DNA of 64,000 nt from NCBI GenBank assembly GCA_002633005.1, contig NMRA01000538.1, forward strand, positions 62,001 through 126,000. Reading direction: 5' to 3'. The position numbers and the translations under genes were made by a program. Positions 1 to 64,000 of this stretch are shown one piece after another (the first letter of the stretch is position 1; the number at the start of each line of letters is the position of its first letter). The notes under the pieces were generated by a model that was not told the DNA's origin, did not search any database, and saw only the letters and a program-made list of their open reading frames with translations. This stretch comes from Phoronis australis (lineage: Eukaryota > Animalia > Phoronida).

Positions 1-450
1 AGAACAGCAGTCCATGAATAGACATGACGTTCTCAGGTTTCAACTGTGTCGCGAACCAAGCTCAAGTTTGCCAAATGAGGGAACAGCGTCTCTAAATGTA
101 AATTAACAGTTGTACTATTCGCTTTAAAAATATTCTTCTAGTTGATATTGTTCGTGGAGAGTCATAAAAATTCAAGTATTTTGACGAGAAGAGCTTTTCT
201 GGGGCATAGATAGTTCAGGTGGTAGGCTCTTTTACCCGAAGAAGAGAATAATAGTTTCTGCGAGATCAGTGATGATCGCAACCCGTGCAGTGTGACTCAC
301 AAGTTATTACTTGAAGTCAATTCCTGCATGAAATTTCATCTGGCGCAGGTCAAATGAGCTGTTGCCGGTGAATCAGGAGTGTGACAGAAATTATTATGAA
401 TACCAATTTACTTACACATGATTAATACACTGCACCACGTCGTGTTTCAG

Positions 451-713
451 GTGATAGCCTCATATATCATAACGGACGGAAATTCACCACTAAGGATTCT
501 GATAACGACACGTACAGTACCAAAAATTGTGCTGTCAAATCTGTTGGTGCCTGGTGGTACGGTCGTTGTCATCACTCTAACCTGAACGGTCGGTACAACA
601 AAATCATGGGCAGAGAAACCTCCAACTCATGGAAAGGCTTTAAATGTCGCTGGGACTCCCTGAAGAAAACGAGCATGAAGATCAGACCCGCCACGTTCAA
701 CCCCAAACCATAA
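451..713 (+). CDS. Terminal exon of a fibrinogen-related domain (FReD/FBG; ficolin/tenascin/angiopoietin-like) protein; upstream exons not identified in the window
   Basis: Acceptor tttcag at 445-450, then [49 protein letters not shown]...WKGF...[11 protein letters not shown]...* (TAA 711-713). Shows the FReD hallmarks HNG-x-x-FTT-x-D-x-DND, NCA, GAWWY-x-x-C-x-x-SNLNG and MKIRP. Confidence 0.93.
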
Positions 714-1000
714 ACTCGAGCGTACCACATATAGGAGCAGCCGACCGCACATTTATAGCCATGTATTTTTGTATTTGAAAATACAGTCCTTTTTGATTAA
801 GTGGCACAGAACGTGAAAACAGACTAAACTGCATTATTCTAAGCGGTTTGCTGTCACTGAAACACAAGTGAAACTGTTCACCATTTTTACGGTTTGTTAG
901 TAAAGATTCTGATTTGATAGTGATATCAAAGCATTTTCCTTAACTTTCAAATTTCAAAAAAGCAGCTGTCCTGTCAACTACTCGACAGGCTTCGTCGACG

Positions 1001-1475
1001 TTTCTCCTACACGGCAAAGCATGCCTCCATATTTCGTATGTCAAGGCGTAGTAGCACCTTTCCTTTGTAAGAAAAACGTGACATATATATTTGATGTAAA
1101 CAAAACAAAGGTGTTTTCAAGCAGCAGCCACTCCGACCTCTTTGAGATCCTGCCTGCATGTACATGTAAATGTAAATGTGGGCGGAGAATTTGAAAACTG
1201 TATTAGAATAAAAGAATTTATATTTCGTACTGTAAGAACTTTGCAGGCTTGAATCCGATTTTTCTCCTACACGGCAAAGCATGTCTTCTTATTTGGTATG
1301 GCAAGACATAGACGCAGCACCATAACTTGATGTGGAAAACGTGACCTTTGATGTGAACAAAATACATGGAATTTCAAGCACCAGCTAGTTGGACCTCTTG
1401 AGAGCATACCTGCATACATGTATTTGTGAGCGGAGAAATTGAACACTATTAGAATAAAAGGATTTATATTCCGTC
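1001..1475. repeat. Diverged direct duplication with ~260-bp offset
   Basis: tttctcctacacggcaaagcatg starts at both 1001 and 1261; downstream matches continue (gaaaacgtgac, tttgatgt, cctgca, tattagaataaa, atttatatt). This explains the two similar spurious ORFs ending CFAV. Confidence 0.85.
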
Positions 1476-2074
1476 TGTATTTGAAAATAGCATCCCCAAA
1501 AAGTAGATTCGCCAGTCTCTTTAAAGGGTATTTCATTATACGAGTTTTCGTGTTCCACACCTCTTTTAAATGCCGTTTCTTATTAGACCGCCTTTCGTAA
1601 AAAAACAAATACTTGCACTATTCATAGTTATAAAACTAATGCTACATTTTTCTTTAATCAGATTAGCTGTGATTCGTTTGTACTGGAGATGAGATTCAAC
1701 AAGTTAGCTTGCACGAGAAGTAATTTTTATGTGTCGAGCATGGTCTCAAAGAGTACCGGTGTCAGGCCCAGAAATCACTGTGAGGAAGGAGCAAGTTGGC
1801 ATCAATTTTGTATCTGGTAGACTACTCTCATAATCGAAACCATCAGCGACACATGAAAACGATTCAGATTTTATTATGTCGCTGGTAACAAAATGGCGTA
1901 TTGCCCATGCTTAGTTCGCCGCTCACTGGCAACAATTTAAGATCTGATGAGCACGGTATTTTTTAAAATCAAAAGCGCTGCAGTTAGGGTTATGTAGAAC
2001 TTTGTCAATAAGTTTGTGCATTTAGCCAAAATTATTTTCTTAGTGTGAAAAGGACAGTTGACGATGATTTTCCG

Positions 2075-2400
2075 AGACTTCGACTACTGTGACGCCTCCT
2101 AGTGGTAATTTTTTGCCTCCATAGCTGTATCTCCTAAACCCACTGCAGGATCTTTATCAAGTTTAGGTAGTGTATTTACACGAAATTCAGTGACACAACG
2201 ATGAAAACTTTCAAACGGATTCAACGAACGCTGTGCCCCTAGTGGCAATTTTATTTTTCCCCCGTTATCCTCCATTTCTTTGAAGGTCCTTGACGGATTT
2301 CTGTGACTTTGGTATATAACTTTCTATTAAAGAAACAACATGTTGCCGTTTTCGGTTGGATTCAACGTTTTTTGCGATATCTAGTGGTCATTTTTAGCAT
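2075..2400. repeat. Degenerate ~141-bp tandem repeat (about 3 units), each unit with a CTCF-like core
   Basis: ctagtgg recurs at ~2099, ~2239 and ~2381; ggattcaacg recurs at ~2217 and ~2358. Confidence 0.55.
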
Positions 2401-5400
2401 ACAAAATAAACACCCCTAGAAGTACATCGTTTGCATTGCATTCGTGGGCGCATTTCAAATATGGTATTTCAATAAATGACCTTATATCGCCTACATCAAT
2501 CTCCTTTCATCTCTGGTAACGAGCTTGCGACGCACGTATCATTTATCTATTTTTCGGGACATATGTCGATCATAAACATGCCTTGCTCTGCCCGAAAATT
2601 GCAAAGTGACATTACCTCCTTGATACTAACATATCCACGAAGTTTTGTGAACATGGGTCAAAGGACTTGGCAGATATAAATTAAAGCAAACAAGGGAGGG
2701 AGGGAGAGAGGGAGAGGTTGTTTATTGCACTTGGAGCTAAGCTCATTTGTACATATTACATTGCAACATTTGGTATAGGTGGCAATTTCATGCAAACAAG
2801 AACATTCAAATGTGATGCAAGGTGGCACAGCAGCAATTGGATCCATATGAAAATCGCTTTTAGCTGGCATCAATTTCAAGTAAATCCCATACGAGATTTA
2901 GCAGATACAGCAGTGAGGTCAGACAAATGCCGGACAGAGATGAAGGTAACATGCGCTCACATACATGTGAATAATTACGTGAGTACATAACAACTATTTT
3001 CAGAGATTTCTTCTTTTATTTTTGGTGTGACAAAGAAACAACGCAAGTATTGGGTTATGTCTTTTCATAACAATGGCATACGACACCAGCAAGCCTGGAT
3101 GCCATGCCTCTTCTAAGTGTACGTTTTGTGCACTCTTGAAATGGATGCACAGATGATTTACGTCCCTTAGAACTGTCTTGATGTATGCAGATCCTGATAG
3201 CAACAATTGCAATCCTTCTCAGTCTTGGTAGCCCCGTAACCAGGGGCAAAATGGTGATTTGATATCCAAACATCACAGAAATAACAGCTCAGTCCAGAGA
3301 TGGCGCTTGCAGCTTTGTTGCAGAAAGATGAGAAGGCATGCACAGTTGCCAGATAGGTGATGTGTGTCTTCGACTGCTGAGCCAAACCATCTTTGCGTTA
3401 ACCTAATAAAAAGAGTAATTTGCTTTAAAAATGTAGGAATTGAGAGTGCAGAACCATTGAATAGTAATAAGGAATATTTACTGGTCATTCGGGGGCACTT
3501 TTTTGATCTCTTTTGACTTTGAGGTAGCTTATCACCATTTTAACAAGACATGAGGACAAGTAAACAAAGACTCTAACAGACAGTATATTTGTTCTGAACA
3601 TTAATGGTGTTGAAAACTATTAGGAGGCACTGCTGATCAGAAAGGCGAAAATTGTAAGTTTAGTTGTCATCAATTACGTAACACCAGATGTGTCAGACCC
3701 TCGCCAGGTGCCAGTGCCACTCTGTATATGCAGACCTGTGTGTCACCAAAACTGCATTGGAGTACTGGGAACACCAGATTTGCAGATTTTGTAGTAAATT
3801 TGCAGATTTCCGCGTGCAGACCAAATTTATCCTAATATATAGGGGGGAGGGGGTTAAATTCTTCGCAGTGGACCTTTCACTGACTAAAAAAAATATAAAT
3901 ATAAATATAAAAAAGAGTTTGCTCAACGTTCAGAGCTTTCGCCAAATCTTGCCTCTTTAGTGAACTTTTGGTTTCTCTCAGGACCTTTTTGCCCACTTTG
4001 CCAAATGGGGGACTCATTCTCGCCCCCCCTGGGTACGCGCACGGGTACTTTTTCAACTTATTTGCCTCTCAAACAGTTTCTAAAATACACGTAGTGAACG
4101 GATAACCAATTTCAGAATAATTTAAGTTGTTTTAGTCGTTTAGTTGAGGGACAATGAGCTTAGTGAAAAGATCCTGTTAATCAATAGAAAATGTCCTTAC
4201 TGAACTTAACCATTCACAAATGTTTTGAATTATTATTCATTGCAAGTGTCTGTGAACACGTACCACCGTACTGCATGCGAAAAGACCTTGAGGCTCGACT
4301 CTGGCTCAAGTATTATCGTCAGCTCAACATGCTACGAAGTCAGTGCAGTCACCATGTCCGCAAAAAAAACACACGCTATACAACTTGCAGTATAAATTCC
4401 AAGGTCCCTTGAATAAGACACTGTCATTCTTTGGGATAACGTAGCAAAAACAGATGTTCCCTTCTTTCAGAAGCTATTTTCTTCACAACTCAGAATATGC
4501 GACCATCATGCTTTGCAATTTTGTCAACAGTACGTATTTAGCCGTAAATAGCTGGAATTAGACGAAGTAAGCAATCCACAAATCACAGAAGTCAATGCTT
4601 ATAGGTTAAGCCTGTGACACACATACCGATAGAAGAGGCCTTGCAATTCGCCTATTATCAGGGTATTTCGAGAACGAAACAAAGCAAGTTTTGCGAGTTT
4701 GTAGCTCAACTTTTTGGCTAAAATAATGATTTTACAATATCTTTTTTTCTAACTTTAAAATATTCTTCCTCGTCCGTTTCGACTACAAATCAGTGTATTT
4801 ATTGAGAAACAAGAGAATTAATCTCTTTTAAATTTGCTGAATTTGCGTATTTTAGCCTGGCCGTGTGTACTGGAGGCTTGATTTACGTACGAATCCGCAT
4901 TTTTTGCGTATGGTGCACAGGTCTGTATTTGTACTTTTTGTAACTGTTCCACTTCTTAAACACATCCTTGTAGTTTCGATTTTATTCTTGGAAATGATCA
5001 CAATAGCATGCTTCTTGATGGTCTCCGAAATCCAGTCATTGAAGTCCACTTTTAAATTGGTGTTCCATAAAATCGACATTGCTAATCTTTATGAACACAG
5101 GCTAAGCAATTGGTTAAAAGCCTGTTCTGATTGAATGTGCTCAAGTCATCTTGGTCAAAATTGTTGAAGATCTGATAAACATATGACTTTAGACTGAAAT
5201 TAAACAAACATTTTTCATGAGTCTTCCTGCTCCCCTAAAGTGATAATGGACCAGAAAAACATCAAGATTCCACCTTCTATAGATGTTCTGGGCAAAGGGG
5301 CCTTACCCTAGAAAACCAGCCCATTGTTTCAGTTAACACAGGGTAAACAGACAGGTTCGAGATGTCAGAAAAGAGAATGGATGTGTTTGGTGGACAGGAA

Positions 5401-5452
5401 ACCTGAGTGGCCTCAACAGACTGTGTGATAACGAGATGATAATCATCGGTGG

Positions 5453-5616
5453 ATGGACACTGTAATGCATAGTTCTAATTATTATAAGCATTATGGACAC
5501 TGTAATGCATAGTTCTAACTATTATAAGCATTATGGACACTGTAATGCATAGTTCTAATTATTATAAGCATTATGGACACTGTAATGCATAGTTCTAACT
5601 ATTTTAAGCATTATGG
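5453..5616. repeat. 40-bp minisatellite, ~4 copies, in the predicted 3' UTR of the TPP1/ACD gene
   Basis: Unit atggacactgtaatgcatagttctaa(t/c)tat(t)ataagcatt repeated with exact 40-bp period. Confidence 0.95.
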
Positions 5617-5656
5617 CAAGATTTAGTCAACTCGAAATCACACCTGCCTTTCTCAT

Positions 5657-5767
5657 CTATGTTTGAACACTGGCCCAGTAATGTCTAACTTTAGCCAGTA
5701 GCTCCTCTGGTACAACTTGCATTGTCCTCTTCTCACACTGACTACTGTACTTTGCTTCAAGAAAGTC
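5657..5767 (-). CDS. ACD: TPP1/ACD last coding exon (TIN2-binding-like C-terminus)
   Basis: Acceptor atttgcag, then DFLEAKYSSQCEKRTMQVVPEELLAKVRHYWASVQT*. Confidence 0.8.
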   Translation of the reverse strand, partial: DFLEAKYSSQCEKRTMQVVPEELLAKVRHYWASVQT

Positions 5768-8700
5768 CTGCAAATACAAAAGTATAATCAAACAGGGATT
5801 GTGACAACGCTCAGTTGGTTTATATAGTTTGCTTGCTTACAACGTTTCGTTCTACAAGTGTGAAGCCGATAGTACTGTAAACAGAATGCTTTGGTTACAA
5901 CGAACTTCAGGTTACAACGAATGTTTTCGAAGGGTCCTGGCACAAATTGTCGTAACTTGGTTCCACTGCAATATGAAACTTCAATAAATATACCTACATA
6001 CTATTTACTTTAACTGGTAACTGAACTAACTAGAACGCATTACCTATTAGTCATCATGGATCAGCAATGTTTATACATAGAACTTTCACTCAATGCACTG
6101 AATGTAACAAAACTGCCAATACAATAAATTATTGCAGGTCACACAGCAAAAAATATTTTAAAAATAAACCCGGTTTACTGCCACTAGTAAAACTCCTTAA
6201 ATGAAGTGTTGTTATGGGAACCCAAGACATGAAGATAAAAAAATAATTATGCTTCTTTAAAAGAACCACCAAAGTCAGCTAGGCGCTGTGACAACACCTA
6301 AGGAATTAAAATGCTAATTAAGATTTTATAAAAATCCAATATCACAGGCTGTGATAATTCTATCAAAAACAGATACGTTTTACTGGTTGGATATTGTGCT
6401 CTCGACCATTTCCAACCTTTTCCAGTGTTTTCTGCCTTTATCTTCGATGCTCTGGTGCTTCAAACCTCTGATAATTTTAAAGATACATTTTTACTTTCAA
6501 TCGATTCCCTCAGAGAAATAAATCCTAACGTTTGAAAACCAGTCCATTTGGTTTTTAGGTCCTAAAGTATGTAGAATAGAGATAAATCTGTAGCATATGG
6601 CAGCCCTAAAACATTAAAGCTCGCAAAGGAATGATCCGACCAGACTAAGCGATTTTATCTGAGAAGGGCAAAATCTAACATGGCTGAAGGGCCGAACGCA
6701 CAAACTACACCTATATTCCGGTCAGGATTCAGTAAAAATCTGACTTTTGCATGTGCGACTTATGGAAAGTTTCTGGATTTTTATGACTCACCTTAACACT
6801 ACATAACAAAGTTTCTTCCTCTAGTTTGTCACCAACACTGGATGCCTGTGACAATGCTTGTCCACCTGAAAGTCATGTCAAACCATTGGAGCAAAAACAA
6901 CATAAAAAAATGTCCAAGAGCAACGTAGAACAAGTACTCCACGTTTCAATGGCGTAGGCAATAAAGGTATATATTACATTTTTTGAAGACACTTCTGGTC
7001 AATTTGGCACATTTTCTTACTAATAAAAGGTATTTTAACCACATATTAAGGCACTTACATCCAAAATAACGCTACTCAAGTAAGTTGCATACAGGTGCAT
7101 ACGCCTAATACCGGTGTAAAACATCCTTACACAACTTGTTTTGACAGTGCATTTCCCAAGATCACATTCTGTTAGGCTCATTTATAAAGTTTTAAGTGGC
7201 CAGTAGGAATAATACATGTATCACCTCAATTCATCGACTATAAGCTGCAACTTTAGATGTAAAGTAACTTAATTTTTCATATTCGTACCGGATGAAAAAA
7301 ATTAGTAGATTATTAATTGAACCAGACCTGAATCCTGCAAAACATTTGCTACAAAATGTTAATTAGAAACAGACAGTGTACTCCTCAGAAGGCACAGGTA
7401 CCTTTCCCTTGGGGAGAGTGAGAGCCCTGCCTTATGTGATGCTATGCTTTAAAAACTGCCCAATCACATCGTGTGAATCAGAAGATTACTCCAGTGTGGT
7501 ACATAATTCCTCACTTTTCCAGTCTAGCCTGGACTAAAGTTTGGTGCAGAAAGCCTGAGGAAAAGCTCAATTCTTTAAACTGAATTTTGTACACAACTTG
7601 TTGCTTGAAGAAATAATGTTTAGACAACAAGCATGTTTAAGCATGTAAATACCAATTTATTGACAGCTTTGTGGTGACGAAACAAAATTTCCACCTCACC
7701 TTGCATTAATAAATAGTCTGGAGTATTTGGCATTCTGTTCTCATCTGAACTATTGATCACAGTGCCTCTGCTCTTCCAGCTTTCCTGTGATGGAGAATCA
7801 GAACTGTGCGGCAGTCTGGTAGATTGCTCCTGTGTCAGCCCCCCTTCTGTAGAGTCACTGCTGATCGTGATCACGGTTTGGCAGCTGGGTTCAGAACTAA
7901 ATTTTTGTGCACAGGGAAAAGAGCCAGTTGCTTGAATGTCCGGTGAATGTCTTGCGTCAGAAATCTCAATAACTTCTGTGGGCGAATTCAATTTCTCTTC
8001 CGGTGAAGAAAACAGACTTTCGTCCGACTTCTGCGAAGACTTAAAGTTTACATGGCCTTTACTTGGCAATACTATATCTTTTTGATGGCCACTAATTACG
8101 GAAGACTTCTGGGGCATCTTATGAGGTGTTTTCTCATGGCCTGCTGCTTGTTGAGTACTGTCACCTCCCCACATTCGCTCAAGTCGCCTAAATTCATTCT
8201 GGTCTGCACGTTTTCCCAAAGACTCCCCAATGGAAGCAAGTCGAGCTTCCTCCAGAATGTCGCCACAGCCACCCAGCAGAACACTACTGTTTTGATAATA
8301 GTAAGTATCCTTGGGAATCTAAAAACACACAAGCAAGTCAACAGTGGGAATTTCTGACTGTAACCTCTAGGACATATACCTGAAAATGGTCCATTTTTCA
8401 CATTTCTGGTGCCCGAAAACCAGCCTGGGTATACATTCCGAAAAGTATGGGGCCTATCGATGAAAAATGCATCGCAAAACAATCAAATACATTCATCAAA
8501 CTGACATGATTAATAACAGAAATTTAAATTTTTGACCAATAATTGTAGACACTGTTCAGTTTGTGAAACCTTACAAAAGGTGAGAAATTATTAAAAAATT
8601 GGCCTATGGAAACTCTTTAACTTGCAACAACTGGGCCCTAGACATGATTTAGGACCACAGTCAGGAACTCATGAATCTTAACCCTTTACATTTAACCCAA

Positions 8701-11700
8701 GACCACACGGAAACTACACTGTCTACTTCAGACAACAGAGAACGTTTACTATAGTTGTTCCGAAAATGTAACATTTGGACTTAAATGATAATAACTTACG
8801 GGTGACAGATTTAACTGAATTGGGTTGACCTGCGACATGCTTTGAGTGGATTGCCTTGGCTGGTACTGTGTTTGTCGTTCAGCTTGGTGTCTGATGTCTC
8901 TCAGGGTAGACTCACTGTTAGGGTTCGACATTAAGTTGGTATCGTTGCCGGGGCGACCCATCTCTGTCAACAACTGGCTGTACGTGTCTTGTGTCGACTG
9001 CCCAGGCAAAGCGCATTGGAATGTGAATCAATACATCAATGGAGCAAAAGCTTCGATTTGAAATTAAGTTCCGAACTATTTGTACGTTAAATTAGGAAAA
9101 TACAAGTTGAACTTAATTACACTAGAACATGAAACAAACATTCAATAGCGATTTATTTTTACATCTAATTGACTTGTAAATTACTATGGCATCTTAAATG
9201 TAAATCAGAATTCCAGGGAACAAATTCAGAGCTTGCCAATTAAACATTTCATAAATATCACATTGTTAATTTTGTAAATGTCACCAACGGTCAAAGAAAC
9301 ATACTATGAAAGGTCCGACAGCTTGGTCAAGACTATGACAATATTCAGCTTACTACAGACACACTATGATAAAAAAACGGGTCACGTAATTGTACTTTAA
9401 ACAACCCGTAACTAGCTACTACAATTGGCAATATTGACCTCCTGTTGTGGAGAAACGACACGGCTTTCCTCAGATTCTAGGTGAAAAGAAGCCAATTCAT
9501 CGCTGACATTGTTTGCTGTCATTTTAGGCTGAAAAAGAAACTAGCAAGATGTAGATAAGTAAAGATGAGACGAGTCATACCCCTTCATACTAACCTGGGT
9601 AAACGTAAACAAGTTCTTTAGTTTGAGTTCATTCATCGAGTCACAAGAATTTCTAGCATCTCGTTAAAATGGGCAAGGAACTTTTTAAAATATGCTTCGA
9701 CTCACTACTCACAACATACAGTAAACGGAAAAATTATAGCTGATAACGCTACCAATGAAATTTTCCTAGCTGCAAAAGCAAATGCTTTAAAAAAATAATC
9801 GAGACATGGAAGAGTTGCTCATTCCTCTATAAAAGTAAATGACACTCATGTGCACTGCCCAATGCCTGAAATGAACGTTTAATGAGTAATCTGGTTCATA
9901 ATTTGTGTTTTTGTAAGAGCATCATGCAAAGTGGTTGTATCGCTATTTCCAGCAATGACACTCATAGGCTATAATCCATTCATGCGGTGTGGCTGATTAA
10001 GGTTATGTTGGTCCCTACAAAAATGTCTAAAATTTGGCTTAATTCGGAACATCATACCTCAAACGTGGCTGATAGAATTCATATGAAACTTTCAGATAGT
10101 ATCCTTTTTTAACTGTTCTCCAAATTACTGCTAAGAATTTTAGAAATGTTTCATTTTTGCACAAGGGGCTATAAAAATAGGACTTTTACCAAGTTCATGA
10201 AAAAATAGAAAACTGTAACAACGTTTTTGAGATCTTACCTTGAAAATCGATATCAATTAAAACTTAATCATCATTGTTTTCCTATTAACGTACCTTTCGT
10301 TTTTGTTAAAATTTACTAAAAAGACATCGTCACACGAACCAATTAGTAACAGATTGGAAAAAAGGTAACAATCGGAATTCGACGTGGTTTCTTATTTTCA
10401 AAAAATATATACCTCTACAGAGTTAAAATGTAGTCTTGTAGACATTTGACTAAATACACACACCTGTCAATAACGAGGTACAGAACCTTAAGAAGCATGA
10501 GTTACATGAGGCTATATAAGTGGAACTAAATAGTCAACTGGTGAGATGACATGGTAAGAGCTTCAGGAGTTTCATACATTCAGGAATTTTTACCATCCCC
10601 AGCACGTGTGCTGGCTCCTCAGGATTTTTTATCACAACGAAACTGTTTTAAAGGAAATGTACCATGATTAAGTCAGTCTGAAGCAGTTCAGCGTACTTGA
10701 GTATGGATGAGTACATGTTTCACTGAGTCAGCAGTGTTAGATTAAAAATGCATTTGCATGCTCCTAACAATGCTAATGTATTGCAGGAACTAAACGACTA
10801 TGCTATTTTAGCATAATCTAAGCTAAACAAAGTGCAGTTGCATTCATTGACAACTTGTGAATGTAAAAACTAAAAAAATATCCTAATAGGTGACCCTTGC
10901 AGTAATGACGTACCTTGGGGGCCCAATCAACCCGCATCAAGCAGTGTTATTCCCCCAACACCACAACATGATACTTACTGGACACGGTTCAGTGATTTAC
11001 AGCCGATTATTTTTGGCATAAAACTCCTTCTTAAGAACATTAGACAATTTGCAACGCACTTCATATTCACATCATTACTATATGTTGTGTTCTAACTAAT
11101 TTCACCAAGCAATCACAGAGATACATAACTGGCATGCAAGTTCCAATTTAAACATACTAATATTTTGTCACCACAGCTTTGTGAATGACGTTAGCTCCGC
11201 CTGAGCATTGTGCTATGAGTTCTGTGAATACTAATTTGTTCGTGAATGACAGAGTGCACTCAGGTCGCTGAGACTGAGTCCGGGTTATACCGCATGTTCA
11301 GGCACTCTTGCGAATATTGTCACAATGGTCAGATGTGTTCTAGTCACTGTGCGAGTCTCAAGACATCATTAAGGTAACATTTACTGTCATTTGGTCGCAA
11401 TTTGCCTTTAATGCGTTCCACTTTGCAAATTACGTGTCCGTGAACTGTTACTGAATATTTTGCATCTTCCAGTACCACGGACGGACAGACAGACAGACAT
11501 CTCAATTGTAATGCGTTGCGAAATAAAGCTCCAAAATGTCCCGTGCAACTTGTTGTTTGACTCGCATGCAGATACAAGTTTAGTAGAGTACAAGTGAGAA
11601 ATTACTGTTTTGACACTTACGATATCTTGCTCTTTCTCTTTTGTACTCTGTTTGGCACCATTATGTTTGCTAACCTCACCACTGGCAAGCCTTTTTCGCA

Positions 11701-14700
11701 ATTGGTAAGGATGACCAAATTTCTTAAGTCTACACATGGCTTTTTCAGGAGTTTTTTCAACTGCAACAGTACACTCCTTTATCCCCAGCTCCTCAAGCAG
11801 ATTACTTTCATTCAAGTCCGTAAAAGTGCGCTTGCTAGATTTCGACCGGTTTTGTATCCATTTTTTGCCTACAATTGATTTTCCTTTCCAAGACTTTTCA
11901 AGGTGAGCACGGGATTCCTGACTTAAGTCAGATGGTACTGCCTGCCCCGTGGTGGACTGGGTTGCAGAAGGCACGTAATCATATCCCCATTCTGTAGAAA
12001 CAGTAAATATAAATTGAATTTGTAGTGTGTTTACAGAGTAGGCATCCAGACTGTAAATGGCCCTAGAACACAAAACAAAACAAAAAACATTTGACCAGAT
12101 TACACATATGCAGATATACCAACGGAATAATTATTTTCAACTTTCAGAAAATAGGCTTACAGAACTTTCGCACTTGAGAAATATTGTTGGTACAAAGTAT
12201 ACAAGTTTCAAAAAATGTTCAAGATATAAAACAATACAATTTTAGTTTAGCATGATGCGTTTTGGTCAGGATGGATTTCGTGGCTTGCATTTGTTGCTTG
12301 TTAAACAATTCATTTCATCTCAATTTCAAGTTTTAACCACATGAACCTGTGTAGTATCACTATAATTATAACCAGGTTGATTCTGAAATCACCTTTCAAG
12401 GTATCAAGATGTTTCTTGTCTTGCCTACTTATGATTAGATCTTCAGCCTTTCGGGCACCCCACATGGCGTCATCGTCAACTTTGTCCTCAGCACCAGACA
12501 CAGCTATCAATAAGACCACCAGAGATATAGTTACTATAACTTGAAACAAAACTATTTCCAAAGCACTCATATAAATATACAATGGAAGAATGGCACCATC
12601 TTAACCAACAACCTTAATAAAACCAAAATATCTTGTTGGTGAATTACAAAAGCAAAAGATATTGTTGGTGAATTACAAAAGCAAAAGACATTGTTGGTGA
12701 ATTACCCACTTTTAAACATACTCATGACAGCTTGAAATTTTGACTTGTGCTAGACCTAACATATACATGTGAAGTTGCACCTGAACCCAAATTTAGGCAC
12801 ATGCAAAACATTAGAGTAAAAGTTGTATGTAAGTGAAGGCCGAGTATAGTATATTACAGAATGAATAAGAACACACACACACACCAAGTTTGTAACATGT
12901 GCATGCACAATTGACAACTGTATGTGTTTATAAAAGAAGCTTAAGCACTACTCTATGGGGAAAACACTTACGTATGAGAAAAACTGATATTTTTTGAATA
13001 TTAAAGCTAGACCTAAATGCACACAAAAACGGTACTGCCAGAGAGAATTTCTAGCTCACCATTAAAGGGTCTGAAGTCTGTGACTGGTGCAGCACCACTC
13101 ATACCCAGCCAATGACAGCACAGTCTCTGAGGAGCATCCGTAGTAGTCTCTGGTACAGACGGACCACTCTGTCCACGTGACCTACTTCTCGTTGTCCGCG
13201 CATTCAACACGCTCTTGTCTGTATCGCCCAGTCCAATGGACGTTGTGACAGCAGCGTTGGGCTCGCTTAGACAGTCCACCAGCTGTGACAAACTACTCGT
13301 CTTGTGCTGTGCAGTTTCAGAATCAGTGGACTCCGCCCGCCTAGCCAGACTGGAATAGGCAAAATGTAAACGGAGTGAATGAAAAGCCATACAAGAAGTT
13401 GGTAAGAATTTGCCGTCGATTTGTATAGGGAACTTTTGTAATTTCGGATGGGTTTGTTGTTTTTGCATATTGTGGGAATTTAGTAATGTCGAAGTAAAAT
13501 TAATGAAAATGTTGAATCACAATAGACTGAAAAAGGCACATCTCCATTTTTAACCCAAATGGAGACACACGGATGCAAAAACATAAACACATGCGAAGCT
13601 ATTAAGGTTATGCAGGACCATAGATAAATGTCCACATTTGGCTAACTTCAGAACAACTCAGAAATGGCTTATTGTATTCATATGAAACTCAGACATATTT
13701 CATGCACTGTTCTCTAACAAGTCATTAGAAATTATTTCTAAAATATTCTTCTTTTACACAAGGGACTATCACAAGAGGATTTTTACGAAAAACTAAAAAN
13801 NNNNNNNNNNNNNNNNNNNNNNNNNNNNNNNNNNNNNNNNNNNNNNNNNNNNNNNNNNNNNNNNNNNNNNNNNNNNNNNNNNNNNNNNNNNNNNNNNNNN
13901 NNNNNNNNNNNNNNNNNNNNNNNNNNNNNNNNNNNNNNNNNNNNNNNNNNNNNNNNNNNNNNNNNNNNNNNNNNNNNNNNNNNNNNNNNNNNNNNNNNNN
14001 NNNNNNNNNNNNNNNNNNNNNNNNNNNNNNNNNNNNNNNNNNNNNNNNNNNNNNNNNNNNNNNNNNNNNNNNNNNNNNNNNNNNNNNNNNNNNNNNNNNN
14101 NNNNNNNNNNNNNNNNNTCTGTGCGGATTGTTTATAAAATTTACTAAAATTACCCACCATCAAACATTTATGGCCCAATGAAACAACAACGACCTGTAAA
14201 TTTTAATTTTTTTGAAGTACGACCACCAGCCATTTTGAATTTAAATCAAACGCAACCACCCATAAATTTTTATTTCAGTTGCCTTCCCCCCCCTCCCAAA
14301 CAGATTTTGCTGGAACAGCCCTAAAAAGAAACGACAATGTCACCCAATTTATCCCACATAGGTATGAAGTAAAAAATCAAATTCAATAGGCTTTCTAATT
14401 ATATAACATACGTACTTAAGCGCAGTTAAATTAAAAACAAGTTTGTAAATATTTGCCTAAATGCAGATTTATTGACAGTGTCCTACACAATCTGTAAGAG
14501 AGCCATTCAGGTCAGTTGTCATCGCTCATTTGTTTCACCTACAAGTTTTAATAAAGTTCATATCTTTTATGAAAACTTGAAAAAATAAAATTTCATTTGT
14601 TAACATTAGAGCATCTTAAATTACTGAGATTTTACCACAACACATGACTTACTGCTGTGCGAAGTACAATACAACCGGATGGTTCATGCTGAAAGGAACA

Positions 14701-17700
14701 AAACATCAAATCAGATCCACAAAACTGATTCACAACTTAAACATCGTGTTTACAAATTATGAAAAGATTTTGACCAAGAGATCTTTTTACAAATAAATGC
14801 AGAAATCAAATACAATGCACTGTGGGAAAACGGTCACCCACAGCAGAACGAAATCAACCAATGAAACCAGAGATCTATACTTACTCTTCCAACCAACAGA
14901 ATGTTTGATATTTCAAAAATTCAAATCACAGGATCCCTTGGGCTACAGATAACACAAGAAAATCATCATGGTGTTTGAAGATGCTCACATACAAAACAGG
15001 AAAATTCACCTAATCATCCGTCTCAAAAGCTGTGGGTGGCCTATAAGTTGTCCAAAACACGCAAGACAAGAAGCATACTGAACATATATGAAGAGAAAGA
15101 GGGAATATGTATAATGTTATCTTCTATGCCAAAGGCCCATCGAAAGAAAAATGTTATCCGCATACCAATTGCTAATGTTCTTGGAGTGAATAAAGCCAAC
15201 TCGTTGATCCAAAACATTGTACTTGTCCACTTGCATGTAGAAATAATAGCGCCCCTGAAACAGAATCGGACTAGTAAGCATTACTGAATGGAGCAAAAAC
15301 ATACAAAAGCTGCAATAAAATTAGTCAAACACACACATTTCATCGAAGCTTGGAGAAAATTCAGTATAACAGTGCATTATTAGAGTTTTGTTAACACAGT
15401 TGTGGCATATTTATAACTTTGTACAGTTGTTTAACTACATCGTTCTTCAGATTGTCCTGGGTGAAAAACTTGAAAACAAAAATCTGACAAAAATTGTCAT
15501 CGAGAACTAGTCTTTTCTTAAGTAATAACATGAAATACAGTACCACCTTTTGATGAGTTTCCTATTTGAACGACTCTTCAAAAACTGTTCCTTTTTCACA
15601 AGATTTCCCAAAATGGTTTCTCAGTACGGTTTACTGGCAAGCAATCATACTCACTGGGTTATTGAATACAAAGTGTACGCTGTAGTCATGAATGACGAGC
15701 AGGGCGCCGCGAGAGAGCTTCATTTTTGGATCCTCGTCGTCAAGTGAGTCAAGATAAGTGCTGTGAAACAGAGAGAAAACATACATCTCACAGCAACTTA
15801 AAGCATTAAAACAAATTTTTATAAGCTTCACGTGCTAAGGAAAACTGAAACATCCCCTTTTCCTAAATTGTGTACCAGTTCCAAAAATCTCAGAGTGATG
15901 GTGAGGTGAAATGTCTACCTATGGTGAGACAGAGATTACCGCCAGACTCATGCTCTGTTCGCTCTACAATTTCTAAACACTGGGGTCTAGTTAACACATC
16001 TTCCAAAATCTTGTTGGAGCCTACTTCAATTTTCAAGTCTGTGAAAAGTCCAGTAACCTTTATTTTTGTAAAGGAAGACGCACAGTTTACACATTGAAAA
16101 ACGAGTCGAGCCTACTGACACTTCCAGGGGTAGGAAACTAACTCATTTCCATTTCTTGTTCTATTTCTTATGAAAACTATGTCCTAAATAACACAACCAT
16201 GAAGTCAATATGATCCATTTTAGCCTAATTGCATCACACAACGCAGAAACACTGCCTCGTATTAACAATGCTCAAGTGTTAATCAGTGTCATTGTGCCTG
16301 TTAAATAGGACTTAAGTGACTTGATGGTGTCAATGTCAATTTGGAATGCTCAACACAGAATCAAATACAGGTTCAAATCAAAGCCAGCGAATTGTCACAT
16401 GAAATCAAAGCCAGCGAGTTGCCACATGAAACTACAAAAAATATACTGGAGTTACAAGATTCAGAAGCACCAAGTCAATAACAGAGAAAATCAAGCTCCT
16501 TTAACAATGTTCTGCCACAAAATCAAGAAACTCAACTGAAAATGGCAATATCGAAACTTAATATTCAGTTGATCATAGCTGTTAGAATTGAACAAAGAAA
16601 GCCTGTCCACAAAATTTTGGCAGACAATAACAATGTTGTTATACAAACGCACACTATGTTACGATTCCTGATCAATGTCAGAAGCTTTAAGTCAGGCAAC
16701 AATCAAAATTATCTCAGATAATGAAGTTCAAGTCAACAAAATTTGTTAGAAGAAAATTAGATCTTGATAGACTTTTCTTACTCGTTAGAATTCTGATGCT
16801 GAGGTTGTTCTTTAAACACAGCAACGATTCCGTAGCCATCATCGTGAATGAGTCGGACAGCAGCACTGTTCTCTGGTGCTGGTACATCCTGTAAATGTAC
16901 CGTAATCAATGATATCGGACGAGTCAAAACGCGGTTGATATACCAAAATACCTGTTCTTCGGAACTCTTCATTTTTTAAGTGATTTACAAGAGATTTGTA
17001 ATTTTTACTCTAGTATTTAGAGATTGTGCCAACCCTTTTGCTTCTCAGGTATCATCGCACATGAGGAAAAGGCACTAGCTATGGCTGCAAGATGAGTAGG
17101 CATATAGTCTTGGTTAATAGGTATATCGTCTTGGAGTAGCCTTAGGCTCTCAGTTCAGGCGACTCGCTATTCACTAGGTGGTGCTAAAAGTAAAGGTCCA
17201 ACTCTTTGAAATAATATTTTTGGCCAAATTAGAAGTAAGACGTAGAAAACAAAAACAATGCTCGAGTGCAGCATGAAACTGATGTTTCGATATTAATCAA
17301 ATATCTTCCAGAGGTACAACAGTAGACAGAAAACGAAACAATGTAACAGAATGTTCACTTCACATCACAATGCAAGATACGACAACTAAATACTCTACCA
17401 AAACTCTATCCAGTAAGCTCCGACAGTCCTATTGCCAAGAGACCACTCAATAGGGATGTTGGAGCACATAGGCTGGAGTTATGGTTTTTAGTTGATAAAT
17501 CTTGTGCTATGCATCGTGATATGAACATTCTGTAACGATATTTCGTTTTCTGTCTACTGTTGAACATGAGGATGATATCTGATTACGGTAATATTGAAAC
17601 GTCACTTTCATGCTGCGCTCTGTTGTTTTCCCAATCCTTTTTAACATCTGAATAGACTGAGATCAGGAACCAGTTAATCAGCATAGGTGTGTTAATATAG

Positions 17701-18477
17701 TGGACCCACACGATAACCAGAGTACAAACATTTCTATGGGAAGGACCCTTGCTTCACTTGAGGGAACCTAATAAATTTTGAATTTCCCATAGTGTTGGTC
17801 TTGATATTGTGTATGCACAAAGTGACGCTTGCTACATTTACTCAATTGAAACACAACCCACATCCACTCCAGCAGTACTAGTGTTCTGTTTACCCGAGTT
17901 CATAGTACATTTCCCAGTTTTATATTCGGTTGCTCATCTTAACTCAATTCCTCCGACTTATGAAGAATGCAGACTATTGGAAACACTGGAGGTGTGTTTA
18001 ATGGTCTGACTTTGCTCGATTTTTGCCCAGTTTGAGCGCCTTTGATATGTGCTGACTGCTGAGGGTGGCAAATGCACCGATTTCATGATATAAAACGGAA
18101 CACTTGTGAACCAAAGGTATTGAATTTAGGAAAAAATGTTATAATTTAAACTTTCGAGGTTACCACAGATTTTGAAGTGAATTTTGGGTACAGGTCGTCA
18201 AATCGGGCAGTGACCATGCTCAAATTTTGTGTCACAGCTACCATCAGAAAATATTTTGAAAAACTGTGGACAAGTACAATGACACCAGATCTTGAAAAAC
18301 AAAGAAATGTAATTATGGTAAATATTTTGGTCCGAAGTTGGTGACATTTTATTGTAACCAACTTACATGGCACTCAATCTCCTTCAGTCTCTTGCCAACC
18401 TCAACAAGTCTGGAGGTGGAGGGCCACTGTGGGTTGCTGAGGATGTAATCTACAATCCAGGGTTGGACATCGACCAT
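5657..18477 (-). CDS. ACD: Shelterin subunit TPP1 / adrenocortical dysplasia protein (ACD) homolog, 13 coding exons, ~770 aa
   Basis: Phase-consistent GT-AG exon chain (minus): 18477-18367, 16888-16782, 15760-15655, 15254-15166, 14688-14653, 13349-13060, 12503-12393, 11991-11621, 9528-9439, 8997-8800, 8318-7700, 6865-6792, 5767-5657 (2313 nt). N-terminal OB fold reads MVDVQPWIVDYILS...SRLVEV...AVRLIHDDGYGIVAVF...LDDEDPKMKLSRGALLVIHDYSVHFVF..GRYYFYMQVDKYNVL...NCMNHPVV. This parallels human TPP1 RPWIRELILG / QLLEV / TLLVSDGTHSVRCLV / EEKE..GTEGRLLLLQDCGVHV / FYLQVDRFSLL / GCNQD. It also has SSLSQLVDCL (cf. SLSQLLDEM), EDLIISRQDKKHL (cf. MLCISENDQLIL, POT1-binding region) and a C-terminal VPEELLAKVRHYW (cf. 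TIN2-binding LPPQLMAWALHFL). The low-complexity middle exons are less certain. Confidence 0.85.
7700..8318 (-). CDS. ACD: TPP1/ACD large Ser/Thr-rich linker exon
   Basis: Acceptor gtgtttttag, IPKDTYYY...LLMQG, donor gtgagg; overlaps ORF 7620..8219; phases match both neighbouring exons. Confidence 0.8.
10001..10487. mobile_element. Non-autonomous DNA transposon with TTAA target-site duplication (Kolobok/piggyBac-type); related copies at ~13602-14490, ~24560-24980 and ~41250-41370 (reverse)
   Basis: TTAA(9997-10000)-GGTTATGT ... ACAGAACC-TTAA(10488-10491). The motif ttatg...aaatgtc...tttggcta...ttcatatgaaact recurs at the other sites. Confidence 0.6.
12634..12705. repeat. 29-bp tandem repeat (~2.5 copies)
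   Basis: ttgttggtgaattacaaaagcaaaaga(t/c)a repeated. Confidence 0.85.
13800..14117. other. Assembly gap (Ns), inside a TTAA-type repeat copy in a TPP1 intron
   Basis: Run of n. Confidence 0.99.
14653..16888 (-). CDS. ACD: TPP1/ACD OB-fold core exons 2-5 (16888-16782, 15760-15655, 15254-15166, 14688-14653)
   Basis: Canonical splice sites; phases 0/2, 2/0, 0/2 and 2/2 join without stops to give the Est3/TPP1-type OB motifs. Confidence 0.85.
17264..17620. mobile_element. Foldback/palindromic MITE-like element (~360-bp imperfect inverted repeat)
   Basis: gagtgcagcatgaaa...caacagtagacagaaaacgaaa...acagaatgttca pairs with tgaacattctgt...tttcgttttctgtctactgttg...tttcatgctgcgctc. Confidence 0.75.
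18367..18477 (-). CDS. ACD: TPP1/ACD first coding exon (start of OB fold)
   Basis: ATG 18477, MVDVQPWIVDYILSNPQWPSTSRLVEVGKRLKEIECH, donor gtaagt. In-frame stops lie just upstream; the acceptor at 18511-18512 implies a non-coding first exon further upstream. Confidence 0.85.
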
Positions 18478-18720
18478 CGTGACAGACGCTCACACCGCCA
18501 GTCATAAAACCTGCAACTACAAAAACATGACAACTTAGAAAAAGAAATTAAAAAGCCCAATGGGACGAGTAGTGCTGGCACTTTTGGAAGTATAGGGGCG
18601 ACACATTTGACAGTTGATGAATTTGGATTGTTGAGGGAGAGAATCTTCAAAGTACTGCTGCTAAAAATGTAAAGCTGCTGCAACACGGTTGGTACATATT
18701 TTCCCGATATTGGGTGGTTA

Positions 18721-18873
18721 CAGTAAAACCCACATTAGCTGGACATCGATATCAATTTTCACCTAGGTACTGTTGTTCTTCATGCACTTGGCCCTTCAGA
18801 TTCAAGTCAGACTTCACATTGATTGGAAAAAACCTCTTTATCTGGTAGCACTCAACTTAAGTGTGTTTTACTG
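18721..18873. mobile_element. pogo/Tigger-like MITE (TA TSD)
   Basis: TA-CAGTAAAAC ... GTTTTACTG-TA. Confidence 0.65.
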
Positions 18874-19125
18874 TACTTCATCCTTCAGTTCAACACAATT
18901 GTCAGTTGTGACACGTGGCTATTGGGTGTGACAATCATATAAAGCAACTCTAAATCACTTGCCAAGTGTTAATTGCCTCTTCCCCAAATGGTTTGGACAC
19001 TCGGATCTTACGCAGCAAACCTTGGTTTGGCCACTAGCCACATGGTGCCGGTAGATTTTTCTACCTGTCACACGCTTGAACAAATTTCTTAAATTAGGTA
19101 AACATGGCTAATGAGTCCAGTTAGA

Positions 19126-20163
19126 CAGTACCACTGTCTCAACTGGCAGTAGGGACGGTGGCCATCCTATAGGCCTTCCATACACCGGAAGCTTTTCCGC
19201 AAATTATGCCTCACACCGATTAAACCATCAAAATCATGCTGCTATAAATACCTTTCATGCGAAGAACACCTTAGGAGACCGTTGATGTTTTCAATTCCTT
19301 CCAACTCAAGAATAAATACTCCCGTAATCAAGCTTTTTTCAGTCATTTGTTCAGTTGCCCAAAATTGGCAACTGGCCACTTTTACATTGCTCGCGCGAGG
19401 GGTAACATGACCTCATACCTCTTGTATAGAGCACTATAAAAATGGCCAGTTGCCATTTTGGGCAACTGAACAAAGAACCGTTTGGAAAAAAAGTTTGATT
19501 GCTGGAGAATTTGTTTGAGCTAGGAAGAGTTAAAGATATCAACGGCGTCATAAGGTGTCCCTCTATGTGCAAAAGGTACTGTAGCAACATGATTTTGATG
19601 GTTTTATCAGTGTGAGGATAAATTCGCCAAAGAGATTCCAGCATATGTAGATCCTGTGGGATGGCCACCGTCTCTACTACGGCCAGATAAGATGAGGTTG
19701 ATAGTATCTAGCGTCCAGTTAGACAGTACCACCCACTGTCTCAACTGGCAGTAGAGACCGAGGCCTTCCCTTACCAAAGGTTCTCTATACACCCGAAGCT
19801 TTTCAGCAAATTATGCCTCACACTGATTAAACTATCAAAATCACATGACTATATCCCCTGGCGGGAATGGTGTAAAAAACTTCAGTTGCCGATTTGGACA
19901 ACTGAGCGAAGGACTGCTTGAAACAGTTTGATTGCAGAAGTATTTGTTCGAGCTGGGAAGAGTTAAACAACTTAAAGACACCAACAGTTTCCTATTGTAT
20001 CCCTCTATGCCCAAAGGTATAAGATGATAAGGTAGCAACATGACCTTGGTGGTTTAAACAGTGTGAGGCATAAATTAATTCGCCGAAAAGCTTCCAATGT
20101 ATTGAGGGCCTATATGCTATGGGATGGTCACCGTCTCTACCACAGTTGAGATGGTGGCACTGG
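19126..20163. mobile_element. Two tandem copies of a long foldback element (copy 1 ~19126-19690, copy 2 ~19724-20163 with internal deletion)
   Basis: gtccagttagacagtacca...ctgtctcaactggcagtag starts at both ~19115 and ~19713. Arms pair internally (ttcagttgcccaaaattggcaactggcca / tggccagttgccattttgggcaactgaa; gacggtggccatcc / ggatggccaccgtc). A related fragment ttccttccaactc occurs at ~35578 and (with one mismatch) ~38985. Confidence 0.75.
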
Positions 20164-20539
20164 TGGGATATAGTGGTTCCTGAATTTGAGAATCAGTTTC
20201 ACTCACTGAATATCAATAAGGGGACCTTCGCCTCGTTCTCAAAATCAAGGACCACTACATCCGACAATTGTGGCACTGGGCCAGTGGGGGCACTGTCTAT
20301 GGTTCATAGGGAACACTTAACTCGTTGAGGAAGTAATAAAGCCTGGCAAATGAGTTGAATGAAGGTCATAAAACATGGTCCTCGCAGATCCAGTTACACA
20401 ATGCTAGCCTACAAGTTAGCCTACAACTGTGAAAAGGCAACACCACAATTTCACAAAAACACAGTCAACAGGCACCGGTTAACTTCAGGTTTATTGAACA
20501 TCAGAGGAAAAGATTCTCTTCACTGCATCACTACATACC

Positions 20540-20936
20540 ATGACAATAGTAACTACAAAGACGCAGGTTTTTTATGAGAAGGATACATAATTTATGCACA
20601 AAATCGTTAAACTGTCGAGCAAAGCAGACGGCGCAATTTTGCTTTAAAATGGCCGCGGAAATTGTACACATGTTTTGATGACGTCCTATCGACATTTTTC
20701 GTTTACTTTAACATTTGAGGACATAAAATAGACAACAATGCATTTTAAGCATCTTTATCACACATGCTTATGATTAAAGGATTCATGAAAAACGAAATAA
20801 AAAATCAAATATTCGTAAGAAGCTGTGTGCTTGTGACGTCATGCACAACCTAGTTGGTGGTTGAGTTTATTTGGGGAGTACCTGCGAAATATTTCAGGCG
20901 TATCTGATTGTTTACGTACTAATTACTGCCCATTTC
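20540..20936. promoter_or_regulatory. Putative bidirectional promoter shared by TPP1/ACD (-) and par-6 (+)
   Basis: Lies between divergent genes; locally CpG-richer; YY1-like AAAATGGCCGC at 20646-20656; palindromic CRE TGACGTCA at 20834-20841 plus a half-site at ~20679; candidate minus-strand donor (gtatgt) near 20538. TSSs not observable. Confidence 0.5.
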
Positions 20937-23900
20937 ATGGGCATGGACGGCGACATGGCTAAAAACCCTAATGGTCAAAACAAGGGAGTAAACACTGTCG
21001 TGGAGGTGAAGAGTAAGGTAAGTCTGAATTTACGGGAACTCCGCCCTCGGAGTCTGACTGAGTAATTCGAATGGACTGAGTGACACACTCTTATCGGAAT
21101 ATCACTTATCATCGTCACTGTTCTGTCCCCTGACTCTGTTATGTTACTGTTTTCTGTTCTCATTTTAAGTCTACTTAGAAGTGCCTGTATAAATGCTGTG
21201 AGTGTAGCATAAGAAAGGAACGATGGAAACTATGGTGTGGGGACCAGATCTCCATGATCGGCACCGGTCGGATATAAGAGAACCAGTTCCATCCGCTATT
21301 AATGGGCCTGTTATTCAGTGATTGCCTGGTTCTCTTGAACAGGTACTGCTATATTCGACCAGTGCCCCCATGATCAATCCATGCACCATGAACGTCTGAT
21401 TGAAACTGGTGTTCTTCAAATTGTCACCACTCCACTCACCATTATTGTCTCTGAGAATTTGTAGTAGGTCAAGTAATTGAAACTGTTTGGATACAGTTCG
21501 TAGCTCTTGATTTTGGGAATCAGAGGAACCAGGCTCTTGGTTCCCTAAACTACACCAGATACCACAAAATTCAGCCAGTGATGGCACTGGTCTGTTATAT
21601 ATCGGATTTAGAGAACCATGCAGTCGTCGCATCAGGCTGGTACTCAACGAATGAAACTGGTTCCTAAAATCAGGGAGTGCTATATCTGACCATTGCTGGC
21701 ACTGACAGTGAACATAGCCAGCTTCAGAATTGTTGTACAGACACTAGACAGCCATTTTGAATAGAGTCCCATCTACTTAGCTTGAACCCATACACCATGT
21801 ATTATCAGCATGGACTACTTAGGGGGAGGTATTCGTATGTTCACTTTTAGCATTGTTGTTGTTAAAATCTGTTTGTCCACTATCTCACATAAGAACTGGC
21901 ATTAAAATGTTTAGGAGTGGTTTGTTCCAAGTTAGTCACATTTTGGGAATGGCCTAACATACTTTGGTCAAAGCTTATAACTTCATTTTAGTCTATCCCA
22001 TCCAAAAGTATTTATAAAAATAGGTTTTTGGCTGTGAAACTGATGATGTTCCTTAAAGCTTATATTCAGAATGGGTAAATGAGTGTAAAGCATGGTATAT
22101 GTCAAGAACTTTTTGTGTTAAATGTGTCCTTGGTTAGTTTTGCCTTCTCCATGTTCATGTGTTCATAGTTTATGTGTAATCTCTACCACGCTGTTCCTTT
22201 TTACTTTAAGCAGAACAAACTTCCTATGAGTCAGTTAGATTACCAGGAACTGTCTGATATCTAAGTTGAATGTTATACAAGTGATTTAGTTTTGTTTTGC
22301 GTATAGTAGTTAGTTTTTAGAATCTGATACTCGTTTTAAAAAGGCTTGTTTAAAAATTGTGTTCAGGATAGTGATTTTGTCCTCATATTTCTCAGTGGAC
22401 TTGAATTAACAACTGTTTTCTTCTACATTTTAAATGATTACCCAAGGACAAAAGCACATCAGGTGTTAACCAAGTATAACCCCCCCTTCTTTCTTTCCAA
22501 GAGGATCTCAAATTTATCCTGTGGATAGTATTGTTGTTCTTTGGCCTGGTTCCTGACTGTGGCTTGCAAGTCGACACCACACCCTTTGTTCTGCTTTTGT
22601 TTTGATCTACTCTTCACATCTCTCTGTTATCTCTCTCTGAATCACCAGCCCAAGTGTTACAGCTAACCAACAAGTATCTTCAGCTATCCTGGATGTTTGT
22701 AAGTTGAGAACTCTGTTGACACTGCCTGGTGATAAGGCTGAAGTGTAAACAGTGGTGTTTGGTATTTTATTTAGTACTACCTGAATTCAAACAATGGGGT
22801 GATATTTTAATGCGTTTCAAGTAATAAAAGTACATTAAAGCTGCCTTGACCTTTGCCTAGGGAGGTTCAGCTATGACACTTAAATCACTCTGTACTTGAC
22901 AAGATACAAGTTCATCAATGTTCATAGATCAGCACCTATATATCACGGAATGAAACAATGGCCTTGCTGTGTTTGCCAGCCACTTCCATACACAGGGGTC
23001 ATCTGAACCCACCTCCCAATATTGTTGGATTCTTTCGTAATTTCTTGGTATCCTTGAAAACTGTTCTCCCTTTCTACTCATGTGAACCTGTTACACATTT
23101 CCAGCTGTATTTACAATTTACTTCTCATCATTCCTGTTGCACATTTACAGGCTATTAATCCAAAGATGTGTAAAGTGTTAAGTGGGAGGATTCTCAATTA
23201 TGACACTTGTTTATTGATTCAGTTTGGTCAAGCCTGTGGTCTATAATTACATGGAATTAATAGCTCAAGAGGTGCTCCACATGAATTGATGTCATGGTGA
23301 CTTACTAGGTTGGCAGTGGGAGGGGGAGTGTGATAACCCTGAAGCTATCCAGACAAGCTGGTGCCTTGATTCTTTGAGTTTTCCAACAAATTCACTTTTA
23401 GCAGCCAATAGGCTGTGAGAATGCTTGCATTGCACCATGATATTTTTTATGAATCAATACATATTTTGCAAGTAAAGTAACATTTGGCCTGTTGCTTAGT
23501 GCATTATTGTTGAAGTTATGTGGTGATTGAAGTTGTTTCCATTCGTTTTATCCTGTTGGGTATGTATAATGCAATAGTCACTTGCCAGAATACCACTCCT
23601 TTTCCTGCCCTATTTAACCACATTGGTGCTATAGCTTCACAGATGAACACGTTCTTCCATTATTTTGAACTGAAATTGGTCTTGCTGTTTGTCATTCTGG
23701 TACGAATAAATTTTTACTATTTGTGAGACAGAGTTGCAATGCAGTTAGAAAAAATGAATATCTTAGGCACGATAAATCATTTTTCACTTTTCTGTCTGTC
23801 CTCAGAAGTGTGTTTGGCTTCCCTCCATTTCAAAAACTCTCTAGACCAATGTATTTGCATTTTTCAATCTTTGCAAATGAAAAGGGATTGTTTTGGAAAT

Positions 23901-26900
23901 TACGTACCAAGTCTTCTTTTTGTGCATGCATAGGAATGATTTTAGAAGCGGTTGATATTGGTTTAATGAGGATCTGAGGGTCACCTGTCACTTGTATCTG
24001 TATGAGCACTTGTAATGTACAGGAATTCCACTTGAGCCTAGTTACAGCATCAGTAGCTAACAACATTCCTTCAGTAAATCTTTCTAGGATGCTGTATGGT
24101 GGAGTCAGGACAAGTGATATTTTGATATTTTTGATATTGTTTTTCAAAAACGATAAGTAGCACATTTTCAGATTCTATATTGTATCTGCCATCACACAAT
24201 GTTTGCAAATTTGCTGGTATTCCACACCAATGTTTGAAGTCTCTAAAAGATGAAGGAAGTGTATTTCTGTGATATTATTTTTTTGTCCAAAATTGGTAAG
24301 ATTTTACAGTTGTATATTATAGTTATTTCAGTATGAAGTTGGTGACGTTTAGAAACTCGTAGGTTAGCTAAAATAAAGTCTCACGAGGTAGTAGGTTCTC
24401 GAAGACCATAGGCAAATTTGGTCATGAAAAGGCCATCCAAATCTGAAAGAGTTTTATTTGGGTCATGTGCGAGGCTTATGAATTATTGACCCAATCCTGC
24501 GTAACAGGTTCTGAGATGTTGTGTTCAATTGACAGGTCTGTGAATGAACTGGTGAAGTAAGATTATGTAGAACCCTAGAAAAGTGTACAAACTTGGCTAA
24601 CTTCCGATCATTACATCTCAGTATTTGTAGATTGGATTCATATGGAATTTTCACACATCATGCTGTTTACACCATTCTCCAAAATACTGTTTGGACTTTT
24701 ATGATATGAAAAAACCTTAACTTGCATTTTAAAACGAAGACAGCTTTAAACGATTTTATCTAGAACACATAATACAAAATTTGTTATTGACACTGTTTTG
24801 GTACGAACATACTTTTCTTTTTTTGCTAAACTTTACTAAAAGGCACGTTGTAACATAACTGCGGTAATGGCAGATTGATAAAAAGTCAAAAATCAAATTC
24901 TTCTCTGGCCTTCTACTTTCTGAAAACACCTTTATAGAGTTGAAAGTATTAGTCTAAATACACAATATAACAGGACTTGTGGATATGGTGTGGTACTCCT
25001 CCAAATTGAATTCACATTGTGGTTGGATGACATTGTTGTCTAGAAAATTATATAAGTTGGCCATTGAGTCACCATTCTGTAGTCTGTTGTTATGTGTTAA
25101 GTGCATAAGGTCTGAAGACAGACATGTCTAGTGTGCATATTCAGGGAAGACAGATGTTCAATGCAGATGCATTTATAAAGTATCAATTTTAGATAAAGCC
25201 CTCAACCCTACTGGCAGAAAAGTAAAATTTTGCAACATTTCTTGTCTTCAAAGTTCTGAAATCACTTATTTGGTATATGTGCACAAGTTAGTCAGGGCGC
25301 TTGATTTGGCGACCAACCGGCAGGTCTCTAATGCAACCTCAGACAATGTGCACTACTGATCGTCTTGATATAATGCAACCTCAGACAATGGGTACTACTG
25401 ATCCTCTGATATTTCCTTAGGCAGGAGGTGATGTTGTGCAGGGCAATGGGCCCAAGGGAGAAATTGGCCTTTGCTGATTGCTCAAATGATACACTTCTAA
25501 TATTCTGTTTGGTTGAAAAGCCATCTAGACAATTGCCCAGTTTGCTGTCTCTTCAATTCAGATATGGGGCTTTTTCATTTCATACTGTTGACAGCTTTGT
25601 GTCATTTGTAAGGGCCAGGACACACCACCATAAACAGACTTGAGCTTCATTGTTTTTTCAAGCTCATTTCCCATTGGGTGACCTGATAATTTTGTCAGGT
25701 CGCATTTGGCAAGTTGGCATTATACTAAGCCTCAAGCCCTGATAATAACGTTCATTTGCTGTATTTTCAATTTCTCACCTGTCACTTGAAAACGTTCTAG
25801 GATAGGTAATTTAAACATCAAGAAAGAATCCCCTAGTGATCTTGCAAAAAGTCTCTCCTGTGAGAAAAGCTCTTGTCTTTTAAATTTTGCATTGCCACGT
25901 GCCACATTCAGCCATGGATTTTAATCTAGATGTTATGTGAGGAGGGTGGCCCTTTGTTGTCAGTTTGGCAAGAGAAGTCTGTTGACAAATGATCCACTTC
26001 AAATATTTAACGGTCCTTTTGATTATCAATTGTGAAAAAATATTGATATCTTGCCAACATTTTCATGTACTAAACATGCAAAACAATCCCAAAACATCCC
26101 CGCGAGTGTTTTTCGAACACTATTTCTTAAAGAACTCCTATGGTTGTACCTATTTTTATTATAAAATCTGTCTATGTATTGCTTTTGTTACCCAGATAAA
26201 CACTTTCTAAATAACTGCTTTGTAAACGTACAGTGCAACACTATTCATCTAAAAACAAAACGATTCACCATGTATCTATCAGTAATGGCTGTGTACAGGT
26301 ATATACACTTCTATGTGCAGTGATATTCATGTTGTTGCCCTGTTTCAAGGACTGTGACTGTATGGTCCATGTTGGAGCTGTGCTTGTTCATCTAACTAGT
26401 TAATCTGTGTATGATCTTGTGCTGGCCACATTCCATACATTCCTTGCTGTTTCATATACATTTCTGTCATTGATATGTGTTTGAAGTGAAGCTAATATTA
26501 TATATTATTACTCACACTGGTTCAAAATGTATCATAACAGAGGAGACCTTAGATGCATTGTAAACTAGCTTAATAGTGTTTATAAGTTTTGTATGGGTTT
26601 GTTATATTCTTTATTTTCCCGTTGTCAAAAGTTCAATATCACTGTATGAACATTAAGTTGCCATCTGATCCTATATACCATGAGGTATTTAATTGACTGT
26701 GTTATATTTGTGAGTACAGACCTCAGTCAAAAGGAGGCATTTTGTGGTACACAGGGCCCCCCTTGGAAAGTAGTGAAAACTGATGGGGTTGTCCTCATTG
26801 TAAACATCAAAATAAATTAAAAATTCAATTAGATTAAAACAAATGTAAGTTGTTAGATCAGCTTCTCTATAAGTAGTATGAGGGACTTAAAATGAAATTA

Positions 26901-29900
26901 TGGGACAATTTAATTGTAAGCCTCACATTGTATATTGTGGAGTTTTCAGAAGTTTGATTTTAAAGCTAGCTGTGAATGCAAGTTTCAGGAATGTTCCGTT
27001 GTTATTAATTGTAATCTGTAACTGCGGTCATCAATATATCGTCCAATAATACGTAACTGTTTGTTACCAATGACTCAAATTGGCACATTCTGCTGTCATT
27101 TGTCAATCTCACCAAGTAGATTGTCTGGATTGAATCACAATACTTTGAATTGTGGAAGATATTGATTGTTCAAATAACACATTGGCCTTGGTTGTACAAC
27201 ATCACGCTTATTAAATGTTGCACTTGTTGTCGAAATGTTGGCCTCTTTGTGTCCATCTAAATTCCATTTTCCCCTCTGTTTTGTAATTTATTGACTGATT
27301 GAAGTTCATTGTCTTGGTCTAATGCAATCTGGTCTGTGGGCAGACAACAACAGTACATTTGCTGTTGAATCTCGTTAATTTAGGACTCAATATGGTCGGC
27401 CAGTGAAACATTAGTTTCACATTTTTCCATGGAAAATACATAGCACTATACTGATATTTTTCCGTGTTCAAGTTCTGTAGTCTGTACCAAAGCGTCCAGC
27501 TGACAATGTTTTTGAGAAATTGTGGACACTCACAGCATGTCAGAGGCCCCTGAAAATTCAAGAAAGGGCAATTTTAACAATTGTTTTTGCATTGCAAAAT
27601 TTTTAAGTCTGGTCGGCACAACACATGTGGCCACATCACGAAATTTGTGAGTTTACTGTATGATATGGTGATACATTTTTTACTTTATCAGTAGTAATAT
27701 CACGCTCAGTGGTGTCCTTTGAGAGAAACTTAAGCTATTGCTTGTGTGGAAATATTGAAAATTCTTTCTTGATGTAAAAGCATGGTGTCTCCTGTTATCT
27801 ACACCTGTAGCGAATTTCCCTAATCCAATAATTCATTGCCATTCAGTGACAGCTGTAAGTGATCACTTAAGTGAAGCTGTAACATTTGGCTTGTGGGAGG
27901 TAGCTCCTGCTGAAAACATTCCTCCTTCATTTCATCAAAAGTTGGTGAAAAGATTTGCTTGTATATGGTCTTCCATTATGGGAGTTGGGAGCTTACAATG
28001 GCCATGTTCTCATAGGAAATTCCTAGCTGCTCAACCTGAGATTTGTTTACAATAACTAATAACTTTCTGCACTATTTCCTATCTACAGAAAACCCATTAT
28101 TGTTTGGAGAGGGATTGATCAATTGAAGATTGCCATTGCATGGTAACATTTTATGGTGACCTCTATTGACCGTAGGTGGTGGATGCATCTGTTATCACAG
28201 AAATCAAAAACAACAACCCTCAAAAATTTACCAATCCGTGTCATGCTTTGAGTATTTTTTTTGCAATTTTACATGAAGTGGTTGGTGAATTGTTGAGTCT
28301 CAAGTACGGTACAATTTGATAGTCACAGCCTAGAGAATGTGGCATGTTACACTTAAAAATCATCTTTTTGGTATTTTGGTACCCATGGCCTGAAACCACC
28401 TATCACAATTGGAGTTGAGTCCTGTACTAAGCCTGTTCATCTAGGGGGAGAGGGGACTGATGACGGATCTGAGATGGTGGTAATTATCTGATCTGTGTGG
28501 AACTAAGTTTTGATAGAATCTTATCAATTTGGCAGTTTGCCATAGAAGTGGAATCTCATAAATTTCTGGCCAAGTTGGATAGTTGAGTGACCTCGATAGC
28601 TAGATGTTTTATGACTGGAGAGCAACATGACATGTGATGGTATAGTGTCATTGCTGTTACCCAGCAAATAATTCACTATTGCTCTGGTTCACTTTCAGTT
28701 TGACGCCGAATTCCGTCGTTTCCACCTTGACAAGACAGTGATGGTGAAATGTACAGACTTCTACAGGCTGGTAGAGGACCTTCATAAGTTGCAAGACATT
28801 CCTTTCCTCATCAACTATACAGACCCTACACATGGGGACCTGCTACCCATCAATAATGATGAGAACTACATGAAGGCATTGACAACAGCCAGGCCTTTGA
28901 TTAGGCTGCAGGTTCAAAGAAAAGGTATGTAGTCAAGGTAGATGAAGCTGGGATGTAAAGACTGTGAGAAACATAGTATCCAAAATGTTTCATTTAGGAT
29001 AGCCCAGAAATGCTATGTCGTTTCTAGTTTCTTTATTTTGTTGAGTTTTTAGCTATGAATGGAGGGTGAGCCATGTCCCGCCCCCCCTTTAATCTTCTTG
29101 TGGTCTGGAGTTATGAATTCCCAGTAGTAACAGGAGAGATTTTATAAGTGGCCTTGCATCATGAAAAGCTTTTGATGCAAAAATGTGCCTGTATGTCACC
29201 TAGTACCCTCCAGACAGGAGTCGTTGGTCTTTCTTTACCAGGGATAGTCCTGGACAGGGCCTTTGCGCTTTTGCGTATAAAAAAACAAAATGGCACCCGT
29301 ATATTGTAGTATCATGTCCCCCCTGGTGCATCTTTTAAAACACAACACTCTTCCAAAAACGCAAGATTCTAGTCATCTTACTTATAGTGTGTTCTTATTC
29401 TGTCACAGGTGAATAGTCTGTTTGATGTATTTGTCAGATTGCCTCTCTGTAGGGAATTTTTAAATAAAAATGCAACTTTTACATGAACATGACTCTGTTG
29501 TTATTTCGGTTGCCTCTGGGATTTCTGTTTCATTTGTTACCACTTTAATAACATGAAGTCTGCTGGGAACAACTTTTTTAAAAGGCACTCTTTTTTGCCA
29601 GGTGCACCCACAGGGCACACGTTCAATCCTGATCAGAAATATCCCTGCTTTACTATTGGTCTGGCAAAGATTTACTCAATGCATTACACTCTCACAAATG
29701 TAGCATTCAGTATGGTGGACATGTGAATTTCTTTTCATTTTACTTCGTTAAAGACACGAGTACCAGCAAGTAATGCTTGATCGCTTTTAAGTTCTATCCA
29801 AACCTGTCACTGGGAACTGATTTAGGAAATGTCATTATTTGCAGCAATGCTATAAGCCTTAGAAAATTTAAAAAGTTGAGTTTTCGCTATTAACTTTGTC

Positions 29901-32900
29901 CTAAATTAATGAGGTTTTGTCATATTGAGGCAAATATAGTGAAGACAAAGACTTCAGAAGGTAATGCTGAACTTCCTGGTAGTTTATCTTGTTATACATT
30001 ATATCTTCTGATTTTGTCCTCCTGTTGTTTTGGTTTGAGTTTGAAGTTGTTTGTTGTTGTTAGCATTGAGATGAGGTCAAGATCACTTGTGTCAGATTTG
30101 ACAATTAGGGCACTTAATCCTACTAAAAGCTTGAAATCTGCAATAAGTTAGAGAGTTTGACTGCAGTTGATAAGGAAAGTGCAATGAGCCATGTTACACT
30201 CTGTATTTAATTATAGTTCAGAAGGTATCAGTCAATTACAGGTCTCCTTGCATTTTGATAACCAGTTTTCTTCACTGAATAAGAGGCATCAAACTGATTC
30301 TCAAAATGGATCACCCCTGAAAGTGTGTGTCTATTGCTGTTTAGCCTTTAATGAGCAGCAGACAGCCAGACTGTGCAAACTGTGATCTCCACCCAGGACT
30401 TTATGTATTTACTGTGAAAATAAACACACCATCACTGGCAAGGAAACCCATGATGGTTTTATGAGGGCCTTGTCTGACAACTGGCTGCAAGGGTCTGATT
30501 GTGAGGGTTTGTTGTGGTTTTTTGTCTTGGACTACCAAATGGATCATTAGGTTTACAGGATGGACCAAATAGCACCCAATGCTATTTTTCGCCTTAAGTT
30601 TACGTTTTATAATATTTCACATATCTTTAGGTGAAGCTGGACTGAGAGATTCTTGTGACACCAATATGGATCAAATTGTACACAGCAGTCAAGATCTATT
30701 TTTTCTACAATATCTATGCTTCTGGCACAGACAGCACAGGCAGGCACATTTTAGTTGGAACAGTAGACTTGATAGAGGTGCAATTGCATATTTTGTGACC
30801 AAATTACGTGAAGTGTAGCACTAACTACCCAGAGGTCACAGATGTCGACCTATTTTAGCCAGAACTCTCCCGCCCCTTTTCAAATTCAACAATCCAGGGT
30901 CATTTTCAATTCTGCTTGAATGCGATAGGTCTTCCTCTGTAAAAGTTGTGTTTTAAAAAGAAACTTAACAAAGGTCTATATCTGAAAAATCCTCATAACT
31001 GATGACCTCGAAATGCCAATTTCTTGTGACTGATGGCGAGCTGGTCTATTCGGCTTTCTTCAAGCGGTATGGTATCGTAACCAGAGTAATGTTGGGAGTT
31101 CTGGCTGACAAAGATGGACTGCTGTGACCTTTATTGGCATTTGCTTCATTTCCGGACTCTTGAAATGTGGGCACCTGAGGTTTCAAAATATTGCCTTCAC
31201 GGTCTTAGCAATTTTGTAGAAAAATAGACTTAACGATTTTCATCTGTGCTACTAAATGTATTGTCCAACACAGTCCAGGTGAAAGGAAGATCCCTGGCCT
31301 GCTGTCTGTACCACAATACTGGAAGATGTTGAATGATTTAGAAAAATTAGAGCACCTTTTGGATCACCCTGTACCCTGAAGTGAATCCAGTGTGTGCAAG
31401 TGATGTGATTCTGATTTTTTGTGCGTAAAATTGATGAAAGGTTACTGTAATGTTTTCCAGAGAAGACTTTTCAAATAGTCTGATGGGGAGATTTCTTTTG
31501 CATTTTCTTTGACACAAGCATTTTTGACCTGTAGTGACCTTAAATGGTTATTTTTCTAGAAGGGAGAAGAAATAGGTAATACTGTGCATTGTGTTAACAT
31601 TTTGTTCCTAACATAACACTGGGGGCAGGGGAGGGGGGGGCTTCATGTCATGATGTTGTCTCGTTCAAATATTTATAATTCCTAATCTGTTGGTTTTCAT
31701 AAACGTACATGCTTCACGCTGTATGGTGTGATTGACGCATTTAAAACTCTCTCAAGAGTTGTTATGATCTATAGTTTTAACAATTAAATTTAATATGGAA
31801 TTTTGTGTGTGAATGTGAATGCTATTCAAAATTAAAATATTAGTATAGAGAGTGTTGTTCTGATAAAATGATAGTAATGTTTTTCTGTTTCCTGAGCCAT
31901 TAGCAGATCACCAGATCAGAGTTCAGAAAAGATAGAAAATCATTTCAAGTTGCAGTGTATTTGGTTTGCTTGGGAGGTCATTCAGTTTCCTTACTGTTTC
32001 TCAGCTATAGCAATACTGGGCACTCCTTTCTGAGTTGTCCAGGTATTGAATGACCAGAAACTGTTTCAATCACCACCAGCTTGGTTCACCACTGTAATCA
32101 ATACAGGCCAGTGTAAACATTGCCTCACCATAGATCACTTTGATCTGCTCAACCTTGACAAGACTGTGGTCACCAGTACAAGAGTGTATTGTCCACAGGT
32201 CTTGTCCATCTTCTGTCCTAAGTAATGGCTGCTACCACACAGTTTGATTGTAGGGGTTTCTACAATTTCATGCATCATATGTTTGAACAATAACCTGTAG
32301 AGCCAATGATTTTCATGTGGGTGAATCAAATGTTAATTCAGAATATTCAAAGAAATACCAAGCAGTTGTGCTCTGCCTGTTTATCCATGTTCCTATACCA
32401 GTTGTGCTCTGCTTGTTTTATCAGTGTTCCTATACCAGTCTGCTGAGACTGTTGCAGCGAAGTTTTTTTCTTGTGCATTATTCACTATTTGCTCACTTTG
32501 GTGGTACTGCAAAAAAAAAGCGAAGTACTTTTGTAAACTTTGTGTACAGTAAGTACTAGGTTTGTGTCAAATCCATTAACTAGCCGGGGAAACAGTGCAC
32601 AAATCAATTCTCTGTTCTATCGTTCTAAGCCATGAAAGTGACTGCGATGCCTCACAGGATGCTTCCCGTCTCTCAGTCATGTGACTTTCATTTCTTGATT
32701 CCAAGTATTTTGCTCCCATATCTCAACAGTTTCAACATGTGTGTCTTATGAGTCACCCCTGTCTCATTGTTCATTCCTCATTATTAGTACCAGTTCAAGT
32801 ATTATCCACAAGTTATGGAGAGTGATACTTAACATGCCTGCAGCTCTATAGTGGCACTGGGAGCCTGTCTCTTCATAAGTTCTTGGGATAGAGAGTTGTT

Positions 32901-35900
32901 TGTTGAAGCTATGTTTTGTCTGCTGGAAATGTGTGTTATGATTTGAAGCCCCACTATGACTTTTTGTTGTATAAATCTGGTGTATGGTTGGAATACATTC
33001 TCTGTGTTTTCCCCAAACAATGTTGCCTTCGTTCACTTGTGTCTCGTGTTTTTAAGTGAAATTAGTCATTAGTAGTCTAGTAGCATCCATAAAGTTGGTT
33101 ACAATTCTTTCTACAATTGCAGCTGTTATGTAATCGTTGTTGTTCACACCTACAGTTAAAACTGTTATAACCTTAGTTTATGGGTTTGGGTTGCTAGTTG
33201 TCACTGCTATGTTTTTTGGATTGCCGTGGTGCACCATTGTTTCCAACAAGATTGACAGCAGCGCCACCTACTGAGTTATAACTTTTCCAACTGTCATATG
33301 TGCACAGAAAGTTGCAATGGTTATTACCTCTTGCTAAACTACTGTTACAAAGGGTTATAACCATGCTACACTTCAACTTTTAAGACTTGTTTTAAAGTGT
33401 TCAGACTGAGAATTATAACCTTTAGTCAGTTTTCAAAGTTAAACGACTTTTGTGTGAACAGTATATTAAATTTTACATACATTGTGTTCAGTGATGGTAA
33501 GCTTGCCTTCCATCACTAAAACAACCTTTGATAAAGACTAGTCACCAATACGAAATTGGGGAGGAGGCAGTGTGGCCTAGTGTGATGGTGCCCGCCTTCT
33601 TTATCCGAGGTCGTGAGTTCGAGTCCCACTGGGCCACACTGCTAAACCCTTAGTCAGGTTTCTAGCTCCTCAGCTCGGTTTTAACTATATATTAATAAAG
33701 CACAAAAATATTTCCAGGTGAACATGGCCTGCGCACTTCTGGTACAACGTGTATCAGACCACCTGCAGTTATTTTTTTTTATCAATACGAAATTGGTCTC
33801 AATTTGTTGGTAGTTAAATTGGAGGCGATTTCAAGGTTTGCGAAGAACTGACTTCATTATTTCTTGAAACATGGCAAGTTACATGGCTTTTCACAAGTCA
33901 TCTCATGCGCTGAGTGTGGTCTCAAGGAATAACAAACTGTCCGTTCTTTGTACACCCAGAAATAACTTTAAGGAATAAGCTGAAGCCAATGTTATAATGA
34001 TAAGGGATCAAAATCAAAACTGCCGCTTCTTGGGTTGAACGTGACTTTATACCATAGTCACTTTGTTTTCTCTAAAAGTTTCTGTTATATAAGAACACAA
34101 CACATAACAGAGGCACAATTTTTATCTCAGCACGAAAACAACTGAAAATAATCTCCTCTTGACAGTAACAAAGTTCCAAGATAAAATATTAATGTTTTAT
34201 CTTTGGGGCTCAGACGTCTCCCATTTTTGAGGTCAATAGTGTCTACGGTCTCTCAGTCTCTCGTAACTAATGTAACAAGTTCACTGAAGTCAATGGTAAA
34301 AATGAGCTGTTCAGTTGGCTTAGGCTTTCATTTTTTCTGCTTAGGGAAGCCACTCTTGTTGCTAACGTCTCTCAGAAATACTGACTCCCAATGTCTAACT
34401 CGATATGGAGAAAGGAAATTGACAGACGTTGACACATCCTAATCAAGTCTATAAGTCGGAAGATTATTAACAAATTATGCTGGCTTAACTATCAGAATCA
34501 TTGTACTTTATGTACCCTTTGAGTGTACCGTAATCGTTCGGGTTAACGCCCATGCTCAGTTAACCGCCCACCCCTACTTTAGGTGGATTTTCGATTTAAC
34601 CGCCCACTGCTCGGTTAACCGCCCCCCTGCTATTTTTGAAGATTTCCAATTAAGCGCCCACCTCTCGGTTAAGCGCCCATCCCCTACTTTTGACGATTGG
34701 TGATTACCGCCCTGTGCTAATAGGAAACGCGAATCCCCGACCTTTTAGATTAAGATCGATGATAACATTGAGTGCAACGACGGCCTCAGAGACCGCGGTT
34801 TAGCAATGTGAATTATGATACCAGTAACAAATTATTGTAACGGGTCATCGATTAACTTCAAAATGTAATACTTGAACACTTTGTCACTTTCTTTTCTTCT
34901 CATGTTCGCAAACTTTAGGAACCGCGCTGGCGTCTACACCTCCACTTTCAGCCACAATCTCTGCCGCACTGAGTTATCGACTACAGTGCACTATATAAAA
35001 GATGCATTCGAAATAACCAGGTCAGAGAAATGTGACATTGNNNNNNNNNNNNNNNNNNNNNNNNNNNNNNNNNNNNNNNNNNNNNNNNNNNNNNNNNNNN
35101 NNNNNNNNNNNNNNNNNNNNNNNNNNNNNNNNNNNNNNNNNNNNNNNNNNNNNNNNNNNNNNNNNNNNNNNNNNNNNNNNNNNNNNNNNNNNNNNNNNNN
35201 NNNNNNNNNNNNNNNNNNNNNNNNNNNNNNNNNNNNNNNNNNNNNNNNNNNNNNNNNNNNNNNNNNNNNNNNNNNNNNNNNNNNNNNNNNNNNNNNNNNN
35301 NNNNNNNNNNNNNNNNNNNNNNNNNNNNNNNNNNNNNNNNNNNNNNNNNNNNNNNNNNNNNNNNNNNNNNNNNNNNNNNNNNNNNNNNNNNNNNNNNNNN
35401 NNNNNNNNNNNNNNNNNNNNNNCCCCCCGATTTCTTGAAATTTCACGTTTAAGCGCCCATGTCTGGTTAACCGCCCACCCCCGATTTTTTGGGTTCGCCA
35501 ATTTAACCGCCCAGGGCGTTAACCCGAACGATTACGGTAGATGGACACCTTTAGATTGGAGGCAATTAAGTCTTTAATTCCTTCCAACTCGAACAAGTAC
35601 TTCCTCAAGTAACGTTTTCTGTCGAGTAGTCCTTCACTCCGTCAATGAAATAGAAGACTAAATGCCATTACAGTCAATGTGCGCGAGGTCCATCGAAACG
35701 TACAGAGAGTTATAAGTTGAGGAGGTCACCTGTCTGCCAGCCATATAGCATCACAGCCGTAAGGGGGGGGGTCTGTCTAGGTAATTGATTTCTTCTCTTA
35801 CCTAGACCGGTAATTGATATCTTCAGATTACAGGTATTTCCAAATAATGTGACAAGAGCATTCTATCTTGACTCAAAGTTTACCATGCCATCTTTGAATT

Positions 35901-38900
35901 TAACTTTAATTTTGAAGAGAGTCCATCAAAAGTGTCTACCTGTAAATTCTGATTAGTCTCGTCAATCGTCAGACTTATAAATGTTCACATGTCTATGTCT
36001 GCCATGCTTTATGTACTAACCTGGGGCTCAGTCATGCAAGTCATTTATGGATGAAACCTCAGGAGATAATGTGCTTTGCTTGAAGGTGCAATTAACCCAC
36101 ATTGTTTTGGTAAACAGATTTGATGGGCTTCTTACCATTATGAAACTTATCTCAACTTGTTACTTTTTTGAAATCTGGTAAAAATTCCTCATTGAATTCA
36201 TAAATTAAAACAGTTGTTTTGCTCAGATTGGAACTTGTTCCAAATTTCGGAAATGGAATTTCAGAAATGGGCAATATTGTCTGTGCCAAATTTTAGAGAC
36301 TTCCCAAACTGGTGAATTTTTACTTGGGCTTTAGATGAGCTGATGTGTTATCACACGAGACAGTGCTCAGTAAGTAAGAGGCCATCAGGCATACATTGTA
36401 TAGATAAAAGAAACTTGCAAAAGATCATGCAAGTCTTCAAGAGATATCGCCATGCATTTCAAGCAAAGCACGCGATCGCAATGGCTTTTCTCATGATTTT
36501 CTTGGGAGTACAGAACGCAGCCTAGTTTTATAACCTGGACAAATTACTGTTATAAAATTATTTTTTGACAAGTCAGGTTTATGACTAGTTCAGTAACCCA
36601 TACTGATAATATTCGACAGACTTGTGTGATTTCTCCAATGCTGCCCCTGACTGGTTGAATCCCAGGTTTCCATACAACCATACCAGCCTTCCTGTTAGTC
36701 TAAACATATGTAATAATGTGGCTTACAACAGTTGGCCTGCTGTGATGATGGCTCTATCTCTTTTCTGTGCTGATCCCTGTTATAAGGTATGTAGATTGTT
36801 AGTTGCCTGGGCACAGCTAACCTTGGGGTTCACAGGCACATCAGGGACAGGGAAGTTTGGACGAAAAGTTAACCTGGCACACATTGACACTAGTGTGTTT
36901 GTGCATGCTTACTGTTCTTTTTACCCAATAGGCTGAAGAACTTGCTACCAGGCAAGATGTAACGTCCCTGCCTGAGTTGATGCTGACTTTAATTAAGACA
37001 AGAATTTGATTTCCTTTTAATGACCCTGTCTGGACTCTTCCTAATCCTGGACTCCGTAATTCAGTCCCAGCAGGTTGTCTGATCACTGTGCATGTGTGTG
37101 GTTTTGGAAGTATTTTTGAAACTGTTGTGTTATTTCAATTATTTCATGCCTCAAAAAATGATTTGCTAAGTTTTGTCTTTTCCTTTTACCAAAGACTGAC
37201 TTTGTCCATGTATAAAAATTTTCCATGCATTGTTTAATGATATCTGTGCAGCGTATATAAGGACAATTAGGATCTAAATTGTTCCTTTTTTGAAAAAAAA
37301 TGCTTACAAAATAAAAGTTTAGGTTGATTTATGATAAAAGTTTAGGTTGATTTATATTCGAGAATTAACATATGTGTGACTAGACCGTTAAAATTTCCAA
37401 GAAATACTTTGTTTAAGTTAATAAAACATGACCACACAATGTATATAGGATGGTAAGTGTGGGTAAATTAAAGTGTTCTTGTGTAGTTGTAAATATATGC
37501 TTAGTCAATGTGTATACTTTCAGGTTTACAAGTATTATTACTTGGCGAAATAAATTTCGCCAAGTATATTGCTCTGACACTAAGTTTGTTTTTTTTTTTT
37601 TGTTTGTTCGCACGATACAGGTCACAATTTTCGTCCGATCATCACGAAATTTACACATAACACGTACTTCCGGAAGTACTGGAAGCCTATTGTTTTTCGT
37701 CAAAATCGGATCCAGGATGGCGGCTTTGGCGGCCATTTTGTTTCCATTTAAAGGTTCAAATGCTTCTGGAGGCTACAATTTTTTACGTAAAAGGCTAAGA
37801 ATCGGCACAGTAAATGGACNTACATACATTTTGTTCAGTGATGGTAAACTTGCCTTTCATCACTAAAACAACCTGAGGGCCCTCTTGGAAAGCAGTGCTA
37901 TCACTGAAGAGGCCACCCTCATTTTAAATATCACAATAATAAATAAACCTTTGATAAAGACTAGTCACCAATACAAAATTGGGGAGGAGGCAGTGTGGCC
38001 TAGTGTGATGGTGCCCGCCTTCTTTACGCGAGGTCGTGGGTTCGAGTCCCACTGGGCCACACTGCTAAATCCTTAGACAGGTTTCTAGCTCCTCAGCTCG
38101 GTTTTAACTATATATTAATAAAGCACAAAAATATTTCCAGGTGAGCATGGCCTGCGCACTTCAGGTACAACGTATATCAGACCACCTGCAATTATTTTTT
38201 TTATCAATATGAAATTGGTCTCAATTTGTTGGTAGTTAAATTGGAGGCGATTTCAAGGCTTCGGAAGAACTGACTTCATTATTTCTTGAAACATGGCAAG
38301 TTACATGGCTTTTCACTAGTCATCTCATGTGCTGAGTGTGGTCTCAAAGAATAACAAACTGTCCGTTCTTTGTACACCCAGAAATAACTTTAAGGAACAA
38401 GCTGAAGCCAATGTTACAATGATAAGGGATCAAAATCAAAACTGTCGCTTCTTGGGTTGAACGTGACTTTATACCATAGTCACTTTGTTTTCTCTAAAAG
38501 TTTCTGTTATATACGAACACAACACATAACAGAGGCACAATTTTTATCTCAGCACGAAAACAACTGAAAATAATCTCCTCTTGACAGTAACAAGTTCCAA
38601 GATAAAATATTAATGTTTTATCTTTGGGGCTCAGACTTCTCCCGTTTTTGAGGTCAATAGTGTCTTATAGTCTCTCAGTCTCTCGTAACTAATGTAACAA
38701 GTTCACTTTGTTGAAGTCAATGGTAAAAATGAGCTGTTCAGTTGGCTTAGACTTTCATTTTTTCTGCTTAGGGAAGCCACTCTTGTTGCTAACGTCTCTC
38801 AGAAATACTGACTCCCAATGTCTAACTCGATATGGAGAAAGGAAATTGACACATCCTAATTAAGTCTTTAAGTCAGAAGATTATTAACAAATTATGCTGG

Positions 38901-41900
38901 CTTAACTATCAGAATCATGGTACTTTATGTACCCTTTGAGTGTAGATGGACACCTTTAGATTGGAGGCAATTGAAGTCTTTAATTCCTTCCAATTCGAAC
39001 AAGTACTTCCTCAAGTAACGTTTTCTGTCGAGTAGTCCTTCACTCCGTCAATGAAATAGAAGACTAAATGCCATTACAGTCAATGTGCGCGAGGTCCATC
39101 GAAACGTACATAGAGTTATGAGTTGAGGAGGTCACCTGTCTGCCAGCCATGTAGCATCACAGCCGTAAGGGGGGGGGGGCTGTCTAGGTAATTGATTTCT
39201 TCTCTTACCTAGACCGGTAATTGATATCTTCAGATTACAGGTATTTCCAAATAGTGTGACAAGAGCATTCTATCTTGACTCAAAGTTTACCATGCCATCT
39301 TTGAATTTAACTTTAATTTTGAAGAGAGTCCATCAAAAGTGTCTGCCTGTAAATTCTGATTAGTTTCGTCAATCGTCAGACTTATAAATGTTCACATGTC
39401 TATGTCTGCCATGCTTTTTGTACTAACCTGGGGCTCAGTCATGCAAGTCATTTATGGATGAAACCTCAGGAGATAATGTGCTTTGCTTGAAGGTGCAATT
39501 AACCCACATTGTTTTGGTAAACAGATTTGATAGGCTTCTTACCTTTATGAAACTTATCTCAACTAGTTACTTTTTTGAAATCTGGTAAAAATTCCTCATT
39601 GAATTCATAAATTGAAACAGTTGTTTTGCTCAGATTGGAACTTGTTCCAAATTTCGGAAATGGAATTTCAGAAATGGGCAATATTGTCTGTGCCAAATTT
39701 TAGAGACTTCCCAAACTGCTGAATTTTTACTTGGGCTTTAGATGAGCTGAGGTGTTATCACATGAGACAGTGATCAGTAAGTAAGAGGCCATCAGGCATA
39801 CATTGCATAGATACAAGAAACTTGCAAAAGATCATGCAGTCTTCAAGAGACATCGCCATGCATTTCAAGCAAAGTACGCGATCGCAATGGCTTTTCTCAT
39901 GATTTTCTTGGGAGTACAGAACGCAGCCTAGTTTTATAACCTGGACAAATTACTGTTATAAAATTATTTTTTGACAAGTCAGGTTTATGACTAGTTCAGT
40001 AACCCATACTGATAATATTCGACAGACTTGTGTGATTTCTCCAATGCTGCCCCTGACTGGTTGAATCCCAGGTTTCCATATAACCATACCAGCCTTCCTG
40101 TTTGTCTAAACATATGTAATAGTGTGGCTTACAACAGTTGGCCTGCTGTGATGATGGCTCTATCTCTTCTGTGCTGATCCCTGTTATAAGGTGTGTAGAT
40201 TGTTAGTTGCCTGGGCACAGCTAACCTTGGGGTTCACAGGCACATCAGGGACAGGGAAGTTTGGACGAAAAGTTAACCTGGCACACATTGACACAAGTGT
40301 GTTTGTGCCTGAGTTGATGCTGACTCTAATTAAGACAAGAATTTGATTTCCTTTTAATGACCCTGTCTGGACTCTTCCTAATCCTGGACTCAGTAATTCA
40401 GTCCCAGCAGGTTGTCTGATCACTGTGCATGTGTGTGGTGTTAGAGGTATTTTTGAAACTGTTGTGTTATTTCAGTTATTTCATGCCTCAAAAAATGATT
40501 TGCTAAGTTTTGTCTTTTCCTTTTACCAAAGACTGACTTTGTCTATGTATAAAAATTTTCCATGCATTGTTTAATGATATCTGTGCAGCGTATATAAGGA
40601 CAATAAGGATCTAAATTGTTCCTTTTTTGAAAAAAAATGCTCACAAAATAAAAGTTTAGGTTGATTTATATTTGAGAATTAACAAATGTGTGACTAGACC
40701 GTTAAAATTTCCAAGACATACTTTGTTTAATTTAATACAACAGGACCACACAATGTATATAGGATGGTAAGTGTGGGTAAATTAAAGTGTTCTTGTGTAG
40801 TAGTAAATAAATGCTTAGTCAATGTGTATACTTTCGGGTTTACAAGTATTAATTGGATCGTTGTTTCTATGACTTTGATGAACAAAGGGATTGTGTCACA
40901 TCTTTTGTTATCGTAATCCTTCACTTATTTAGCACAGAATTTAGCCGACAATTGAAATACTATTTTGTCAAATTTCTCTACAAAAAATAAAGATTCAGAA
41001 ATTTTGATCTATTACTAGCTTGGTTTGTACTGTGTAGATGTCATAAAACAATTTTTGGTAAGTTTTCCATTATTAAAAGTAAACAGTCTGATAATTTGGT
41101 GTGAAATAATTGGAGAATTCCGTTAATAAGTCTGCTATTATTAACTGAGTTGGTATGGTTATGTACAACCATATGGACAAGCCTGTGAATTAAGAGCCAA
41201 ATTTCTTCATAACTATAAATAACTCAGTGTTAAAAACAATTTCTAACTGTGTTTTAGGGAACTGTGCACAAACCTATATCTGAAAGTCTTACATGAAGTA
41301 ATTTTTGATATATGGTGTTGCAAAGTTAGCCAAATTTGGACATTTTCTGGTGTCTTACATAACTTTAACAAAACAAACCTGTTTCAAAAAATATCCTGTA
41401 GCTCTTATTTATAGTCGGTTCTCTAATTTTGCCCTGTCTAGTCTTGTTGATATGTCTTTACACTCAAGCTGTTAATAGAGTTTTTACAAACAACAAAGTC
41501 TGTCCACAAAGAAGGCTTTTGCGGTTGTATTGTATTTCGTCCTAATTTAAGTTGAGTAGGGGTTGGCTGGGAATAGTGCATTTCACTAAGCATTCTCTGT
41601 GGGTAGTCACGTTTAGCCTAAACTAACACGACAGGCCAAGTGGGTTGGGAGGTGTGTGGGGGTCCACACACTGTAAACCTTTAGTGTAGACCATGAATAA
41701 TGGCCCGTTCACTGCTATTGCCATTTTTACAAGCGTGCAAAATGCCCGCTTGTAGTAAAATGTGGATGCATAGGAAACAGTATTTATTTATTTTCCATTT
41801 TTTCAATTCAATAACACGTGGACATTTTTTTAGATAATTAACTTTTAATTTACTATACTGGTGCAAAGGTGATCAGTTCAAAGCACAGTTTATGTTAAGA

Positions 41901-44900
41901 AACTTCATTGAACATATTTGTTCTTTTAGGGAGAGGGAGATAGTTCATGTTTTGTGCACTTGTGAACATATGGGATGGTCCCAACAGAGCCTTCTTGTGT
42001 CCACCTTTTTTCTATCTCTTCCCACAGCCATTTAACCCAATGTTTCTCTCATTTACCAGATGCTTTGACATGGTAACGGGTTTGTTTCTTCCAACTGGTT
42101 GTCCAAGTATCAAAATTGTTTAAGCTGGATGCAGAAAAGATTTTCTTTATTTTTAATTAGAGTTGTCTTGAATGGGATTTAAGGAACATTAATGATGTAC
42201 AACAAAAGTTTCAACAGCATCTTTGCAGTGATTGAATGTTTCATGATGTGTAGGATAATCACAAGCTGTGCTTGACTTGGTGTCACCCTGACTAAGAGTT
42301 ACTTTTGAACATGTTACACGTACACGTACACGAGGAGATGTTGCTAGGTTTAGTAGTGTTACTTATCAAGGTACGGTTATTTGTTCTGGAGTAATAGGCC
42401 CCAGCACAAGTTGCAGTGAGATCTCAAGCCTGAATTTGTTATACAGGTGCCTTCATTTTCTCTTAACCTGAACCTGTTTATGTTTTGCTTATTAAACTGT
42501 TTTCTACTGGCCTTCCACAACCTCAAGATGGAGAAATAGTTCAAACTTTTCAGGAGACATGCAGTCGGGCACAATTTGCAAAACCTCCGCATGTGCAGAG
42601 TGGCAAAGTTTCGGGTGCATATCGTTTATACTGAGCTGATCTGGAGGTGTGGGGCTGGCAATACAAGGTGATATTGAAATTTAAAAAAGAAAAAGTGTAT
42701 ACTCGCATCACTACCTAGGATTTGATACCCAGTTAGTTTCAAATGAGAATCCATTTCAACAATAATGATACCTCTCAGTCTAGAAAGAGGACTTGTACAT
42801 TTGAAGGTGACTCTTCAAACAAAAGATTTGTTTCAATTCCTATGCAAAAATTACTAAAATAATTCCCAAGCTGCCTCTATTGGCAACACATAGGGATATT
42901 ACCCCTATTGTGAGAGCACCCCATCCTTGTGCAGCAGATACCAAATAGGCCTTGTGGCACTTTCTGAGTTGCATCTGTAAATGCCGCTTGACACCGATCA
43001 ATTTGCTCGGTGACAGTTGCAGTGTCAATAGTTGATGAAATTGGACTTTTGCTTGATGAATGAGATATTTACTCTGTGACCACAGTTGCAGCTTCTGGCC
43101 AAGTCATCAGTCAAGGTCAGCGACAACTCAACTATGGCTGTCTGTTTGATGTCTTATTTTGAAGGCAAAGAATACTTCCTTATGACTTCCACTTCTTACT
43201 GGGTTAAAAACTTGAAATGATGACGAGACACCGTTTTCGTCCTACACTTCCAGGCTCTGGTGTCCAAAGGACCCAACATTAAAAGTTTTGCGATATATCT
43301 ATATTTTTTGATTCGTAGAAACAGTCCAGAAATCATTACATTGACACTGTTCAATGCACAAGAATGAGGCGAATCTGGGATACCCGTATTGAAAAATGGG
43401 GCAAGATAATCAAAAACACAAAGCAGATGATTTTCATCCGTTTGTTTTTCACAAGGTGCAGACCCATCAACTCAATATACGCCTTCTTTAGCTAGCGAAT
43501 GTTGCTGTGTGGAGCATTTTACTGGTGTGATGTTTCATACCTCAGTTTACAATTATAGTTAAAAATATTGACTGGTCTTCAAATATTTGTTGTTGTTTTG
43601 TTATATTTACTTATTTAGTCAAATTCTCCCACACCCCTTCTTTTCTTAGTTTTGTTTGTGACATTTGCAACGTTGTTATCTAATTCCATGACATTTTGGG
43701 AACTGGAAGAGATACACATTTCACTGATAATTGTGATACTAAAAGACCAAGTTTCCATTATCCATTGTTGTGGTTGCATCAACTTGTCTCACTTCTTGGC
43801 AGCCGATGACTCACTCAGCTTTGGTCATGCACTCTTTGAGCTGGTAGTCCATAAAACATAACTTCTTGTTGACATGTAGATTTGAGTTCGGCTCAATGAT
43901 TTTTTTTCAAATATTTAACTTGCTTTAAGCACACCTTGGTGACAGCTGACATTCGATAAGTAGTAAAACCAATTCAGTCTTCAGCAGACCTGGCTAAGAT
44001 GAGATAAGTGTATCATAGGATACTGGTGACAAACCTATTGGGTTGGGCAATGGAGAATGTGGGTGTTTAATTAGAACCACTTAACTCCTGCAATGTGGTA
44101 GTCTGTCTAGCCTTCCTAACATCATTCAGTGTTGTCCATTTTGGTTGCGCAAGCTTGTAATGTCTTCTGTTTTTTTCCTGACACTGGCCAGATCCTGTAT
44201 TGCTCTCTTGGCGTCTGCCTAAGTACAAGATATCATGCTGAGTAGTTCTCAGTTTATCACCTCTTACTATAATGCCCTGTCCCAAGAGTTGTGGGAGAGA
44301 CTATAGGGCAGTTCTTCTTCAATGTGAAGTATCAATTGATCTAAAAGTGCTTTCAGAAACTACCATGGATGTGTGGGTGTTTGGATAACAGCTTGCTGTA
44401 AAATTGTATTTTAAAGGGACATGATCAGCTAGAAAAATAATTTTCCAATATCAGTGTGCATGCCAATTCATACCTCCAACCCAGGCGCTGTAGCCTAACA
44501 CTCCGCACATACACCTGAACCTCACTTGATTAATGACGGAGTATTTTAAGGGTATTTAAATGTTGAAGTCACCAGCCTCGATTTCATTGAATGTTTGGCA
44601 GACAATGGTGAGAATATTGGTGTGAAAAAGTTATGAAAATACACCAGATTTTGTTGTTTTATAGCTCTGGTTAAAACTGATAGCTACAATAATCCAAAAA
44701 TGTTTTTCGGTCGTAAAACCGATATTGTCATTTATAAACTAATGTTCGATCAGAAAAAAAAATAGATTTGTGGTGTTCGAAATGCAAATTTTGACTTGGC
44801 CCTTTTGATCTGCAGTTCATCATCTTCCACCATTGAGATCCACAGTACGAATTTTTGAAACACTCAGTCTGGCATACTGTGCCGAGTGGGTAGGAGTGAC

Positions 44901-47900
44901 TCTGAGGGCTCGTTTCTGTGGAACTTTGTTTTTATAATTTGTTGTCAGGAAAGTTGAAAATGTTGCAAATTACAATTTGATTTGGTTTAAATGTGTACTA
45001 GCAAATTAAGTGTGGTCAGATTAAGACCAGGATTGGGTTTTGGTGGTTTTACATTGCTACACTCTTAGTTGAGCTGTGCAACCTATCAGACAAAATGTGA
45101 ATAAATATATAGTTAAGTTAGATAAATAGAAATTCTACTCTGAGCTAAATGACCCATCAGCTAAACTTTCCTTCCCTTGGTTTACACTGGCCCCATGAGG
45201 CTGCGCTTGTTTTGACATTCCGCCTCATAAGCTCTGTTAATTACTTGGGCAAACCTTTGTTTTGACTCATCAGTCCAACATGTTAGTAATCCAACTATAT
45301 ACCGTCAACACCTGTCAATTCGTGTGTGTCGCTAGCTAAATGGCTGCATGCGTACCTCAGGAGGCATGCCAACATTTTTATCCGATTATTTCACCTGAGA
45401 AAGTATGGAGTGAAATGCCGCAAAGGTTAATGGACTATGGGAATGTATTACCTTGAAACATTAGAGAGGGGTGTGGTGAAGCAGTTCTTTTGGATACCCG
45501 TGTGCCACTAATTTGCATGTTTTTGCATTTTTGTTTTTAATGTAGCAAACCAGATGTCTTTTTTGACAATTTTAATACTGAAATAATATTTAAAAATCTG
45601 ATATTGACACGAGTCGTGTTGTGAGCGAAGTTCATGTTAGTTGAAATTGGTAACTATTTGAGTATGATGTTGTGGAGTGACCTTTTCCAAATAATGTCTG
45701 AGGGAAATGAGATGAATACTGTGTTTACACTGTGCAGGTTACCTTTATCATGCTTTATCTAGTGGACATTATCATGTGGACTATGCTAAAGTAGTTTAAG
45801 TACAGAAAATGACTTTCTACCCAGCTTATAACTTGTACCTGTAAATGACAATTGGACATTTCAAGATTTTAAGCTGGCAGAGGTAAAACCTCTGGCCTAG
45901 AAACAACATGACTGAGATTCTTGTCTGAAGTTGTTGCTGTGAAATCTCACTACTTTAGGGCGCAATGTGGACTGACACTTGAAATTTTATTTTATTTTTT
46001 CTCTCTGAAACATATGTAGCACAAAATTACGTTTTAATTTTGTGAGAAGCCCTTGGAGAATGAAAGTGGTGAGATTCACGGTTGCGTGTAATGGACTATC
46101 CTCTGGCAAGGCTATGAAGGCTTATGCATAATAACTTGGGTAATCTGAGATTATTTTAATGTGAAGGTTATGTATAATAACTGCAGTTAGAATTTTTGTG
46201 TGTGAATTGTTTGAATATCCCACTACATAACATTGGCAGTTGATTTGATGGCAGCATAGAATTTATAGGAAATACTCTAAAATATCCCACTGTACTTCTA
46301 AATCCATACAAGAATGCAGAATGCTGTCTACCAACTACCCTGTTGCAATCTAACAGCATGCCATATTTTATTGTGTGGAAAACCATCCCACATTTCCTCT
46401 CTTGTGATCTACTCAAGTGTTCACACTAAGTGCTCTTTTGTCATGCATGTTGCAGGATTTGGTACGTTGAACCAATCATGCTCCAACTGGTGTGGTTCAT
46501 GAGAAAGGAACTGCAATCACAAGAAATGTATTGTGGTGCACGAGAAAGACAATCTAACATTTAAGAAAGGAATTGTGTTGTGAGAATGCCATACAATTCG
46601 TGTAATAGGAATACATGCTGTCTAGAGGAAGTTCCGCGATAAAGTAGTTGATTTGAAAGAAAGCTGGTTTGCTAGCACTGGTCACTTATGTACTTTTGCA
46701 TACATAGTTGAATGCCTCAGGGTCTTGTCATGGTTGGCTTAAAGGAGAATGTCAGTTATTACAGGCAACAATGATTGATGGGGACAAGCTGTCCTGTCGT
46801 TTAGAGATTATGAATTTGATACGTTATTAAAATGTGATTTTCTATATTGGCTAAATGGAATTGAAAAACTAATAACTGTCTTGTTAATTAAACAGTGTTG
46901 CCATGGTACATGTACACATTGTGGTGAACATTGCCATTGTTGCAAAGTGGCTGCCTGAAAACTTCAGGGATGGGGGTTTCTCCCTTAGGACAGGAATGTT
47001 AAGAAATCTTATCCCTTTGCATCATTAAATTTTGGCTCAGAATGGAGAAGAAATGCTTTCTGGTTTCCGTGAAGCTGGACTAGTTAGTTCTTGAGATTCC
47101 ATTTTGCCATTGTGTGAATTTGGGAGACGCATTTTATTAAATAATCTCTTTAAGCCTAAAGGATACCAGCTAAACGCTTGTAAAAATGAAAACTCAGAAT
47201 CTACAAATTACAGAATTCTAAGTGAAGTTCTGACTGAGAATGGAATGTCAGTTGACAGTGCTCTTTCAGAATTAGTTGGTAATTTTCCAAAATAATTTTC
47301 CCAAGGCCACATGAGACTACTCAATGTTCACAGAATAATGTATCAAAAGTAACAGGTAAATTGAAACTCATTAAGTAACGCAATCCAGTGTGAGTCACTC
47401 CTGTCATTGCGTTTGACCTTTTCTAGTTCATCTTGGGAAATAGTCATGTTACACCTGATGTGAGGGGCAAGTCTTTTAACCTTTGAGGAAGTTGTGTTTT
47501 GGAACGGTCATTAAGCAAAACAGTAATGCTGGCAACAGCGCAACAGATTAATACTATCTATAAAATACCAAATTTTAATTGAAAAGTTTACCTGGGGGCA
47601 TTATTGTGTTTCACTTGTTTTGTTGATTGAGTAGGAGAAAGCTATTTAGTTGTAACCTACATCACCCCAAGCACTCAAAATGCACTTATGATCCTTCAAA
47701 TCGGGTGATTTGCATTGGAATGTGGATGGTTGTATTCTTTCCATACTTATTTGTTAGCAGTCCTGGGTCTGATTATGTGAAAGGTGTATAGTATAAGCCA
47801 AAAGTATTCAGACAAAATTACCGAAATTCACTGTCATGACAGCTGGGAGTATTCCGAATTCATCATCGTCATAGTCTTCCTTCGTGACTGAGAATGAACG

Positions 47901-49012
47901 GAAGTAACAGGAAAGTTAGTATGGAAACTAAGTCATTAAATAATTTTACTGTTCTACGATTTGTTTCCATTATTTTGTGTCGTTTACAGAATTAGCTGAC
48001 ATGACGGGGAAAATGGTGTTTTGTATTATACTGTGTTTTTAATACAGTCAAACCCCAGCACAAGAAACTCTTGGACTTTCCTAAAACTTTTGTTATAACT
48101 GAATTTTGCTATAACCAATTGATGCAACTTCTATACAGCTCAATTGTCAGAGGACTTATGGAATGGGATGTTACAAGCAACTAAGCGAACATTGGAAATG
48201 AGCCATATTCTAACAGGTTTAACTATACATTTCTTTTAGTTTTTTAAATTTTTGAGATTGTGACTACGTAGTTGTCATGACCTAACATTATTATCTTCTT
48301 TCCAGAAGAGAACTGGTTCGAGCAGAATGGTTATGGCAGCCTGCCCATGAAGAAGAAGAACCGCATCAGCCAGCTGATAGCCGGCGAGCCCAGGAACAAG
48401 CCCCACCTCAAAATAAGCCTTCCCGAAGACTTCCGCCGTGTCTCTGCCATAATCGACGTTGACATCGTACCAGAGGCACATCGTCGAGTCAAACTCATGA
48501 AGAATGGCTCGGACAAGCCTCTGGGCTTCTACATCAGGGACGGGACGAGTGTGCGCGTGACGCCGCATGGACTTGAGAAGGTGCCGGGTATATTCATCTC
48601 GCGGCTCGTGCCTGGTGGGCTCGCAGAGAGCACCGGTCTGTTGGCAGTCAATGATGAAGTGCTTGAGGTTAATGGCATTGAGGTGGAAGGAAAAACTCTA
48701 GATCAGGTTACAGACATGATGGTGGCTAACAGTTCAAACTTGATTATTACTGTTAAGCCAGTCAACCAGCGCAATACGCTGGCGCCGCAACGCGGTGACA
48801 TCGGGCGCAACTCGCAGATGTCACAGGTGTCGAGCATAGGCTCGACGCACTCAGTTGATAGTGATGAGGTCAAAGAGGTCATACAGGAAGACGAGGAAGA
48901 GGACGATGTTCAGGATCTCTCGCGGAATACGGTCAATGAGGATGATGACATCATTGAGAAACTGTCGATCACGGAGGAGAAAGATAAGGCCAAAGCCATG
49001 GTTACGTTATGA
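20937..49012 (+). CDS. PARD6: Partitioning defective 6 (Par-6) polarity protein: PB1, semi-CRIB and PDZ domains; 3 exons (20937-21017, 28699-28924, 48306-49012), 337 aa
   Basis: Exon 1 ...VVEVKSK|gtaagt; exon 2 FDAEFRRF...[18 protein letters not shown]...LRLQVQRK-type PB1; exon 3 [21 protein letters not shown] (semi-CRIB), [54 protein letters not shown] (PDZ), C-terminal MVTL*. Phases are consistent (1014 nt). The start could be any of the Met codons at 20937, 20943 or 20955. Confidence 0.97.
28699..28924 (+). CDS. PARD6: par-6 exon 2 (PB1 domain)
   Basis: actttcag|TTTGACGCCGAATTCCGTCGT ... AGAAAAG|gtatgt. Confidence 0.96.
30833..31130. mobile_element. MITE-like element with imperfect terminal inverted repeats
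   Basis: aggtcacag...agccagaactc at the left end pairs with gagttctggct...ctgtgacct at the right end. Confidence 0.5.
33561..33690 (+). mobile_element. tRNA-derived SINE-like head (second copy ~37984-38110)
   Basis: A-box-like TGGCCTAGTGTG and B-box-like G(A/G)GTTCGAGTCCC; flanks GCAGTGTGGCC (33567-33577) and GGCCACACTGC (33632-33642) are perfectly complementary; no canonical cloverleaf or anticodon arm was confirmed. Confidence 0.6.
34528..35537. mobile_element. Tc1/mariner-superfamily (Tc2/pogo-like, CCGTA termini) element with TA TSD; interior partly in a gap
   Basis: Perfect 24-bp TIR CCGTAATCGTTCGGGTTAACGCCC / GGGCGTTAACCCGAACGATTACGG, TA at 34526-27 and 35538-39, subterminal TTAA(C/G)CGCCC arrays. 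Empty site gagtgTAgatgg in the duplicate copy (~38938-38949). Confidence 0.92.
35041..35422. other. Assembly gap (Ns)
   Basis: Run of n. Confidence 0.99.
37537..37819 (+). mobile_element. 5' part of a Helentron-associated (HINE/DINE-1-like) non-autonomous element, truncated at the contig break
   Basis: Terminal hairpin TACTTGGCGAAA-taaa-TTTCGCCAAGTA, then a T-rich/GTTT microsatellite, gatcatcacgaaatttacac and ATGGCGGC/GGCGGCCATTTTG motifs; absent from copy B at the homologous position (~40850). Family assignment is inferred from architecture. Confidence 0.55.
48045..48225. mobile_element. Degenerate pogo/Tigger-like MITE
   Basis: TA-CAGTCAAACC ... GGTTTAACTA-TA. Confidence 0.45.
48306..49012 (+). 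CDS. PARD6: par-6 exon 3 (semi-CRIB, PDZ, acidic tail)
   Basis: cttctttccag|AAGAGAAC..., in frame with ORF 48347..49012. Confidence 0.97.
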
Positions 49013-50586
49013 TCCAACTGCCACCGTCGAGTGTTGATGCTGACCATGTTGTCCATACTGTGTGCAGCTGTGTCCATTGTGAATGCAGTCATGTCATTTG
49101 TCAGCAGGAATACAACCGATCCAGATATGTTGATGGATATATTATGGACCTCGTTTGGTAGAGGCAGAAATCCTCGAAATTGATCGACTTTGGGGTTGGG
49201 TCAAGGCAGAAATCGTCTGCAAATTATGGTCAAACTCCACCTTGAAATTTGATGACCTAAGGTTTGGATGTGTGAAATTGATCTGTTTTCGATTCGTAAA
49301 ACCTGGTCATTGTCACAGGGAAGTCTGTGTCATTGTTGAAGTTATTATCTCTGTTTGGAAGAAAATCGTGATCAGGCTCTTCTTCGAAACTTCAGATGTT
49401 TTGTTAAGATGTCGGCTAACAATATTTTTTATCGTTGATGCATGATTTCTGATCAAAGTGCTTGTGAGTGGATAAGATATATACCTGGGGCTTTGAGGTG
49501 GTGTGGGTTTTTATCTTTCAATGTGGAGCTCTGATCTTTTTGTTGATATATTTTAAGACATCGTTTTAACATGGAACATATCAATTCAAATATGAAACGT
49601 CCAGGTCAAGCAAAGTATTGTTTGCACAATGTGTGACGTTATCGTGATTTTTTGTTACTCGACGTGATTTGCATATCATTGGCCAAAAGTGTTTGTTATA
49701 ACAGAACTATTAAGTTTCCTCTTGCATGCTATTTTTGTATAGAATCGTGTATTTTTCTATCGGATTTAGGTGGATGGATGCTTATAATAATAACATATCA
49801 GTGTTTATTTCTACAGATATGACCATTAGCTTTGGTGCAAAAACTGTGAAATTTGTGCATGTACTGAAAATTAAATGTCCCGTATTTGAAGTAAAAACCT
49901 CAAAACTTAGCACGCAACCTTCGAGTGTTTTATGCTCTCTAGTAGAGATTTTTGAGATTTTATCCGGGCAGTAGTATAGAACTTGTGTTTTAATCTTTCT
50001 CACAATGAGTGAAATTGTAAATATTCTCACCTTTTGCGTTAGCGTAGTGTTTCGTAATCATAACAGCACTAGGATTTGGGCATGTTTGTTCAGGATTTAA
50101 GTGTCAGAAATTTAAATTTTGGGCAAGAGTATTTAAAAAATTATTGAGAGGCAATCCCTATTCATGGTGCATTCTTTATGTTGAGGCCGTGGCATACCTT
50201 TCTGATTTCCAACTCTCATTTTGCTCTCTATCAGTGCTGAAACTTTAATAAGATTCCATATTGTACTCGAGCAACTTTGGAAATGAATGAAACCTCCCAA
50301 TTCCTGTAAGACTTGACTTAACAGAAACATCCGAGTTGGACTTTGAGATAGAATCATGGGTGCATAGCAAGTTGTATCTCAGTAGACTGTACGTTCCAGA
50401 GGTTGTAAAGTTGATTTCAAATACTTGTGAAATGGATTTATGTTGGAAAGTTAAGCTTTTGAGAATTTCACTGAATCTGGTTTTCTTTTTTTCTCCATTT
50501 TTCACAACTTTGTTCATCTGTCTCCATAATTGTAGGCAGTTGGAATATAGAAAGTGCATTCAAATTGTCTAAATTTGCCTCGTGAA

Positions 50587-50592
50587 AATAAA
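50587..50592 (+). terminator. Candidate par-6 polyadenylation signal (alternative AATAAA at ~51166)
   Basis: AATAAA followed by GT/T-rich sequence, ~1.6 kb after the stop codon. Confidence 0.35.
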
Positions 50593-52552
50593 CACTGTTT
50601 ACTTGCTCGTTTGTATTTTTTACGCAGAGTCAAAACTACCAAACTTGAATTATAGTAATGGTAAAATCTCACCTATTTGGGACAAATGTGGCAGACAAGT
50701 GAAAATTGCATTGTTTCATTTTTCCGGAAAAGATACTTCAGCACCAAATTAATGTTTTCTGTGTTCAAGTGCTGTACCATAGGTACCAATAGACAATATT
50801 TTGACAAATTATGAACATGCACAACTGTAGAATGTTGGAAGCTCTTGAAAAATGAAAAACAGGCAATTTTGGCAATTATTTTTATACGCAATTGGCGAGA
50901 TTTTACCAGTCAGAGTTCCTTATGATTTTTGTTCAGTCAAAAAAAATCAAAAGTAACCAAATGTGTTAGTCTATAAAATGCCTTGGTGTCATATCAAGTG
51001 ATACACCACAGATGACGCAGATTGAGTTCTATTGGAATGGCTTGCTTGATTGGACATTTGTTTATATGACTGGCATTTCCAGTAATCTGCGATTATCCAA
51101 CTGTTGGCTGATATGACCATTCTTCATGAGATTGGTGAATGAGGGTATTAGAACTGCAAACTTGGAATAAAAATAATGAAAAGTGGCAAGTTTTCACACA
51201 TTTACCTATTTGGGTTGAGGCCAGAGTGTTTATTGAGAAACTAAAAAACGGAGGGTGGACGTTAAACAAGTACAGGCAAACCGCAATATAACACTTGGGT
51301 TATAATTTTGTAATGGTTAATTCCGCAAGTCCCAAGTCAACTGAGTTGTTGGTTTAGTAGCATCGAACTTTGGTTACAATGAAAACCAGATGTTTTGATG
51401 TGGTTCGACAGAACTATAAACACTGAACACTGAAGACTTGAAATAGTTCAAAATTAAGAGGTCTGGTATTAATAGTATTTCATTCACACAAAACAGCAAA
51501 TCACACCAGGTTCTGGTAACTTCGTACTGAATCAAGCAATAAGAGATCAAAAGGTTGTACCAAAACATGTTTATTTACAAAATAATCCCATTCAGCAGTA
51601 TTGAAAATTTAAAAAGGTTAATACAAACCTGTTATTGGACATATAAGTGCATTGGGTGCATAGTAGTCAATACTATTTAATTCAAATAAATACGGACTTG
51701 ATCACACATTAAGTGAACAATAAAAATAGTGCCTCATCTTACAGTTTCTAAAAAATGGCTACAATAGCTCTGACATGAACTGCACTCCTTCAATGACAGA
51801 GGAAAGATGCCATACAAGCAGTGATAGCTGTTTTCAAAACTTCACACACGAGTTGAGTCGGACACACCCAGACGGATAAATTGCACATCCATCCATACTT
51901 GTTCACGTGTTCTCGAGACTACCCATAGCTCGTGTGGATTTGTAAGTTTACCATAAGGATGTCAAGTGATAGGTCGCTTTTCACGCCATGTTTCAACGTT
52001 TCAGACGGTCTCATGCATAGGTGTCAACCACTTATCTCACTTGACATTACAGAATTTTTCTGGTGAACGAAGAATGCAAGAATATCACTGGTGTAAAAAG
52101 TAACAAGCAGGATGAATTATGGGTGAGTAAGAACTCAAGTGGTGTCTTGTAATTCAGGACAGGGCTTTTTTTAGAATGGGGATGTAATTATCCAGTTCTA
52201 AAATATGCAGAAAATCAAATAACGCATATAGTAGCTTTCAAATGAGGGGCTGAATTTTGCTAAATATTTCTGGCTACGTTAAAGTAATGTTGAAAACCCA
52301 CAAAGAAACCAGATGAAAACTTTAAATCAGCCGGAAGTTTTTGCTTCAAAATTTTGCTGATTTATCTGAGAAGAAATGTCATCAAACTTTTTGGAAAAGT
52401 ACAGTATGTTAATAGTTAAATGTTCCAATAAGTGTAAATCTGATTTGCATATTTTTGAAGACGTGGATACATTTTTGCAATTCAAGTTTTGAGAAACAGA
52501 AAAAAGTGTCATTGAATTGAACTAAATAATAAATTACAAAAAGTACAGATAT

Positions 52553-55500
52553 CTAGGTTGGTAACATGCTCTGTTTCACACCTTTTAAAGTGTTTGTAAT
52601 CCTCTCATCCTCGGTGTGAACAAACATTTTCGCCGGAGAAGGACTCCGTTTCATCAAGGACCCAAACATAGTCTTCAATTCTTTGATGTCCGGTTTGTGC
52701 TCTTCTGCCTCCCTCTGTATTCGTTCTCTTCGCTCAACCCTCTGACTTGCATCTAGTTTACTTGCAGCGGCTTCTCTTTGACGGACCTTCATTTTTTCCT
52801 TCTCTCGCTCTCGCACCCAAGCGTCATAAGATTTTATACCAACTTCCTTTTCCTGCATCCTGCAACATACAAATATTATGTCGTTGCCTAGTGTACTTCG
52901 GGCTTACATTGTATAGGATGACTAAATAACACTGACAAGTATCAACAATTTTCCAGTAGAGACAACAAAGAGTTTCAATCACAACACGTTTCATGTGGTT
53001 TGAAAATGCTGGGCATTACTGCCAAAACATGTTGCATTTGAAACACTTTGTTGTCTTTATTCATTTCCATCCAAATGATGTTAACAATCAAAAATATATT
53101 TAAAATAGGAGCTTCCTGATTTTATCAATCATAATGCAAAAGGATGAGAAGCAAAATTCTTTAGGAATTTCAGAGACAATAAACAGTACAGGATATTGTC
53201 ACCTGTTAGAAAAAGCTCATTTCACACCATCTTTTACTTCATCACTAGATATGTACAAGAACCGCTGGTGTAATCCATTATAATTATCAAAAGCACTGAT
53301 CTAAGTTCCCTTTGTGTGAAGCAAGGAAGTACCACTAAGACTTTATGTCAATAAAACACTGGCTGGAATTAATAGCGATTTTGTACACTGAAACTCGTGA
53401 TTTTATAACTATTTACCCAGAAACTGAATTCGTCATGACAAGTTGGATTACAGTCATTCCCCCAATACAAAAAATGGCCAAAAACAATGTCACTGGATTC
53501 AGTTTGCTGACTAGTATTTCAATTGTTACAGACAAGTTAACCATAATGGATTCATCGGGTTAGATGTGCAAGTCGTGACGTGGGACAAAAGTGTGCAAAC
53601 ACCTAGATTGATATCTGGCTTTGGAAATCATTGTCTGGAGTTGAAAGTAAACAAGAGATATTTCTAGTGAAATGTCTTGTTTTGTTGACCAATTCTTAGA
53701 GCCAACACCTTAATATGTGCAGTGTATTGTGAGAAATCTATCACCTAGCGAACAAAGATGTACTGTTTAGTTAGTAATGTCAACTGTCCAGACTAGATGT
53801 GAGGGTCTATCACATCGCAATTGCATTATGATTTGAATGGAGCTTTTGACTGATCACATGACACCGTAATCGCAGAGGTTCTGATGAATCTATACTATAT
53901 TAATACAAAGCACAGAAAGGGAAGGAATTTGTGAAGGAAATGACTGCAGCACAAAGCTAAAACACTGGTCTCCACTCTCCATCAATATTCCACTTGAATG
54001 CAGTCATCAGTTTCTCAAAAATAATTTTGTTCAAAGGTATTCGCTCAAAATGTGTGTTCCAGTAAATTATTGAGTAAGCATTGCGAATATTTTAATATTC
54101 CCAATTATCGTGATATAACGAACAAAAAACTCTGATCACAGTACCAAATGGTAGCACAAAATCAAAAAAAAAGGAAAAACAACATTCAAAGTGAAAATGG
54201 AGTACAAGCCACGCTTCAAGCTGTATTATTATCAAGAATTTGATCATTACTGGACAATATGGATTCTTGAATTATTTGGCTAAAAGCACCATCGTCACTG
54301 ACAGAAGATCATTATATAATGGAACATGGAAAAAGTCGATTAGCTTTTGCCCAATACTCGAACTAGTGCATTTTTGTTCAGTCACGTTACATGTGATTTA
54401 AGACACATACTGTTAGTGGAAAACTCCTTCAAATACAAGCATCGCGATAATTTAGATTAATGAAAAGGAAGGCAGATTCTGAAAGGCAGTTCTGAGAGGA
54501 ACACAGGCAAACAGGGGTGCAGTTTCTTATGAGGTTGGCCAGATCATGCAAGAGGGCATGCAAGTGAAAGGCTAGTGTTTTGCCAATAAGCTCAAGACCT
54601 AACTAGTAGGGCAATACAGGGGTAGCCGATTTTAAGGAACCAGTTTGATGCTTGTTATTCAGTGGAGAAAACTGATTCTCAAGATGTGGGACCCCAGACT
54701 ATTACCACTAGTAGTGTACAGCAGCAAATTGGATACCAATGAAGTGATTTGATGGAAAGCGTAGAATCTTGAAATATAGGGAAAACACACAAATTCTTTC
54801 CATAGAAGATTTCTCACTGCAAGTGCCTTGCAAGTGACTAGCAAAACCTTAATTTCTGCTTTCATGCATTCCTTTGGATAGCATAACAGAGTGAACCAAT
54901 TAAGTGAATATGCTTTGGAAAAACAGTCACAACTATTCCTCAATCGCCAAAACTGTCTGTCAATCTGGTTTATAAAACCATCGTCAGTACCGATGAAGTT
55001 GCTCAACATTACTTCTTCCCTTTCTGGAGACTAGTGTTGCGTTGCAAGAACAAGGCAAGCAAGCAAAATAAATCGCTAAACAAAATGATAAAGAAGATAT
55101 GGAGAAAGCATACATAGGATGAAGGTTATGCAGAGGGTGTGTGCATTTTTTAATGGGTGCACCGTACGTCAAGCTGAAATGAGACAAAGTAACACTCAGA
55201 GTTAAACACACATTAAGGGGAATGGATGTTATGTGCAAGGACTTACTTTATTTTAAAGACATAAAAAAGTTTTCAATTTAGGACCCAACATCGCAGAAAT
55301 AAATTTTAATTTTCCTTTGTCAAAATTTTCATCAAAAATAAAAATAAAGAATGTTTCATTTCATTTTCAAGCATGGTTTGTAAGATACAACTGTTTTCAC
55401 GTGACATTCAGTATATTTTTTAGCAATTCCAGCAATGCAGTAAACCTTTAAAAATATAAAGAACAATGTCAGTTTAAGCAATCATTTTTTCCAAATCGAA

Positions 55501-58500
55501 AATTTTTACTGTAGGAGCCCTTGATCACCATCTTGTCATAAAGAACATTGCAGACATATATGCTGAAATATGACTCATATATCACTATCTGTTAATAAAC
55601 AACATGGAGTGGGTGGAGTAAATATGTCCACAAGGTGGCGCTAACAGAGACAGATAGGATCCTCACTTATTATCTGAAAATGAAAAAATGCTCACTAACA
55701 TGGAGATGATAGTTGGCTAAGGGTCACTTACAACAACCTGAATCCATGCGTTTATGCAAGGATCATCATCTCACTACCGCCACCTAGTGAATTTTGAGCG
55801 CCCCACTGTTGGTTATCAGAATCTTTATGCATTGCACACCTAAGCTCAGGACATTACTCGCTGTAATTTTTGAGTTGGCAAGGTTAGAGTTTTGAATTAT
55901 GGGAAAAATTTTGTGGTTTCTGCTCGCAAGTGAGAATTTCTCACAGTGAGTGGATCGCTAGTATCTTGCATTAATGGAGTGAAGCCCTGGTGTTAATGAG
56001 CTTCGTATGGTAATAGTAAATTACTGATGAATGAGGTCATGACATTCTACTGAGGAAGACATACTTTGCTGAATGCACAAGAAACATTCACATTTGAAGT
56101 AATTTAATATTAATCGTAACAGTCATATCAACAAAATATGTCTCCAGTCCAACAAAGTGCATTTCTCAAACTACCAAAAGTTGTGCAAGGCAAGACATCT
56201 TGTCTAATAAATGATAACCCAGCCACACTGAAAGCCAAGACAACTGAAACTAATGTGGCACCATATACCCACTTTTGTTCAGCTCTCCATTTTTCCTCCT
56301 CTTCTTTAATTTTCTTATGCATTAGCTGTATCTTTTCTTCATATTTCTTGGTATCAAGCCACTCTTCAAACTTTTTCACTTTTGATTTGCTTCCCTTTGC
56401 TTTCCTGAAAACAAAAATGTCAAAATAAGTTGAATAGCTTTAACTAAAAACATAAGAAAGTAATCAATTAACAAAAATAACAACAGCTACTGACAGCAAT
56501 CAAATTCACAGTCGATCTGGCCCATTCAGCAACATTAGGCAGTCACCTAAGAATTGTGGTGACCAAGGAGCTTGACTTCAAGCATTAGAGTGCTACTAGA
56601 AATACGTAAGGGACTCTCATGTCATATATTGCCTTCCAAAGACTGGGACCAGCTCTGAACAGGTCCCAGCAGTCAAGTCTATTGTACCTCATTGGACTAT
56701 TAAGTACAGGCATGGCTGAGAACACGAAAATAATTCTACGAAGATGAATTCCTTTAGTGATGCAATGTGACCAGCAGTCATGATGTTGCTCATCACATGG
56801 AATTTACAGTTTCATACTACTTCAAGGAAAACTAATAAAAATCAGACTTTACACACCAGGAATTAAAAACAAGAAATATTTTAGAAGGAATACCCCCAAG
56901 TGTAAGAATTGGACGTCCGTCTGGTACATGAGTAGAGCAAGTTTAAAACATCTAATGTGATTTGTAATAATATTGAAGAAAGGCAGATTGAATAAGCAAG
57001 GAATCAGGACTCGGGTCTAATCTCCGAACTCAGACTTGAAGCTTAAGAATCATGTCACATGATCTGAGTAGAAATTTTTAAGTATAATTGAAGTGTGTTA
57101 AGGCACTAGTCAATTTTCGAGTTAAGTTTCGGGTGCAGAGATTAGACGGCAGGCCCTGATGTATTTTCACAAGAATGCAGAAGGCTGTTAGAGTAAGATA
57201 CAACCAATCTAAGTTACTTTGGGTAGAAAAGATAAAGTGTCAAGGGAAATATCCTCAAGTGATAGTCACTGGACTTACATAAACATCCAAACTTCAATTT
57301 TATTGGTTCTGCCTATGGCACAGAAATTAATCCAGACTAGGATCATGCCAACATATTGGCTAGATATATTTATGTAACATATTCCATGTTGAAATATCTT
57401 AACATTGGAAATAAAAGTTTTAGTGATTAAACCTGACAGACAAATTCAGCGCTTAAAAGAGGTCTGTCTGAACTATTCCAAAATGACAATATGGTGAAGT
57501 TTCTTCAAATTCGAACAAAAATGATTGCCAAAATAGTCGTTGTCCATTTTTCAAAAGTTCAATGCAATGTTAAGAGAAATGCTTGAAATTTCATTGTGGT
57601 TTTGTTGATGACAGCTGTACAAAATAAACTATGCAAATAATGAAGTAAAGCTTTCTTTGTTCATTTTTCTTGAAAATTTTGATAATAATATAAAATTTCG
57701 CAACTCCGTCATATCGTGTTCTAAATTAAAGAAACTTTCGCTAAAATAGTCTCAGTGAATCCTGGAACAGACCACATCAACTGCACTTTTCCTAAGTTTA
57801 ACTATCACATACCATACATGCACACATTGAACTCCAAGCTTCTATATTTGAAAGAATGTGTTTTTGTAAATTTTAGGAGCTTCCTTATTGGTGCAGGCAA
57901 ATAAGTGTTCCTTGTTCTGGTTGCTGTCCTTTACTGGAAGTTTTGGACATTTTACCCTCTCTTAGAGTTTCTCAATTAATTTCTTAATGTTAAAATGAAG
58001 TCACGTCAACATCTATAAAGTGGATAATAGAACCTTCACTCAAATGATGAAAAGCTTGCTCTTTGATTTCATTGAAATGTTTCACATTTATGTCCATATG
58101 CCCGGGTTCAGATATGGGTTCAGCTTCAAATAAAGGCATGTATGTCTAAATGTGTGCATATGAAACAGATCAGCAAAAATAAGTATAGTTTGACAATGAG
58201 AATCAGTCAGCAGAAGAGTTTCACTATTGCTACTGCATATGGGTACAGGAGGGATACCAGCCGCATGGCTAGAAACAGGCAAGGGATGTGAAACTACGCT
58301 ACAGCTTTACTCGTACCGTTTGTGGTCCATTGCAAATGACACAGCATGTTTGCAAGCTCTACAACATCAATTGATTATTCATAGTTGTTATTATACAGAA
58401 GGAAGCTGATCGATAAATGTTTTACACACAACAAATAAGTATAGTAAAAGAAAAATCAGAGCAGACTAGAATTCATAAATGCAAGTCAGCCAAAATACGA

Positions 58501-61500
58501 AAAGCATGCACAGAGATAAATTATAAACTGTCATGCTAAAACATGACAGTTGATGAAGCTGCAAAGCGATATTAGTCAAATTGTGTCTAATTTCATTTTC
58601 TTTAAAAGTGTTAAAGTATAAAGTTGCAAAATATTGATTTTTAACATTTCTAATCAATCTAGATATTTGCATGTTAAAAATCAAGAAGTGTACTTTGCAA
58701 TTTTCCCTGATTTTTAATAATAATACTTTTCCTGACTTTTTACAAAAAAAAAACAATTTGTGGGATCGCTACAAAGAGAGAAAATGTATTCATGGCATTT
58801 GATAGATTTTTAGCAAGAAGAACACATGTGCAAAAAACTAACTTTGCTTTGGCTTTCTTTGGCTTTGCGCTGCCAGGTGGGGTCGCTACACCCACACTCC
58901 GTTCTTCTATTGGTTCTAAGATTCCAACTTGACCTGAAGTGATAATGGCAAGTGACATAAAGGAATTGAATGTTCCAGTTTTGACAGAATCACACCAACA
59001 ATAAGTAGATCTGCAGTCAAAACAGCAATGAAGTAATCACTCAACTCTGTAATAAATCTCAACTGCATGATGAACAAGAAAATTTCTACAAAATTTAACA
59101 AATTAAATTTTAAATTTTCAAAAGCTTATCACTCTGCTGCAAACCGTCTAAGTTGTATCAAATACAGTTTGGTGATATAAGTAAGATGAACACTGTGTTG
59201 ACAAAAATGTAATACTGCTTTTGGTTGTTTTTGATGAGAATTCTGGCAAAATAAAATGAAATTCCACATTTTCATGCCATTTGATATTTCATGAGTAATA
59301 TCACATATTGCATAACCAATAGCAAGTTAATAAAGAAGCCCACTCGGTGAAATGAATATTTTTTCTTTCTTTACAACAGCACTGGCCAATTAACATTTCA
59401 TCCACTGGGCCAGCGTTTCACATGCAATCAAAGGACTTTTCTCCACACCAACTAACCAATCAGACTTCTCTTTGACTTTTTCTCGTCCAGTTTGGTTCCC
59501 ACTGCCTCCAGTTCCTGTCAATAATAAAGTGATTTAGCATTGTTAGTGATCGTAAGAACCATGTCCCAGGTCACCAAGATAGCAATAGAAAGCAGTCGAA
59601 TTATGATTGACATACTCATAACCTACATGTTTTTATGTGGGTGGATTATTACCTATAGCTGAAGATGCTAGTAAAACAATAAAAACCCATCTACGTAAAA
59701 CATGAGCAATCTCAGTTTTCCTACAAGACGTTTTTCTTTCCCTTAAAATACTTTTATCATTGATGTTTTTTAATTAATTTTGTTCTCTTGGGAAGTTAAT
59801 GAAACATAATATCAAGACAAAACATGGCAGACAGAGAGTCAGAGAGAGAATATCAAACTGACTTAATTTTGTTTCCACGAGATTATTTGCAATGGCTACA
59901 TTATGGTGTTTGTTCTTGTGATGAAGAATATCGTCAGTGTTCCATATCAAAAGTGAGATAACATGTGAATGTGATTGCGTCTTCCGAGTGTGTTTGAATC
60001 AAAGCATTCACCTCATCTATGGCTTCATCTTCATCTTCTTCTTCCTCTTCTTCTTCGTCATCACTTTCTTCAAACCTTTTCTTCAGCGGCTTTCGTTTTG
60101 ATGCACTGAATCCTGTGCCTTCAAACTCTCCAGGAGGTAATATATTACTCAGGTATACCTGGGCTTGGAAGCCCGTGAGCCAAACAGGAAGAGCAGAGTC
60201 AAAATATTGATGCGCGAATCGTTCACGTTCGCCAAGTTTTGGTTTAGCTTTAACAGCATCTGCTCGCTGCTGCCATCGCCAGAGAAACAAGTGGCGCTCA
60301 CAGTCTTTTTGGTTAAACTTGGTGGATATCGTCAAGGCACTCTCTCCAAAACTGTCCTCTCCATCAATATTTGCACCTGTGCAAAAAAGCTCACTAAATC
60401 CAATATCTTTACTAGGTGATGTTTTGTGACAACAGAGCAAGAATTATGCAGACTAAAGAATTCTTAAACTTTATTTTTGGAGAAATATGACAAATAGAGA
60501 ATAAAATTTGACTTCTACGTCATATTCTTGAAGGTGAAAAATTAAGCACTGGGTAAAAAATAATATATTATTACCTTCATTGTGATAATTCAGTTGATCC
60601 AGTACAACATCAATATTCAAATTTATTTCAAAATAGAGTTTATTCACCGCTCTTACAAAAAGCTGGAAGACCACATCAAACTATCTCTCAGAAAATTAAC
60701 GGAACATGAACATTATGCGTCAAAAGTTGACATTATTTTACCACTGTCCAACAATGTATCAACAATAGTTCCATGCCCAGCCGCAGTAGCTACATGCAAG
60801 GCAGTCCTGCCAAGAGGGGTCGCTGCATTCACATCGGCTCCTGTGAAAAAGTGAGGCGGACACAAAAAATTATGATAACCATCGGATAGAGACAACATAA
60901 TAATAATAAAAATTTAATATAATAATAATACAGCTTAATAATATTAACAATAATAATAATAATGATACCAATATTAATAACAACATTTCAAAGATCTTAG
61001 AGGGTTTTGAAAGTATTACAAAAATATCACCAATTTCAGATAAAATAATTGCCAATTCAAAAAAATATTGTTAGGTGGGAGCTATGGTACAGAATTTGAA
61101 CATGGAAAAGCATTAATTTGGAACAATGTATTTCTTATGGAGAAAATAAAACTTCACTTGTCTGTCATATTGAGTCCTAAACTGGGAAGAGTTTACTGTA
61201 ACATTTTAGAAGAAATGTTAAGATTTATTGTTCATGGAGTAAAATTTGATCCTATCACATACCCTTTGAAAGAGCCAGAACTAAAATGCATCAACTGAAC
61301 ATCAAAACGATTTTCAAAAATAAACCAATATCACTATTAAACAAAATTTAGATACAAATCACAGCACTACAAAAGATTACCTGAAGCAATCAATTTTTCA
61401 CACATGCGCTTGTGACCTCTGTGGGCAGCGATGAAAAGCGCCACAAAAGCCCTCTCCCTCAGTAAGTTTTCCTTGGCCCTCCTGCTCATGTAATCCACCA

Positions 61501-63153
61501 CGGGGGTGTGGTAAATAGCACCTGGAGCCACGCCCAGCCTTTTTATCTAAACACCAAATGAGGGTTAGCAGTTAGTTTGTGTGGGACAGCAGAAATATCA
61601 GTAAAGAAAGACATCAAAACCAGAGTACAATTTCATAAATCTTGGTCTTTTAGCTCTGTCACACAGGATATTGTCATGTATTACACGCAAAGCATATGAC
61701 ATTAATTCTGCTTCCAGTCATGAGTAACTTAGATTAATAATACACACATGGCTTTGCAACAAACTCAGTGACAGAGTTCAAGTAGACTGACAATTACATA
61801 CAAAAAAGACTGAGTAAAAGACAGTCTAATAAAAACCATAATCTTGAAGAACAATAAGAATACGACAAAAACATCTCTACACATTTTTCTTAAGTATATA
61901 ACGTAACTAATGATACACAGGTGCTATCCTTTGGAGTGGTTTAGTTGGCAAGTTGCTCCTTTGCGAGGCAGTGCATTAATTAGTGACTCATATATCAAAG
62001 ATCATCTGTTACAAGGTTTCAGCAATTGAAAGTAAAATTTGTTTTTGGACAGCTTTTATTCAATATCATGAATTTTCTTGTATAATAGACTTCTACTTTC
62101 TTAAAATATTAACTGTGCCTGGAATAACCTTGAGTTAACTTTTTAAAAAAATATTGCTGCATTGACAAATAGCATCACAATTATGTCTTTTGACAAAAAT
62201 TACTGATTCCTTACCCGAGCACATACTTCAGCAGTCTTCTCATTCCAAATGTTTTTATCATATAGAGTAGTATAACACTATCCCTCATTTGTGTTAACTG
62301 AACTGATTAAAGTTCTTAATTCTTAGACTACCAATATACAAATTACCAAAGAGTGACCATGAACTCAGCATTGTCTAACACAACATCATACCTCGTCTAT
62401 GTCATTTGAAGCCACGGCCTCCACTAGCGAGGACCATTGGTGCCACACCCGCAGACAGATGGTGCCACTGGGAACAATGTCATTGTGCTTGATGTCAGTG
62501 GAGTCAATTAGCTCACCTAGAAGCAAGAGTATGCTCTCATTGCAACCTTCAGCATTTCATAATTAGCAAACAGAACAAACAACACATTTGCCAGGTTAAA
62601 AGTATTACCTGTTTAGGAATCACAAATGTATGAATTCAATAAAATATCAAGCACTATACAACATTACAGTCATACAAACGCCTGGGGAAGAATTTTTCTG
62701 AGTAGGCTAAAAACCTCAAATGCTCAAGGAATTACAGATTCATAGACTTTTATCAGTTTTAAATAATTGCTCAGTGACTGGTACGTTAGTAGATACCAAT
62801 TCCAGTTCCATACACAGTAAAATTTGAAGTCAGTTTCTAGTTCTTACAATTTCCAAATAATATTTGCTAACTTTTGAGTTAACTAGTGTCAGCAAATGAA
62901 ACTCATTGGTTGAAGTGCAAATGATACCTTCATCCAAATAGGTCAATCGCTGCAGATGCGTAGGTATTCCAGCTGCAAATTCGATATGGTCTTTCAGTTT
63001 TCTAATTGTCATATCTTGAGTGATGTTTTTCAAGGTGTATTTCTCCTTAGTGTCCAACAGTTTCACATATATCTTGAAATGATTAGCATTCTTCCCCATG
63101 GTAGCCATGCGGCTAAATGTCCGACTGTTGCTTGTCACAGGCAATATATCCAT
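52553..63153 (-). CDS. ANKRD60: ANKRD60-like protein (N-terminal ubiquitin-like domain, ankyrin repeats, acidic tract, coiled-coil tail), 9 coding exons, ~522 aa
   Basis: Exons (minus): 63153-62928, 62516-62392, 61546-61381, 60840-60742, 60376-60012, 59514-59457, 58933-58843, 56404-56273, 52859-52553 (1569 nt, phases consistent). Reads QDMTIRKLKDHIEFAAGIPTHLQRLTYLDEGELIDSTDIKHNDIVPSGTICLRVW...ERAFVALFIAAHRGH...TPLGRTALHVA...GESALTI...ERHLFL. This closely tracks human ANKRD60 ([30 protein letters not shown]...QRAFVALYVASHRGH...SPLGRTPLHVA). Confidence 0.88.
55628..55812. promoter_or_regulatory. Cluster of three CTCF-consensus-like motifs in the last ANKRD60-like intron
   Basis: CCACAAGGTGGCGCT (+, 55628-55642); TCACTAGGTGGCGGT (-, ~55776-55790); CCAACAGTGGGGCGCT (-, ~55797-55812). 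Confidence 0.45.
57003..57160. repeat. Short imperfect inverted repeat (MITE remnant)
   Basis: atcaggac..gtctaatctc pairs with gagattagac..gccctgat. Confidence 0.45.
60897..60985. repeat. Degenerate (TAA)n microsatellite
   Basis: taataataaa...taataataata...taataataataatgat. Confidence 0.8.
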
Positions 63154-64000
63154 ACCACGTGGTGTTCAGTTCATCATTGATTTTTCATCATGCTTCCAGT
63201 GGTTGTTTTCATGGCATAGCTGAAATAATGGATTAACATGTATCATTATGTACTGGAAACTCTATGACTTAGTTTTCTAGTAGAATTTTGCTATTTCTAA
63301 AATTACCGACTAAGTCCGCCAAGCGCAAACCGCAAAGCTGATAATTCCATGTAAAAACCCGTCATTGTGGACTCAGTGTTTGGAGTTAAAATCTCGAAAC
63401 AAATAAACAAACTAAAACATCAGATAGACAATTTGATATATACTGGTTACGACAAATTATCCTTTTCTTTTAACATTACAGAAATCAAATCTAATCTTAT
63501 TATGTGTGCAATTTGTTAGTTAGGCTATATGCATAACGTCCAGAGTGGGCCGCAGGCACATTAGAAACAGGACCAGTGTCATGATACCTTGTACTTTATA
63601 ACAGATGTACAAGCAAGAACCACTAGGATCAATCCCCATGAAATTATCATGACTGTTTCGATGTAATTCATTTAGTGTGAAGCAGAGCAATATAATCACT
63701 GCAACAATGACTTCTACAATAATTCTATGGAGTGTGGTAGATAATTGGCCTGTGCATCATGTGATCCTTAAACAAAAGACTGCCGAGGATGCTTAACAAT
63801 AGATCAGGTTAATATCCAATTTGAAAACTGTTAGTTCCCTGAGGAGTAGAAAGTGATGCTTGGTTCTCAAAATCAAAGACCACCAAAAAGTACTATTGCT
63901 ATTATTGAACACTTTGTTATAAATAGCTATCAGAAAAATTGGTCACCTGTTATTTCAGATGCAGTCTCTATTGCGAGCAAATGATAGCAATATACAAAAG

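What the first reader, a model, noticed from the sequence alone, without database searches (positions are those of the whole stretch)
5657..18477. Hidden, complete invertebrate TPP1 (ACD) shelterin gene with all three vertebrate-type modules
Seen: 13 small GT-AG exons join in frame into ~770 aa; no single ORF in the track reveals the gene. Known: TPP1 bridges POT1 and TIN2 and recruits telomerase via its OB fold; it diverges fast and is often missed outside vertebrates. Inference: the protein has the OB fold (PWI; HDDGYGIVAVF; GALLVIHDY; FYMQVDKY), a POT1-binding-like segment (SLSQLVDCL...EDLIISRQDKKHL) and a TIN2-binding-like C-terminus (VPEELLAKVRHYW). This implies a vertebrate-like shelterin bridge in this invertebrate.
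Basis: partly seen in the sequence, partly recalled or inferred. Interest (0 to 1): 0.8.

Follow-up and report, generated by a model that had tools for sequence, protein, structure and literature searches.

The report
Telomere gene TPP1 facing PARD6
This is a real, expressed gene with 13 coding exons in an invertebrate animal that likely encodes the telomere protein TPP1, a family already known from invertebrates; it sits head-to-head with the cell-polarity gene PARD6 much as the human gene does, which would make this gene pair very old.

Summary
The gene is real: 13 minus-strand coding exons give 770 aa without a stop, and RNA reads show 12 of 12 introns in two runs. TPP1 identity is likely (0.88) but rests on indirect evidence, because the spliced protein could not be profiled or folded and single exons hit no TPP1 family or relative. 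Two lines support it. Published human TPP1 landmarks fall in order from N- to C-terminus (0-2 of 500-600 shuffles; anchors added post hoc). And the gene starts about 200 bp from PARD6, head-to-head; human ACD lies 132 bp from PARD6A. 'All three vertebrate-type modules' is overstated: POT1- and TIN2-binding residues are not matched above chance singly. Invertebrate TPP1 is in print (Myler 2021; 14 species). The host looks like a lophotrochozoan outside the sampled molluscs, a group with no TPP1 in that list. The scan noted TPP1-like genes before in two fungi and a diatom, not this pair. Verdict: new member of a known family; the old gene pairing is the fresh part.

The parts
20539..20640 (-). 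Non-coding first exon of the TPP1-like gene (upper end approximate); an ATG at its last three bases opens a 5-codon in-frame upstream ORF
   Evidence: Joint 18516-20539, CT..AC, 10 reads in X2, none in X3/X4; uORF computed
18367..18516 (-). Coding exon 1 (ATG at 18477; aa 1-37), start of the likely OB fold with QPWI
16782..16888 (-). Coding exon 2 (aa 38-73), LIHDDGYG turn matching the published L23 loop
15655..15760 (-). Coding exon 3 (aa 73-108), acidic loop DDED at the TEL-patch position, then RGALLVIHDY
15166..15254 (-). Coding exon 4 (aa 109-138), FYMQVDKY strand
   Evidence: human D207 also lies in exon 4
14653..14688 (-). Coding exon 5 (36 nt; aa 138-150), amphipathic helix
13060..13349 (-). 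Coding exon 6 (aa 150-247): SLSQLVDCL helix and the protein's only HW dipeptide (H229-W230), candidate POT1-binding helix 2
12393..12503 (-). Coding exon 7 (aa 247-284): L269-x-I271-S272, candidate third POT1-binding module
11621..11991 (-). Coding exon 8 (aa 284-407), start of the Ser/Gln/Glu-rich linker
9439..9528 (-). Coding exon 9 (aa 408-437), linker
8800..8997 (-). Coding exon 10 (aa 438-503), linker
7700..8318 (-). Coding exon 11 (aa 504-710), Ser-rich linker
6792..6865 (-). Coding exon 12 (aa 710-734)
5657..5767 (-). Coding exon 13 (aa 735-770, stop TAG): hydrophobic tail, candidate TIN2-binding motif
4981..5656 (-). Probable 3' UTR (40-bp tandem repeat at 5453-5616; AATAAA at 4986-4981)
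   Evidence: minus-strand RNA depth down to 5000
20640..20849 (.). About 200-bp gap between the two 5' ends; likely shared promoter (CRE-type palindrome TGACGTCA at 20834)
   Evidence: PARD6 read ends at 20849 and 20860 (X4); TPP1-strand depth in bin 20520-20720 and none in 20721-20921
20849..49012 (+). PARD6 gene, head-to-head neighbour; coding exons 20955-21017, 28699-28924, 48306-49012 (331 aa)
   Evidence: E 1.8e-69 to PAR-6 beta; 45 reads run from 21017 into exon 2

Best explanation
This expressed gene with 13 coding exons likely encodes the animal's TPP1 (ACD), the shelterin subunit that would link POT1 on the single-stranded telomere overhang to TIN2 on the duplex, and it starts about 200 bp from PARD6 on the opposite strand. 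Shown: gene structure, expression, purifying selection, head-to-head position. Inferred mechanism: residues 1 to about 160 fold as an OB barrel whose acidic loop (D77-D83) would face the telomerase TEN domain; residues about 220-285 would clamp the C-terminal OB fold of POT1 through the H229-W230 helix and the L269-x-I271-S272 strand, without the vertebrate helix H1 that docks on the HJRL insert; about 450 disordered residues tether this head to a 36-residue tail, encoded by its own exon, that would dock on the TRFH domain of TIN2. My odds: TPP1 ortholog 0.88; POT1 binding given that 0.85; TIN2 binding through the tail 0.6; telomerase recruitment through the acidic loop 0.45.
For: Structure and expression. 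Constraint: 18 of 32 listed RNA-versus-DNA codon differences are synonymous against 22-29% expected (P 2e-5 to 1e-3; 9 of 13 in residues 1-160; only the best-supported rows were displayed). Architecture: hydrophobic, order-prone residues 1-160 and tail, polar disordered middle, as described for TPP1 with linkers of 50-700 aa (PMC8653790 section 10). Landmarks: 11 blocks of human TPP1 residues taken from papers chain in order at residues 54-269 and 735-765; anchored at both termini the score 63.7 is reached by 0 of 600 global and 1 of 600 local shuffles, with untrimmed peptides by 0 and 2 of 500. Synteny: human ACD ends at 67,694,718 and PARD6A begins at 67,694,850 (PMC8220202 table 4); the P491T change is chr16:67691750 G>T (PMC4180972), which puts ACD on the minus strand with its 5' end at the PARD6A side; ACD and PARD6A are also listed next to each other in cattle (PMC12171144). 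Exon register: human D207 is in exon 4 and codon about 228 in exon 5 (PMC7903889); here D118 is in coding exon 4 and exon 5 starts at codon 138.
Against: No profile, structure or homolog hit to TPP1 was obtained: Pfam 0 of 9 exons and 0 of 9 exon-bearing frames; PDB 0 of 5 exons; homolog searches with exon 11 and exon 3 gave nothing and the exon 6 search gave one repeat artefact. Unanchored, the landmark chain is not significant (8.5% of global and 3.3% of local shuffles, 400 each; OB alone 27%, POT1 part 45%, tail 29%); the anchors were added after seeing this. Without the closing-helix block the anchored test weakens to 6-16 of 500 global and 21-30 of 500 local shuffles. 0 of 8 residue sets match singly. 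The Asp matched to human D148 reads as Asn in 10 of 10 and 21 of 21 RNA reads, so either the neighbouring D53 is the conserved Asp or the landmark is not invariant. OB and linker do not differ significantly in synonymous share (Fisher P 0.43). Myler et al. found the TIN2-binding helix in only two starfish among invertebrates and say TEL residues are not conserved outside mammals.
Confidence: 0.85

Rival explanations
1. It is the TPP1 ortholog, but only a POT1 partner: the tail is not a working TIN2-binding motif, so the vertebrate-type bridge is absent or built differently in this lineage.
For: In the register L524=L757 only 1 of 11 residues needed for TIN2 binding (PMC8262337) is identical and W527 is Lys; in the best chained register 4 of 11 are; the anchored tail score is reached by 34 and 72 of 600 shuffles. 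The motif was reported absent from most invertebrates, and no TIN2 is listed for Lingula or Capitella.
Against: After about 450 polar residues the protein ends in a hydrophobic, order-prone tail on its own phase-0 exon, where the best chain places both TIN2 landmarks without being told to; molluscs have TIN2.
Confidence: 0.33
2. It is not TPP1 but another OB-fold or lineage-specific protein with a long disordered region that happens to lie beside PARD6.
For: No family, structure or homolog hit; single motif sets at chance level; other human neighbours of the pair (CARMIL2, ENKD1) were not recognised in the window (not searched by profile).
Against: It needs two coincidences: landmarks in TPP1 order at both termini and a 5'-to-5' position at PARD6 with a gap like the human one.
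Confidence: 0.1
3. The N-terminal and C-terminal exons belong to different transcripts, or the frame is a chance assembly of small exons.
For: Only short reads were laid; no single read spans the gene; 17 joints were not displayed.
Against: 12 of 12 consecutive introns are read in two runs on one strand, the frame stays open for 770 codons and differences are biased to synonymous.
Confidence: 0.02

Closest known systems
Human TPP1 / ACD (Pfam PF10341; PDB 2I46, 5UN7, 5XYF as cited in the papers read)
   Same: Order of parts (likely OB head, POT1-binding region, Ser-rich disordered linker, hydrophobic tail); landmarks at offsets -88 to -94 in the head, close to the Met87 start register; HW and L-x-I-S motifs; D207-equivalent in coding exon 4; 5' end within about 200 bp of PARD6.
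   Different: 770 aa against 458 for the Met87 form (544 minus 86); 14 exons against 12; helix H1 residues L271/A275/L281 not kept; R297 is Ser; most TIN2-contact residues not kept in register; separate non-coding first exon with a 5-codon upstream ORF instead of an in-frame long isoform.
Invertebrate TPP1 orthologs of Myler et al. 2021 (PMC8653790)
   Same: Long variable linker; POT1-binding region reduced to the second and third helices, as they describe for invertebrates lacking the HJRL insert.
   Different: Their 5 lophotrochozoan TPP1s are all molluscs; none is listed for Lingula or Capitella. They saw a TIN2-binding helix only in two starfish. The word 'synteny' does not occur in the main text. 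Their sequences could not be fetched, so no direct alignment was made.
Conserved ancient microsyntenic pairs in 5'-5' orientation (Irimia et al. 2012, PMC3514665; e.g. HSPE1-HSPD1)
   Same: Unrelated genes, divergent orientation, gap under 1 kb, shared between distant animals.
   Different: PARD6 is not named in the main text; the supplement with the list of 795 groups could not be read. The two genes do not rise and fall together in the three raw-read runs, unlike the co-expressed examples.

Membership tests
TPP1/ACD (shelterin) | N-terminal OB fold matching Pfam PF10341 or the 2I46 structure | not testable with these tools
   The domain is split over five exons of 36-111 nt; only single exons could be scanned and none hit, which is uninformative at this length. 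No fold was predicted.
TPP1/ACD (shelterin) | Published TPP1 landmarks colinear from N- to C-terminus | tested here: met
   Anchored chain: 0 and 1 of 600 shuffles, 0 and 2 of 500 with untrimmed peptides. Post hoc anchors; unanchored 8.5% and 3.3%.
TPP1/ACD (shelterin) | TEL patch (E168, E169, E171, R180, L183, L212, E215) | tested here: inconclusive
   Acidic DDED at 80-83 and R90-x-x-L93 lie at the expected distance, but the full set scores no better than shuffles; E215 has no acidic match.
TPP1/ACD (shelterin) | POT1-binding helix H1 (L271, A275, L279, L281), the vertebrate HJRL contact | tested here: not met
   Best score 10 of 30, reached by 90% of shuffles. Expected to be missing in invertebrates, so it bears on 'vertebrate-type', not on membership.
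TPP1/ACD (shelterin) | POT1-binding helix H2 (H292, W293, R297) and third module (Y306, V308, L313, I315) | tested here: inconclusive
   H229-W230 is the only HW in the protein and L269/I271/S272 match L313/I315/S316; R297, Y306, V308 are not matched; chance level singly.
TPP1/ACD (shelterin) | Long Ser-rich disordered linker | tested here: met
   Residues 280-720 are 15% Ser and mostly negative in FoldIndex. Not specific to TPP1.
TPP1/ACD (shelterin) | C-terminal TIN2-binding motif (D496-W527) | tested here: inconclusive
   1 of 11 or 4 of 11 identities by register; 34 and 72 of 600 shuffles.
TPP1/ACD (shelterin) | Binds POT1 and TIN2, localises to telomeres, recruits telomerase | not testable with these tools
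   No genome is held, so this species' POT1, TIN2 and TERT were not available.
ACD locus orthology | 5'-to-5' adjacency to PARD6 with a gap under 1 kb | tested here: met
   for the window; for mammals. The plus strand of human PARD6A is recalled, not read.
ACD locus orthology | Shared intron positions in the OB region | tested here: inconclusive
   Exon 4/5 register agrees with PMC7903889. Phases 2,0,2,2 of introns 2-5 here equal the human phases as I recall them; no call confirms those.
PARD6 (neighbour) | PB1 + semi-CRIB + PDZ | tested here: met
   E 1.8e-69 to PAR-6 beta over the CRIB-PDZ part; three exons give an open 331-aa frame; top hits are Par6 with PF00564 and PF00595.

The most novel reading that the evidence does not exclude
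TPP1 and PARD6 have stayed head-to-head on one short promoter since the common ancestor of protostomes and deuterostomes, so PARD6 is a signpost for finding the fast-evolving TPP1 gene in animals where sequence searches miss it; and this lophotrochozoan TPP1 keeps both an acidic TEL-like loop and a TIN2-docking tail, which would push the full POT1-TPP1-TIN2 bridge with telomerase recruitment back to that ancestor.
Probability: 0.5. Interest if true: 0.5.

Novelty: new member of a known kind. Interest (0 to 1): 0.32.

Why it matters
It adds a verified TPP1 gene model for a lophotrochozoan lineage that has none in the main survey of metazoan shelterin, and offers a construct for an open question stated there: whether and how TPP1 recruits telomerase outside mammals. 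The PARD6 linkage, if general, is a cheap way to find TPP1 in unannotated animal genomes, and a new example of an ancient 5'-5' gene pair. It does not change the known model of shelterin.

Tried and rejected
Pfam scans of single exons and exon-bearing frames: no TPP1 hit; weak hits (SH3_Myosin-XVIIIa E 0.05, PEX-2N 0.21, WHH 0.006) are below their cut-offs and rejected. PDB sequence searches with exons 1, 2, 3, 4, 13: nothing relevant. Homolog searches with exon 11 (776 candidates, none at E 0.01) and exon 3 (1 candidate, none at E 1): blank, weak evidence. Search of 1.84 billion representatives with exon 6: one hit, P0001, a 1978-aa repeat protein whose five repeats sum to the score; rejected. 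The Atlas gave no result. No RNA holder was listed by the index; raw-read runs came by species label. Published residue sets scanned singly: chance level. A possible extra exon near 14540 and one near 6570 were considered from splice-like sequence and rejected: stops in frame and reads skip them. Tight co-regulation with PARD6: not supported. No complex was folded, since no partner sequence was at hand. Paper searches for the ACD-PARD6 pair as an old or bidirectional arrangement found nothing on it; shelterin + TPP1 + brachiopod found 0 papers. Hu 2017, Grill 2018 and Keegan 2005 were not held.
Full report
Observation. I placed exon ends at GT-AG sites; 13 exons give 2313 nt, 770 residues and one stop, at the end. 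Three raw RNA runs with the same species label and one contig set were laid on 5000-21000. Runs X2 and X3 show 12 of 12 introns (5-31 and 3-28 reads), X4 5 of 12, the X1 contigs 6 of 12. Most laid reads are 90-99% alike, so the RNA comes from divergent individuals; four joints are shifted by 1-3 letters for that reason. A second lay showed a non-coding first exon from 20539 spliced to 18516 in 10 reads of X2 and none of X3 or X4. Of 32 codons with listed RNA-DNA differences, 18 are synonymous, against 22-29% expected; the tables showed only the best-supported rows, 305 and 222 more were hidden. The one listed coding indel is in frame. The gene is real, expressed and constrained.

Anatomy. Residues 1-160 are rich in hydrophobic and aromatic residues, 280-720 are polar, 15% Ser and predicted disordered, and the last 50 are hydrophobic again. 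This is the layout described for TPP1: OB fold, POT1-binding region, linker of 50-700 residues, TIN2-binding tail (PMC8653790, section 10 read whole).

Direct homology tests failed or could not be run. The head is split over five exons of 36-111 nt, and only single exons could be handed to the libraries. Pfam, PDB and three large searches gave no TPP1 relative; the single hit was a repeat artefact. At 29-37 residues per exon such blanks say little. As a substitute I scored human TPP1 residues printed in papers (passages of PMC5394241, PMC5394233, PMC8262337, PMC5137443). Singly, 0 of 8 sets beat shuffles. Chained in order, they fall at residues 54, 80, 90, 151, 170, 220, 237, 260, 269, 735 and 749, that is in the head at offsets -88 to -94 and at the very tail, but the score alone is marginal (8.5% and 3.3% of 400 shuffles). 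With the first and last block tied to the termini, a step I added after seeing this, 0 of 600 and 1 of 600 shuffles reach it; with untrimmed peptides 0 and 2 of 500; without the closing-helix block 6-16 and 21-30 of 500. This is moderate support for a TPP1-like order of parts and no proof of any one module.

The neighbour. The next gene, on the plus strand, is PARD6: E 1.8e-69 to PAR-6 beta, three exons, 331 residues, first splice seen in 45 reads. Its RNA begins at 20849-20860; the candidate's RNA begins between about 20570 and 20720, by depth near 20640, so the 5' ends are about 200 bp apart and point away from each other. In human, ACD ends at 67,694,718 and PARD6A begins at 67,694,850 (PMC8220202, table passage). 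The genomic G>T that gives P491T at 67,691,750 (PMC4180972, passage) shows that ACD runs on the minus strand with its start at the PARD6A side; that PARD6A runs on the plus strand is recalled. Cattle gene lists also put ACD beside PARD6A (PMC12171144, passages). A gene picked as TPP1 on motifs alone, found 5'-to-5' with PARD6 as in mammals, is the strongest argument for orthology. Human D207 lies in exon 4 and codon about 228 in exon 5 of 12 (PMC7903889, passages); the matching D118 is in coding exon 4 here and exon 5 starts 20 codons later. The phases 2,0,2,2 of introns 2-5 equal the human ones as I recall them, unchecked. The wider human neighbourhood was not recognised in the window.

Host. 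The best named hits of the PARD6 exon are bivalves, Lingula and gastropods at about 70% identity. A quick tree with 26 named of 120 listed proteins puts it in a lophotrochozoan group (SH-aLRT 91), outside the sampled molluscs (90), nearest Lingula by path; no starred clade holds it and the careful search did not finish. So: likely a lophotrochozoan outside the sampled molluscs, not resolved further.

How it likely works. The head would fold as an OB barrel (inferred). Its acidic loop D77-D83 sits where human E168/E169/E171 form the telomerase-binding patch, but E215 has no acidic match and such residues are reported as not conserved outside mammals, so recruitment is a 0.45 guess. The Asp aligned to D148 reads as Asn in all 31 covering reads of X2 and X3; D53 may be the conserved one, with Asp/Asn in the turn (inference). 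H229-W230 and L269-x-I271-S272 would bind POT1's C-terminal OB fold as H292-W293 and L313-x-I315-S316 do, while helix H1 is not kept, as reported for invertebrates. SLSQLVDCL scores best as the OB fold's closing helix, not as a POT1-binding helix. The tail would bind TIN2, but only 1 or 4 of 11 critical residues match and the test is not significant. The two genes likely share a promoter yet are not expressed in step: PARD6 exon 1 depth is 8.6, 10.1, 36.4 and the TPP1-like exon 1 depth 11.8, 16.4, 0 in X2, X3, X4 (three runs, one study).

What is known. Myler et al. list 43 TPP1 orthologs, 14 of them invertebrate, including five molluscs, and none for Lingula, Capitella or Saccoglossus (supplement parts 1-2 of 3); alignments are pictures and could not be read. 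They conclude that the three functional domains are conserved in all metazoans, while finding the TIN2 helix in only two starfish among invertebrates. I read parts 1-2 of 8 of the text, section 10 and found passages. Old 5'-5' pairs with short gaps are a described class (PMC3514665, section 7 and passages); PARD6 is not named in its main text and its supplement could not be read, so the pair may be listed there. Six searches for the pair and one for brachiopod shelterin found no such report in the held library; other papers in those listings were seen as listings only. Earlier scan notes describe TPP1-like genes in two fungi and a diatom, nothing in this genome.

Verdict. Observation confirmed; interpretation partly supported. 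A likely TPP1 ortholog (0.88), a new member of a known family, with a possibly ancient link to PARD6 resting on one invertebrate and two mammals. Interest 0.32.

Noticed in passing
window 20955-49012 (+): PARD6 has only three coding exons but spans 28 kb, with introns of 7.7 and 19.4 kb.
   Followed up: partly
window 20539-20541 and 18516-18478 (-): Splicing of the non-coding exon places an ATG in frame 42 nt before the main start; it stops after 5 codons. Two more short upstream ORFs lie in the leader. May tune translation.
   Followed up: partly
window 18516-20720: Run X3 covers coding exon 1 well but shows no read on the non-coding first exon, so a second start site may exist; low minus-strand depth at 18711-18911 is unexplained.
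   Followed up: no
window 19100-20100, 14118-14324, 10340-11400, 17900-18300: Intronic repeats with reads on both strands; 19100-20100 has joints between opposite strands (inverted repeats, transposon-like); 14118-14324 reaches depths near 1000.
   Followed up: no
window 59937-63165 (-): Exons with a ubiquitin-like domain (E 5e-06) and ankyrin repeats (E 4e-05) form one probable gene; ANKUB1-like by recall.
   Followed up: partly
window 52556-52903 and 56131-56439 (-): Charged, coiled-coil-like frames with no Pfam family above cut-off; the second ends in a hydrophobic, membrane-anchor-like stretch. Not identified.
   Followed up: no
window 426-710 (+): Last exon of a fibrinogen C-terminal domain gene (E 1.4e-22), convergent with the TPP1-like gene.
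   Followed up: no
window 36200-37130 and 39600-40470: Near-identical frames occur twice inside PARD6 intron 2: a local duplication of about 1 kb or an assembly duplicate.
   Followed up: no
protein residues 294-743 of the model: 13 of the 14 SQ/TQ dipeptides lie behind residue 290, six of them in 439-558: possible ATM/ATR sites in the linker, not tested against composition.
   Followed up: no

What the first reader, a model, noticed from the sequence alone, without database searches (positions are those of the whole stretch)
18367..21017. ACD-PARD6 head-to-head pair conserved between this invertebrate and human
Seen: the TPP1/ACD ATG (18477, minus) and the par-6 ATG (20937, plus) diverge ~2.5 kb apart, with a short shared upstream region containing CRE and YY1-like motifs. 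Known: human ACD and PARD6A are adjacent and divergently transcribed on 16q22. Inference: an ancient microsyntenic bidirectional unit linking a telomere-protection gene and a cell-polarity gene, perhaps kept by a shared promoter. It also gives a practical way to find unrecognisable TPP1 orthologs: look upstream of par-6. The synteny independently supports the TPP1 call.
Basis: partly seen in the sequence, partly recalled or inferred. Interest (0 to 1): 0.85.

Follow-up and report, generated by a model that had tools for sequence, protein, structure and literature searches.

The report
Ancient back-to-back TPP1 and par-6 genes
In this invertebrate a gene that is likely the telomere protector TPP1 starts about 200 bases from the cell-polarity gene par-6 and runs the other way, as in humans and cattle, and database numbering suggests the same neighbours in molluscs, so the pair is likely over 550 million years old and probably held together by a cramped shared promoter rather than by a shared job.

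Summary
Stranded RNA reads confirm all 13 introns of a 770-aa minus-strand gene and the first intron of par-6. A non-coding first exon brings the two RNA starts to about 200-240 bp apart, not 2.5 kb. Human ACD-PARD6A is listed as divergent at 216 bp, cattle at 696 bp. Published TPP1 accessions (found without synteny) lie within 2 numbers of par-6 in 3 of 10 invertebrates (Lottia, Mytilus, Pecten) against 0 of 43 control genes, so the pair likely predates the protostome-deuterostome split. It is not universal: three metagenome loci have other neighbours, and three of four cnidarians show no closeness. The TPP1 call rests on architecture, recalled motifs and position; no single-exon search gave a TPP1 hit. 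The transcript ratio varies about 60-fold over three RNA runs, against lock-step co-expression. Best reading: one more conserved head-to-head pair, of a known class (595 pairs in Irimia 2012), kept because the shared promoter is hard to break. I found it in no paper searched, and this scan had not noted it on other DNA. Its use is as a marker for finding TPP1.

The parts
20539..20656 (-). Non-coding first exon of the TPP1-like gene; upper end approximate (between about 20610 and 20656)
   Evidence: Joint 20539->18516, CT..AC, 10 reads in X1, 0 in X2 and X3; no minus-strand RNA in bin 20657-21159
18367..18516 (-). Exon 2: 39 nt UTR, ATG 18477, residues 1-37 (start of putative OB fold)
16782..16888 (-). 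Coding exon, residues 38-73 (putative OB strands, Asp-Gly turn)
15655..15760 (-). Coding exon, residues 73-108
15166..15254 (-). Coding exon, residues 109-138
14653..14688 (-). 36-nt coding exon, residues 138-150 (putative last helix of the OB fold)
13060..13349 (-). Coding exon, residues 150-247 (first part of putative POT1-binding region)
12393..12503 (-). Coding exon, residues 247-284 (last helix of putative POT1-binding region)
6792..11991 (-). Five exons (11991-11621, 9528-9439, 8997-8800, 8318-7700, 6865-6792) for a Ser-rich, mostly disordered linker, residues about 284-735
5657..5767 (-). Last coding exon, residues 735-770 and stop (putative TIN2-binding tail); 3' UTR runs on to below 5000
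20646..20860 (.). CpG-rich, TATA-less gap between the two RNA starts: YY1-like 20646-20655, 7-of-8 CRE 20679-20686, full CRE 20834-20841
   Evidence: binding not tested
20849..21017 (+). par-6 exon 1: 5' UTR from about 20849-20860, ATG 20937
28699..28924 (+). par-6 exon 2, PB1 domain
48306..49012 (+). par-6 exon 3, CRIB-PDZ and tail; protein 337 aa
   Evidence: joint read from the loose end of an X4 contig

Best explanation
A spliced, expressed gene that is likely TPP1/ACD and the par-6 gene are transcribed outward from one CpG-rich stretch of about 200-240 bp, an arrangement likely inherited from the last common ancestor of protostomes and deuterostomes and probably kept because a break inside so small a shared promoter is rare and would damage both genes. 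Shown: gene structures, strands, nearness of RNA ends, motifs, human and cattle arrangement. Inferred: (1) the minus gene is TPP1 (about 0.9); (2) molluscan adjacency, read from accession numbers, and hence common descent (about 0.9); (3) two back-to-back core promoters share one open region with CREB/ATF- and YY1-type sites (about 0.75); (4) the pair persists by low breakage, not by selection for joint expression (about 0.65), each gene's output being set separately. After the vertebrate genome doublings ACD would have stayed beside one of three PARD6 copies; lineages with fast rearrangement lost the link.
For: RNA: 13 of 13 introns of the minus gene, read ends about 200-240 bp apart. Human 216 bp, cattle 696 bp with ACD on -1 and PARD6A on +1, sheep order CARMIL2-ACD-PARD6A-ENKD1. 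Accession distance par-6 to TPP1: 1, 1, 2, 19, 30, 78, 781, 4025, 7561, 12645; within 2 in 3 of 10 versus 0 of 43 controls (p 0.005), within 100 in 6 of 10 versus 1 of 43 (p 6e-5) (species are related, so p is optimistic). The TPP1 list came from BLAST, and that paper's main text never mentions synteny. Architecture: hydrophobic 150-aa head, helical middle, 440-aa Ser-rich linker, short hydrophobic tail, as described for TPP1 with linkers of 50-700 aa. Window par-6 falls outside molluscs, arthropods and hemichordates, among other lophotrochozoans (quick tree). Ratio of junction reads 1.6, 1.3, 0.024 fits independent control.
Against: No search gave a TPP1 hit for the minus gene: Pfam 0 of 10 stretches, PDB 0 of 6 exons, 1.84 billion representatives gave 2 repeat proteins only, homologue search blank. 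Accession closeness is a proxy: no strand, no distance, and an unlinked control fell at 145 (pheasant PARD6B to TPP1) and another at 68 (Lottia Rap1), so 19-78 shows at most the same scaffold. Non-mammalian vertebrate PARD6A, echinoderms and hemichordates were not tested. Run X2 has 0 reads over the first intron against 13 over the next (X1 10 and 10; p 0.002), so the minus gene may have a second start. Only three RNA runs of unknown tissue. The low-breakage step is not tested at all.
Confidence: 0.62

Rival explanations
1. Same ancient pair, but kept by selection for joint control: the promoter links telomere protection and polarity in stem or germ cells (together or as a switch).
For: Near-equal gap in human (216 bp) and here (about 200-240 bp). 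Ancient 5'-5' pairs are on average more co-expressed than matched controls (r 0.30 versus 0.21, Irimia 2012 passages). Levels are similar in two of three runs.
Against: In X3 the minus gene drops about 14-fold while par-6 rises about 4-fold; X2 lacks the shared-promoter exon; the link is lost in L004, L005, L044; I know of no common pathway (recalled).
Confidence: 0.2
2. Genomic regulatory block: par-6 enhancers lie in the introns of the TPP1 gene (or the reverse), so the long-range contacts, not the core promoter, hold the pair.
For: Bystander blocks explain many ancient pairs. The minus gene has 13 introns here.
Against: The cattle genes are compact (ACD 5.9 kb, PARD6A 2 kb); the first intron here is largely a repeat element; no conserved intronic element was looked for or seen.
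Confidence: 0.07
3. The minus gene is not TPP1 but another OB-fold or orphan gene that now sits beside par-6 (the human-mollusc link would still stand).
For: All sequence searches blank; motif matches to human TPP1 are largely recalled; helical moments of the putative binding helices are modest.
Against: Four regions in TPP1 order and size; His-Trp at 229-230 matches the end of the published human POT1-binding peptide and an Asp-Gly turn sits where D148 is expected (spacing recalled); position equals that of published molluscan TPP1.
Confidence: 0.08
4. Chance or convergent adjacency in mammals and spiralians.
For: Intermediate deuterostomes were not shown adjacent (amphioxus 78 numbers apart); genes on one ancestral chromosome can meet twice.
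Against: Same two genes, same head-to-head orientation and same gap in human and here; adjacency in a gastropod and two bivalves.
Confidence: 0.03

Closest known systems
Human ACD-PARD6A divergent pair, 16q22.1 (PMC3815023 supplement); cattle pair (PMC5499805 supplement)
   Same: Same two genes (TPP1 call inferred), head-to-head, starts about 200 bp apart
   Different: Here ACD has a non-coding first exon, a 2-kb 5' intron and three upstream ATGs, the protein is 770 aa, and par-6 spans 28 kb; single par-6 rather than three paralogues
Conserved ancestral microsyntenic pairs, 5'-5' class (Irimia et al. 2012, PMC3514665), e.g. HSPD1-HSPE1
   Same: Unrelated neighbours, divergent, under 1 kb, shared across phyla
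   Different: No shared pathway and no lock-step expression here; their rule of four or more major taxa was not met by direct coordinates; I could not read their Table S2, so the pair may or may not be listed
Metazoan TPP1/ACD (Pfam PF10341; Myler et al. 2021, PMC8653790)
   Same: Ordered head, POT1-binding-like middle, long Ser-rich linker within the 50-700 aa range, short tail
   Different: Their lophotrochozoan TPP1 entries are all molluscs; this would be a non-mollusc one. They found the TIN2-binding helix absent from most invertebrates, while this protein ends in a separate hydrophobic 36-aa exon that resembles it (recalled)
Par-6 family (PARD6A/B/G, Drosophila Par-6)
   Same: PB1, CRIB-PDZ, about 62-72% identity to mollusc, brachiopod and annelid proteins
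   Different: Nothing unusual

Membership tests
TPP1/ACD | N-terminal OB fold (PF10341) | tested here: inconclusive
   Only single exons of 29-47 aa could be searched: no TPP1 hit. Residues 1-150 are hydrophobic and mostly ordered; Trp7, Asp-Gly turn and an aromatic strand at 111-121 match by recall
TPP1/ACD | POT1-binding (RD) helices right after the OB fold | tested here: inconclusive
   Three candidate segments at 165-182, 224-233, 265-286; His229-Trp230 matches the end of the human peptide quoted in PMC5137443; PDB searches blank
TPP1/ACD | Ser-rich disordered linker of 50-700 aa | tested here: met
   About 440 aa, 14.8% Ser, FoldIndex below zero in most windows (range)
TPP1/ACD | C-terminal TIN2-binding helix | tested here: inconclusive
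   Hydrophobic last exon, helical moment at the 84th percentile; PDB blank
TPP1/ACD | Binds POT1 and TIN2, localises to telomeres | not testable with these tools
   Needs experiment
Par-6 | PB1 plus CRIB-PDZ in one protein | tested here: met
Bidirectional promoter pair | Divergent genes with starts under 1 kb apart | tested here: met
   About 200-240 bp from stranded reads, run X1 for the minus gene and X3 for par-6
Bidirectional promoter pair | The same elements drive both directions | not testable with these tools
   Needs dual reporter with site mutations
Bidirectional promoter pair | Correlated expression | tested here: not met
   Ratio 1.6, 1.3, 0.024 in three runs; small sample
Conserved ancestral microsyntenic pair | Neighbours in several phyla | tested here: met
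   Chordates by published coordinates, this lophotrochozoan directly, molluscs by accession proxy
Conserved ancestral microsyntenic pair | Orientation conserved throughout | tested here: inconclusive
   Known for human, cattle and the window; accession numbers give no strand

The most novel reading that the evidence does not exclude
The TPP1-par-6 promoter has been kept for over 550 million years because it works as a switch or coupler between telomere protection and cell polarity in stem and germ cells (the reciprocal shift in run X3 would be its trace), the link reaches back to the cnidarian-bilaterian ancestor (Stylophora, 19 numbers apart), and par-6 position exposes TPP1 genes, with a TIN2-binding tail, in phyla where none is listed.
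Probability: 0.1. Interest if true: 0.72.

Novelty: new member of a known kind. Interest (0 to 1): 0.42.

Why it matters
TPP1 evolves so fast that the main survey of animal shelterin lists none for Lingula, Capitella, Saccoglossus or Branchiostoma floridae, though it lists their TRF and POT1. A positional marker makes 'lost or just unrecognisable?' checkable in minutes for those genomes, and this window would add a non-mollusc lophotrochozoan TPP1 with a full, RNA-backed model and a possible TIN2-binding tail. For human genetics, a 200-bp promoter shared by ACD and PARD6A means variants or knock-outs at the ACD 5' end could also touch PARD6A (inference). As genome biology it is one more ancient head-to-head pair, not a new principle.

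Tried and rejected
No whole genome is held for this window. Single-exon searches for TPP1 gave nothing: Pfam, PDB for six exons, homologue search with the large linker exon, representatives with the first coding exon (the two hits are repeat proteins, rejected). The Atlas gave no result. The spliced protein was not scored against Pfam or folded, which leaves the OB fold untested. Metagenome scan with par-6 PB1: 80 of 186 loci kept; tblastn with the model gave best E 0.30; local alignment of 8 parts against 28 upstream regions gave 7 of 224 scores at z 3 or more, 5 on the wrong strand and none in series, so noise; low sensitivity, so no proof of absence. No RNA holder was listed by the index; the runs laid were added by species label. 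Silent versus replacing differences between reads and window, 30 sites taken from the printed part of the tables: head 7/4, middle 3/4, linker 5/7, too few to rank regions. No PARD6A-type, echinoderm or Trichoplax par-6 came up among the 240 listed rows, so those lineages stay untested. Bacterial promoter scan is not applicable. Literature: ACD + PARD6A gave 21 papers, by listing mostly gene lists of livestock and human association studies; searches for a described conserved pair gave nothing relevant; PARD6 is absent from the held supplements of Davila Lopez 2010 and of PMC13508932 and appears in PMC7530604 in an ohnologue table, with ACD absent (2 of 3 places seen). Irimia 2012 supplements could not be read and may list the pair. 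Two papers on conserved Est3/TPP1 residues were not held.
Full report
Observation. Three raw-read RNA runs and one contig set with the same species label were laid on 4800-29200. In run X1 all 13 introns of the minus gene are crossed by reads of the right strand, and the 13 coding exons give one open frame of 770 aa. The plus gene is par-6, 337 aa in three exons, with PB1, PDZ and a best PDB match to PARD6B at E 7.6e-70. A quick tree puts this par-6 outside molluscs (98% SH-aLRT for the mollusc clade), arthropods and hemichordates, in an open fork with Lingula and Lineus (the careful tree did not finish), so the animal is likely a non-mollusc lophotrochozoan.

The promoter. Reads show a non-coding first exon of the minus gene that ends at 20539 and is spliced to 18516 (10 reads in X1). 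At least 72 letters lie on the shorter side of that joint and no minus-strand RNA lies in the bin 20657-21159, so its start is near 20610-20656. par-6 read ends pile at 20849 and 20860 in X3. The gap is thus about 200-240 bp, inferred from RNA-seq and not from caps. It is the most CpG-rich stretch of the window (1.28 against a median 0.43), has no TATA match, and holds the window's only full CRE (20834), a 7-of-8 CRE (20679) and a YY1-like site (20646). Each motif arises by chance in about 0.3-0.6% of simulated stretches, but they were picked after the fact and binding is untested.

Is the minus gene TPP1? No database said so. Only single exons were searched, and Pfam, PDB, the homologue search and the representative search gave no TPP1. 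The case is indirect. The protein has a hydrophobic 150-aa head, a middle with three candidate helices, a 440-aa linker with 14.8% Ser and a short hydrophobic tail, the layout Myler et al. give for TPP1, with linkers of 50-700 aa (PMC8653790; sections 5, 9, 10, 15 and supplement parts 1-2 read). His229-Trp230 matches the end of the human POT1-binding peptide quoted in PMC5137443 (passages). The Pro-Trp-Ile start, the Asp-Gly turn and the aromatic strand at 111-121 match human TPP1 by my recall only. Position adds to this (below). I put the call at about 0.9.

Conservation. Human ACD-PARD6A is listed as a divergent pair with 216 bp between starts (PMC3815023 supplement row); cattle ACD (-1) and PARD6A (+1) are 696 bp apart (PMC5499805 supplement row); sheep order is CARMIL2, ACD, PARD6A, ENKD1 (PMC8327097 passages). 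For invertebrates no genome could be read, so I used accession numbers as a proxy: TPP1 accessions from Myler's table, found by BLAST, against par-6 accessions. Ten species had both in one series. Distances: Lottia 1, Mytilus 1, Pecten 2, Stylophora 19, Mizuhopecten 30, B. belcheri 78, C. virginica 781, Orbicella 4025, Acropora 7561, Nematostella 12645. Controls (TRF, Rap1, TIN2, POT1 against par-6 in 13 species): 0 of 43 within 2, 1 of 43 within 100. Four vertebrate PARD6B/G controls gave 145, 5268, 7292 and 7761. So distances of 1-2 mean neighbours, 19-78 mean at best the same scaffold, and large distances are weak negatives since numbering need not follow position (recalled). Strand is unknown for molluscs.

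Losses. Of 80 metagenome loci, par-6 exon 1 was located in 21 of 42 examined. L004 and L005, from an unnamed long-branched lophotrochozoan-like animal, carry a same-strand membrane and coiled-coil gene directly upstream, and in L005 then an ELO and an RPA1 gene; L044, chelicerate-like, has Med23 there. Coral-like loci L012, L037, L046 show no TPP1-like exon in 1.7-5.6 kb, only conserved blocks with frame-breaking gaps. The others were too short or the test too weak.

How it likely works. Shown: divergent starts about 200 bp apart in a CpG-rich stretch. Inferred: two back-to-back core promoters share one open region and its CREB/ATF- and YY1-type sites; a rearrangement must hit a tiny target and would strip one gene or both, so the pair persists while wider gene order scrambles. 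Joint expression seems not to be the point: mean junction reads of the minus gene over par-6 are 1.6, 1.3 and 0.024 in X1, X2, X3, and X2 has 0 reads over the first intron against 13 over the next, which hints at a second start, an unmapped exon or a divergent allele. The minus gene's 5' UTR also has three upstream ATGs, one overlapping the main frame, a likely separate brake. Three runs of unknown tissue cannot exclude selected co-control, nor a switch.

What is known. Irimia et al. list 595 ancient pairs of unrelated genes, 54.8% of the human ones head-to-head and 12.5% of those under 1 kb (PMC3514665 passages). This pair fits that class. I found no paper describing it outside mammals in searches (listings seen), nor in three sets of supplements, but Irimia's Table S2 could not be read.

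Verdict. Real, well supported, probably unreported, but a new member of a known kind. Its worth is practical: a positional handle on a gene that sequence searches miss. Interest 0.42.

Noticed in passing
window 18478-20656 (-): The 5' UTR of the TPP1-like mRNA has three upstream ATGs: ORFs of 11 and 5 codons (one ATG sits right at the splice donor) and a 34-codon ORF overlapping the main start out of frame.
   Followed up: partly
window 18517-20538: Run X2 shows no read over the first intron though the next exon is well covered: second start, unmapped first exon, trans-splicing or divergent allele.
   Followed up: partly
window 19115-20162: Nested inverted and direct repeats (68-82% alike) in the 5' UTR intron, likely a decayed non-autonomous DNA transposon; reads from other copies map on both strands.
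   Followed up: partly
window 5657-5767 (-): Last exon resembles the TIN2-binding helix (recalled), which Myler et al. found absent from most invertebrates except starfish.
   Followed up: partly
window 59937-63165 (-): Exons with ubiquitin-like and ankyrin domains, ANKRD60-like by recall; further minus-strand coiled-coil exons at 52556-56439 have no Pfam hit. No sign of ENKD1, the mammalian 3' neighbour of PARD6A, was seen.
   Followed up: partly
window 426-710 (+): Last exon of a fibrinogen C-terminal domain gene, tail-to-tail with the TPP1-like gene.
   Followed up: no
accession tables: Other shelterin genes also fall fairly near par-6/TPP1 in some species (Lottia Rap1 68, Pecten TRF 536, B. 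floridae TIN2 230, Orbicella TRF 511), and human TERF2 and TERF2IP lie on 16q as ACD does (recalled): several shelterin genes may share one ancestral chromosome.
   Followed up: no
L012:700-1990, L037:3900-5200: About 1.3 kb of conserved non-coding blocks upstream of coral par-6.
   Followed up: no
window 14118-14325: A very abundant transcribed repeat beside the assembly gap, inside an intron of the minus gene (depth near 1000).
   Followed up: no
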